Source: Phallusia mammillata (lineage: Eukaryota). Taken from it: a stretch of DNA of 64,000 nucleotides. The position numbers and the translations under genes were made by a program. Numbering within the stretch: position 1 is the stretch's first letter; the number at the start of each line of letters is the position of its first letter. The notes under the pieces were generated by a model that worked only from the letters and a program-made list of their open reading frames with translations, was not told where the DNA came from and did not search any database. Below, one piece after another: positions 1 through 64,000 of the stretch. The DNA is taken from assembly GCA_965637545.1 (NCBI GenBank), contig OZ281494.1, positions 14,074,001-14,138,000 of the forward strand, read 5' to 3'.

Positions 1-1109
1 TAGCGTTAGGTCACGCACTGTAAACTTTTGAACAACGACACAATACGTATTTTTTGCAAGGTTTACATGCACTTTAAGCTCAATCTCTTCGAGAACCCTC
101 CCATTTCCACAATTCAGTAATCAGGCTTTACTACTGGTTTCATGTTTTGATGTGTTTTTGGAGCATTTTTTTTAAACCTTGTTGACATCCACCGCGTGTT
201 TCATCTTCGCCCCTATTGCATGAAAAAGTAGCAATGTTTTACATTGTTCATGTTGGACCAGAATATATTCACAGAGAAAAGAGGTGTACTTCACGGAAAT
301 GTAGACAAATCGTTACGCCATATCAAGTCGATCTCTAAGCATTCTCATGCGACAGTACATAGGCCAAAAAATCGAAACATAGACAAACATGAAGATTACC
401 AACAGATGCTTTAATTCTCGCTTGTTTTCGATTGGTAACAACGTTAGTTTGAAACCAAAACAGGTTTAATCTACATGACACGCGACACACGTTAGACGAG
501 TGCACCCCACAAAACCCCCGTGCCAAAGTTCTGGTGCCTGACAAGAAGCGTGTAGAATGTAACACGCGGTGATCTCATAGTGTAAGATCCCCGATTTGAC
601 TGTAAAGTTTGTCAACCGAGTGTAGATAAATTAAAATGTGCGGGAGTGAAGTTATTTGTCGATATATACCTAGGGGAATCACCGGCATTTAAGACATAAA
701 GTTACGTGATTTATTGACAATATGATCAGGTATGCTAAGTCAAGGTCCACGATTTGTCACAGCTAAGGTTAACCATCGCTTCCTATATAGCACTTGTTTG
801 GGATGCATGAAGAAATAGGCAAGTTTATGTTTTAAACCATTTTCTAACGTGTTTTTTACTATTAGGGCTATACTATCCCACTAGTTACTCATCTTATTGG
901 TTACTTTTGCTCGTTAATAGGTTTATAAAATTCATAAGGTGTAAATCATCAAAGGAACAAATATTCAACTCGACGAAATTTTCAGCAGTTTTTAACTTTT
1001 GAGTCAGACAGAGTATTGCTTACAAGTATGCAGTGAAAATACAATTCAAAGTTTTTTCTATCGCGCGCAGAAATTTTCGCTCAGCATTGTCAAATAGACT
1101 TGCATGTAT

Positions 1110-1315
1110 AACGTCATTTCCTGCCCATCGCTGACGCGACCTCGTCCAATAGGTGGCCTTGCCTGGCCTCCACTATATAGTTGCGCATGACAAAGCCCTG
1201 CCTGAAAACAAGTAAAATGACAAAATCGGAAGATTTTACAAATCGGAAGGCATAGCCACTGGCATTTTTGCGAAATTAAACACAAGAACTTGCGTTACTG
1301 TTAAATTTAGACAAG
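1110..1315 (+). promoter_or_regulatory. Candidate distal promoter / non-coding first exon of the Ets gene
   Basis: CCAAT at 1146, TATATAG at 1174, ETS-type sites (atttcctg ~1116, cggaag ~1227 and ~1244), possible donor acaag|gtagc at 1315. A strong acceptor (ttttattgcag, 4187) precedes the ATG at 4211. Confidence 0.35.
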
Positions 1316-4210
1316 GTAGCCTTTGTTTTGTATTTTTGTAGTTTTTTTTTACTTTTACTGTGTCAGTGAAATTATTTTGCAATGGGAAGCACATTAACAT
1401 TAAAAGTAATGCACATTAACCGCGATCTATGAATCACGAAGGACAATACTAGAAGTTGAACCGACCAGCAGCATGTAAGGCGGTGCAAGCACTCATAGCT
1501 CGCTGGCTGCATCACGACATGAAGTGATAAAGCTGTAATATAATTAACAGCACAGTGACAGAGCGAGCATTCCTCAACAAAACGAATCACTGCGAAAACA
1601 GCAACGCTGGCGCTTGTCAGGTAGAGGAAGGAAGCCTGCAATAAGCGCTCGTCGTTCCCTTATATGATTCCCACTCCCCAGCTACAGAACATTACGGATC
1701 ATCTAACTAGGTGCATTACAGGGGTGTCGAATTGAGGAGCTGTCATTACTCCCTGTCAATCAAGGTCTCTCGCAAGGAGCAGAGGAAGAAATGAAGAGAC
1801 TCCATGTCATCAGCAGTTCCTTAGTTACCTGTTGGTGCCTCGCTGCGTTTTACCTGTAAAGTAGATATGCGGAGCAACCGAGCGCCGCTTAAAATCTCCC
1901 ACTCTCTCTTACCATCATTCCTTCCTGTTCACGTGATCACTAGGTCCCGCGGGCCTTTTAATAAATATGATTAATGCGGCAATATCAGTTTGAAAAAATC
2001 CACACTAACGCTCCAGAGTGATAAGGATAGTAAGCCGTGTATTCCTGTTTAATGCCAAGCATCACATCATGGAACGCATCAGACTTTCAGGTTCTAGTTG
2101 TCGCAGTAAGACGTCGACTCTTCCGCTGAGTATCTTATTTATTCATGGGTTTGGTGTCTAGAAAAGCATAAAGGAGTGTAGAACTATCGTATTGAATAAT
2201 GAAAAAGAAAAAGTTGAAAAATTACTTCGCTTTGTTGCAAATTTTGTCACGTTGATCTTACGCCCAGCTAGTCAGGAATATTAATCCGTATTAGAAGTTT
2301 TGGCTTGATATAATATTACAATGCAGTTGTCAATGATATTTGAACCATGCATGCACTCGGGCTTTTGTAGAGCAACCACCTGTTGTTTATATTAAAGTTC
2401 AATGTCTCGCCAACAGACAGGAACCAATAACATTGTTCGTACGGAAACTGTAACCCATGACACGTGATGATACACTAGCACGTGTTGCAGCGTGAGCAAA
2501 AGACAGCTCAGTTTTCTCAGTTTAGATCAGGGATCATGCATAACAACAAGAAACATCTATCTAAAAATACAACTAGATGCAGATATTGGCCGACTTGTTT
2601 TTCAGAGTTGCAAAGAAAAAAAATAAGGTTTGTCAAGCGTAAGATCGACAATATACTAGTAAGGCAATATAGAGGTAAAGCAATATAAAGACCCAATTAA
2701 AAAAATGTTGCGTAGTCAGTAGCCTATTGGGTTTTGGTCATTATCAGCATGCTTATTCTAAAAGTAGTAACGCTCACAAGCCACGCAATCTACCGCTTAT
2801 GATACAAAATGTAACGGACAGCAAGTTAAAAAGTTTAAATGACTGTGAGTCAAAGCACGGTGTGGCAGAGTTATTTGCTAAATGCCATGTGTTGTTAGTA
2901 TATTGCAGGACTAAGCAGTGTTTGAAAACTAAACGAGTTGGTAATTTTTTAACGGGCCATTTAGTGAGAAAAAACAATGCATTTTCTGAAAGGTTTTGGA
3001 GCCTAGGCAAAAACTAACAATACGAATAACAAACTTGGTGAAAAAGTTTTACTCACAAAATAGATTTTTTAAGTCGTAAATGTCAATGAGCGATTTTGCT
3101 GTCGTTAAATCCTTAAAACACAAAAATTTATGTACTGTTGGCTGTTTGTTTTTGAGAAAGTTTTTTGATGGCGCAGCTTCAGGTAAATTTCAGCGAAAAT
3201 CTCGTTAAACAGTTGGCAAAGGGAGGTAGAAAATGTAATTAGTAATTAATGCTCTACGTGGAACACCTGTCGCATCAACATCATACAATATAGCCCTTCG
3301 CTGCAACAACACACGCACATCATGTTAGCAAATCTACAGCACATTTTTAACTATGATGCAATGACGTCATAAACGTTTGTCACAGTAGCCAGCATCACTG
3401 ATAGCCATTGAGGTCGTGTAACTGCTGACTGATGTTTTGAGATCACAGAGCTAAATCTGTTGTATTGTTGTCGTTGTAACTTTATCAGTCGGCAAGGGGG
3501 TTAGGCTGCTTCCACGAATTCAATGCATTGGGAGAGGGATGAATGAATTACAGGGGCTATTCAACGAGAAACATGAGTTTTGGCATTGTTTTGCGGCAAC
3601 CAGGCACGAGGCTTTAAGAAAGGCATATTAGCCAATTAATTAAGATCATTTACAAGTCTTCGACTTAACTTATAGGGTAGAGTGCCATTGCTAATGTATG
3701 AATAGGACCTTGACAGCAAAGCTGAGGAACATGGACCTTGGAATAGGCAAAACTTTGGATAAAGTGTTTTATTTTGGTACAAACAATCATTTTATAAATG
3801 CCTTCTTACGTAACATAAAAGGGCCTAAACAGGTGCTGTTACGTTTATAAGCAGCAAATTTTTCATAGAAATAAATGCTTCGCATCGACGTTAAACAAGT
3901 TGTTTTCGCCACAGATAAATCAGTGACATCATATTCATATATGAGACCTAATAATTCTGCATTGCCATTTTGCTTTAGTGAAGCAAGCTTGGTTTTTGAG
4001 ATCATGTTATAGCGTACAATCATTGCCAAGCATTCAAAACATTTTTTTTGTTGACTGTGCTTTTATAAAAATATTATTCAATAAAAATCAATTTATTTTG
4101 ATGTGAGGACTATAAAATGTTACCTGGTGACAACACCTGAGCACCATTGTCAAAGCCAAAATAATATCAGGATTTTTTTTATTGCAGTGGATGTTTAGGA
4201 TTACTAAATA

Positions 4211-7200
4211 ATGAACGCGTGTGGCGAGAATCGAATGGTCAATGAAACCTTTCAAGACCTCGGCGCTTACGTCAATTGCGATAGAGACAGCATGGTGCAA
4301 CATACGTCCGATTTACACTACCTGGAAAATTACAGGGAAGATATTACGCTCCCACCACTGGAAAAGGCCTTTCTGAGCATGAGGTCCACAAGGAACTCTG
4401 ACCGGTACATGGGATCCTGTCTAGTTCGGGAGGAGAACACCCTTGTCCCGTTTGACCTTACGAAGCCAGACCACGAAGATGAAGAAAAGGGGCCATTTTA
4501 TCTTGTAAACCAAGAAATGGGTGATACCATGAACCATGAACGGAATGATGTCATGAACAACGACGTTCTTCCAGTAAACGGAGTTGTCCAACCAAGTAAC
4601 AATTACTACGGTGACAGTTCCATGCAGGACACTTCAAATTACGGACCTATGATGTTTACTGCACTCTCGATTTCAGCGTCCAATTTGACTCTTTGCTCAT
4701 CCACGGCATCTAATGTGGTGATCCACGATCGCGTGTTTGAAAATTTGCCTCCATTAACGCCATCCTCATCTTCAAACTGTAGCCTGACTTCTTTGAAGAA
4801 AATCACGTCGTCCATTTCTGCAACCCCCATTTTGGATCCAGACTTCTTTCGTTCGAGCAAGCAACGTCGCCTCTCTAGCAAAGCGGGCCGCGGGATGCGG
4901 GGAAAAGGAGGAGGCGGGCGGAGGAAAAAGAAGGGGGGACGCTCAGATACCGGGGAAGAATCAGGAAAAGCAAAAGGAACTGATGCGACAGGAAAAAACG
5001 GTGTTTTCGAACAAAGTCATTGTGTAGAAAACAGGCGGTCAAGTACAGGAGAGTGCGCGATGCAGGATGGGGCGATGAGTCAGCAAGCAACTTTGGAAAG
5101 ATCACGACGCTCCAGCTCCAAATCGGATGCCCCGACATATGCAGATTTGAAGCCAACCAAAGGTATGGTTGAATTCGTTCAAAGCTATACCGTGTAAAAA
5201 CAGAGTCATGTTTTGGTAGAGGTTAATTATAAGCAAGTGTACACCCAATAAAATGTGTATGCTTGCCTGGCGGTTCTGTTGCAGTGGACAGACAAAGAAA
5301 TTATGAAAACCTTGAAAACTGTTCATGTGTGGCTCGAGACGGTAAGACATAGTAAAATGGCCTACGTTCAACGTAAAATAAAAAGAAGTGACAAAACGTT
5401 GTACAAAATAAAGCGTAGTGATCATTGATATTTAGGTTTACTATAGTTTCTCGCTTGTGTTTTATTGGATTGTATTTTTGGAATTACGTTTATCTCTGAT
5501 TACACAATAACGTTAGCTGGGGCACCGATCAGCCCTGAATATCCAACCTCGTGTTTTGACTACCATATATTGTTTCCATCAAACTCATGCATTTGCATCG
5601 TATTTTACATAACCCGTGACAGGACTACCCTAAGCACGCGCTTAGCCGAAAACATCTACAAGGTATCGAAGGAACTTGTTAAGGATGCCGCGTAATGTGG
5701 TACAGAGGAACAGAAAGTGGCGATTACCGACGATCGGCGCATTTGCCGCCGCTCGTTTGTTATGTTCATTTTACAAAATCGTGCCATGATGTGAGCAATG
5801 GCCAAATGTGTCCATGAAATATGGTCGCCGTTCATCAAAGCGAAACAACACGGTGTTACTGTAAACAGGGCGGGGTGCAACGAAAAAATGAGCCTAATCA
5901 GGGCGCTATAGAACTAAAGCCGGTTAATGTTTAGACCGACTGAGGCGTTAGGCAAAACTGCAAGTGCCTAAGGTGAAAATGAACCGCTGTGGTGATATTC
6001 TAACTTGCGTGTACCGGGTTAAGAATTGGGTAGCTTAACGAACTGCTTTTGTTGGCAGAAAGCGCAGTTGAGTGCGGTGGCTTGGGGCTCTTTTAAACTC
6101 TTGTAACCGGCTGTCAGGCAAAGTCACCTTGCGCGTGCAGTGTCTGCAAGCATCTGGAAAAACGCCCGACTTTGACTGATGTTGTGGTCTCTATAGCAGC
6201 GTGCCCGATCGTATTTATTGCACAGCTTACATGTGAGCGCTTCCGATATTGGACGCTCCATCGTCATAACAACGGCCCCTGAGTTGTTGCAACCACGTTA
6301 AGAACAATCACGATGATGTCCGGCCTATAGAAAGGTTTTCAAAACGGTGTTAGATGCGGCCCGGCTGCTGACTGTAGAAAGGCCGTAATATACCTACAGT
6401 TAAGTTAGAAATGAAAAAGATCAATTGCAGCATAAACGATTTGTTCATGGTGTCAGGCTTGAGCTACTTGACCATTGAAATCAGTTTTAGTTGCAGCGTT
6501 TTAGGGAAAGTCGTTTCTGTGGGGTTCACTCGTCAGGTAAGCGTGGCCCAGCGAATCACCAAAAATATGATCTTTGTTACAAAGTAAATAGTGAATATAA
6601 CGTTCCGGGGTTTTTGTTTCCGGTGACCTAACCCTCAGGACGGAGAAAAAGCATCATAGAACAATACTTTAGTTGTGACTGAAGATGCGTTGTGAGGTCA
6701 TCTATGCGTTATTGCACACGAGCGTGCACGCCACCGTCACATTAACGTCAAGGCATCCTGTCTTCTATCCGGTTCGAAACAGTTATTAATATTAACTGAC
6801 CGATAACAACAGCAAACTGGCGAAGATTGCCGCCCAGGTTTTGCTCCGATAAAACAGATTAGTATGTTAGTATACTATTGTAGTTCGGAGGGCGCTATAA
6901 GGAGTTTTATGACATTTGTAGGTTTGTTTGTCACGGCAGTCTGTCAGCAAAAAGGGTGTAATTTTTTTATCTCTGCTTGTGTTGAAATTGTTTTCAAACA
7001 ATTTTTGGAAAGTGAATTAAATACAAAAGTAGTGTTGTCTTGATACGCTGATGGTTCTTTTAATTTTTGTAGTGTCAATAAATATTTTTTTCGAAAAAAA
7101 ATTTCCCTAAAATTAGGCAGTTGTACTTTTAATGCACTTAGATACTAATGTACCAGAAGCGTAAAAAAATCCACAAATTAAATGTTTTTTTCAAAGATTT

Positions 7201-10200
7201 AATGCGTATTTTACGAATTACTTGAAAAACAAATGACTGCTGCTGTGTACGCTTTAGTTTTGGTAATAAAACAATACCGGTAATATGGTACATTAATTAC
7301 ACGCTAAGGGTGGAAGGTAGCAAGAAGAGGGTGACTCGAGTTGAGAGCGTTTTCTGACGAACAATACTCGTGTGTAAAGTCACGATCGCTATCAGACAAC
7401 AATGGAGAAAACAAACAATGCAAGTTTGCCTCAAAGGAACAATCCAATAAATAGCGACATGTGCTGATTCGATGTGTAGGATACGAATTTGACATCGCAG
7501 ACTGCTTGTAACGGAGGCGTAAAGTTACAACAGGGTCGCGTAGCAACAGCATCACCCTGTCGTATAGGGAAGAGATTACTTGTTCGGATTTCGTTCGTCA
7601 AGGAAACAAGCGCACTGTGTTTACGAGAACTTGTGATGGCTGATTGTCGTGATGCGATAGATACGAGTTTGGAAGCGTTGGTCCGTCCGCTGGAGGATAA
7701 AGTTTCACTTTAGCCCACGTGACCATACTGTAGGGTTTTGAAATAACCAGCTGTACATAAAAAAAAACTCAAAATTTTCCCACCTATCGGGCTGTTTACA
7801 GGTCGAAGGTCTGGTTTGTAAACATGAATCCTAACGCAAAGGGTTTTAACTTATTACCGAAATCTGCGAAGAGGTAAGCGAATGATAAAAACTTTGAGAG
7901 CCTGTGTCATATGTTATGTGGTTCTATTTACTTTAAAGTAACATAAGATAAAAAAAACATTTAACAAACAATAAGAATATTTTTCTGATCAGCTGACAAC
8001 CTTTTACAAAAACGCTTTAAAACATAGACAAATAAATTTATTTCCAAAACCAAATTAACGATACTGATCAACTTTGACTGAAAATTAAAACCTGCAAAGT
8101 TAGCTCAGTAGCAATCGAAGTTACTGACAGCAGTTGGGTGTTGTAACTTAAACACACGACCCTTGTACGCGACACAATGGGATATCCGTGGATTGCCTGC
8201 GCCCTAGCTCCCATATACTCTCAGTTTCCTTACAGGGAGTCGCTCCTTGTAAAAGATAAGATTCATAATGGTTTAACTATGGTGCACTTTATGAACCTAA
8301 TTCTTTTACTCTTATGCCGTGCTAAACTCCAGTTCGTTTCGGCTAATGAGTGGTCTCCAATGTCACGGCAGACTTAATCGTTTTTTGATAGCGAAGTTCA
8401 CTAGCAATGTTTGCAATAGACTCGCACAAGTCAGTTGGCTACGCAGAAAAGACACCTGAATCTACGAAGCGGTGACACGTGGAAATTTCCGCTAGCTCCT
8501 ATAGCTCCCCTCTCTGCACTGAACAGCTTCCTACTGACTGCTTTGGAGGTTAAATGGGTACATCCAGTGTTTTTTTAAGGTGTTCCGAAACGGTCCCCCA
8601 AATTTCTCAGCGGTTTCCCAAAATTTAATTTAACTAATAAATAATTCATTTAAGCAAATATGGCTATTTTTTGGTATTTAAATGAAACACTTGCGGTCTC
8701 TTAAAACTACTTAGCGGTCACCCAAACCAAACCTTAAAAAAACCTGGGTACATCATTGCAAAGTTTGCCTGGCAATAGTTTATTTTCAAGGCTGAATTAA
8801 AGGAGAAAAAAACTTTGCATACCATTCCTATTTAAACCGGTGTAATTAAAAACATGCATTTAACATGTGTACCTCGCTCAGTGGAGTAGCAATCTGAAAA
8901 CAACATCCAAGGTTACCCAACAGCGCCAATGACGTTTGGTGTTGCGTTTATGTTAATCGTGCCTGACTTCCGGACGAATTGTTTCATTGGCCTATTGCTT
9001 GTTTGTGTTAAAAGCGTTACATACGTCGTTATAGGTTTAACAGAAAATAAGATGCGTGTGTAATGCGTTACCCGTTTTTGGTCAAAATGGCCTGATAGGT
9101 TTCGCGTATGTGGTGGTTGATAAATCAAAGTAACCATTTACAGACACTTTAAAACTGATTGTTAACCAGACTGCGTGTAGTCGTTAAAACAAACTCGATA
9201 CGAAACAATTGTTTCAAGTGGCACAAACCATAAAAGAAGAAGTCAAGATAAAAGATTCATTCATTTGAACTTTTTTATCTTCGTTACAATGTAGCAAAGC
9301 TGAGGCTCGGCAAGCGCCTAAATTAGGTAATGGTTTACAAAAACAAATCCTATAAGACACCGACTTCGCCGCAAAACATGTGCAGATCTAGCCGTTACGA
9401 TTACGATTTACGAATCTCCTCAGTATTTAATGCCCTGTGCGTTAATTGAGTGGTGCCAAAGGACGATAGGGCAGGGTTTTACTGCGAAAAGATTAGTTTG
9501 AACCATTGTGTTCTTCAGTTGTACAGCGAAAGCAGCAATTTACGGGCGGCAGCAGAAATCGCTCGCACTGAATGGGAAGCGCTTAATTTTTCCTGCCATT
9601 GTGTGGCGCCCCATCCAATGACATGTGTCTGTCGCATGGCAGAAATTCGCGCCTTGCATCGAAAGCGCTGCTGGGTTGTCGGTTTAAAAGGGCCATACCA
9701 TTTAAAACAACATCAATTTATTACGAAGAATCCCGGTATGGCGAAATATGAAGTAAATTACTGCAGAACAATTTGAACACAAATACCACTACATGTCGAC
9801 AAACAACAATCCCTGTGTTGCAGCGGGTTTCGGACACCTTGTTCATATACCTTTGCCGTGAAAAAGCTTACACATAAAACCCGACCGTGGCAAACTGTTA
9901 AACAACGCTTATGTTGTTTACATGTGGCAACAAACACAAGCATTTCCTTGGGAAGTGCCCGCTGACCGCCTATTGTGCTGAGCGCCACGCGCGCCGATAA
10001 CTTTTAGAAATTGTGCGTACGCACACCGGCCATCCGGTACCAGCGTTATTGCGAAAAAACAACTTTTAGCGCTAATTACGTAGGGCTACTGCCTGCACAA
10101 AACCGCGATAATTTTGGGAATCGCGCCAACGCAAGATTGGAATCGTCAACCAGTTGGGCACGAGCGTACACTCAGGTTACTAAAACACGCCGCCGGTACA

Positions 10201-13200
10201 GGTAGTTTCCAAAAACTGGTCTCAATGGATCTGGTTTTCAGCTCGGACGAAGACTGTATCACGCATAGGCTAACGAAACCAGCTTATAGTAAGCTCGTCT
10301 TCTGGTATCTTCTTCCTGTGCATTTCGCAGGAGTTCGGGAGGATGCGCAATGTGCTTGTGTATATAGTTTAATGCGACTGCGGCGCTGATTTGTTGTTAA
10401 AAAAGCTCGCTACTTGCCTGCCTTTATCTGCCAGTGCAAGAGCTCTGTGTTATAAGATTCTGGTGTGCTTCCACAATGTCAGTGGAGTATAGGGCACTGA
10501 CAGTGATTCACTTTTACGGGAATGTACGCGCTGGGAAGGGAAATTTTGTTTTTAGCGTGAGAAGGCCAGACTATGGCAACTATATTAAGTCTATATTAAG
10601 TCTGGTTATTTGATTTGTTGTGCCAAACATCTAAAAAAAATTAAGGTAAACTGTATATACCGAGTAAAAGTAGGTGCGAGTAAAACGCAAGTTCAAATGC
10701 GCTTCTATGCGAATTATCAGCACTGCTGTTTGTTGTTCAGTTGAATTGTGAAACTATCCTATTTGTATGTTACCACACAGACTTTTTGTAGTGTAGTTTG
10801 TAAGTAATCACAAGTTCCGCTAGTGTTGACGCACAAATCGAATGGCATCACATCTGTATCACCAGAACGCCGAGACTCCAGCGAAAGTGTTTTGTTTCTC
10901 AGGTCCTGAATACGGTAAGCTTGTATTTTGGCCCGTTCTGTAACGAAAGCGTATTTTCAAACTTACCTGCAGATATACAGATACAGTATACAGATTTCGG
11001 AGATGTCTTCCTAAAAACGCAATGTAACTAAATGCTTCTGTTTTAACTAAATGATAGCTAAGAAAAAAATTTGAGGCGTTATAACATACAAAGTGTCATA
11101 CTCGTTTAGTGCCATATCAATCCAATATTTTTGTGTGTTTTTTTCGCTCAGTATGCATCAAGTTAATGTAAAAGAAATCGCTTAAAAAAACGTAAAATAG
11201 AGCAGACTAAAGCATGTTGCTTTTCTTGGTGACAAACAAATTTGCAATGGACTTTTTGCCGGAACTCATTGCGTCATGAAGTATTGCAGTGTTTTTAACT
11301 TTCGATTTACCTACATATACAATGGTTTTCCTTTACTACAGTATCTGTCAGGGTGAATCATTGCTGGTTTACGTCACACGCAAAACAACAACATGTAAAA
11401 CTGTCAGCATCACTTTTTGTCCGGACAGTCCCCATTTAGGTTTCCAAGAACAAAATGGCGCGGCATATCGAGGATGCGCCATTTTGATTTCCGCTTTCAC
11501 CTGTTTTCAATCAACATGTAATAAGTCATTTGAATGTTTGTTTGAACTGAACCTTATGTGGGGGTTTAATGATTCTTTCAAGTTGAATTAAAGACAAACA
11601 ACTGTTGTTTGGTTCTACAGAGTCAACAAAGCTAACATCATATCAGACGTAAAAAAAGATGATTTGTTGTTAGGCAACAATATAGTGATTAGTTTCTGAC
11701 TCATTTATTTAGTAATGTTATACACAGGATAATGTGATTGATGGCTACAACTTGCTGTTTTTGAATTCCGCACATCGATATTCTCAATTAATTTTACCCA
11801 GTTTACTTCGGACAGTTTAAGTTTGGGATTTTTGGACATTTGCTGTTCAACCAACTTATTCAAAACCAATTTTGACCCCACTACTGTTTCACTGTATTAA
11901 AACCCCGTATGCAACCACATCAGCCAATTTGGGGAGTCAACTCAAAATTTAGGTAAAAACAAATGTGTTTTTTGTTGCAGCAGCGGCTTGGAGGCAAGGT
12001 TGTACCGCAACCCTGTCTAGTCCAGGATCCGATTCCGGTTACTCTGACCACGTGGAGGCTTTGTGGGCCGGAAACAGACTTGGATTCCACAGTGCTCACC
12101 AGAGAATTCCGATTCAGCAGACAGACGGAGAGGCCGCACAGGTACATAATACTCTATTTCGGTTCAATTTCCTACTCAAACGCGCAGGTTGAAACGTTAC
12201 TTTAAGATTAAAATGGGTACAAGGTGTCTCCCTTCATTTGTAAATTTGTTTCCCATTAAGTCAGCCAGATCAACCGTCGGCATTTAAAGGTCATTCTAAA
12301 AGGCCATTGCATAGTCCTATACCAAGCAGATTAAAATGCCTTGAGATTCGTTTAACACCGACCCATATATCCAACATCTAATTTAAGCACACAAGAAACC
12401 ACAGCTTGGCTATTTTTGTTATGAAATACTTGTACTCAGGTCTGATGAAAGCTGTGATCTTGTCTGCGTCAGCGAAACTGTCAAATTGTGATGATGTTTT
12501 AATGACGCACAAATTCCATTCCACTGCTTGATGCTCTTTTGCGCATCTATTTTTAACTGCGCGTTTGAAGCAAGCGCAATCATTAACCCAACTAAAAACA
12601 ACTTGCCCACGACGCTAATAGTGTGTTAAAGTGTTAATGTACCTTTAAAATACTAGCTCGCATAGTTAGGCACGTGAAACAAAGTTGTTGTGTAGAAATT
12701 TACAATTAGTGTAATATTACAAACTTTCTCTTACAAACCAACATATAATATTCATTGGGCGACGTATTAGCAGACTGAAGCATGAAGTGTGCAATGTGTA
12801 ACATTGATAGTTGTTGCGCAATTTGGTTGTCATTCATGTGCATTATTTTATGCTGTCATTCACTGCAGCACCTTGCTTTCTTGACCCGCCAGCCACCAGG
12901 CAAGCGAGGCATGGACAATGACTATGCGAACAGTGATTGTGCCAGTACCATTGTGCACACACCTTTGCACTGTATCACTTCCTCTAGTCGCGCTGTGCTC
13001 GGTCGCATGGGGCAGCTGATCAGCTTGCTAGGTGTCTGGTCTTTAGCAAATACACCAGTCTTTCTGAAGTCTGCACAACCACGCTTTTGCTGTCCGTAAA
13101 AGCTGGTATGATTTAAAACAGCGCCGTTGTTAGCTTGTTCCTTGCGTCCGGCGTACAAGCGAATTAAGCTGCTGCCCAGCAGGCATACAGGTATCAACTT

Positions 13201-16200
13201 GCTTTGTTATAGTCATAACGTTTGCTTGAGAAATTTGAACACACCATTTTGATACCGGTCAATCTAAATAACCAGAGGTTGACCGCCGTAAAAGTATGTA
13301 ACAAAGGGTTGTGGGCGAATGGAAAAGAATATTTTCTGAGCAAAATATTCCGCATACGTTTTAATATAGATTTGACTGAGTTTTAAAACCCAAACGATAC
13401 TTATGCCTATGGTGTCATTATTTTCCACTGAATGTAAAACACGAACCATCACGGTAACGACATAAATCAGATCTAAAAGCCTTCGGTTGCAGTCTAACCT
13501 GCAATGCGGATGACCTTATAGTGTGTAATTACTTTTCTCATTACGAAAAGGATATCTAACATAACAAAACATTGTACGGGAACCGACAGACCTTGAGGTA
13601 ATTGAAGAGCGACATTGACGCAAGTTCGTGCGTAGACAAAGTCGCCGTTTTCCGTCCTGCGTCCTGACGCACAACCCGTTTCCATAACTGTTTCCTTTCA
13701 TCAGTAAACCGACACTTCGCGATAAATCAGGCCATTTAGTCTCAGGTAATTTGCTGCGAGGAAGCGACAAATTTCGTGCGTATATTGAACCGGGAATCGG
13801 ATACGGATACGAGCAGTTCGTCCATGTTACGTCGCCTGTACCGGGACACAATGTTTATTGATGATAAAACTGATCAGGAAAGATGTTTGGTCTAAATAAC
13901 CTTTACTAGAAGAAGGCAACACTAGTGGAAAATTTGGGACCCATAGTTCGATGGTAGTAAGGGTCTTTGTTTTGGGTGACCCAACATTGTAGTGCAAGGG
14001 GTAAGCATTGGGTTAATGCGTGACACGGCCTGAGAAACAATATGGTAAAGGGCAAATGATATAAACTCCAGGGATTGCTGAAATGCATTGTAGACCATAG
14101 TACCAATGGCTTTAAATACCAATGGCTTTTAAAGGATTTACCTCCAAAATACCCAACAAATGCAACATTCCCTTCTGCTTTCACATAATTCGTTATTTAG
14201 CCTCAAAATGTATGTTTCGATTTATTATAGCAACCAGCTACCCCATGAGTTTAAAAGCGTCATATGACTTTTAAACAGTTTTGGACAGCTTGGTAACTTT
14301 ATATTGGTTTGGTTGTCTAGCCACCAATGAGAACATCATTCTCACCTGCATAATAAGACATTAGTTTACCGACAAAAAGACGCCAGCCCTGTATCCCGCG
14401 CGCTCGACGATCGTGACCCATCAAGATAAAGAGAGTTTATCCGGGGTCGCCCCCTCCTCTTAATCAATACAAACAGCGCCAAAGCAATAACAGTGATTAA
14501 CTATACACTAATAAGCGGCGCACCATCAACAAAATCAATTTTTCCTAATAACCCTTCCGCTACATGCCGACTATGTAGCACGTATATTCACATCACCGCC
14601 ACGACTTTGCTTCACACACTACAAAAGTGATCACATGGCGCGACCGACGTTAAAGACATGCAAACGCGAGGATATTTTTACCAGAACTATTTAATCTCTA
14701 AACTAGGTTGTAACAGATTTTTTTTCCAAATTGAAATACACATTTGACCTTCGCCAAACTGGTGCCATAAACGCAGAATCTTTTGAAGTTATTTAAAGTG
14801 CCATTTTGGGCCTTAAAACCAGTGTGATATTTAGGCCTCGTTCTCCACCTCGGAGTTGAACGGAGCCGATGCAGCCCAGCACTACTATAACTTCGGAGCC
14901 AGCGCCCAACCCGAAGATCACGTGTTCAAGGAGCCCAATGCCGTCCATCCACGTGAACCAGGAGTTGTGTCATACTCCCGAAGTATTGCCACACCCCATC
15001 ACCAGCATTCGCCCGATGCAAATAAAAGGTGTGTTGAAATGAATAGCGATTGAGCTTCAGCGAATTGCACAACCATTACCTCATGGGAAGTTGAATTGAT
15101 ATTGAATAGACTGCGTTTTTTTGTATTGTATTGATATAATTTAAGTTTTTGCGTGTTATATGCAAAATTGTACTGCATCTTCTGCAGAAGACTAAGAGCA
15201 TCGCGTTACTATTTTTATAAATATTTTGTTCACCGAACACTTTTTTAATAGCTTATAAATGTTCTGTATTATTTGTTGGAATTGAAGAGGTGATCAAAAT
15301 GTAAAGATTTTGCCAATAAATAACTGTAAAATGCATCTATAGAATTAAATTCTGTCAACGCATTGTACTGTAAGCTGCAACCAGTGCACACTGCTTCGAC
15401 CTAGTATGCAACTTACTTATCTATTATTGAATTACTGCTTTTGAACTGAACTGTACTATGTTTTGCACAGAAGCAGTTTAGGCGAAACAAGCGAAGGTTG
15501 CACGTACACCAACAGCAGCACCACGCCTCAATTCGTTAGCTACGCCGGTTATTCTTACCCGGGCTACGAAGGCGCGCAGTCACAACTTATTCCGGCAGCA
15601 GTAAGTGAATTTCAGGCCGAGCTTGCTGCGCACGGAGAAAGCTTATACACCCAGCTGAACGGGGCCCAGAACGCCGCGGACCTTAAAATGATTCCACACA
15701 CTACTGCGATGTCTGAAGCCCACCACTACAACGCGCACAGGGGCTCAACACCAACCGAGAGCCATCCGACAATGCCGTATCTTTATGCCGAAGCATCGGC
15801 TGTGGCACAGAACTACCCCCAACACCCGCTCGCCAACTCCGAGCTACATGCCAATATGACCCCTGCTGAATTCTACAACCGCGAGCATTTCCAGTATCAA
15901 CAAGTCCTCCAGCAAGGCATGATGCCCCTGGACGGGTCAGCAGCGCTCGCTGTGCCCACGAGTCAGGGAAAATTCCCCCACGCCGCTGTTTTCAACCGTC
16001 AGTACCGCAACCAATTGGAGAGCATCGCAGAACGAGCAAAGATGCGATTACAAGACAACACTCATTTGCACGACGAGGCAGTTGCTGTCAACCCGATTAT
16101 TAACATACAGGAACTCACCGGCTACACGGGTAAGTAAGAAACATGCAGCGTTGATTTTCGACGCATGTTTGGTGTCTGCGCCCTTGTCATATCCAGTTAC

Positions 16201-19200
16201 TGCAGTTTCAGCAAAGTATCTGCGACTAAAGGTTAAAACGCCGCTACTATAGCAGTACCAAGAAACAGTGTTATGTACCCCATCATGTGCTCAAAAATTA
16301 AAAGCCAAATCAGCTAAGCTTTGCAATGAAGTGCGGGGTTTGCAGAGAGTCTTTTGAAATATTTGGATTGCAGTAGTTTGACAAATAAACATGCATTTTA
16401 ATCGTTTTTTGCTGAGGTAAATGAATCAGACGTAATGTGGATCTGTTATGAATGACAAAATTTTATAATTGCTAGCATTGCATATACAGCGCACTAAGGT
16501 CAAACTGCGATTCATTTAAAAGCATTTTTTCGTAAAATATGTTTATAAATAGGTATTGTAGCCAAATTATTGAAATTTTCATTTGGGGGACAAAGCAACT
16601 GCATGCGTAAAAGAATATGAAACCGTGCATTTTGCAAAAAATCAGCCATTTGAATGCATTCCAACAAACGACAAACGCATATTGGCGGCATGGCACAGCG
16701 AGCAGCTGTTCCGCCCAACCCACCCAAACTTTCGCGCTGTTCGGACGGAGGTTCTCGCACTCGCGGAATTGAAGATGGTTGCGCGGCGAATATTGGGTGG
16801 ATGCGGCTTGTGAGGATTCGCGAAGTAGCGTAAGATTTCGGGCGAAACCGCGGGCAAATCAATGAAAATATCCTGTTTCACTTCTCAATTTGCACCGCAC
16901 CCGCTGGCCACGCGTTTTTTCTTTAGCGTTTTTCTTTAGCCCAGTGAGCTTCTTCCTCGCATCGCTGACACTATAGCTAGCACGTTGTTGGAACAAAGTT
17001 TATTTGGGTCTATGCGATAGATTGACTTACTATTAATTAAACGAAACGCCCACTTAATAACCGTTTTTAGCGCTCTAAAGAAGCGATTTTTTTTTTACAA
17101 GTATTATTTATTTGGTACAGAAATTTTCTAAATCTATTTGTCGGACGCTTGATTATATCCTTTAAACATAATAGTTACCAGCGAACTAAAACAAATTTTA
17201 CAAATGTTTCGTGAAAGGAACAGCGGAAAAAACTAACCAAACGAGATAATCTTGTGCGGACAAGCTTAAAAATTATAGCAGAAAAAAATTGCTTATAGGG
17301 GAAGACTTTTTTCCGGTTAAGCTCGCAAGTTTAGTCCCACTTTTTCATAGAATTAAAACGCGTCAAATTGGGTATTCTCTGCAAGGGTAGCCTATCCATC
17401 CAAAAAATAAACGAAGGAAAACTACGCGGAATGTGAATGGTAAAATCCAAAGGACGAAAACTGGGCTAAAATCCCTGTGGAAAGTACATAGGCCTTCGCG
17501 TGACCGGACATATACCGAGAAAATCTCCGCAACAAATATCGCGCTGCCGTTGGATAGTCAATAAATTGTGATCCGCTTAAACTGTGCCCGCAAGAAAGAC
17601 AGGAGCTGCTCGGTTATGAACAAGATGTTAGGCAGATTGGCAGACGCGTTTCAATGAAATTGGACAACAAACAACCAATTTCTGCTTCTTGTCTATTTAA
17701 TAAAACATTCAACATTGTGTTGATCAACGCCTGATCGAGCCATTGTCAATTTCCCTTTTATTTTATTTTTTGCACTGACTTGCCGGTCGCGTGGCGTTTA
17801 AATGCAAGTTCGTGTCTTTGTGCCAAACTTTGAATCAAATGAAACAAAATTTACATAAAAATAAACAATAAAGTATTCAATAAAACAAGTTTAGAAACCA
17901 AAATAAGCTAACCACTCCTCACACTTTTTTATTTGCGTTTCATAAATGGTTACCGCAAAATCATGGTGGAATACTTTTACACAGCATGTACCACAACGTT
18001 TGTTTATTGAAGTGTATTGATATCAAAATAACAAAAACAACTGAGGAACTAGATAAACGAAAACAGTTATTAAGACCGCACATATTTTTTTGCGTGAATA
18101 GTCAACGCATCTAAGCAATTTAGACACATTTAGTAAAAAATACTGCAAGTAGCCCATTTGATATAGGCCTATACGTCTTCTTGACTTTAATTTGTTTCGC
18201 ATGAGGATAAATCTAAACATTTTAAACCTGTAAAAGCCACACGATCGTAAAACAGCGAAAATTTTGAACACATAACACAGTAACATTGCATCAATATGTA
18301 AATTACAGCGTAAATTCGACAGGATTGTAGCAGTTCGCTTAACAGTTATGGGATATCGAACAGTAATACTTCACAATACTTTATTGTTGTGTGTTTTGCG
18401 CTTTAAGGTAACGGACCAATCCAACTGTGGCAGTTCCTTCTCGAGCTACTCTGCGACCCAACGTGCAAGCATTTAATCAAGTGGACGGGTGAAAGTTGGC
18501 AATTCAAAATGGAGGAACCCGACGAAGTTGCCAAGTACGTTTTGTTTGTTGCAACCTTTTTAATGAATACAAACTGCCACATAATTTATGTAATCCATAA
18601 CACGCAGTGTATTGTCTGCTACAAGTGGATTGTGTTTTTTTACTGCATTTTCGTAATCAGTAAATTCTTATGTTGGACTCTTTTTCTCTGGAAGTTTGAT
18701 GGTTGGCAGTTTACCAAGAATAATACCTATTTTATTTTACATTTCGAAAATAATACATTTCAAAATTAAATTTTACTTTGCATATACTTCTTGCCAATAC
18801 AGGATAAATTTACTTATAATGTATACTTTGGCATTGCATAAAGCGGTAAATTATACTTACTATATATACGCAATATTTACTCTCTATTACTTTGTTGTTT
18901 TATTTATCCACTTTTTGCGCACGTTTTAGTCTAATGGGCCGTTTTTGCCCAAAATAACTATTTAACCATTTCCCTTTTTTCGCAGGCGATGGGGAATGCG
19001 CAAGAACAAACCGAAGATGACGTACGAAAAACTGTCACGTGGAATCCGATATTACTACGATAAAAACATCATAGTCAAGTGCCCGGCCAGGTATGTCAAT
19101 TAGCCACAACCGACCATATAGCCATTCCATCATCCTGCAATGACTGACTTGTAAAGTTTTGTATTTGCGAAATTATGAAGGGCAGCGCACGCTTTCGGGG

Positions 19201-21691
19201 TCATCGCGAGGATGTGTTGCTCTATATTGATATCTTGGCAGCCAATTATATGTTAGACGCACTTTGCACGACAATTAGGTATTTGTTTAGAGATTAATTG
19301 TTTCATTCCAAGGAGTGATACATTTGGTATTAGTTAAGTTGGTTTTATTTCGCGAGGTATAAGAAAATCTTTGCGACACGTTTTCATTGAAGCAATAACC
19401 GAGCAGGAAATTGCTGGGCATCGTTGGAACGCTTTTGAGCGCAAAAAATAAAGGTTAAGCTGCAGTTACAGAGGTGTTTTTTACTGGGGCTTGCAAAAAA
19501 GTAAATTTAGATGATGTAGGTAAACATAACTAACAAAAAATGTGTGGTCGATGTTTTTTTCTGAATCCTTCGCAGCTAAATGATTTAAAATGAATGCATC
19601 GGGCGCAAGGTAGAGAATTGTATTCAGATAGTTTATTCATGAAAACAAGTTACAGCAACGTATGGCAGAAACTTGTAAGTTGTTTAACGACTGCCATTTA
19701 AACACGGGGGTTTATTTATCTACGTCCAAATAATCGTTTTGTAACTATCTAATTTAAATAAGCATTAGACGGAAGTTTTTAACACATATTCCAGTGTAAA
19801 TTTGTCGTCGGTAGCAGATATCGATGGTAGTGTACAACCATTGGGTGTTTTTTTTATATTGACGTACAGTAACCATACCTTGTATCAGAAACAAAGTCGA
19901 ATTAGGCGCGATTATCAAAAAAAAATCAAGGACATTTTTATTTTGTTAGGCGATACGTGTACAAGTATGTCAATGACCTGGAGAAAATACTTGGAATCTC
20001 GTCGACCCAACTTCACAAAATGTTAGGGATCAAACCGCTTAATGAGGATGGGGAGGAAATCATCACTAGCGATACAGACGTGAAAAGGGAGCCAGAATCA
20101 CCCCAACATCACCCACAGGGGGCAGTGGGTGGATCCCCTCATGTTAACTCCGCCACCCCAGGCATGTTGCACCATAAATTTGACATTTAATGTTGAGGTG
20201 TTGTTCTTGCAAAAACGATGTTTGTCACTAAGGCACTGACCGTCCTTTGCGCTGTGGTAATTTACATGCCAAACAATAATGGGATAATGTATTTCTTGCA
20301 CCTTTTTATTGGGTTAATATTAGTTCTTTATGTGGGTTTGCAACAGTACAAAATTTTTGTTACAAGTCTCACAATGTTGGACCATGAACATTCAAGTGGC
20401 TTTAAAAGGTCGTTATGACTCACATCCTGCATTGCAATCGCCAAGGGCGCGACATTGCTAACCGCTCTATAAATCCTACAGACGTAACCAACGAGCAACC
20501 AACCACGGAGTCAGGCCACCACCAGACCGGGGAAATATCCACCAGTGCTGGGGTGACGCCCCCTATGTCCAACGGTCCTTCACCCACCATGCATTACCAC
20601 CCCCAACAACAGCAACCGCAACAACACCAGGGGGGCAGCGACTCACCTTCGATCATGATGACACAACAGCAACATGCGGCCATGCAGCATGCCCAACACG
20701 CAGTGACCCAAGCTGATGTAGGAACCTACCCATCGCCGCAGCAAATTGCCGGTAAGGTTTAGCTCGGCGCACTTTCATGCACAGGTACATGGGCTTCGTC
20801 CGGGAAGGAACATAGAAATTTGCCGTTTGACTACAGAGTAAACGACCTTGATCAATGGGTCTCACTCGAGCGACGTTTCCCGTTGTCGACTCGACAACCT
20901 GCGATCCTCCGCCCTTTCGCTTTTGTTTCGGTCGTCGCAGATCGGAAAAGGGTGTGAACGAACGCGCGCGCGGAAGGTAAACAAAACGCGCCGGAGATTC
21001 GATTATTGCACGTCCTTTCGCTGATGCTAATAGCTGGCGAATATGCACGGAGGAAAAGAGATATATGGATGTTGACATCCATAAGTGTTCACACCCATTT
21101 CCGGTTTTCGATTAATATACTAACATATGCGAGATCAACAAAACTTGGTTGTTTCATTTTCAAACAACAGACTATGAACAAATATTTACTAAGTCTTGGC
21201 TAATGCTTGTAAATCTTGCAGCTCAACAGTCTAAAGGTAACTTCGATGAATGGATCGTCGGAATTTCCAACAACAGCAACGTGCGGGGCCAGCAGCAGGA
21301 AACTATGGACGATCTGAGGAAGGGACATCAACAGTCGCACCAGCAGCATGTTATTCAACGACAGCACTCCATGCCATGCAACAGAAGCTCACCGTCAGTT
21401 GATCTGCACAGCACCAGCGCTACGCCACCTGCCGGCCAAATGGTTCAGTCTGTAATGGACGGCAATGGTCACTATCAGGCAATGCGGGGTGTAGAACAGC
21501 AGCCAGCTGCCGAAATGTCCCAAACTCGGTTAAACTCCAACGCCAATAACAACAGAACGAGCCCGAGAGATGCTAATACCACGCTACAACCAATTTATCA
21601 GAGAGAAGTGGACGTGGAGAATGAAGACCACCGTCTTGCTTTGTGCCGGGACAATAGATTCGTTGCATGCAACGGTGATATACAGCCGTAG
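4211..21691 (+). CDS. ETS1/2: Ets1/2 (pointed) family ETS transcription factor, long isoform (~1049 aa)
   Basis: Phase-consistent exons: 4211-5162, 11981-12141, 14835-15028, 15471-16129, 18408-18534, 18986-19090, 19950-20161, 20482-20751, 21222-21691 (3150 nt). The spliced ETS domain reads [98 protein letters not shown], matching the ETS1/ETS2/Pointed signature ([18 protein letters not shown]...[15 protein letters not shown]). Exon 4211-5162 contains LPPLTP and ends in a phase-1 AAG|gtatgg donor. The family call is firm; joining the first exon is inferred. Confidence 0.8.
8565..8746. mobile_element. hAT-like MITE, 182 bp (family shared with 51488-51656)
   Basis: Ends CAGTGTTTTTTTAAGG...CCTTAAAAAAACCTG; perfect 8-bp TSD GGTACATC (8557-8564 / 8747-8754). 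Confidence 0.9.
10842..21691 (+). CDS. ETS1/2: Ets1/2 family factor, short isoform from alternative first coding exon (~756 aa)
   Basis: Exon 10842-10914 ([24 protein letters not shown]) has an upstream acceptor (cacacag at 10780) and a phase-1 TACG|gtaagc donor. It joins in frame to the shared exon at 11981. Confidence 0.65.
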
Positions 21692-24122
21692 CGCATACAG
21701 AGTGCGAAAACACTCTCTTGGGTGCCATAATGTTCCAATTGCTCACGTTGTGGTGCGTTACTGCCCAGGTGGGTGTACACTTAAGTCGAAGATTACTGTT
21801 TACTGCATGCATACAGCATTTCAGCATGCACATAATACTGAACTGTTACAGCACAAGGAACGATGCGAATACCTTACCACAAAAAGGTTTCCTGTTGTTG
21901 CTTTCGTGTTCACTGCCTAGAGAAGTCATATTATGTTGCATCTGGCATCCAATGCCTATTATCTAGTGCGTGCAATTTTTAGAGCAGTTAATGCGTTTGG
22001 AAGTTAGGATAAGTGCCTTACACTACGAATGAGTTCTTATGGTTTTGTTTCTTTGCGATTTTATAATGCCTTTATCGTTTGTTTATTTTAAATTTGTTGC
22101 GGTTTAGGTCGGTTCTAACTTATCCGCTTTTTGATTGTGTTTTTTTTTTCGAGAAGTTCTTTCTAAGTTCAGCTCCTACCGTGGTATAATGGGTGCCAAA
22201 ATGCGTTTTGAAGGCGTAGGGCAACCAAAGAAATCGGGAATAAAATCTGGAATTTAACTAACCACACTCCGTGCTTTATAACAAATTGCAGATGTAAGTT
22301 GAACAAACCATTCCTACCATTGCGCAACCCTGATTTTTGTGAATGAATACGACAAACTTGGGGAAATCTCGCCGCCCATTTAGAATAGCGGTTATTTAAC
22401 TATTTTGTGACTATTGTTTAGTATTGCCAATTGTTATATGTTGCGAGCGTTGTTGCAATCTATCATGCGGTACCGTGTGCTTCTCCGCTTCATGCTATAT
22501 TCTTGCGATGTTTTATAGATGTACAAAAAAGGTACGCCCGACAATGGAGAAAAATAATACCAAATTTTAGCGGGTTTTCAGTGCAACGTTAGAAATGTTT
22601 TAGACAAGCTGTTCACTGCAGCAGTAGCTGGTTTTGTGGACCAAAAATGCTGTTTTTTTCTGCATTCCTCGTTGGTACCCAGATGACTTTATTTCTCCCC
22701 CTTTTCTCTGTTTTTGTACATAACCGTGTGTTGTATATTTACATAACCTTCGCCGGAATACAATGCTTTTGCCTTGAGAACTCACGAAGTAACCAAAGGT
22801 TACGAGCACGTAAACCGCTTGGGTGTTGCGCAAGTTACGAAGCAAAAACCGTAGGGCAAGTTACAAAAACATGTTTTTGACAGCAGAACAAAGTGTGACT
22901 ATAGGGACCGAGCATTTTTCCATTACAGCAGCAAGGCCCACTGTTTTTTTTGCAAAATGACTTTCGCAAATAACACTGATCTAAATTCAGAAAAGAAAAA
23001 CTGACATAAGAGATATTTTGCCCCGATGAGTGACTGCAAAACATCCATATGAAAGATAAATGTTTACCTGTAAGTTATTTATTAGTCATATTTTTAATGG
23101 CGTTCTTCGAACGACAACCTCTCCAGTGGACATTTTCGCCATGAAAAAGGATGCAAGTATCGAGTTGCCAAGTAATTTCAGACGGTCCTTGCGTGGGGAA
23201 AGTTGATGATGTTGCGGCGGACTGTGCATTAAAGTTGTTGTAGGGATATGTGCCACATTAAATTTAATAATTTATGCGATAGGGAGAGAAGAAGCGTTGA
23301 AAGGCCGCAACTGCAAAAGATATTGGGCGGCTGGAAATGTTTAATTCATGTCTTTTATTTTCATTAGTCGAATTCGGTATGATGTATGGATTAAAAAGGC
23401 ATTGCGTTGACCCACAAATATCTGTGCTATCGTCGTGTATGATACTTTGACTTGCGAAAAAACGAATTGCAATTTCTAGAAAGGGGAACAGGAACCACAA
23501 ATCAAAACAAAAAAAGAAGCTTTGCGCTGCATTTGGGATGAATTTTTTTCAAATGTTTGTTGGAGTAGATTTTCTAACACAAAACCCTACAAAACGGGTA
23601 AATTATTTGGGTAAAGACCGCATATAAGTTATATATTACTGTGGGGCAACACACATATAGACACAAGATGTTTGCTAATAAACAAAAGCATATGCGCGGA
23701 AACTTACTCAATGCACTGTCGCTAGGTTAGAGGAAACACAAACCAATTATCAGTTTGTTGTTTGTTAGTGTTTTTCCGCGAAACCAGCGGATGCAGTTTG
23801 CTTTAAACAATCGCCGGGCGTTAACGGCTTTCGACGAAACAAATGCTTGTTGACAAATATACACCCGGGCTTGGTTGCCTTACAGCTGTTTAATAAGTTA
23901 GTGTACACAATAGATATTGTACAGGTCATGTGATCCGTCGCATTAATTGTGCTATCATTAAATGGGCCGTACGTGTAAGGACAACTTACAATGTCAACGT
24001 AAAATGGTTTCAACAAAGTTGCATGTACCAATAAACACGTACACAAACAGTTTTTAATAAATTGATGCCTGTAGCGTATTTTAGTTCGTATTAAAAGCGC
24101 ATTAAACTTTCATGTCAGTACT

Positions 24123-26102
24123 TCATATATCATCTTCGTCGCTGAGTACAGGGAGTTTTGGCAAACGTCGCCGGTGCCTTTCGTATTGGGGGTAGCCCCC
24201 GTTCCCTATCGGTTCAAACGGGGTATCCTGATGGTGGCCGTTTGCCTTGGCATAAATAGGAGGTAGTTTGACATAGGGAGACATTGAGGGCGTAATTTGG
24301 GCGTGGTTTGCGTCCCGGAGAGCTGCTAGTTGGCGTCGATGATCTTCCGTCCACGAATACGAATCCTGCTGAATTTTTGAGCGCGGTCCCCACGTTTTTA
24401 GGTCGTGTTTGTTGTAGTGTTGCTGAGATAAAACAAATACACAAACATATGAAAGACTTTTTGATGGTTATGGTTGCAACCAAATACAATTCCCGAGCAA
24501 AAACTCAAGAGGAACTAAAAACGTACTAGAAGAGGTTGTTTTGCCAACTTGCTGACTTGAGCATCTTGTCGGCATATCTATAACTTATGTTTAACTTAGT
24601 AGAAGAGTATGGCATTGAACAAAACGTTTGATGAAACAATTTGTATAAATCAGATGGTAACTTACTACAAAAAATTCTTTAACAGGGTAATTTGTAACAA
24701 TCTATTTTATTTCAACATGTTTTAAATAAGACCACTTCTTTTATTTTTAGTTTTTACGAATGCAAAGCCAGACGACATTTATAATAATTTCTCAGTAAAA
24801 TATGTAGTAGTACAACACCTTGGATTCGGTGTGCCATTCGTTGATACAGTTGCCAAAAGAAAGAGTTGATTCGAGCATTCCTCGTCTTCGTGTTGACGCC
24901 ATTTGACGATCCCCAGTAACGGCTTTGCCCTGATTACTGCTCCCACCAACAACTTGCCTTTGAATTGTCTGCGATTTATAAGTTAGCTAGTTTGTCATTT
25001 GTGTCTTATAAGTTACACAAGACATATAGGCTATGGAACACGTAAATTTCCGAAGGGAAATCCTCTTTAACAAAAAATACCACAGGATCTTTTACAGGTT
25101 TTATTGTAATGCTTTTACAGCAGCAAACATTGCCATTAAAAACTACCTTGTTTGTTGTTTCCCAATTATCTCTTTCGCATCCCAAAACAATATTGCTGGC
25201 TCTAGGATCGGTTCTTTTGTACCGTACTGTTCTCGAAGGTTCCAATTTGCGAGCAGAGCGACTTGAATCCTGTATAGCATTTACACCGACAGAAATTGAA
25301 TAGCTGGCTGTTGGTAGTTAGTATCAAGCTTTTGGCGAGCTACTTACCAAGTATTCCATATTTTTTTGAAATCTCAATGTTTGTGATGACTGATTTTTTG
25401 TTTCTGATTTTCTTTCGCAACAAAACGTTTAGCTACAACTTACCAATAAACTTTTGCGAACATGCATGACATATCTTAAGTCTTTGACCAAATACATAAA
25501 GAAGCATTAGCAAGATGGTCATTTAGCAATGCAACAGCGAAACAAGGCGTTTTTATTCCGTGCAGAGCAACACCGACCGCGATATGATGATATTCATGTG
25601 CACATCGTCACGCGTAATTTCATGCATAATACATGCACCACCCAATAATTCCCAACATGCCACCTTCGCAAAGGATCGCAATATCATTATCCGTGGTCTG
25701 TGTAAAACTGTGCGTTAATGAAGTCCATGACATAGTGAAGTAGGAAACAGTTATCAAACGGAGTGACGTTGTTATTTACATAGTTTTGCAAACAAACCAT
25801 AGTCGTTGATCTGATAGGTGCACCACCAGATAGGTACGTTTTCTTTGGCACTTTATGTCTATTGCTGTTCCGTTTAAATGTTTCTAAGCGCATTTTGGGG
25901 AAAATAGAACAAAAAGTTCATACCGCCACTTTGCAACGAGGTCCGCTAAAGCGACGAAACATCAGCGGGGTTGCGCGATTTTCCGCACATCAGATCAAAC
26001 TAACGGCTGAGGTAACGGTGTGAAAGTATAGTGTTTGTAAACAGCATCTTGTGGCGACTGAAATATCTTGCAAGGGCTAACTCGATGACCGATATGGTCC
26101 AT
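24123..26102 (-). CDS. Uncharacterised multi-exon protein (orphan); 3' exons firm, 5' exons uncertain
   Basis: Three phase-0 exons with canonical sites and open frames: 25269-25147 (DSSRSARKLEP...SNIVLGCERDNWETTNK), 24968-24819 (TIQRQVV...STLSFGNCINEWHTESK), 24422-24123 (QHYNKHDLKTW...YVKLPPI...RRRLPKLPVLSDEDDI*). Candidate start ATG at 26102 follows an acceptor at 26131. Several alternative small exons are possible between 25348 and 25900. Confidence 0.65.
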
Positions 26103-26560
26103 TCGCCGCCGGTAATAACCGTATACGCAACTGCAAATAAATATGATGATAGGGGCGTCTTGTTTAGGCCAGCAGGGGGCTTTTATTTGAGTAAGAAAAA
26201 CGGCGACTTTGATTTGCACCAAGATGATATTTGACATTTTGTTTTGTACTAATCATAGACAAGTCGTTTATAATGGACGTGAAACGTCTTTGTTGTGATA
26301 ACTACTGTTGCTATTTGGCGCCAACTACCGGTGTAAAATATCCCCAACAGTCTGTAATATTTCCTGCTACATGACCTAAACGTTTGCGCTAAACTTTGCA
26401 AGTTTAGTAAAATAAAGTGTATTATGTGTCAACTGTGTGCTCAACCAGAATTTTTCAAGCATTCTCTTGGCAAAGAAGCTAGAGACCACACCAGTGTGTC
26501 AGGTTCTAACATCACCGCTTTTTCCTTCACATGGGTCAATGTATGGAAGCATTAGTCACT

Positions 26561-28995
26561 TCATATTACTGAATCCAACCAATCCTCCAAGTCTTCTTCA
26601 CAACTTTTATCATCTGAAAGAAAACCATGATTACAGTTAGCCCAAGTATTTAAAATACCTTATAACAGGAGCCCAGGAACCTTCTGCATGTTAAAGGCCA
26701 TAACCAAGAGCAATTCATTGGGCTGTGCTTTTCATAATCAATTCTGTTCTCTGTACTGTTTATGATATTGTTAAAAACACAAAGACTTTTGGTGCTTTTA
26801 CCTTAATGCAATCTTTATTAAAGATTAGTGAACAGTCATATCGAACCCACAGCCTTAAGTTGACTTACAAAATAGGGGATATGGGCACAGTACAACTCTC
26901 ATGAATTGGTATGTTTTAAAAATCCACTAAAACTCAAAGCTGAAGTGCATGCCCTATTTTCAGAATGGTAATAAAAAATGTTATCAGAACTCATCAGATT
27001 TTATCCTAAATGGCATACAGATACAAAAGTGAAGTAACATACCAGAGGCCACTTCATCATTGTGGGGAATGTTGTCACAATGTACTGTAGTTTGTTTTTC
27101 TAAAATGATATTCGTTAAAACAAAATACATACACACCACACACAATTTATACCAAGTCAAACCTTACCAACTTCAGCAGTTAGACCTTGTTTAGCTGTGC
27201 TCAACAATAAGTCATCTAAATCACATTCCAAATCATTTACTTCATCTAATGTTTTGTCATCATGAATGTCATTGATTTCAGCTTTGTCTGAATGCAACAA
27301 TGTGTCAGCATCATCATTATTTTCACCAACAACCACAGTTGACTTGTTGGTGACAGAGTTAAAGGTTTCAATTTGTGTTTTTTCTTGCACAGAAATTGGA
27401 GCTTGGAAGTCAAATGTTGCTTTGTCAATGACAAGTGTTTGTGCAATAGAGTTCTCAATGCCAAAGGTTGAACTTGCAGATGTTTCATCAAGAATCTTTA
27501 ACAGAGATGGCTGAAAATCAGAAATATATTGCATTTAGTATCAATTGTTTGCAGTAATGATGTGTTTTGTCTGTCAGTAAACTCTTTGAATGCAGGATTC
27601 CATGTTTGGAGGTGATATACATAAACAATCAAATTAACCTACCTCAAAATCATTTGAATCAAACCCATAACGCTCACAAAATGTAAGTTGTGACAAAGCA
27701 TCTGCTATCTTCTCGCAGTCAATGGTCAATGCATCATCCACTTCCTCATTAAAATCCCACTCCTTTTCAGATTTTAATTTTAGATGGGAATTTGACTGAC
27801 CTTAAAAGCAATGGTCAAAAACATAACAATATAATGAACTATAGTCCAAAAATATTTTCAAAACATACTTGCATATGACATAAGCACTTCATAATCTTCC
27901 CCAATTTGATTAAGACTCTCATCTTCTTCTTCATACTTGTTCCAATTGCTTTTCACTTTTCTTTTGGCAAATGGGTTTTCAACCTCATCAATGTCAGTAT
28001 CCTTTTGGGCACAAGTAATTTTACACACAACAATGTTACAAAAATGTAACTGTGAAAGACACATTAAAAAACATGGAAAATTAATTAAAGTCCGTCTGTT
28101 TTACCTTTTGTTCTTTTGGTTGGTTTCCAGTTTCTTGTCTGGTCGAAGCACCTTTTTGTTTGTCTGTGCATATTAATGATAATTCTATTTAATTGCCTGT
28201 CGAAATCCCCCCCAAAAAACGTTTGCATGATGGACTTAGCAGTTAGCACACTGATGATAATCCCCCCAAAAAATTTTTGCATGCTGGACTTAGCAGTTAG
28301 CACACTGATGATGGGTGACACTAAAACGCTGAATGGGCGGGACGTCGCGGAAACCGCTCAATATCGGGTAAATTGCTGACGGTTAGTGCTATTAGGGTTA
28401 GGTTGAGGTTTTATAATAGTATATGAATCAAAAAATGTCCCTGCCTAAAACTTATTCAACTATTTCCTGACATTAGGCAAAAATGCTATGGCGGGACGTC
28501 GCGGGAGATGGCAGGACGTTTCGGGCGCGTAATGTAGTGTTCGGCGGAATTTTTTTTAATGATTTTCTATTATAAAACCTTATCCCAACCTTAATAGCTC
28601 CAACCGTCAGCAATTTAACCCGACATTTAGCGGTTTTCACGACGTCCCGCCATCTCCCGCGACGTCCCGCCCTCCATTCCGCCCGTCCCGCCCATTCAGC
28701 GTTTTAGTGTCACCCCTGATGATATTTCAGCGTTCTACTTGTTAAAAAAACAGAATAAGTGATTAAGCACCACTATACAATTAAATTCATTAAAATCACT
28801 TGTATATTTAAACCGGAAGTCTTTAATACGACACAGCGTACATTGGCATTGCTGCTTTCAAAACAACATGATTAATTAAACCTAAACACTGTTTCATTGT
28901 CCCATAAAGCAACGCTAACCTGTTTTTGAGGTTTGCATTCCATGTTTCTTTTTGTATTGTGAACTTTTCTTTTGCTTATGCTCGTCAGGTCTCAT
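26561..28995 (-). CDS. AVEN: Cell death regulator Aven (~292 aa)
   Basis: Exons 28995-28920, 28163-28105, 28001-27869, 27800-27643, 27510-27168, 27099-27043, 26613-26561 (879 nt, phases consistent). Motifs FAKRKVKSNWNKY, GEDYEVLMS, KSEKEWD and C-terminal EEDLEDWLDSVI* match Aven (YSRRKIVSNWDRY, EEKEWD, EEELEDWLDSMIS). Confidence 0.92.
28205..28312. repeat. Tandem duplication, ~55-bp unit x2, in AVEN intron 1
   Basis: atcccccc(c)aaaaaa..tttgcatg.tggacttagcagttagcacactgatgat occurs twice and ends at the left TSD of the adjacent MITE. Confidence 0.85.
28313..28715. mobile_element. MITE with long inverted repeats (Merlin/Mutator-like), 403 bp, AVEN intron 1
   Basis: TIR GGGTGACACTAAAACGCTGAATGGGCGGGACG and its complement; 8-bp TSD CTGATGAT (28305-28312 / 28716-28723); internal gggcgggacg repeats. 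Confidence 0.9.
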
Positions 28996-29525
28996 TATAA
29001 AATTAGATTTGTTTACAATTTCAGAACTATTTCGTTTCGTTTTCACCTTTCTTGTGTGGTGGGAATTACCCCAATTGTTTTTGCAACGCGACGGGCGATA
29101 AGCTTCACGCAACAAAAAATAAAATATTTTCCATTTTTTAACTTCAACAACAAATCGATAAAGTTACCTAATTTTATAGCTTCTAATCTTTCTTTGTTTT
29201 TTTTTGCGTTAGAGTTTGTATCCTGTTTAATTGCTAGGCTTAAAAAAATGCCCAAAACACCCACGAGTTACGACCATTCTGTCAACTGTACACAGTGCAA
29301 GTAGGAAGATTGCTTTATCTATCCTTTCCCTTTTTTGCTGCAAGTAAATTAAAACACACAGTGAAGGGAATGCATTCGTTATATTGATTACAGTAACATG
29401 TTTGATGTCAAATCACCAGCGAAAAGTAAGACTTTTTAAATTGCGATGCAGCACAATTATATGAATACCAGATGGTAGGCCTATTTACATTTGATGCAAA
29501 TAAAAGTTTGATGTTTGTCAGAAAT

Positions 29526-30080
29526 TTAGCTCTCCTGAACCGCTTCCATCTTCTCAATGTTGATTGGAATTTCTTTAGGCTTTTCCTCGGGCGGTGGCAA
29601 AGCCAGAAGTGGAGCCTTTAACTTGAGAATTCCCTGCTCGTTGAGTGTAGAAGTCAGTTGGTCCGCGTTAACATTTTCGGGCAGCACAAGTGAGCGATGA
29701 AACTGTCGTCGAGAGTAAGATTGGTGTTCCTCGTCCTCGTGGTGATCTTCTGTCACTGCATCCACCACAACCTTATTTCCAGCCATCTTAACCTTCACAT
29801 CTTCTGGTTTAAAGCCGTGCAAGTTAAAATTGCAAGTAAAACTGTTTGGGTCTGATCTTTCTACATCCATTGATGTTCCAGCACCCATATCATCTCCAAA
29901 TACACCCTTGACCTTATCCTCGTCAAGCAAATTAGGTAGGTGATAAAGCAGTCGCTCAAGGTCGTTAAATGAGCTTTGTCTTCTTGGTGGAAAACCTGGC
30001 GCATAGTGGAACGGGTGTAACCAGCCTGGCGCATAATCTGGCCTGATCAATCCCCAATGAAATGGTCGAGGTTCTGTCAT
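29526..30080 (-). CDS. Small heat shock protein (HSP20/alpha-crystallin), copy A, 184 aa, intronless
   Basis: Alpha-crystallin domain (FNLHGFKPEDVKVK...YSRRQFHRSLVLPENVNADQLTSTLNEQGILKLKAP) and C-terminal IPI motif. First ATG is at 30080; the ORF track starts at an upstream TTG. Confidence 0.93.
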   Translation of the reverse strand: MTEPRPFHWGLIRPDYAPGWLHPFHYAPGFPPRRQSSFNDLERLLYHLPNLLDEDKVKGVFGDDMGAGTSMDVERSDPNSFTCNFNLHGFKPEDVKVKMAGNKVVVDAVTEDHHEDEEHQSYSRRQFHRSLVLPENVNADQLTSTLNEQGILKLKAPLLALPPPEEKPKEIPINIEKMEAVQES

Positions 30081-30165
30081 TTTGCTGATTGCTAAACTGC
30101 CTACTTGTGTCAAAAACACCTTAACTTGTACAGACAATCTGCTGGATGTACAGAGTAACGCGCTG

Positions 30166-30240
30166 CTTATAAGCTACCTGCAACACTCAGTGCGCGACTC
30201 CTGTCACGTACGCGTAGACTATTGTCGAAATTTCGCGACT
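30166..30240 (-). promoter_or_regulatory. TATA box and heat-shock element of sHSP-A
   Basis: TATAAG on the minus strand (30171-30166); in-phase pentamers aGACt aTTGt cGAAa tTTCg cGACt at 30216-30240. Confidence 0.65.
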
Positions 30241-30564
30241 TTGCTGGCATAGACATCATTGCGTAAACAACTTACTACACTCGAGATCCTAGACATTGTT
30301 GGTATTCTATATCATCATTGACATAGGCATAGTTTCTGAAAAATGTCAATAAAAGTTAAGACTGAATAAAAAAAATATTTCCTCAACGGCAAAAAATTTG
30401 ACTCGCCTTATATGTCAACAAAACAAGTTGACTGCTTCGCGAAATCTCGCGTCATGTCCACGCACGTGACCTGAAGACTGTGACGTAGAAGTTGTAAACA
30501 TTGTGTGCGTGTTGCAAAATACAAAACAACCTTACCGCAGGATTATGTTTTGGGAGAAAATATT

Positions 30565-30616
30565 ACAAATTAGCATAAGTTATTGTACACCACAAATTAG
30601 CATAAGTTATTGTACA
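30565..30616. repeat. Tandem duplication, 27-bp period
   Basis: acaaattagcataagttattgtaca occurs twice, separated by cc. Confidence 0.85.
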
Positions 30617-30834
30617 TCTTATTTAACTCATAACAACATTCATGTTTGTCTGCATATTCGTATTAGCGACACACTGTTGCAATTTATGAACACCTTCATC
30701 AAATAAAACTTAATCAACCTAAAAATGACATTCAAATTGCTGCAAACCGAGATGTCGTGTTTTTTGACATGTAAATGTCGCGCATATTCCGATTTTGACA
30801 CGGCGTGTAACGCATTTGCACCGTCGTTGCATCA

Positions 30835-30864
30835 CGAATTTTCTATTGCGCTCTAGAAAATTCG
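30835..30864 (+). promoter_or_regulatory. Heat-shock element of sHSP-B
   Basis: cGAAt tTTCt attgc gCTCt aGAAa aTTCg in register, ~80 bp before the ATG. Confidence 0.7.
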
Positions 30865-30945
30865 CACTCACAAGGACACATTTTGAAAAGTAGTGTGGTA
30901 ATTGAAACAGCTAGTTGGTAAAATTGTTAACTGAAAAAACAAAAA

Positions 30946-31479
30946 ATGTCCCTTCGTTTGATTTTACCTGTTTATCGCAATTGTCGAATGTTTTCGAGGT
31001 GGCCAAGAAGATACGCTTGGGATGTTTTTCCAAGAATGGAGCCTTTTGTTGAGATGGAAAATAGGTTTCGTCGTATGACAGAGATTTTCGACTTTCCATC
31101 CACGCAATACTACTATAAGGACATGAACAAGTGGATCACTGACAGCACAGACAGGGCAAATTTTACAAGAAAGGTGTCCTTGATTGGATTTGAGCCTAAC
31201 GACATTAAGGTAAGGCTGAATGGAAACAAACTGGTCGTGGAGGCGAAAAGAGAGATCGAGGACAAGGGCCAAGAAAGCGACTCTTACACATCTCAACAGT
31301 TTTACTCGACACTGACAATGCCTGAAAATGTGGATCTGGCAAAACTGAGAATGAGTTTGAATAATTCAGGCACACTAAAAGTCTCTGCTCCTCTGCAATC
31401 TGTGGAAGATGGGTGCACAGAAACTGAAATTCCGGTGGACGTTGAAACAGACGCAAAGTCCACAGGCAAAAACAAATAA
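30946..31479 (+). CDS. Small heat shock protein, copy B, 177 aa, possible mitochondrial presequence
   Basis: Alpha-crystallin domain (VSLIGFEPNDIKVRLNGNKLVVEA...LTMPENVD...LNNSGTLKVSAP), IPV motif; Arg-rich, acid-free first 25 aa. Confidence 0.92.
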   Translation: MSLRLILPVYRNCRMFSRWPRRYAWDVFPRMEPFVEMENRFRRMTEIFDFPSTQYYYKDMNKWITDSTDRANFTRKVSLIGFEPNDIKVRLNGNKLVVEAKREIEDKGQESDSYTSQQFYSTLTMPENVDLAKLRMSLNNSGTLKVSAPLQSVEDGCTETEIPVDVETDAKSTGKNK

Positions 31480-31960
31480 ACAGTTAAACGTGTATTAAAG
31501 AACGCTGTATGTGTGAAGTTGTTGACTGTTGTTCGTTTCTTTTGTTGTGTAATAAATATTCATTCACATGATTTAATTGACCTTTTTTGTGATCAATGAA
31601 CATTTTTCGGCCGAGAATTAAGACAAGCAAAAACCAATTTGTAGATGTTTGTGGTAAACAAAAAGCGATGTTTAGCTCAGTGTTCTTCAATTTACAAAAC
31701 CAGCCTGAAAGACGGGTTGTTGGTTTTATACGGCGTTTCAAAGTTATAAACAATTTACCAGAAAATAGGTAAAAACCTAAAAAATGAGGAATTATCATGT
31801 GGAAAGTTATCAAATTAAATTAGGTCAAGTTTAATTTCTGCAACAAACGCATTTCAATAACAGCAAATAATGTTTTCCCAGAATGACGCAAGAATCAACA
31901 GCGTGCGGCTGGTCACGTCTGGCGCTTGCGCTGGGCGTGCCTTTTTCGTTTTTAATCGAG

Positions 31961-32028
31961 AGAATTCTCTCGAATATTCTGTGTACGTGAGGTGAAAGGC
32001 GTAAAAGGCTGTTTTCGGCACATAAATA
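31961..32028 (+). promoter_or_regulatory. Heat-shock element and TATA-like box of sHSP-C
   Basis: aGAAt tCTCt cGAAt aTTCt at 31961-31980; CATAAATA at 32021. Confidence 0.75.
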
Positions 32029-32094
32029 CTCGAGCGTGATTTGTGCTCAGAAACTTTTCAGAAAAGCAGCCGTTTGCGATCAAACCGAGCAGTC

Positions 32095-32904
32095 ATGGAC
32101 AAAGTTCACAGACCAATCGACTGGGATTACTGGAACCCGGGGGATTCATATCGCTTCTTCGACCGGACAAGACCGACCAGCACGACAGGACCGCGACCGT
32201 ACCATTGGGGATTAATCAGGCCAGAATACGCCCCAGGATGGCTACACCCGTTTCATTATGGGCCAGGTTTCGATTGGGGTGGTAATATAATAAAGAATGC
32301 AAAAATCTCAACCAGCGGAATGACAGAGCCTCGACCACGTTATATGGGTACAGTCCCGCTAGATGTTGCCATAGGATGGTTAGTACCTTTTAACCATGCG
32401 CCAGGCTTCGATGAGGGTGCTGACACATCAAAGAAAACTAGTGGCTCCACAACCAGCGCAACAACAGAGCCTAGACCCCGTTATATGGGAACAGTTCCGC
32501 TGGAAATTGCCATAGGATGGTTAACACCTTTTCATGCGCCAGGTTTTGATGGAGATGATATGGGTGCTGGAACATCAATGGATGTAGAAAGATCAGACCC
32601 AAACAGTTTTACTTGCAATTTCAACTTGCACGGCTTTAAACCAGACGACGTGAAGATTAAGATGGCTGGAAATAAGGTTACGGTGGATGCAGTGTCGGAG
32701 GATCATCACGATGACGAAGATCACCAATCGTACTCTCGACGACAGTTCCATCGCTCACTTGTGCTGCCCGAGAATGTTAACGCTGACCAACTGACTTCCA
32801 CATTCAACGAGCAGGGAGTTCTCAAGTTGAAGGCCCCACTTCTGGCTTTGACTGCGCCAGAGGACAAGCCGAACGAAGTTACCATTAACGTGGCGAAGGT
32901 GTAA
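32095..32904 (+). CDS. Small heat shock protein, copy C, 269 aa, three N-terminal repeats
   Basis: Alpha-crystallin domain nearly identical to copy A; three copies of PRP..G.....A.GWL.PF...PGFD; first ATG at 32095. Confidence 0.93.
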   Translation: MDKVHRPIDWDYWNPGDSYRFFDRTRPTSTTGPRPYHWGLIRPEYAPGWLHPFHYGPGFDWGGNIIKNAKISTSGMTEPRPRYMGTVPLDVAIGWLVPFNHAPGFDEGADTSKKTSGSTTSATTEPRPRYMGTVPLEIAIGWLTPFHAPGFDGDDMGAGTSMDVERSDPNSFTCNFNLHGFKPDDVKIKMAGNKVTVDAVSEDHHDDEDHQSYSRRQFHRSLVLPENVNADQLTSTFNEQGVLKLKAPLLALTAPEDKPNEVTINVAKV

Positions 32905-33962
32905 ACTTGATATTCCTTGAACGAGTGGAGTTATTAACCGTAACACACATGTATATATGCATTATAATCTTATTACCTGTAACATGTAGAATTGTTTCAT
33001 GCTGAAACGTTTGTTATGGGTGACAAAGAAATTACCTTTAAAGTCATTACTTCGGGAGATTTAGACGGCACACTTATATGTTATGACCGTTTACCTCACG
33101 GTATTTGTTGTAAATTTCATATTATATGCATCAATATTGCAGACACAATTTTTGTATCGGTTGAAATGCGTACGTTTAATAAATACAGACAAACATCCAG
33201 ATTGCCGACTACATTGAGAAAGAGGTCAGTCGTTAACATAAAGTGAGAACCAAAGATTATATATTAAGTGAAATAGCTTGTAAAACACTCGTAAAGAGAT
33301 TTGGAAGGGCTATAATTAAACAAAACAATTATTTGAATCGAAACCACCACAAATACAAGCGGTTAGAAATTAATAAAGATGTAGTGCGAGTGATGTAGAT
33401 TCAGAATATTCAAACCGGTTGCGAGTAATAATTGCCGCAAGAATAAAACAATTTAATAAACTTTTCGACAGCTAACTATAGCCATTCAAATAGAATCACA
33501 CTAACTCAAAGGAATAAAGTTGAAAACAAACAAACAAAAATAAATTGTAATAATACTTATACGCTGCACATTTGTTTGGTTTCAGCACACAGCTGTTACA
33601 GGGGTAAAAGTGCTTAAAATTAAGTCTAATTATAAAAACTTTCTTCGCGTGTTTTCTTTAAATCAATCTTGGCTTCTGCTCTGATATAATAGCAAATCTA
33701 AATCTGTCTTGCGTAGAACCTATCAAATACCTTGTTTTGGGCCATTTAAGTGACTTATGAAATCGGCCAGAGTCACAGAAGATTAACGTGTGTATTGGAA
33801 CTTTATTGTTTACAAAACCGAAAACATAAAAAAATTACACCTTTACAGATTAATCTATGTGCAACAGATCGTAGCCTACATGTTAATTGGTGAGGTACCG
33901 CGCCATAATGTTAGCCAACGTACACATGCTGAAAGTTACAAATGTTAATCGATAATTTTGTT

Positions 33963-34541
33963 TTAGTTAATCCGCATTTTGTCTTGAAGTTGATTCTTCC
34001 GCTTCAAATAAGTTAGTTTAACCGAAATGTCGGAAACTTTTTTCTTGTTCTCCGCTTTGATTAATGGCGCTGTGACTTTTAGGACGCCGCCAGGTTCCAT
34101 GGACACTGTAAGTTGAGCGGTGTCGACAGCGTCCGGCAAAGTAAAGGTTTTATGGAGTTTGCATGGTGTGTGTGAAGACGCTCCTTCGTTCTCCGAATAT
34201 TCCTTGCAATCCGCATCAATAATCAACTCCTTTCCGATCGTCTTCACTGCAACATTAGCGGGCCTGTATCCTGCCAATTGAAGTTCAAACTCGTAAGTGT
34301 CAGGATTAGCACTGTGTACCGGTTGTCCTAAGTTGATTTCATGCCGCCTGACGCGTTGTCTTTCCACACGTGCGGCTAAAACGTTAAATTCCGGCAAACT
34401 CCCAAATGTATATCCGCCCAACAAATCCTCATCTGGGTCAACTTCCAGCAGGACCATTGGATTCCAATCCCGTTCCGGGCTGAAATGAGGCTGCACGTCA
34501 CTCCCGCTGTCTTCTGATTGGCTGTTTGCACGCTGAACCAT
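33963..34541 (-). CDS. Small heat shock protein, copy D (divergent), 192 aa
   Basis: LQLAGYRPANVAVKTIGKELIIDA...KTFTLPDAVDTAQLTVSMEPGGVLKVTAP; ISV motif; first ATG at 34541 with a TATAAG ~60 bp upstream. Confidence 0.88.
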   Translation of the reverse strand: MVQRANSQSEDSGSDVQPHFSPERDWNPMVLLEVDPDEDLLGGYTFGSLPEFNVLAARVERQRVRRHEINLGQPVHSANPDTYEFELQLAGYRPANVAVKTIGKELIIDADCKEYSENEGASSHTPCKLHKTFTLPDAVDTAQLTVSMEPGGVLKVTAPLIKAENKKKVSDISVKLTYLKRKNQLQDKMRIN

Positions 34542-36665
34542 AGCTGATTCAAATTTGCGAACGCCGTATAAAAGTATAGCTAGGCGTCGGCAAACGACCA
34601 CTTATAAAGCCACGTGGAAGCTACGCGAAAGCTATGACCGCGGTGCAGAGTGCAAACATTACGTGCGTCTCGCATGTAGGCTGACCCATCGGGCGTTACG
34701 AATTTTGTTGCGCTTAGATCAAAGTCCGCTTGCTCTTTAGCTGTACGCAGCGGCACACTGCAAAACAATACGGGGTTGTTTCAGCAATTATTTTTAAAAA
34801 TCAATAATGTGTAAATATCAATACCTTATGTAAGTGTTCTATTATTACAGGCGGGCATTTTTGTTAGATGTTCGACTTTCATCGTAGATTTCTGATGTGG
34901 TATATATTTTAGTCATTGAGAGAAATGTTTGGATATTTCTGCATTTAACTCCGACTTCGTGTTAATTTTTGTCTGAGTAATACGTTCCAAAACAGGTTTT
35001 GCTCCAACACCGCAACATCATTAGGACAAGGTCAGGTGACCTTTTAAACCACGTGCCAATTTACTTTACGTCAAATGGTCACGGCTTCGAGTGTAACATT
35101 CGTGTGTTGCTGTTGTGCTGCTAAGTTATTCGAATAGCAACCAGAAAGCAGATTGATTCGCACGTGTGGAATGGCTTTACAAGACTATGACACCATAAAC
35201 TACGTTATGGTAATATTTACTTAAATATGAACTCACCAATAACTTGAAATGCGATGGAAAATCGTTGTCCTGCACTAAGCATTGCTCACTGCCCAATTCC
35301 ACTTAACTTTACACTGTTTCTACAGCACTAGTGTCCATATAAAAGTAGATAGGTCATCAAATACCACTTACGTATTGGTAGCTTTTATTTATATATACCC
35401 ACAATAAAAACAGAAAGAACTTTGCGAATTAAATTCAAGGTGCAAAACAACAACGCTTCGAAGAAAAAAAGAGAAATAAGCACTTTTTTACAGTGGATCA
35501 CCGCTTAAGAGGCGCAAGGATAATAGCATTTCTGACATATTGGTTCATTGCACATTAACCCTCTGCTGTCATGACAAATGTTGGTTGTCCAACTGCAATG
35601 CTAAAAAGTTACCAATGGCAAAGTGTCAGTTGATCTATACGTCTGTGTTTATCGCGACCCTTGCGCCATTCTCGCGGTTTTCGAATGAAGTAAAACGAGA
35701 TTAGTTTACCGGTTACGATACTGCATTGAGCAATGGTTTGCAACTGTTTCGACAAGCATTTATACTACTTCCAATACACGTGTTTTTTAATGGAAAAAGT
35801 CAAGTAAATATTATGCATTATAGTGGCACATTGATTTGAGAAAATAAAACATGATTTAACAAACAATAGTGGCTTATATATATAATGTTCCTTAGAAAAA
35901 AATTATACATATGGATATGTCTATGTCATGTTTTTAGCACACAATTATACACCTTGTTTGTACAATGCCATCTGCCATAATTCGCACATAAACCAGACTG
36001 TACTTCAAATAAACATGTCCACACAAAGGGCAATGCAAATGTTTACACATGGATAAGTTTGAAGTATGTCTGTCTAGCAACCAAGTTGGCAATCTAGTTT
36101 TTAACATTTTAATAGGAGTAGGCAGGGAGAGAAAAAAATAACTGGTGGCAAGAGTACAGCACAAATATTTGGGTAATTAATGACACTTGACCAAAAGAGC
36201 CACTTATAATCTATATTTACCAATAGAACACAACCCAAGTGGTACCCACATTGAAACAACTGGTTGTTTTTGCTGGTGAATGTATAATGCATGTAAAAAA
36301 GTACAACAAATTTAAGTCATTTAAAACTGACGAATGTTGTTTTAAAATTTACTTCATACATCCAAAATTGGCTGACAATGGCAAAACAACATTTTTTACT
36401 AAGTCATTTAGGCACCAAATAACAACAACAGAGTCTGTACCTTTCCTTGAAATGAAACAAATTAATGGTGGGACAAATACCAAATGCTACTTTTCTTACT
36501 GCATTCAGATTGAATGGCTAAAAATGCAGTGAGTTGAAACTAATTAACTATTCAGTTGCATAGGAAAATTTGAAGCCTTTAAAGGTAGGAGCACAATCTC
36601 TTCCAGGTGAAATGAGTGTGGAGTGCATGACAGCTCAATGGAATGAAAACAAAGCAAAGGACTTC

Positions 36666-39600
36666 TCAAGACTTGCCTGCAAAAACGATAAGGTAATTCT
36701 AAGAAAGAGAGGCAAAATTAAAATATACAACCATACAGGCAAAAAATAGAGATTTTTTTCATAAATAAAATACACATTTGAAGTTCAGCCACATATCTTA
36801 TGTGTGTGTGTTGACCATTTCACACTGATCATGTTCAGGTAAGTTATTTTTAGGCCTGAAATTTTACAACAATAGAAAACCCGGTACTGCTTTGAACGTT
36901 CGTTTAAACCAGGGGCGTGCAACATACGGCCCGCAGGCCAGTGTCCGGCCCGCGGCACCTATTTTCGTGGCCCGCGGCACCTATTTTCGTGGCCCGCGCA
37001 GACTTCAAAGTACTCTTAAATTAATATGAATACTTTTTACTGTTAGAGCATGGAATGTTGCTATTTGGACACCATCACTGGTATTTTTGACTTTATAAAA
37101 CGTCACACTGTGACGACATATTCCCATTGTTGCATCATAGTGTGCATTATGACAGAACTGCCTTTCTAGCAATGATTTAGTAACATGATTTATAGGTGCA
37201 GTAAATATATTGACATTTATTCTACGAAAAGGTTAGCAGATATTCCATTGATTAAAAAGTACTCAACGAGTAACTTGATTATGTGCGCTTTGCTATTAAA
37301 TAAATAATAAGTTTCAAAAAAAGATATGTGTTGCTTTATTGTCTGGCCCCCAGCATCATTTTAACTGTAAATTGTGGCCCACAGCGATAAATAGTTGCAC
37401 GCCCCTGGTTTACACTGTATGCTCAGTTCTTACCTTCATCATAGGATTTTAACTCTCGTGGTTTAGGCATATCTTCCCCATCCACTTTGTCATTAACATC
37501 TTCTTTCTTATCATCTGGTATATCATCCATATTTGGTTCGATTTTAACTACTTCGGAATCAGCCAAATTTTTGTCAACGTTCCTCTTTGAAAGTTTATCA
37601 TTCTCTTTGGCTACAACATTTTCTTTTCTTGGTTCCTGAAAAAGTAAAGATATTTGTTGAACCATGCAAAATGCACATCAATTACCAGACATACATTTGC
37701 TCCTACAAACAAACAGTCTAACTGTCAAGAGCAAAGGCTAACTCAAACATTAGCTGTTGAGTAACTTCTTAAGTTGAGGACATTTAGAGTGCAATTGGTA
37801 GACAAATAGTACAAACCTAGGCATCAAATCTTTTTTTCTCGTAGCATACTTAAGGAAGTAGTAAAAATACAAACCTAGATTTTCCTCATTTTCTCACCTG
37901 AACAACAGGCTTGATTTCAGGTTCAAGGGCTTCTTGTTTTCCCAGTTGTTGTTTCACTTCTTCTCTTTTAACTGGTTCTTTTTCAACAGGATTTTCCTTT
38001 GGTTTCTCCACTTTGATGTTATTTTGAACGTCACTATTTCCCACAACCTGTTTTACATTTTGTTTTGGCTCCTCCACAAGTACTGGCTTTACAGGGTCTT
38101 TCACTGCATCAACCTTTGGGATGACAGGTTCAACTTTCTTATTTTCACCATCCTGGGGTGGTTGCTTCTTTTCTGGTGCATCCACACCTTGGGGCTTATC
38201 CTGACTTTCCACTTTTCCATCCTCAGATTCTACATGCTCTTTTAAATGTTGTTCTTGTAAGGCTTGAAGCAGATCACTTTGTTTTTGAAGAATTTCTTGT
38301 TGCTTCTCTTGCTGTGCTTTGATCTGCATTAGAAGTTCTTCTTCTTTTTTATCACCATCACCATCCTGCTTTTTTACATTATCTTCAGAATTAGATGGCT
38401 CTTCTCGCTTTGCATCCTTGTTGTCAACCTGTTCCTGTTGATCAACTGGGAGTTCTCCAGCACCAGCAGGTACTTGATTAGGTTTTTCTCCTGCTTCATC
38501 ATTGTGTTTGACTGAAGGTATTTCCTCCTTTTTGACAGCAGGTGGATCTTTATCCTTCTCTGCAACATTAGGTTGAAGATTTTCAGCATTTACTTTCGGA
38601 CTGTCTTTAACTTCTTCCTTTGGAACCTCTTCTGGTTTTTCATCCACTGTGTCAGGTTTGTGGTCAATGTATACAGGCTCAATGGGGTTCGCAGGTTCAT
38701 GTCGATGCTCATTTTTTACCGGTTCACCTTTAGGTGCTTTTGATGGTGGTGGCTTATCAAGATCAGGTAATGGATTTTCAACATTGGCAGGTGCATCAAC
38801 GTTTAATGTATCATCATGGGCCTGATGACCATTGAATGAATCCTGTTTCGCAACCTCTGGTACAACCTCAGGTTGAGCAGTGAGGTTTTGATATGTGCAG
38901 AATATGAGCAGAAGACAGCCAACCGCAAATACAAATCTTGTAATGAAAGCATCTGCCTTGGCATAAGCCTTAGAGTAGATAATTGCCGGAAAAATGAAGC
39001 AAATAAAAGACCCCATTGTTGCACCAGTCAGACCCAGAATTGTTTCAACATTGGGAATAAAAATTGCCACTGTCATGGTGGACAAAACAATGCAAAGTGT
39101 GATGACTTTGAAAGTAAATGGCTCTATGTAAGTTTTAGAAGGGACTCCATCTGACTGGGGCTGCTTGAAAAATAGGGTATAGATACTTTGTCTGCAAGGA
39201 AATATCATGAGAGGAAAGCCAATTACAACTGACCCTGCAAAACCAAACTTTATTGCCTCAAGCAAAAATGTGTGGGGCAAATTCTGCAAGACATTGCCAT
39301 AAACTGAATCTTGAAATGTTGTATAACCAAAGACAGCAACAAGGCAGTATACTGTAGTAACAATCTTAAGAGCTCCAGATACTATTGATTCCATTCGCAT
39401 GACTGAAGCATCTTCAAGAGAATCATAAACCACAAATAACTGACACTGGCAAGCATAAGCTAAACTAAAGATAGGAAGACTTTGAAAAATACCAGCGGGA
39501 CGGAATAACTCAATTTTTGTCAGCCAGTCAAATGTTAAAAGGCCATTTGACACTGATGTTATAAACATCACTAGGACAAACAGACAGTAAAATATCATGG

Positions 39601-40051
39601 AGAAGAATCCCATGAACCCCAACACAGACAAGTTCTTCATCAGGCCGAGTGGAAGCGCAATACACAGTCCACAAAACACCAGAACAAACGTTCTAAGTTG
39701 AACTTGAGATGCTTCAACATAGTTGGATAAAATTCCAGTAGCTAAATCACCAATAATGACATAAAATGCCACACAGGTTCCCAACATGAGCCCAATCATG
39801 CTTAGCTCAACAGCCAACTTTCCACTGGGTCCCACAGCATGGTAGGCTAAATATTCATATGTTCGTCTTCGCTTGATTACAGCTGAGGTCACAAGCATAC
39901 TGCATGATACATAAGTAAGCCACGAGGCCCCAAGTAGCAAACCAAGTCCAAGCAACAATCCACACTGCTTCATACAGTATGGCATGGCCAAAACACTGAC
40001 CCCAATAATGCTGTTTACCAAATTTGCAATACCTGGTGCATTCTCCTCCAT
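36666..40051 (-). CDS. SLC38A10: Sodium-coupled neutral amino acid transporter 10 (~788 aa)
   Basis: Aa_trans domain (NLVNSIIGVSVLAMPYC...FSLAYACQCQ...LGLTGATMGSFICFIFP) plus the long acidic, Pro/Lys-rich coiled-coil tail typical of SLC38A10. Exons 40051-37898, 37635-37434, 36676-36666, or an unspliced stop at 37423. Probable non-coding exon ends at 40498, with an acceptor at 40120. Confidence 0.92.
36910..37407. mobile_element. hAT (Charlie-like) MITE, 498 bp
   Basis: TIR CAGGGGCGTGCAAC / GTTGCACGCCCCTG; 8-bp TSD GTTTAAAC / GTTTACAC; subterminal ggcccgc repeats. Confidence 0.9.
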
Positions 40052-42257
40052 GGTGAGACTAAGACTGAGAAGTTACAAAGTTTCAATTTTTAGATATATT
40101 TGATTTGAAAACAATTAACCTGTGGCTGTTAAATGTAAAAAGAAATTAACAGCTGTAAAAGTCACTAATTGTTAACCAAAAGATAATAATACCAGTTACT
40201 TTTGTATATGGTATAATGGTTATAGCTATAGGTAAGACTAAAAAAGCATTGTTTGTTTTCTGCAGTCTGCTCTGCACATTACTAAAAAAATCCGTAATGC
40301 ATTTTATACAAAAAAATTCAATAGAACTTGTTAGTATAAAACCTGTTAGTATAAAAATCAAACAACCAAACGTACATTAAAGCCTTAAGAGTTCAGAAAG
40401 CCTTCTTAAAGTACACGCTCGTTTGATGAGAAAAAAAAAAACAAATAAAAAAATGATACAGCTGACTTGCTTCAACTTTTCACATCGTTTCATATACCTG
40501 TCATAGAAATCTACCAAAAACTACATTTACACCGAATCAGTAAACGGCGGCGAAAAAATCGCGATTGAAATACGCCCATGCCAAAATTTACACGCATTTT
40601 TAAGACTATTTCTACAACGAACTTACACACAATCTCTCTGGAAAAGTAAAGGAAACCACCGGGCGTGACAAAAACTCCGTATTTACGTTTTGAGTTTCTA
40701 TTTCTACTACCAGACTACTTATCGAACATCCACGTTGGGACTATCATGGCAAATAAAGAAACAACAAAAATAGTTAATAAGAATATCCTTGTTCCAACGT
40801 ACACGACCTCTATATTAAACGAATGATGCTGTAGTAGTATTGTACCGAAGCCTCACAAAAGGTTTGGGCCGAAACCGAATAGCCTATCCGACTAAACAAT
40901 TTTGCCCGAATCAGGCCGAACTTAAAAATCTTTTTCAAAAAGATGATTTTAACTGAGCTCTGTGTTGTTGGTACGAGTGAACTGATTATGATAGGTTTAC
41001 TTTTTGAGCATGAGGTGATTCAGGTGGGACGCCAAATTTCCTAGATTTTTAAAGGAACGCAGTCTACAAGCCACGATTTACAAACAGCACAGGCATTTTT
41101 TATTGTCGCAATCTTTTTTCAGATCGGATCTAGAAAGCTATACTGCATATTTTTTCTAGCAGTAAGATATTTAGCAGATTTATCCAAGATAATGACAGTG
41201 TATTTTGTTGTAGGTGATTCTACCCGCCAAGGTCTTGTAGCGTCCTTTGTGTAATAAACGTCGACACAGGAGTAGCCTACAGGCCGTGATCGTGCAAGTG
41301 ATGTCATTTCGTACATTTGTAATAACAATAGTCGTCATTTCATTAACAGGATGTTTCCTCATGTTCATCGATCAACAAGAAAGGAAAGTTAGACGGTAGG
41401 TGACGGAAGAAAGTTTTTTATTCACTGCATTCTAAATGTCATTTTTTTGCGACTGCTGCGATTTTAAAATTCATTGTATTCAATCATATAAACCCCATGC
41501 TATGGCTTTTAGTTAAACTGGCTAACCATTTTCAAACTTTCTATTGTAGAAAGACGTTTTCAAGATTAGCGGGCATGAAGCACCTAAATCAGACAAATAA
41601 TGCACAACGGGCAACCAGAACAAAAAACCCTAGTATTCCAGAAGCAAAATTGGCAAACTACATTCACGAGCCAACATCACCATTCAAGTTGACATGCGAC
41701 AACGTGAAATGTATGCAAGGGCGAAGTGAGTGTTTAACATGTACCTAGTAGAATTTGACACCAATTTACTGCAGAGGAAAAGTAATAACTCTAATTTACT
41801 ACAGGTTCCCTTGATTCAAAACAAAAATCGTTTCACATATTTCGAGATCCTTTGGTCCTTGGACATACCAAAGCGAAATAAAACCTATAGTTAACAAGTA
41901 GACGTAATTGATCCCTTGCGAAAAGATTCCCACAACAACGTGCATTATAAATTTATATTACTTTCGTAACATTACTTTGTGTGGGAATGTTTTTCAGGTC
42001 GTCACAAATAAGACTAAACGTCACAGATAAGACTAAAACAATAATGAAATAGTACGCAAACAATCTCTTTTTTTGTGAAAGGACCAAACAGTTGTACATA
42101 GTATTTCGACCGTTGTACATAGTATTTATATTTCACCAAATGTTTTTGGCATCTTCAGTTCCTGTGGGCGAATACAACAACGAAAAATTCGTTTCCCACA
42201 AGGTATAGCGTTGTCATCGCGCAGCAAGTAAAATAATTACCATCACACTATACCACT

Positions 42258-42390
42258 GGGCAGGAACTTGGCCGAATGGTCAGGCGCGCCTGGCCCATAT
42301 ACAGACAAAGCCCTGATCGGGATTCTTCCCCGGAGTGTCCTGGTTTCGAACCCCGCGAAAAAAAACTCGGTTCGAACCCCGTGAAAAAAT
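42258..42390 (+). mobile_element. tRNA-derived SINE, copy 1 (duplicated 3' end)
   Basis: A box TGGCCGAATGG, B box GTTTCGAACC, A-tail, then a second GGTTCGAACCCCGTGAAAAAA; homologous to 60715-60833. Confidence 0.8.
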
Positions 42391-43009
42391 AACACTACAC
42401 GAGGGGGCGCCAACCTTCACCACTCTAAGAGCCATTCGGACCAATTTCACATTGCAAAAAAACGCTGGAATCCACAAGCCGTTTTGAAAATTGAAATAAA
42501 AAGCAACTGCAATACGACTTCATGTCTCACGACTTTCGACGTTTTGTTGTCAGTTAGTTTATTGCATATTAGGCACACTTGGTAAACCCGTCTTGTCAGC
42601 AGTAAAAGCAAATTAAATTCCCCACACATACGTATAGTGCTATAGCACTGAATGTTATGTTTTCTTCAGACGTTGATTTTTATTTATGTGTCAACACGTA
42701 TCATTAGCCAAATGTTAACCAACAGGTATTGTTGCGCGCGCGCACACACTACAATCCGAAGCAGTAACCTAGATTTGTGTGTTCACCTGCGCGACGCCAG
42801 TTTGTCTCTTTTGGGCTTCACGTTTCAGGGCATTGATGCGGTTGTAGTTACTAGAAGCAGGTTCGCTCGGGTTATTGCACTGCAATTTTCATTTTCGATA
42901 TTTTGTTCAGGATAATCGTCACAGAATTTGTAATCAAAACAGTTGGTAATTTCAAAAACTGATCCACATCAGAGGAATCAAAGGGGCTCCGGAGCGGCTA
43001 GTTGGCGAC

Positions 43010-43264
43010 CATGGGCGCCGCCACGTGGGGGCAAGAGCACTTGCCTCCCCTTGGAATTTCAGTGTACCTCAATTTAACATATTTAGCAGCAAACCTAATT
43101 AAAGTGGCAGCGCGGGGATTCGTGACATGGTTTAATGCTTTAACTTTTAGGCAACTCAATTGTGAAGTACATGATTTATGGCTTCATATGTAACAAATTC
43201 TTGATGCGGTAAAGGATCAGCCAAAATTTGCCCCCTCTTGCAAAATTTTCTGCCGGCGCCCATG
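43010..43264. mobile_element. hAT-like MITE, 255 bp
   Basis: TIR CATGGGCGCCG / CGGCGCCCATG; perfect 8-bp TSD TTGGCGAC (43002-43009 / 43265-43272). Confidence 0.9.
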
Positions 43265-44288
43265 TTGGCGACTGTGCAATACACCAACATGACGAAGCCG
43301 CGCTTTTTCGCCATTACGAATAGATACATATGTCTTCATGCGCTGGTTGATAATTCGAACATAGCACAATGTTATTCGGTCATTTTTGCAGAACTACCTG
43401 TGTTCCAAAATTTAGACATGGCACAAGCAAAGTGGTTAGCTTTGACCAACGCCAAAATAAACATCCAGCGCATGATTTTGACGCGTGTTCGTTAAATCCA
43501 TTTTCCACGCGTTTCGATTAACCTAATTACTTTTTTATCGTTTTCTCTTTCTGTTTTGGAACACACCTGCACCAGACGTGACAGTCTGCCAGTAAAGTAA
43601 GTAAAGGGTTCATCGTTCACTCTGGAAAGTTTCTTTTTTTACTATTTTATTGTTTTACTATTTTAGCGCTTTATATAACTGTGTTGCATTTGCTCACAGG
43701 AACTGCAATGCAAAAAAAACATTTGGTGAAATATATATTCTGTAAAAAAATGCTATGACAACGACGGCCGATTCTGTTTGGCCTAGGGTTTTGTACACTG
43801 GGTTTTGGATTATAAGACTGTAAAAATACATTTTGCTTCTCGCGGAAATCGCTTGGCGGACCCCTAAGAAACCGCACACCCCAATTTGAGAACCGCTGCT
43901 TTAAAGGTTGATCGAATCTGAATAACAGACCGCGAAAAGTTCTGACTTATTAAAAAGAGGCTTCTTTGAGGACTTTCACCAGAAAAAATATTACACACTT
44001 GAATTCACTACTAAGGCCATAATGTAAGTCGGACCACCTAATATTTATTTTCAAAAAGTCGCACTGAGTTTAACCTAACTACGTTTTTGAACATATGTGA
44101 ATGTGGGGTGTGTTCATGGCGTATTGAACATCCGGTGCTGGGTCTGTGTGTCAAATTCTTCATTGGGTCTCTTTTTCGAGTTCGGGTCTGAATATGGAAA
44201 CCGCTTGCGAGTTTCGAACATACAAACTTTTAAAACACTAAACTTTACATGTCTTTAAACTGCATAAACTCTTTACAATAACCAACAG

Positions 44289-45524
44289 GGATCTCATGGC
44301 GGATGGTAATTCTCGTCAAGTCAACTGCACCGAACTTTTTCCGACGTGAACTTATCCGTCGAACATGGGGTAAATGGTGTTACGTCGAAGGTGGCTTGCT
44401 TCGAGTGATTTTTGTCATTGGTAAAGCGGGCGACTCGAGAACAGCAGATTTACTGCACGAGGAAAGCCTAAGAAATGGCGACATATTGAACTACGACGGA
44501 CCTGACAACTACGGGTAATTTCACCATAGGTTTTCTGAACAATAAACTTACTCTTTTAGGATACATTTACTGATACATTGTCACAGTATTGTTGCCTTGA
44601 CGACGGTTGTTAATTCAAACGGTATATTATTTAGCAAACACCGAGGTTATTTTTCATGAAATTTACTTTCAGTCTGTTTAGTTGCAACTAAATACTGTAC
44701 CACAAAATGTTGTAAAAAAAGGAAGTAGTTTTATCACTTACGTACAACATATGGGTTGTTCTGGTGTATTTAAAATCGGTTAACAGTACATAGAGCTTGG
44801 TAAAATGATAAACGAAGGTTTATTGATTTGTAGAGGCACGTTATTTAAAAACGCTTTTGATCGTCCGCATTGAATGAGCCATTTAACTTTTTTTTACCAT
44901 GTTCTGTGCCCGTGTTGTTATTCATACCAGCGTAAAACAATGTACAAATTAATTTGCAGTAACATTGCAATTAAAACTTTGACGGGAATGCGTTGGGCGG
45001 CGGAAAACTTTCCAGACAACTACCTATACTCTTCAGCAGACGACGATTTCTTAGTGGATCTTGGTGCTTTACAGGCAGCGGTAGATGAAAACGAGCATGT
45101 ATTTGGTGTCAACAGCCAATCAGGATTCCCAATTATCTGTAACTACGGGCTACTGGTACTGCCCCCAGTGAACCGAAATCCCAAAAGCAAGTGGTACATT
45201 TCTAAAGACGAGTACGGATGGGACACTTACCCACGCTCGTGTCGTGGCGGTATGTACACAATGTCAGTGGGACTGGCACACCGTCTTTGGTTGAAAGCCA
45301 CTGACTCGGAAGCACCGTTGCGTGTCGATGACGTGTGGATCACGGGCATTCTACGTGAAAAACTGTTCATGCCCGCTGAAATGGTAGTGAAGCCCAAAAA
45401 ATCGATCGCCATACATTTCACTGGTTACAAAGGCAAACGAGCGAATAACATTCGGACTTTTATGAGTAAAGATTGGACAAGGATTTATATTAAGTTTCAA
45501 CATAAATATATGTGTTTACGTTAA
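44289..45524 (+). CDS. Beta-1,3-galactosyltransferase-like (GT31) copy 1; catalytic exons intact, 5' exons apparently disrupted
   Basis: Exons 44289-44514 (VKS..NFFRRELIRRTWG...GDIL) and 44960-45524 (KTLTGMRW, ADDD, SKWYI, YPRSCRGGMY, DDVWITG); same intron positions as copies 2 and 3. Confidence 0.85.
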
Positions 45525-45564
45525 AGCGTTCAATTAAGCGCGATGTGGTTCTGTTGTTTTAAAA

Positions 45565-46073
45565 CAGTGGTTCTCAAAGTATAGGTCGCGTTATGGTGAT
45601 TCAATTCTGCCCAAACGAACTTTTTTCATTTCATTTTTAAAGTATTTTTATTCGTCCGTCATGACTAAATTCTTACATTATAAGCATTTTATGTGGCTTC
45701 ATCTCAGTAACCTGGAGTATTGCATCATAAGTGGTTTTCTGAGAATTTTGATGGCAGCCAGCTGCAGTACAGCCATAGCCAACTACAGCCTCAATTGACC
45801 AAGTTGTACAGTAGCCGACCTCAATCGACGAAGTTGTACAATAGCCTTCCAATTTTACTGTTACGCACACGGCGATTGTAACGTCATACGACGGGAAATA
45901 ATAGGACAAGTTAATCATGCGAAACTGAACTTGGAGATGTAACAGTTAGCGTTCAAGGATGAGTAAGTATTCGTAAAAGGGTAAAAAAAATTTTTTGTTG
46001 TTTAAGGCTTGGGTCGTGAGATGTTTATAAAACTCAGATTTGGTCCCGCTCAAAAAAAGTTTGAGAACCACTG
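45565..46073. mobile_element. hAT (Charlie-like) MITE, 509 bp
   Basis: TIR CAGTGGTTCTCAAA / TTTGAGAACCACTG; 8-bp TSD TTTTAAAA on both sides. Confidence 0.9.
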
Positions 46074-46734
46074 TTTTAAAATGTCGCTAGTCATTTAAAT
46101 AAGGTGATTAACACTTCCGCCACTCTAATTGCATTTTATCACTGAAGCAGTTACTTAAACAAGCGATGGTTTGAGATAGATTGTACAGTAAACATAGGTT
46201 TGTCAAAGTTTGCTCAAAAAACTTTTTTAGGATTATATTACTGCTATTTATAGGTTTGCACACAAAAAGACGGTTGTTGGTTTGTTTCACAGTTCTGTAC
46301 GATATAATTTAAGTAAAGGAAGCAAAAGAAAAACATACAAAGTACAAGCTCGTCGCTGGGAAGGACCTTGCTGTCATGATTCCAGTATGTAACTTGTGGT
46401 TTAATGTAAAGCTAAAAAACATCATCTTTATACGCAGTTCTTAGCTCGGTCTGCTAGGAGGTATCGGTCTACGACGTACAGTATTGGACTTATATATCAG
46501 GCGGTTTATGTTTGCAGTTTAAACTGAACGATCTAAACTTACCGGTAAGTTGTTTCCTGGACGAATAGCTAAGGAACAGACAATTTTTTGTGTTAAATAG
46601 TGTTAGAGAAATGTTTTTGCAAATTGCTGACTAAATGTAAACCAAATTTTTGATTCCATCTAAAAAAATACAATTTTATAAAAAGGAAAGTTTATTTTGC
46701 TTACTTCAGCAAATTTTGGCACGTTGCACGAACT

Positions 46735-47256
46735 GGTAGAGCTACTGACGCGGTGCCTCCTAGGGGTAGAGCTACTAACACTGAGCATTGGCTTACGCCC
46801 GGTCTGAGAACTTCTGGTAGGTGGCGCAACAGAGCATATGCGTTTATGGTGCTGTTACAGCAATTTGGGTTTATGGTAAGAATAATTGCTGAGTCAGCAC
46901 CATAAACGCCTATGCTCTGTTGCGCCACCTACCAGAAGTTCTCAGACCGGGCGTAAGCCAATGCTCAGTGTTAGTAGTTTTACCCCTCCTAGGAGATCCA
47001 AAAGTGCTTAAATTTCGATAGGTGGCGTAAAGAACTGAATTATTTATTTAGCGGCTAAAGAGGGTTGGTTTAGGATGCAAATGTTTAAAAATTTTGCATT
47101 AGTAACTAATTTTTTGGGTTAGTTTTATTGAATTTTAAATGCTAATACCTTATCCCGACCCTAATAGCCCTAACCGTTAGCATTTTTTGAGATATACCGT
47201 TTTAAAAATTAGGCACTTTTGGATCTCCTAGGAGGCACCGCGTCAGTAGCTCTACC
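46735..47256. mobile_element. Merlin/Mutator-like MITE (outer element of a nested pair)
   Basis: TIR GGTAGAGCTACTGACGCGGTGCCTCCTAGG(AGATCCAAAAGTGC); perfect 9-bp TSD GCACGAACT (46726-46734 / 47257-47265). Confidence 0.92.
46765..46984. mobile_element. Foldback MITE, 220 bp, inserted in the left TIR of the previous element
   Basis: ~101-bp inverted arms around an 18-nt loop; 9-bp TSD CCTCCTAGG (46756-46764 / 46985-46993). Confidence 0.93.
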
Positions 47257-47750
47257 GCACGAACTTGGCCATCAATTCGTCTAAGTCAGTGTGCAGAACG
47301 GTTTTGCTTCACTACATTCTTTACCTTTTTACGACTACCTTTTAAACCTAATTCCATTGTGCCAGTTAGCCTGTCTGATGCCAAATTGCTGGTTCGGAAA
47401 TGCAGTCGCTCAGAAAACTTTGTTAGATTTTAATGGTTGGGAATGAATATGTTTCACAGCTATATAATTTTCACCAGAAGATTGCGGTTTTGTCAAAAAC
47501 AGTTATCGAGGGAAAGTATTTGGTAATAGCAAAGTAATTTGTACTAAAGGACTTGGATTTGCGATTAAAGCCACAAAAGACCATTGAAATAGTACTTTAT
47601 TGTTTTCAAAGAAGAAAGGTACAGAAAATAATATTTTCGAAAGTTTTAAACTGTACTGTATGCATAACATTTGTATTCCCGTGCAGGTTCGAAACTGCTA
47701 TTGTTTAGGACTTTAGGTGGAAGTGCTTAACCAGCATATTTACTGTAGCC

Positions 47751-48059
47751 CAGGGGTCGGCAACCTTTTTGGCGACGCGTGCCAATTTACTTGTTATTTC
47801 CATGTGTTAATGACCTCGCGTGCCAACGTTTTTCAAAATAATTGTGGTTCGTGCCAGCAGATATCAATAATAAAGAGAAAGCAGAGTGTTTTGTGCATGT
47901 GAGGCTAAATTTTAAGACATCGGCATGATAAAAAGCATAAACAAGCAGTGTAACAGGGTAAATTGTTACTTCATATGAACACGCAAATCGGTTGGCGTGC
48001 CATGAAAAACCACCTTGCGTGCCAACCTTGGCACGCGTGCCAAGGGTTGCCGACCCCTG
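47751..48059. mobile_element. hAT (Charlie-like) MITE, 309 bp
   Basis: TIR CAGGGGTCGGCAACC / GGTTGCCGACCCCTG; perfect 8-bp TSD CTGTAGCC; repeated gcgtgcca motifs. Confidence 0.92.
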
Positions 48060-48107
48060 CTGTAGCCTATGTACCACAATGCCGTTTTTTTTAAAAAAAG
48101 AGTTTAA

Positions 48108-49124
48108 CCCTTTAACTGCCAAAAAATGATGTTTAGACACGTTCTTGCTCTTTTAGGTTTTATGCAAAATCGATAGAAGATAGGCAAAAACTTTCTTGGG
48201 GAAAGTTGTTGGGTATATAATTTTCTACAATTTAAAGATAAAAATTTTTTCGATGACGTCATCACCTATGAAATGACGTCATTTTAATTCTATTTTTTCA
48301 TGAAATTGCCGTTTATTGACGTTTTTCGTTACAATTATTAGTTACAAGTTGTTTCACAAACAATTCGTTACAAAATTTTATCTGTGTTATTTTGATTACG
48401 TCATTAATTAGCTCATGACGTCATAATCAATAATTTCAGTTGCTTATTTTACAGTATTAAATGATAAAATTAATTTCAAGCTGAATTCAGCTGAACACAT
48501 CTCAAATTGTAAACAAAGATCGCCGCAACACGCGCACAAAGCCCTGAAATCAACTCCAAACAACTGTATGTGAATCAACCAAGCGTAAAATATCAAAAAA
48601 CGGCTCAAAAACAAAAATTAAAAAAAAACTTGTTTTTTTCTGAATTTTCACTTTCTCCTTAGTGTAATTAATTTTTTTCAAATACTAACATATCATTTTT
48701 TTCGAATAAATTGAAGCCAATATGCATAAACTTTCCAACGCACCCCAGTTGGAAAAAAAATTCGCACTAATATGATTTTTATCGCTGTTAACAACGAGGC
48801 ATGTCTCCATGGGAAGAGCTACTAACACCATAACTCACTTGACACCCAAAGTCGATTAGGGGGCGTAAAGAGCTGAATTTTTTATTTAGCGTCTATAAAT
48901 GGGTTGGGTTGGGAAATAAGTTTTTAATTTTTTTACATTAGTAACTCATTTTTTGGGTTAGTTTTATTGAATTTTAAGTGTTAATACCTTACCCCGACCC
49001 TAATAGCCCTAACCGTAAGCATTTTTGGAGATATAACCAAATCGACTTTGGGTGTCAAGTGAGTTATGGTGTTAGTAGCTCTACCGTCTCCATGCGCATT
49101 TATGCGCCCCTGGCAGTTAAAGGG
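48108..49124. mobile_element. Non-autonomous piggyBac element
   Basis: TTAA|CCCTTTAACTGCCA ... TGGCAGTTAAAGGG|TTAA; no transposase ORF. Confidence 0.88.
48812..49085. mobile_element. Merlin/Mutator-like MITE, 274 bp, nested in the piggyBac element
   Basis: ~46-bp TIR GG(A/T)AGAGCTACTAACACCATAACTCACTTGACACCCAAAGTCGATT; 9-bp TSD GTCTCCATG; interior homologous to 47020-47200. Confidence 0.92.
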
Positions 49125-50602
49125 TTAAAATTGGTGAATGGTTTTCACTGTTTTTCAGCTTTTTGAAGGGATACAAATTTACATTTACATTGTATAAAGT
49201 CATTGTTAGGGTAGCATTTGTTACCTTTTTAGTTGTAACAACAGCTAGCTCTATTCATATGACACAACACTCCAGGCTTCCGAAAAAGAAAAAATAGGAA
49301 GATTTGTATCGGGTAAGCTAGCGCAAGCTTGGTATTGGGTAAGCTAGCGCAAGTTTTTTAATGGAAGGTCTTAGTCTCATCATCATATTTGAGTTTTTTA
49401 ACACAAACCTTACGCAAAAGTTCAGTTAACTAAAAAAAAGATGTTAACAATATCACTTCTAAAGTACAATACTCACATATCATGTGGTATCTGCAATTAT
49501 GAGCAAACAACTAAAGGATATAATAGCGGTATGTAAACAACCTGCTACACAACGCTGTGTTTACTGGAGGCAGACATTGTTTAGCAGGAGTCAAGCAAAT
49601 TCAAGTACAGGCGTTTTAGACAAGGGAAGGATCTCACTCTTACATCTTTGCGTTTAACAAAGCAGCAGCAAGTTTCAATCATGCTCGAACGTTTTTCGTC
49701 GAAATTTACACCAAAGAGAAGTAGAATTTGACAGGAAGTTAGTCGTATGGGCTATTGGTATTGTATTGTATGTTTATCAAAAGATAACGGGCTAGGTTTT
49801 GTAGCAACAAAGGAGTGGCTAACTGGACTAAAATGACACCGGACTTTATAATTGCTTGACTGCACACAGTTTGCTTCACGCACTTTTCCAGAACGAATCT
49901 TGCTATTTCATGTGTTAAGGAAAGAATGTCAAAGGTTTGTAAAAAGGGCATTGCTTGCAGTGATGGCTGTGGGTGTACTTGTGCTGACAAGGTGTCAGTC
50001 TGTGGTTTACTGTCAGTGTATAGTTAAACTAACCTCTGACCAGCCGTATATGTAAACCTACGCGGATGAGTTTTTAATTTAGCGTGCTTGCTTTGTTAGT
50101 TGTTGGCATGTAAGTAGATTACTGAAAAAGAAGTTTAAAGTAAAGGTCAAGTAAGGAATTGGATTTTTAAAGAGCGTCATTCAGGTATATTTAGGAGTAG
50201 TCGGAAACTAGAAAGGTAATGTTATATATTATCATTTATGATCGGCATCCGAAAATTGTTCAATGACCTATACCACAAGTAAAACATAATCCTTTTTTCA
50301 TTTCACCTGACAAAGATATGTCACACCGTATGTAATACAATTCCGTTGTTGATTCGTTACGCAATCAAAACATTGCAAGTATAGGAAACGTGTCACGCCA
50401 TGTATTATGAATCATAGTTTTTCTTAATTGTACATGATATATGTTAATGAGGCAACAGTAGCGTTCACCCACACCGTTCCTGGTGCAGGCCTATGGCTTA
50501 AAAGATTCCCTTTTAAGTTCAACATTATGTTTCAAGTGCAGCTACCGTGTGCAGAGAAGTCCACTGTTCAGTCTCTTGACTTTGAAAGTTTGCAAGACAA
50601 CA

Positions 50603-53512
50603 ATGCGATCAATCCGACTACTATGGAAAAGAGAAATGGTGTTGTTGTTGTTCGGTGCGTTAACGCTTTCTGCGTGTTCTTTTCTGAAGTACATCGACTG
50701 GCGAAGTACCAAACTGGCAGGGTAAGGCATCATCAGTTCTAGAAACATAAGTTAATCCCGTTTTTAAATATCGCTTGAAGATTTTATTGACAATATCTTA
50801 CTCGCTAGAAATTCTTACATTGCATTCTATTTTTGAATCAAAATTGTTTAAAATTCCGCAAAATTTCTGTGACTGCCACTGACGTGTGTTGGTGCTCCGA
50901 CATATTAGCTGATGCGTGACGATTTTAAGTTTGAAAACTTTTTTACTGAGACGTTTTTTCTGGAAGTTGGGGTTTACCTCGTATCATATAATTTTTTCAC
51001 GACATTTCACCGTAACGTCCATTGCAGTAAAGCTGGGGATTACTTCATAAATCCTATATTAAAAAAGAATGAGGAGCGAAAGGGTTCAAAACGGATGGTC
51101 TCATCCGTAGCTTCTGCTAGGTTGCTAAAGTGTATGTATTTACTCAAAGTATTACAGCACATCTCAGGGAAAACAACTTGACGAATTTACATCTGGGAAC
51201 TATGAACCTTACCGAGGAGCATCTGAAAGGGATCTCACTTACAGGCGAATTGACACCCAATAATGTAACAAATAGCACCCCCGTTGAAACCTTGACAGCA
51301 AGTCATCCAAAAATCAATTACTTTCATCAACCGACTATTCCATTCATGGAGAAGTGTGACTTAACACGATGCGACACCACCAAAGGTAAATTTTTGTTCC
51401 GCTTCAATTTAAACCAAGGTTGTAAGCGGCCCGAAATTTGAGTCCGAATCCGTTTTGGTCCAAAAGTTTGATTGACAGGAGCAGGACCAGTGTTTTTTTT
51501 AAGGTGTTTTGGGGGACCGTTTCGGTCAAATTTCTCCAGCGGTTTGCCAAAATTCCCGTTTAAGCAAATATGGCTATTTTTGGGTATTTAAATGAAACAC
51601 TTGCGGTCTCTTAAAACTACTTAGCGGTCACCCAAACCAAACCTTAAAAAACCCTGGACAGGACCATAATAAAGAAAACATACACAATGAACAATAAAAA
51701 CAATTGCTTGAATAATGCATTTTTGGGCTGTTGGGCATTAGGTTATATCCAGCAACAAGTTACCTATCTCGGTAATCTACATTTTAAAAAACTACGGACT
51801 TTATTACAAAAAATACGCCTGAACCCGGCCCGACTTACCATTCTGATTTGAACTCGGTTTTATTTGAACTTTAACGTAGTGTGGTTTGGCCTCTTGTTAC
51901 CACTGCGTCAGTGAACCCACAAAACCCGTGAAAGGCATATGTAAGCTGGATTGGTATGACATATAAACAGAAGTTTTGTACCTAGGCTTGAGCAGATGCA
52001 TAAAAGTTCTATCCGTGGTCTTATGTGACTGTACAACCAATTACGTCCGCAGGTTGTTCAAATCGAATTCCAATTTTACACTGTTTGGTTAAATTTTCAG
52101 GTCTTGGGCACATCTCTAGTAGCAAGTGAAATTAATTTCTGACAAAATGTTACACTAAATGTATAGCCTCCTTTGGTTGCAGTGAAATTAACTCATCATA
52201 TTTGCCAAAGGTACGGAATGGCGGTTGGTGGTTTTTGTAAAATCCACAACAACCAACTTCGTTCATCGCGAACTGATTCGACGCACCTGGGGGAAATGGC
52301 ATTATGTTGAAAACGGTTTTATTGCCGTTGTTTTCCTGATCGGGAAATCGGACAACCCCAAAACGATAGATTTAGTACGCGAGGAACATTTTCGAAACCA
52401 AGATATTTTGAACTACGACGGACCCGACGACTACAAGTAACTGTAACTGTTGAATAATTAGCATGTTAAAATATTTTAAACCATTTGAAAGCGCCTAAAA
52501 ATTCCTTTGTTTGGGTTGTGTCTAATAAACTTGAACTGCTTTGGATTTAATGATGACCAGTAAGATACGCTTGTATAAAATTATGCAAGCAAACGGCATT
52601 ATATGCTTTGAATCAGGGGTCGGCAACCTTTTTGCTCTGCGGACCGTTTTTTAACCCTTTGAAATGTCTTTGCGGAACGGCCTTCAAAACACTACAAATA
52701 TTTATTAATGCAAACGCATAAATTAGTTTATCATCCCCGGGATACATGGGTAAAATGTTTTGAAGCATTTAACCCGAAAAAGTACACGGCCCAGTAAAGA
52801 ACTACACGCGGACCGGCGGTTGCCGACCACTGCTTTAGATGAACAAAATATTTTTCCTTTTGTTTAGAGATTGTTTTTGCTTTTTTTAAATTGCATATTG
52901 CTATTAAATTTTTCACTTCTTATCACTCAAAATTGTCGTCACAGAAATATTGCAAACAAAACTTTGACGGGAATGAGTTGGGCAACAGAAAACCTGCCCG
53001 ACCACTACCTGTACGCGTCAGCAGACGACGATTTTCTTGTCGATCTCGGTGCGTTACAAGAAGCAATAGTTGAAAACGAAAAAACTTTTGGCGTCAACAG
53101 CACCGCTGGTTTTCCAATCATATGCTTTTACCGCTATTTGGACAAAGCTGAGCCGTACCGTAATAAAAAAAGCAAATGGTATTTAAGCAAGGAAGAGTAT
53201 CCTCACGATTTTTTTCCACGTTGCTGCCTAGGTGGCATGTACACCACGTCTGTACGCTTAGCACGACGCTTGCTTGAACACTCTCGGAAGTTTGAGCCAA
53301 TGCGCGTAGACGACGTGTGGATTACTGGCATCTTACGTGAAAATCTTTCCATACCGGAGACCATGGTGATAAAACCTTCACCTTATGCAGCTAAGCATTA
53401 TACAGGCTTCAAGGGAAAACCATCTAAAACCATACGCAGTTTTATGCACGCCGATTGGACGAAAACATTTGAGAAATTCAGACACAAAAAATTATGTTTA
53501 TGCGACTATTGA
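50603..53512 (+). CDS. Beta-1,3-galactosyltransferase-like (GT31) copy 2, type II membrane protein (~376 aa)
   Basis: Exons 50603-50721 (TM), 51168-51385 (stem), 52211-52436, 52945-53512 (1131 nt); motifs RELIRRTWG, ADDD, SKWY, DDVWITG. The true start may lie further upstream. Confidence 0.88.
51488..51656. mobile_element. hAT-like MITE (same family as 8565-8746)
   Basis: Same ends; the last ~100 bp are almost identical to the 8565 copy; degenerate TSD AGCAGGAC / GACAGGAC. Confidence 0.88.
52614..52832. mobile_element. hAT (Charlie-like) MITE, 219 bp
   Basis: CAGGGGTCGGCAACC ... GGTTGCCGACCACTG; degenerate TSD CTTTGAAT / CTTTAGAT. Confidence 0.85.
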
Positions 53513-54686
53513 ATCTCTTTACGTGTAAAGCTTGGCGATGTCAGTCATTTAATAGAAAAGAAATTGTGTTTGCACTCTATGTATTTGCTATTTTGGTTCT
53601 GCTGAAATCGTAGTGGTCCATGTTTTTTATTCCTGTCGTGTTCACTGGCAGAACGCAACTTCATTTTTGTGCTCTCTCTTCTTACATAGAAGGCCAAACA
53701 AACTTAACTCAAGCATGACACAACAAAACGAACTGTATAACGAACGCTGGACGTTACAACTACTAGACTGGAGACTACCTATACTGACTGTCCAGCACTT
53801 GCGCACAACAACCCCAAGCTGATATTGTTATGTGCAATTTAACTCATACGTTCTTGTTATAACAAGAATTAAAAAAAAATCTTCAACTGTCATTGTTTCG
53901 CAAGAGAATGTGATTTTTTTAAAGTAAATACTGTATAGTTCTATCACCACAGGCTTTCTACTAATTGGAATAATGTGATTTGAAAGCAATAGTTGCAATA
54001 TTTTTATGTGCATCAAACCTTCTTTTATAAGATTGTAGAAATTTTACAACATGTTATATGATATGCCACTTGTGATGTTTGGTGCAAGTCAGTTAACAAA
54101 CGATTTTGTTTTCATGCTTCATGCTTCAAATCGAGTTTTTGTGTGTCTTTTTTCATTTACTAATATCGTTGCTTTAAGTTTGATTATTATTAACGAGTTC
54201 TTTTACGATTATTGCTTCCTTTTTGGCGTTCTATAGTTTTCGCAATTTGTGCTTTTTAATTTTCTGGTGGCATACATCGGCTAAACTAAAGAAGCTGTAC
54301 CAAAAATGCTGGAAAATAAAGAAGGTTTTATATTACTTCGAACTGTTTACCATACAACTCAACTAAGTCATGCAGTTTTGAACACCAAAGAGCAAGTTCG
54401 ATTGCGCTTAATAAGTCGCCGTGCAAGTAAACAAATATAGCTTGATTCCTGAATACAATACACGAGACAAGAACATAGTTTATGTTTATATTCAGTGGGA
54501 AAAAATGTTTAATACTCTGCTTCACTCGTTCTACTTCAAGCACCCCTAACTATTTTTTTAGATATTTTACAGTGTTATAGCTCACCACTTATCACCCAGA
54601 AAATTAAAACAGCATACAGACGAATGAGACGATCACAGGTTATTCCATGACTCCATGACTGGGCTTTCCAAGTCAACTACCGGCTA

Positions 54687-55041
54687 CCGTATTTACTCGA
54701 TTTTAAGCCGCGGCTTATATTGTTTTTTAGCTGCCGTTTGTGTGGCTTAGGCCTATAATCGAGGGCGACTTATATTTTAATTTTATACCGAAATTATTTC
54801 TACACTCCAACATTTTAAATTATTTGGGGTTCAAAACATGTATGCATGATCAGATTATACGTCGATATACGTTCTGTTGGGTACAGTTATCAACGTAACT
54901 AGAAAAATAGTCATACCATATAACAACAGAAAGATGTAAGAAACAATCGTATCTAAAATTCCAGCATGCGGCTTACAATCGAGGGCGGCTTACATTATTT
55001 TTTAACACCTCAACATGCGGCTTACAATCGAGTAAATACGG
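54687..55041. mobile_element. Tc1/mariner (Tc2-like) MITE, 355 bp
   Basis: TA|CCGTATTTACTCGATTTTAAGCCGC ... GCGGCTTACAATCGAGTAAATACGG|TA; internal gcggctta repeats. Confidence 0.9.
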
Positions 55042-55394
55042 TATCTACGCAGTAACACACTAGAAATTCTTTATTGCGTCAAAAGCGTATTAAAACCCAA
55101 ACAAAAGTAATTATGCCGCAATAATGCACAGTGCATAGTCCAAAAGTTGTTACCAATTCTTTTTGACTTGAGCAAGCTTGTTGCACCTAGAAGGCCTACT
55201 CGTAGCACAGTTTGTGAAGCACATGCTTGGATCAATATGGAATTTCCAATATGCTGCAAATTGCATTGTTTCAATAATTTTTTTTTACTACTGTTTAATT
55301 TTTTATAGTGGAGGAAATTAACGGTTGCATTGTATGCATTTTTCCTGCTACCGTATACAACAGATCTTATCAAGTGGCGCAAGGCTCAAGACTT

Positions 55395-58300
55395 ATGAAG
55401 AAGGGGACTGGTAAGTTTGTTGTTTATAACTCTATGTACAGGGGGCAACAGCTAAATTGAAATAAATTTGGCCTTATAGGAGAAAGAGAATCTGAAAGAA
55501 TCTTGTAGCAATAACAAACACCGTTAGAAAAAACCCTGGAAATAACCAGGTAACCCCCTCTCATGGGTCAAAACCGAAGGCAGACAGTACCCTGCGTGCG
55601 GAGAGCAAGCACAGTAAGTTCTCTTTCTGTGTTGGAAATCACCTGAACCGCACCGAACCGTTGCGTGGAATGTAAGCATTTTTTTAGCATAGGAAAGAAG
55701 AGAACAATCACTAACCAAGGTCAAGCTGTACCTTAAGCAGGAACCACAATGTTGGGACATGTTTGGTTTTCCGCTGTGGGTTATTAGACAATCAAAGAGA
55801 CGCGCTTTAATGACACTACACGTCAAATATACCGGGTGTTATCTGTAAGTGGTTAAAAACTCAATCCTTTGTTGCTAAACTTTAAAAAAAAGTTAATTGT
55901 ATTCTCTTTGTCATTTCAATGTTTGACACCAATGCTTACGTTTATGGTTGCACGCGCACGCACTGCAAACCAAAGCATACTGACTTAGCTGCAAACAAAG
56001 GTACTACATTATTATTAGTGTTAACCCGCCCGCCGTTATTAGTCACCCGTTTTAAGGACACCATGCAAGCATCGTGGGATCGGCGGTATATATTAACTAA
56101 ATCTCTTCTTGGAATGGTATAGCAACTAACTGTCTTCATATTTTATCACCATGTTTCACCGAAGACGTGCTTCAATGGCCTAAAAATCTAAATGTTCTCT
56201 GGTATACAGGATTGTGTTCCCAGCAGTTTTCATTTAGGTCACTTTGCGATAATATTATTATTTTATAATTAGCATTGTTTGATTTCATAATGAACTAACT
56301 GTGTTCAATATCATGTGGACACGAGAAGTTTATTGAACATTTCTAGGCCACAAAGAACACCACTGATTTTTTTTTATTCAGATGTAGTGAACGTATGTGG
56401 AAGGGACAAACTGTTCAGTATCCTGAGATTCAAAGTTTGCAAATCAGGTGTACGGTCAATCCGGCTATCATGGAAGCGACAATTTATCTTGTTGTTCGGC
56501 TCTGTAATGCTTGTTGCATGTGTCCTTCTGACGTATGACGATTTGAGAAAGTTTAAAGTTGCAGGGTAAGTAACTACATAGTGGTTCGGTATCGATTGAC
56601 AAGAGTTACACCGTTGTCTTTGTCAATGAAGTTTTACTAACAGTGGATTTTTTACGTGAGGTGCGAGCGTTGCCTATGGGTCCATTTGAACACTCATATA
56701 CGTAAATACGTTTCCTGTCGCATCGTATACACTAAAAAACTTTAAAGTGTACTGGTGTAGATTACAAACCAAGCTACTATTAGACTTGGATACTCCCCAG
56801 TACGCCATTAAGTGTAATAATGATGTTTATTTTCAGTCTTAAAGCGAACCAAAATTTGAAAGGCTTTAAAACTTTTCATTTGGGATATGAAAACCTTACC
56901 AAGGTCCTTTTAAGGATGACCTTCCTTAGAAGCAAATCGACATCAAATCTTGTTACTAAACGCATCACGACAACCGTTAAAACCGTTACTGCAAGTTATC
57001 CGAAAATCAATTACTTTCATCAACCGACTATTCCATTCACGGAAAAGTGTGATTTAACACAATGCAACAGAACCAAAGGTGAATTCGCAGTTTACGTTTT
57101 GTCTTGTTTAATATCCGGTAATGAAAAAATGGTCTATTTTAAGTAAAAGCCCAACTTTTACGTGATAGCTATACCGGACCGCATACGCCAGAAACAATAC
57201 AGGACCTGTAATTGGATTCTATCAGAAGGCAGTTAAACGAATATAACACATACTGTTATTTTGATTTAGTCCTACCCTATTTTTACCAAAAAGATGATAC
57301 ATTCTTATCAAAGGTTATTGGTGGTATTTTTTAACAAAACTGTGATGACTTATCCTAATTTATTGACTTATTGATATAGTCTGGATTGAAAGAATTTAGT
57401 TTTTAGTCCTCTGTGAACCCTGGGTAAACAAAATGTCATAAAATGTAACAACTCTCACTGAACTTGTTTACCATAATATTTATTTTAAATTAGAAATTTT
57501 TCTCTAAAATGGGGATCACTGTGGTAGGCCTATGCTATATGAAACATTGAACTCCGTAAAAAAAACATTTCAACGAGTGACATTTTCTTTTCTGTACATT
57601 TTTCTTACTAAAGCTACAGAGTGGCGATTGGTGGTTTTCGTAAAATCGTCAACGCACAACTTTGCCCGTCGGGAATTGATTCGACGTACCTGGGGAACTT
57701 GGCATTATGTTGAAAATGGATTTTTCGCCGTCGTTTTTCTGATCGGAAAACCGTGCTCTCAAAAAATGAAAGATTTACTGCGCGAGGAACATTTTCGATA
57801 CCAAGACATTTTAAACTACGACGGATCCGACGATTACAGGTGATTCTTGAACCAAGAGCATGTTGCAACATTAAAAAAAACATACTTAAACACCTTTATA
57901 AGTTAGCTATTAGATTCGGACGGTATTTGACATAATTTTGTTGTCTGAATGTATGTAGTCGTTGCCTTTTTTATCTTTTAATACAACTTTTAAGTCCTTA
58001 AATAGATTCATTGCACAAAAAACGTTGACGGGAATGCGCTGGGCATCGGAAAACCTGCCCGACCACTACCTGTACGCGTCAGCAGACGACGATTTTCTTG
58101 TCGATCTCGGTGCGTTACAAGAAGCAATAGTTGAAAACGAAAAAACTTTTGGCGTCAACAGCACCGCTGGTTTTCCAATCATATGCTTTTACAGCGATTT
58201 GAACAAGGGTGTACCGGATCGAAGTAAAGCAAGCAAGTGGTATTTAAGCAAGAAAGAGTTCCCTGGCAAAACCTTTCCACGTTGCTGCTTAGGTGGCATG

Positions 58301-58573
58301 TACGCCACGTCTGTGCGTCTCGCGCGGCGCTTGCTTGAGATCTCCATAGACTTTACGCCAATGCGCGTAGACGATGTGTGGATTACAGGTATTTTGCGTG
58401 AAAATCTTTCTGTACCGAACACCATGGTGGTAAAACCTGCACGCTACGCCGCAAAGCATTATGTCGGATTTCGGGGCAAATCGATTAGATCTATACGCAA
58501 TTTTATGCACGCCGATTGGACGAAAACATTTGAGAAATTCCGTCACAAGAAATTATGTATATGTAACTATTGA
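55395..58573 (+). CDS. Beta-1,3-galactosyltransferase-like (GT31) copy 3 (~411 aa)
   Basis: Exons 55395-55410 (inferred start, MKKGT, G|gtaagt), 56382-56565 (TM), 56837-57078, 57614-57839, 58006-58573 (1236 nt, phases consistent). Confidence 0.85.
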
Positions 58574-58648
58574 ATATCTTAATGTGCGTCGCTTAAAATT
58601 GCCATACAGAAATATATTTTGCTGTAAATGTTTATGCTCTAAGACTTA

Positions 58649-59885
58649 GGGTGGAATTCACGAAGTTAGATTAAACCTAGATTAACGTAATCCTAGATTA
58701 AGTAAGGGATAATCCCTGGTAGCCGTATTCACCAACCTCGATTAAATTTTAATCTCGGATTAAACAGGCAAAATTTTAATCCTGCCCTACCCCAGGTTTA
58801 AGGATGGATTAAGTTGAATGCTGGGTTGTTTGGGTATTTTAACCCACATAAAAAGTAGGTTTTGTGTTTAATTAAGCTTTATTTGTGTCTATTAACCAAA
58901 AAAAATGTAAAAAATAATACTTCATACTAATTTTAAAAAATCACCACTTTCCAGCTTGCTGCACTGCAGTACTTTATTTTTTAAAGCAGTAAAATGGATG
59001 TAATAGGGGCGATAAAAAGGGTAGATAATGATGTCACAGAAACCACAACAATGTTAAAAAGAAACCAGAGACAGATTTAACTCTATTGAAAAACTTAATG
59101 ATGTTGAATTTTATAGCTGATTTTGATTTTGCAAAGAAAATGCTCGATTGTGAGCCGCATGTTGAGGTATTAAAAAAGTGATGTAAGCTGCCCTCGATTA
59201 TACACCCCACATTTGTTATGTCCAATAACACAACATAGTGCAACTGTTTGTCAATAAAGAAGACAGAGCGTATGTTGACTTGTAAAGCCTATATTCAAAA
59301 GAACTTGGAATGCGAAATAAATCAAAAGGCATGAGTGTAGAATAATATCGGTATGCCACAAAAATGTAAGTCGCACAAACGGTAAGGTAAAAAAAATGCG
59401 ACTTAATTACAATTTAATTAAAGTTGTATTGAGCTCAATTGAAGATGACCTTGTCTGTGCAACAACAAAACAACAACTATAGTTGTGTGCTTTTTCAACT
59501 ATAAACGATTATATTGCTAACAAAAAACAGTATTACAATACCCTGTGTCTAATGCAAAAGTACCAACCATTCAATACACAATAAATGACTTCTAGGTGTA
59601 TACACAAAAACGCCTAGAAGTGTTTAAAATCCCAAAACACACAGTTTTACACCTTCATATAAGTCAAAACATCGTTTAAAATTGCCTAAAACCCATGCGG
59701 CCATAACTATGACTCAGCATAATCGGGGATTAGGGATTTAATCGGGATTAAAGTACCGATTAACTAGTCTCGGTTTAATCCTGGTTGGTGAATACCAAGT
59801 AATCCAGGTGCTTAATCCTGGATCAATTAATCCTAGATTAGAGCCTAATCCAGATTAAATTAATCTTGCTTGGTGAATTCCACCC
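58649..59885 (+). mobile_element. Non-autonomous PIF/Harbinger element, 1237 bp
   Basis: TIR GGGTGGAATTCAC / GTGAATTCCACCC; 3-bp TSD TTA; subterminal TAATCC/GGATTA arrays; transposase-like remnant at 59067-59153. Confidence 0.9.
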
Positions 59886-60714
59886 TTAGAGTCTAAGTCC
59901 TTGCCTATCTGAGCTACTGCTTGTCTGAGCTTAGTCCGACAACGAAGACGGCGTTTTAACCTTAAACTTAGTTTATTGAGTTAAGAGAGTTTTTTTGAGA
60001 TTATTAAGAGTGAGAGTAACAACACATATCAATATATAGTGGCAAAGGTGATAATGACGAAACTGTTCAACCGTGCATAAGGTGTTAAACAGCGACAACT
60101 GGCAATTTAGGTCAGTACTGAAAAGGTGACGATGACGAAACAAAACTATCATGCAATCACAGTCACTCGTATGATATTATACGCGCTTATGTATAACTTC
60201 AATACACGATACTCCACAATAGCCTTTTATCAAAAAATAAACCCCAGGCAACCTTTTGCTGTCATTTTTGTGAGAGGAACTATGTTTGTTGCTTTTTGTA
60301 ATATATTGAGAAATTAGGTCGGTTTGTAAAGTCACATGTTTTCAACAAAATCCCGATTGGCAACATCACATTTCAACACTGAACAACAGGAAGCAATTAA
60401 TATATTACCCTTGGCGATACTTTTCCACGTCGCTACTTGGGTGTCTGGTGGCTTGTAAATCAAAGCTACCCGGTGAAATCCAAGATTGGACAAAATATTT
60501 CCAATGTTTTACTTGCATGACAAAATAGGTAAGAAACATGGCGCGACATATTGAGCTTGTCGCGTGTCGCAGAATATCAATTTGTTTAACTTCAGTTAAA
60601 TCAAGTATTTTTCTTGTAATGTGAGCCTTAATGATTATTACACATATGGTTGCCAAAAGGTTTAAATTCACGATTTGTGTTTATGATAGCATTCATACCT
60701 TTTTCACAGTTTAT

Positions 60715-60833
60715 TTTTTTATTTTTTTCACGGGGTTCGAACCCAGGACATTCCCGGGGACGAATCCCGATCAAGGTTTTTTATGTATGTATATGGGTCA
60801 GGCGCGCCAGACCATTCGGCCAAGTTCCTGCCC
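60715..60833 (-). mobile_element. tRNA-derived SINE, copy 2
   Basis: A box TGGCCGAATGG, B box GGTTCGAACC, A-rich tail; ~15-bp TSD tttttcacagtttat (60700-60714 / 60834-60848). Confidence 0.88.
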
Positions 60834-61201
60834 TTTTTCACAGTTTATAATAATTTAAAACTTTTGCTTTGTTTTTAGCGACACTAGTGGCCAACTATGC
60901 CACAGCTGTAAGTTGACTGAACACTGAACGTAAACAAAGTAACAAACTTTTGAAACTGTTTTTGCTGGTTGTTAAAAGGCCGAAAAAGAAGCTTTGTTGT
61001 TTTGCATGACCCGTGTACAACGTCGGTAGATAACTATTTGTTTAAATTTTTCTTGTACAGAAAAAAATATAGCTGAAAGTAGATCTGGCTGCTTGGATTT
61101 GTATAATTTTAATCCATTCCAGACCAAAGCTTGAAAGCAAACATTCCTCCTGATGTTCTGCATTGTGGGAGTAAACATAAAAACCTTTTCGTTTTGTGTC
61201 A

Positions 61202-63737
61202 ATGGAAGGAGATAGCAATGACCAAGCCCCAAACAAAGACTTTCAAGATGTAAAAATTAGTTTTGTATATGACCGCTGCCCGGTTTGTGACAAGGTTGGG
61301 AAGTCACTTGCATGCTCAAAATGTTTGGAAAAAGATGAATCTAAAAGTTTTTTGATTCTGTGTGAGGGCAAGGTTAGGAAATCTCAAAGTCGGCTTGCAC
61401 GTCCTATGTTCCTTTTAAGGTAAGAAAGCCTTCAAATCTCTGTGTGCAAAGCTTCATGAACAATGTATTGAAAAAAGTTCTTTTATTTTGGCAAAACTTT
61501 GTGACCTCTATATGTATTGATATACATTGAACAAACTCAAGAAGCTGTTACAGAGCATAATAGCTTTTAAAAACTGAAATGTATGATATCTTTTTGACTT
61601 TTCAACATTTTTTGTGAAACATTAATGACTATTGTTGTTTGCGTTTTTTAGTTTGGGGTACACCTACCAAAAGGGGCCTTCTGGCCCGATATATTCTTAC
61701 CTAAACAGTGTGTTATTTTCCAATTTACCTGAATGTATTAAAAATTTAGTGACCTGTACATTTTACCTTGTTTTAAAGGTCGGTTCAAGAGAACTTGCAG
61801 CAAACACAATTCATCGTCAAATCACATGTCAAAGAAAAACTGAGGTACCAAAGATATTTTGTAATGCAACAATACTTGCTTCTATGCAAAATTTAACATA
61901 AATATTAGTTTTGTATTTGACAGATTGGAAGAGGATATTGCATCTATTACTGAAAAAGCCCAACTTGTAAGTATTTATAGACAGACTTAACAAAAGTGCT
62001 TTTTTAATGGCCATGTTGTTCCTTTGATAGATAAGCTCTATTAATCAGTGCAAGGCTAACGTGGAGCGACTGAAAAAACTCTTGGTAGCAAGGAAATTGG
62101 AAAGTGAACATCAGCAACATGTGTTAATGGAAAGCAAAAAGTCTCTGTCTGTTTACCAGAAAAGGCACTCGCGAATACAAGGAAAAAAATCAAAAATGAA
62201 AGAGTATATTGAAAACAAGCAGGTAAATTTATGTTTTGTCTATTAGTGTTATGTTAGAATTGATGTACAAGTAACATTAATAACTATTAAAAAACATTGT
62301 TTTATACATATATATACATACAATTTGTTACAACTATTAAAATTTGTGTGCAGATGAACATCACTTTAACACTGTCAAAGATTGAGCCACTGACAATCAC
62401 ATTAAACAGGAAAAGAGTGGAATATATTTCAATGCTTGTTGAATATATTTTCCCTATTAAAGAATTAAAAAGAGTTGAAACAATAACCAGGTTTGTATTC
62501 ATTTGATTTTTATTTATTGTGGTAAATATTTTCTAAAAAGGAAGCACATATTTCTTTTATCAAACGGAAATTAAGAAAGAGGCTTATTTAAAAAACAAAC
62601 CAAGTATTAGCTAAGTTTTATATGTGCAGCAAATCTTAGGCATGAAATCTATCCTCTAGTTAAATACAATGCAATTATAACATAATCACTAGCACTTTTG
62701 TAATTAAAAAATGCAAACAATTTTGCTCAGTGTGGATGGAAAGGATGAGGATGAGAGTGATTTTGTTTCGGACAAGGATCGTACTCTTCTGCAGGAGGAG
62801 CTTGAAGAGGCACGGAGGATGTCTTTTGTACATGGAAGATGGGTGGACCAACAGGTTTTATTTCAACTCAGACACTATCTTCAGAAAAAATAAAGCTACA
62901 AAATTAAACTATACACAAATCTACTAAAACACATTAGGCAAAACATTCTATATTTTATGGTTAGCCGCTGTGGTAGATTCACATCCACCATGTAATTGAC
63001 AGTATGTGTCAATTTGTTTCAAATTAAACTGTATGTGTTTTCAAATTGGGTAACTGCCAAGGTGGTGACTGTAAATTTTATCAAGACATTTGCATTAACA
63101 CAGGGGTTCCCAACCTATTTACGATCTGCCATGTGTACCACTTCTTTCAGCACAACTAATTTGATTGAATCATATTTTATTCAGAATAATAATATTGGCC
63201 TACTAAAATAAGTAACACTAAAGCACCACAACTGAATTGAATGAGATTTTTGTTTACTGTAAACAAGATATAAAGTTGTGAAACCAGGCTGTTGTGGAAA
63301 AAAACGGAAGCTTCTCGTGTACCACCTGAAAAACCTTCCACTAGTGGTACGCGTACCACAGGTTGAGAACACCCGCATTATCAGGATCGTTTTAACACCA
63401 ACTATACATGCAAAATACATAACTCGCCATATAAATTGCAGGCCGGAATTAGCGACATCGTCCAGATATCTGTTGGAGCCGACGAAGCGAGTGCACCATC
63501 TGACGGCAATTACGCACCCTATCTTACCTGGTTGGAAAATAACTACAAGCAAACAGCGTCTGATCCGCCGAACTCCCCTGGTAGCTTGATTTCATCCACA
63601 TCCGAAAGTTTCATTGTCCAGCATCGAGCTCAAAACTCAGCCATGGCAGTTAGCGCTGCCTTATCTCACGCCGCGCAGATGGTACATGTGATGAGAAAAC
63701 TGCTGCATGTGCATCTGCCGCATCGATTGCACTTCAA
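61202..63737 (+). CDS. ATG14: Beclin 1-associated autophagy regulator ATG14, 5' part (continues beyond the window)
   Basis: Exons 61202-61419, 61779-61844, 61924-61966, 62031-62222, 62354-62490, 62731-62854, 63442-63737. Motifs RCPVC...CSKC, coiled coil, IFPIKE, LEEARRMSFVHGRWV, PSDGNYAPYLTW and AVSAALSHAAQMV match ATG14. Confidence 0.92.
63101..63375. mobile_element. hAT (Charlie-like) MITE in an ATG14 intron
   Basis: CAGGGGTTCCCAACC ... GGTTGAGAACACCCG; TSD CATTAACA / CATTATCA. Confidence 0.75.
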
Positions 63738-64000
63738 GTAAGATAAAAGTTTGTAATGTTAGCTGTATTTAAAGCTGATCTGGTGATTTCGAATGCGACC
63801 TTTAGGAAAAGGCGAAGACAGTTGCAATAGGTTCAGGCCTCATCACTCAAAACGTAGCCCTTTCTCCCACAATATAATGCACTAGCGGGGTACGCACTAA
63901 TCATACCTGTGTAGTATGATTAGGTCATGGTGCTTAAATTGAGCCAATTTCTATTTTCATTACAATAAACGAGAAAAGACGACCAAAACCAGTCAAAACC

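Follow-up and report, generated by a model that had tools for sequence, protein, structure and literature searches.

Introduction

The locus described here raises the question of whether an Ets1/2 gene that lacks a PNT domain can have kept the ERK phosphoacceptor of ETS1 and ETS2. The gene lies in a 64,000-nucleotide stretch of Phallusia mammillata DNA, the whole of which we call the window, and an initial annotation had read the string LPPLTPSS in it as a kept phosphoacceptor, placed at the vestigial entry to a PNT domain that had apparently been lost and replaced by a basic Gly-rich tract. The PNT domain has roles in ERK docking and in CBP binding.

In ascidian models of FGF/ERK signalling, activation through ETS sites is assigned to Ets1/2.b, and published work describes this gene (Ets.b, Ets/pointed2, Ets1/2.b or KH.C10.113) as a MAPK effector (PMC4356046; PMC10530022; bioRxiv 10.1101/2023.12.20.572557). 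Another conserved Ets1/2 protein, one that lacks PNT and has almost the same recognition helix, could compete for such sites or set an ERK-independent baseline at them, and the motifs of its first exon would offer precise residues for mutation.

We hypothesise, with a probability of roughly 0.6, that a PNT-less Ets1/2 paralog, a predicted ERK-uncoupled factor of GGAA sites, has the segment within its first coding exon, in which a conserved block would bind cofactors, a bipartite basic tract would direct nuclear entry and the PLTP sequence would be a look-alike of the ERK site.

Structure and identity of the gene

The residues on which the initial annotation relied had been read correctly, as all of them share one open frame of the + strand (4208-5194): LPPLTP at 4745-4762, SLKK at 4790-4801, PILDPDFF at 4826-4849, QRRL at 4862-4873 and a ten-residue segment at 4904-4933. 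Over 4745-4960 the assembly agrees with two public DNA runs, in which neither alternative letters nor indels occur, and contigs from these runs are unbroken over 2959-8593 and 8723-20400, the gap between them being a high-copy repeat. Using tblastn with orthologs together with splice phases, we predict a product of 1066 amino acids with a single stop, encoded by nine exons that are separated by seven GT-AG introns and one GC-AG intron:

4188..5162, + strand: exon 1, first coding exon of an Ets1/2.a-type gene, 975 bases, 317 amino acids
4211-5162, + strand: coding part of exon 1; boundaries are an acceptor before 4188, the ATG at 4211 and a phase-1 donor after 5162
11981..12141, + strand: exon 2, from tblastn with the Ciona, Clavelina and Styela orthologs
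14835..15028, + strand: exon 3 (predicted); phases fit, and VFKEPN is common to the Ciona ortholog
15471..16129, + strand: exon 4, ending in a 15-residue segment directly before the ETS core
18408..18534, + strand: ETS-domain exon A (PF00178, E 1.3e-11; 95% identity to the Ciona and Clavelina orthologs)
18986..19090, + strand: ETS-domain exon B, with recognition helix LSRGIRYYY (PF00178, E 3.9e-13)
19950..20161, + strand: ETS-domain exon C and beginning of the C-terminal tail, with a predicted GC donor
20482..20751, + strand: predicted C-terminal exon 8, from frame and phase fit only
21171..21691, + strand: predicted last exon, mainly from frame; FDEWI is similar to FDDWI of Ciona

Some minor features accompany this model. 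The intron at 20162-20481 is the predicted GC-AG intron, and without its splicing a stop at 20188-20190 would give a shorter C-terminus. Upstream of the main ATG there is an open reading frame of six codons (4191-4211), the stop of which overlaps that ATG (TAATG). At 4428 the window has G and both DNA runs have A, which changes Arg73 to Gln and reflects either an allele or a difference of the assembly. Intron 1 contains, at 8569-8746, a MITE-like short repeat of high copy number, bounded by 13-base inverted ends. Six putative RNA runs covered essentially this repeat alone and yielded no splice junctions.

The model would be in error if a PNT exon lay concealed in an intron, in an assembly gap or far upstream, or if exon 1 and the ETS exons were not spliced together. 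All junctions are indeed predicted, and Ciona has records with and without the exon-1 homolog, the latter being short, while no short first exon of the Ciona type was found in intron 1. However, the nine exons form one frame with a single stop, full-length records of Ciona, Clavelina and Styela have this block and this ETS domain in one protein, the DNA contigs are unbroken except at the short repeat, and the searches for a PNT domain set out below came back empty, so we regard an error of this kind as very improbable.

The product belongs to the ETS family by its PF00178 matches and by both arginines of the recognition helix (LSRGIRYYY in the predicted model). The best relatives of ETS exon A are proteins of Ciona, Clavelina and Styela, with 86-95% identity, and the nearest named matches of the ETS domain outside the tunicates are ETS1/2-like. 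The gene is a tunicate Ets1/2 paralog, likely the 'Ets1/2.a' of Phallusia mammillata, also named Ets/pointed1. Its orthologs are the Ciona 'ets transcription factor' (NP_001071950 / XP_026692316), Clavelina LOC143462988 and Styela LOC120336579, which share with the window gene an ETS domain as the only domain, the exon-1 block and the LSSP site of exon 2, as well as an 11-residue helix. The three orthologs differ from the window gene in lacking PxTP and QRRL and in having a linker in the basic tract that is not Gly-rich.

It was also observed that one 11-residue segment encoded at 18986-19090 is present in 7/7 a-type ETS domains, versus MNYEKLSRGLR in the b paralog and vertebrate ETS1/2. A shifted preference for flanking bases is a possible consequence of this altered recognition-helix segment.

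The b paralog and the place of the gene among ETS factors

The genome has a second Ets1/2 gene, on another contig (C2), which is Ets/pointed2 or Ets1/2.b. It encodes QEVPTG, PLITPG, the helix that follows and a full PNT domain, the exon of which matches Phallusia Ets/pointed2 at 100% identity. In two trees the window gene falls into a clade with six PNT-less a-type proteins, with support of 100/98 and 100/100. It also groups with Ets1/2, apart from ERG, GABPA and ELK, inside the 23-row ingroup and on a branch uniting a and b at 82/81 (unstarred), and the deep forks are open in the other ETS-domain tree. A grouping of the a type with a PNT-less clade from sharks is absent from the best ETS-domain tree but is not rejected by it (p-AU 0.146), which counts against the history that we prefer.

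With b (KH.C10.113) and vertebrate ETS1 and ETS2 the window gene shares the ETS subfamily and a ten-residue start, and with b also two intron positions within the ETS domain. The differences are that b, ETS1 and ETS2 have the phosphoacceptor, the helix and the PNT domain, none of which is profile-detectable in the window gene, and that its ETS domain sits on a longer branch (0.56). It therefore stands apart from the ERK-switched group of ETS1, ETS2, PntP2 and Ets1/2.b in three respects: 1) it has no PNT/SAM domain; 2) its phosphoacceptor is not conserved; and, 3) no homology of its block to their helix was found by profile. Drosophila PntP1 and vertebrate ETV2 likewise combine an ETS domain of the Ets1/2 type with no PNT and no switching through a PNT phosphoacceptor, although PntP1 is an isoform of one gene, whereas the tunicate forms are separate genes.

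Contig C2 holds b plus four ERG/FLI-like genes (L001, L002, L004, L005, L006), and the window gene is on a different contig, C1. ETS1 and FLI1 are linked, and the linkage on C2 agrees with the view that b has stayed in the ancestral position.

Absence of the PNT domain

That this is an Ets1/2 paralog without a PNT domain was borne out. The PNT profile used was built from ten sequences and scored 15-54 bits on 8/8 control loci, and against the window plus 10 kb upstream (4990 six-frame fragments) its best match reached 7.7 bits (E 1.5). This search, which is of the SAM_PNT type that the initial annotation had suggested, also upholds its reading by eye that no PNT exon lies between 5163 and 11980, with no PNT match among the intervening exons. 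Quarters of the profile and tblastn gave no further PNT signal in the window and the 10 kb upstream, and the Pfam profile PF02198 has nine matches genome-wide, none on the contig of the window. The 655 amino acids before the ETS core contain only two Trp in the predicted model.

The orthologs from Ciona (P0047/P0048), Clavelina (P0003/P0050) and Styela (P0006), and P0007, also carry an ETS domain only. Because this holds for the full-length orthologs of Ciona, Clavelina and Styela, the loss of PNT is old and common to these genera. The claim that the PNT domain had been lost and replaced by a basic Gly-rich tract thus stands as to the loss, but the loss is shared across genera and not particular to the window, and the richness in Gly is local. 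As far as can be judged from these sequences, the loss is real but old, and lies within an ortholog group that is already annotated.

A probable look-alike of the ERK site

The feature which suggested a kept ERK switch is the following:

4745..4768, + strand: LPPLTPSS, resembling the ERK phosphoacceptor of ETS1/2, in this species only among 11 sequences

The ETS2 string to which it had been compared was given essentially correctly, as confirmed with skink ETS2 (P0014) and ETS1 (PDB 2jv3), and the resemblance itself exceeds chance. The profile score of LPPLTPSS was reached by 0/2000 shuffles of the exon, and by 0/46 protein pieces and 0/400 six-frame pieces (0/446 background pieces together). 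Looser patterns are commoner: of 100,000 shuffles, 12% contained some PxS/TP and 0.8% contained P.[LIVF]TP, and the latter is also found in 5/46 protein pieces, which come from two protein groups, and in 4/400 six-frame pieces. The HMM match to the phosphoacceptor ends after 8-9 residues, the register of SLKK on ALKA scores -3.4, which is not above chance, and the spacing from the T to QRRL is 35 residues versus 22 in ETS2. Of the resemblance said to extend as far as QRRL, the 8-mer therefore survives, but the remainder is not above chance and QRRL is out of register.

To compare the segment among relatives, exon 1 was searched against 1.84 billion representatives, which gave eight hits, seven of them homologous exon-1 open reading frames; two unrelated repeat proteins of one cluster, P0057 and P0065, were left out. 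The resulting set of 11 comprises the window, these seven frames and the Clavelina, Ciona and Styela proteins, so that 7/10 comparison sequences are exon-1-only frames which were assigned by motif. One fetched locus (L032/L033) ends before any ETS exon, and no PNT was seen in it.

Within this set, PxS/TP occurs in 1/11 sequences, QRRL in 1/11 and QRR in 2/11, whereas SLES is found in 9/11 and a 12-residue segment in 10/11. The closest relative, P0053, is 58% identical over the whole exon and has ENPVTTSSS where the window has an 11-residue segment with PLTP. The initial annotation had staked its reading on PLTP and QRRL being conserved in orthologs, and each is confined to one sequence. Moreover, P-x-[IVF]-T-P-G is present in 7/7 tunicate b-paralogs, so the idea that the a gene had kept the ERK phosphoacceptor fails by comparison. 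A preserved switch is unlikely because the ERK-type site occurs in one of 11 related sequences. PLTP is likely to be a look-alike at the level of the species and not an inherited switch, most simply explained, from its distribution, as a gain in this lineage; it may nonetheless be phosphorylatable by ERK in vitro.

Is the exon-1 block a vestige of the PNT entry?

A comparison beyond the tunicates is instructive here, since shark and ray proteins named 'c-ets-1-B-like' (P0015-P0025), which may belong to the ETV2 lineage, are PNT-less Ets1/2 relatives too. Eight of them (P0015, P0016, P0018, P0019, P0020, P0023, P0024 and P0025) have FP.L(T/S)P and the helix and then no PNT, which is the arrangement that the initial annotation had proposed for the window gene.

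One possibility is that the segment in the window likewise derives from the exon with the ETS1/2 phosphoacceptor; the PNT exon would then have been dropped, the helix remodelled past recognition and the T-P kept in this lineage alone, where ERK could use it. The sharks illustrate that such a remnant can exist, and the 8-mer match beyond chance is what this origin would leave. There are Pro-rich words near the same place in Styela (NLPPPTT and LKAL), Ciona (PPxxP) and P0053 (PVTT), possibly the decayed remains of a single ancestral motif, and LPPLTPSS is closely followed by a helix-like block, as is the ETS1/2 site; both observations count against our preferred explanation. The spacing from the T to SLK is at most one residue off that from the T to ALK in ETS2. 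Exon 1 also ends in phase 1 and the PNT exon of the b gene is apparently phase 1-1, as inferred from translations, so a clean loss of that exon would be possible.

However, such descent requires that T-P was lost in each of the other ten, among them P0053 with its 58% identity, and QRRL is 13 residues out of register. Exon 1 continues for about 100 more codons before its intron, versus a few in the b gene, and QEVPTG, which lies upstream in b and ETS2 (QQVP in sharks), is not seen in it. There is also no profile homology: with HHalign, the profile of ten ortholog sequences matched 16 canonical ETS1/2 entries with a probability of 0.07%, and 161/200 column shuffles did as well, while the eight shark and ray proteins, run as the control, reached 94.55% (E 7.4e-8). 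These shark and ray proteins thus retain a recognisable vestige of the phosphoacceptor and helix, and the tunicate block does not. Four sub-blocks compared with the whole PNT were matched or beaten by 45, 50, 48 and 11 of 60 shuffles, and in an ungapped scan including Styela the best score was equalled in 2133/5000 shuffles, compared with 1-10/2000 for five shark controls. The vestigial PNT entry therefore finds no support in a test which its control passes. We still reserve a small but real chance for it, because short remodelled segments can escape profile tests.

Two individual correspondences were considered and rejected, as neither has profile support, namely LDPDF as what is left of the LAPDF loop of PNT and DPDFF as the equivalent of DPRQW.

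Conserved motifs of exons 1 and 2

What is conserved in exon 1 is a different set of motifs, with one further site in exon 2:

4349..4375, + strand: LPxL(E/D)x(A/S/T)FL motif, 9/11 a-type sequences
4784..4816, + strand: LxSL(E/K)xL(A/T)SSI block, pattern in 11/11; SLKK of the window is a local variant of SLES (9/11)
4826..4849, + strand: P(I/L)LD(P/A)(D/E)(F/L)F acidic-aromatic motif, 10/11; PILDPDFF is absent as such in Styela
4859..4933, + strand: two-part basic tract (KQRR ... RRKKK), 12-16 K/R in 32 amino acids plus a bipartite pattern, 10/10
5138..5152, + strand: (Y/F)(A/T)(D/E/K)L motif at the exon end, 9/11
12013-12048, + strand: S-P site of 12 residues in exon 2; LSSP in 4/4 full-length proteins, DSG(Y/F)SD in 3/4

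A conserved block of 22 residues is followed by the two-part basic tract; a Lys stands four places after the Phe of the acidic-aromatic motif, and the second basic cluster comes some 16 residues further on. The AlphaFold model of exon 1 is mostly disordered (mean pLDDT 43.9), with its highest values, 57-63, on residues 201-220. The block may resemble helix III of the MyoD family and TAZ1-binding peptides; PF12232 and PF02135 had no match in the genome, probably because of split exons. In a word-limited search of exon 1 against longer proteins, 0/2866 candidates were accepted, Pfam gave nothing near its cut-off for exon 1 and eight relatives, and in the PDB exon 1 had no match and the exon-1 alignment only two chance-level hits. 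The motifs of exons 1 and 2 had no match in Pfam or the PDB and no usable hit in the ESM Atlas, and the genome has no second copy of the block. No description of the Ets1/2.a paralog or of the motif set was found in the openly readable literature that was searched; within it, the conserved and unnamed exon-1 motif set is new.

In the window, Clavelina and Styela the S-P site of exon 2 is followed by DSGxS, which is altered in Ciona. The S-P/DSGxS arrangement resembles a phosphodegron of the beta-TrCP type. From its conservation, the S-P site is a better candidate than PLTP for an input from a kinase.

The textbook bipartite nuclear-localisation signal has a linker of 10-12 residues. The basic tract has the bipartite pattern in 10/10 sequences, with a linker of about 16 residues, and is likely to be such a signal, as predicted from the pattern. 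The number of Gly in the linker varies from 0 to 9, and it is Gly-rich only in the window and P0053; these two have two RG each and the other eight none (2/10 sequences with RG), which falls short of an RG/RGG domain. Because of this variation, KQRR is best read as the putative first half of the signal and the richness in Gly as local drift. The 'NLS/RG-like segment' of the initial annotation can thus be retained for its two basic clusters, while the RG part is found only here and in P0053.

A proposed role for the a paralog

Without a PNT domain the known route for docking and CBP binding is missing. We propose that Ets1/2 was duplicated in the tunicate stem, after which b would have kept the ERK/CBP module and a would have lost it and gained a different N-terminal exon. 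The a protein is predicted to act on the same GGAA sites uncoupled from ERK, entering the nucleus via its basic tract and binding cofactors through short motifs. Its control would lie in transcription and the choice of first exon, possibly with turnover through the S-P/DSGxS site, and the Ciona records with and without the first exon suggest that block and nuclear signal may be isoform-dependent. Activation appears more probable than repression, given the acidic-aromatic DPDFF and the analogy with Drosophila PntP1.

The opposite sign of action has to be considered, in which the block would serve to bring in a corepressor or to hold down the protein itself, and a would compete with b at GGAA sites and so buffer FGF/ERK output. 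The recognition helix is intact and common to a and b, LxxL(A/T)xxI resembles the pattern of short helices that bind corepressors, and PNT-less ETS1 isoforms act as competitors. However, DPDFF and the long disordered region rich in Q, S, P and H are more typical of activation domains, and no known repressor family is among the Pfam matches; we consider repression unlikely. Bolder, and distinctly improbable in our judgement, is the idea that the labour of PntP1 and PntP2 is here divided over two genes, that the 22-residue block and LPxLExxFL form a cofactor-binding module which replaces PNT, and that PLTP, retained or regained beside this module in the present species, restores ERK control without a PNT docking site. 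The general importance of an ERK-uncoupled a paralog is modest, because a preserved ERK switch is unsupported and PNT-less ETS factors are common.

Other genes in the window

Other open reading frames of the window were compared by eye only. Four clustered frames at 29529-34601 resemble small heat-shock (alpha-crystallin) proteins, a single frame of 728 amino acids at 37889-40072 is like an amino-acid transporter (SLC38-like), and several similar frames at 44874-58570, apparently a tandem array, are like beta-1,3-galactosyltransferases.
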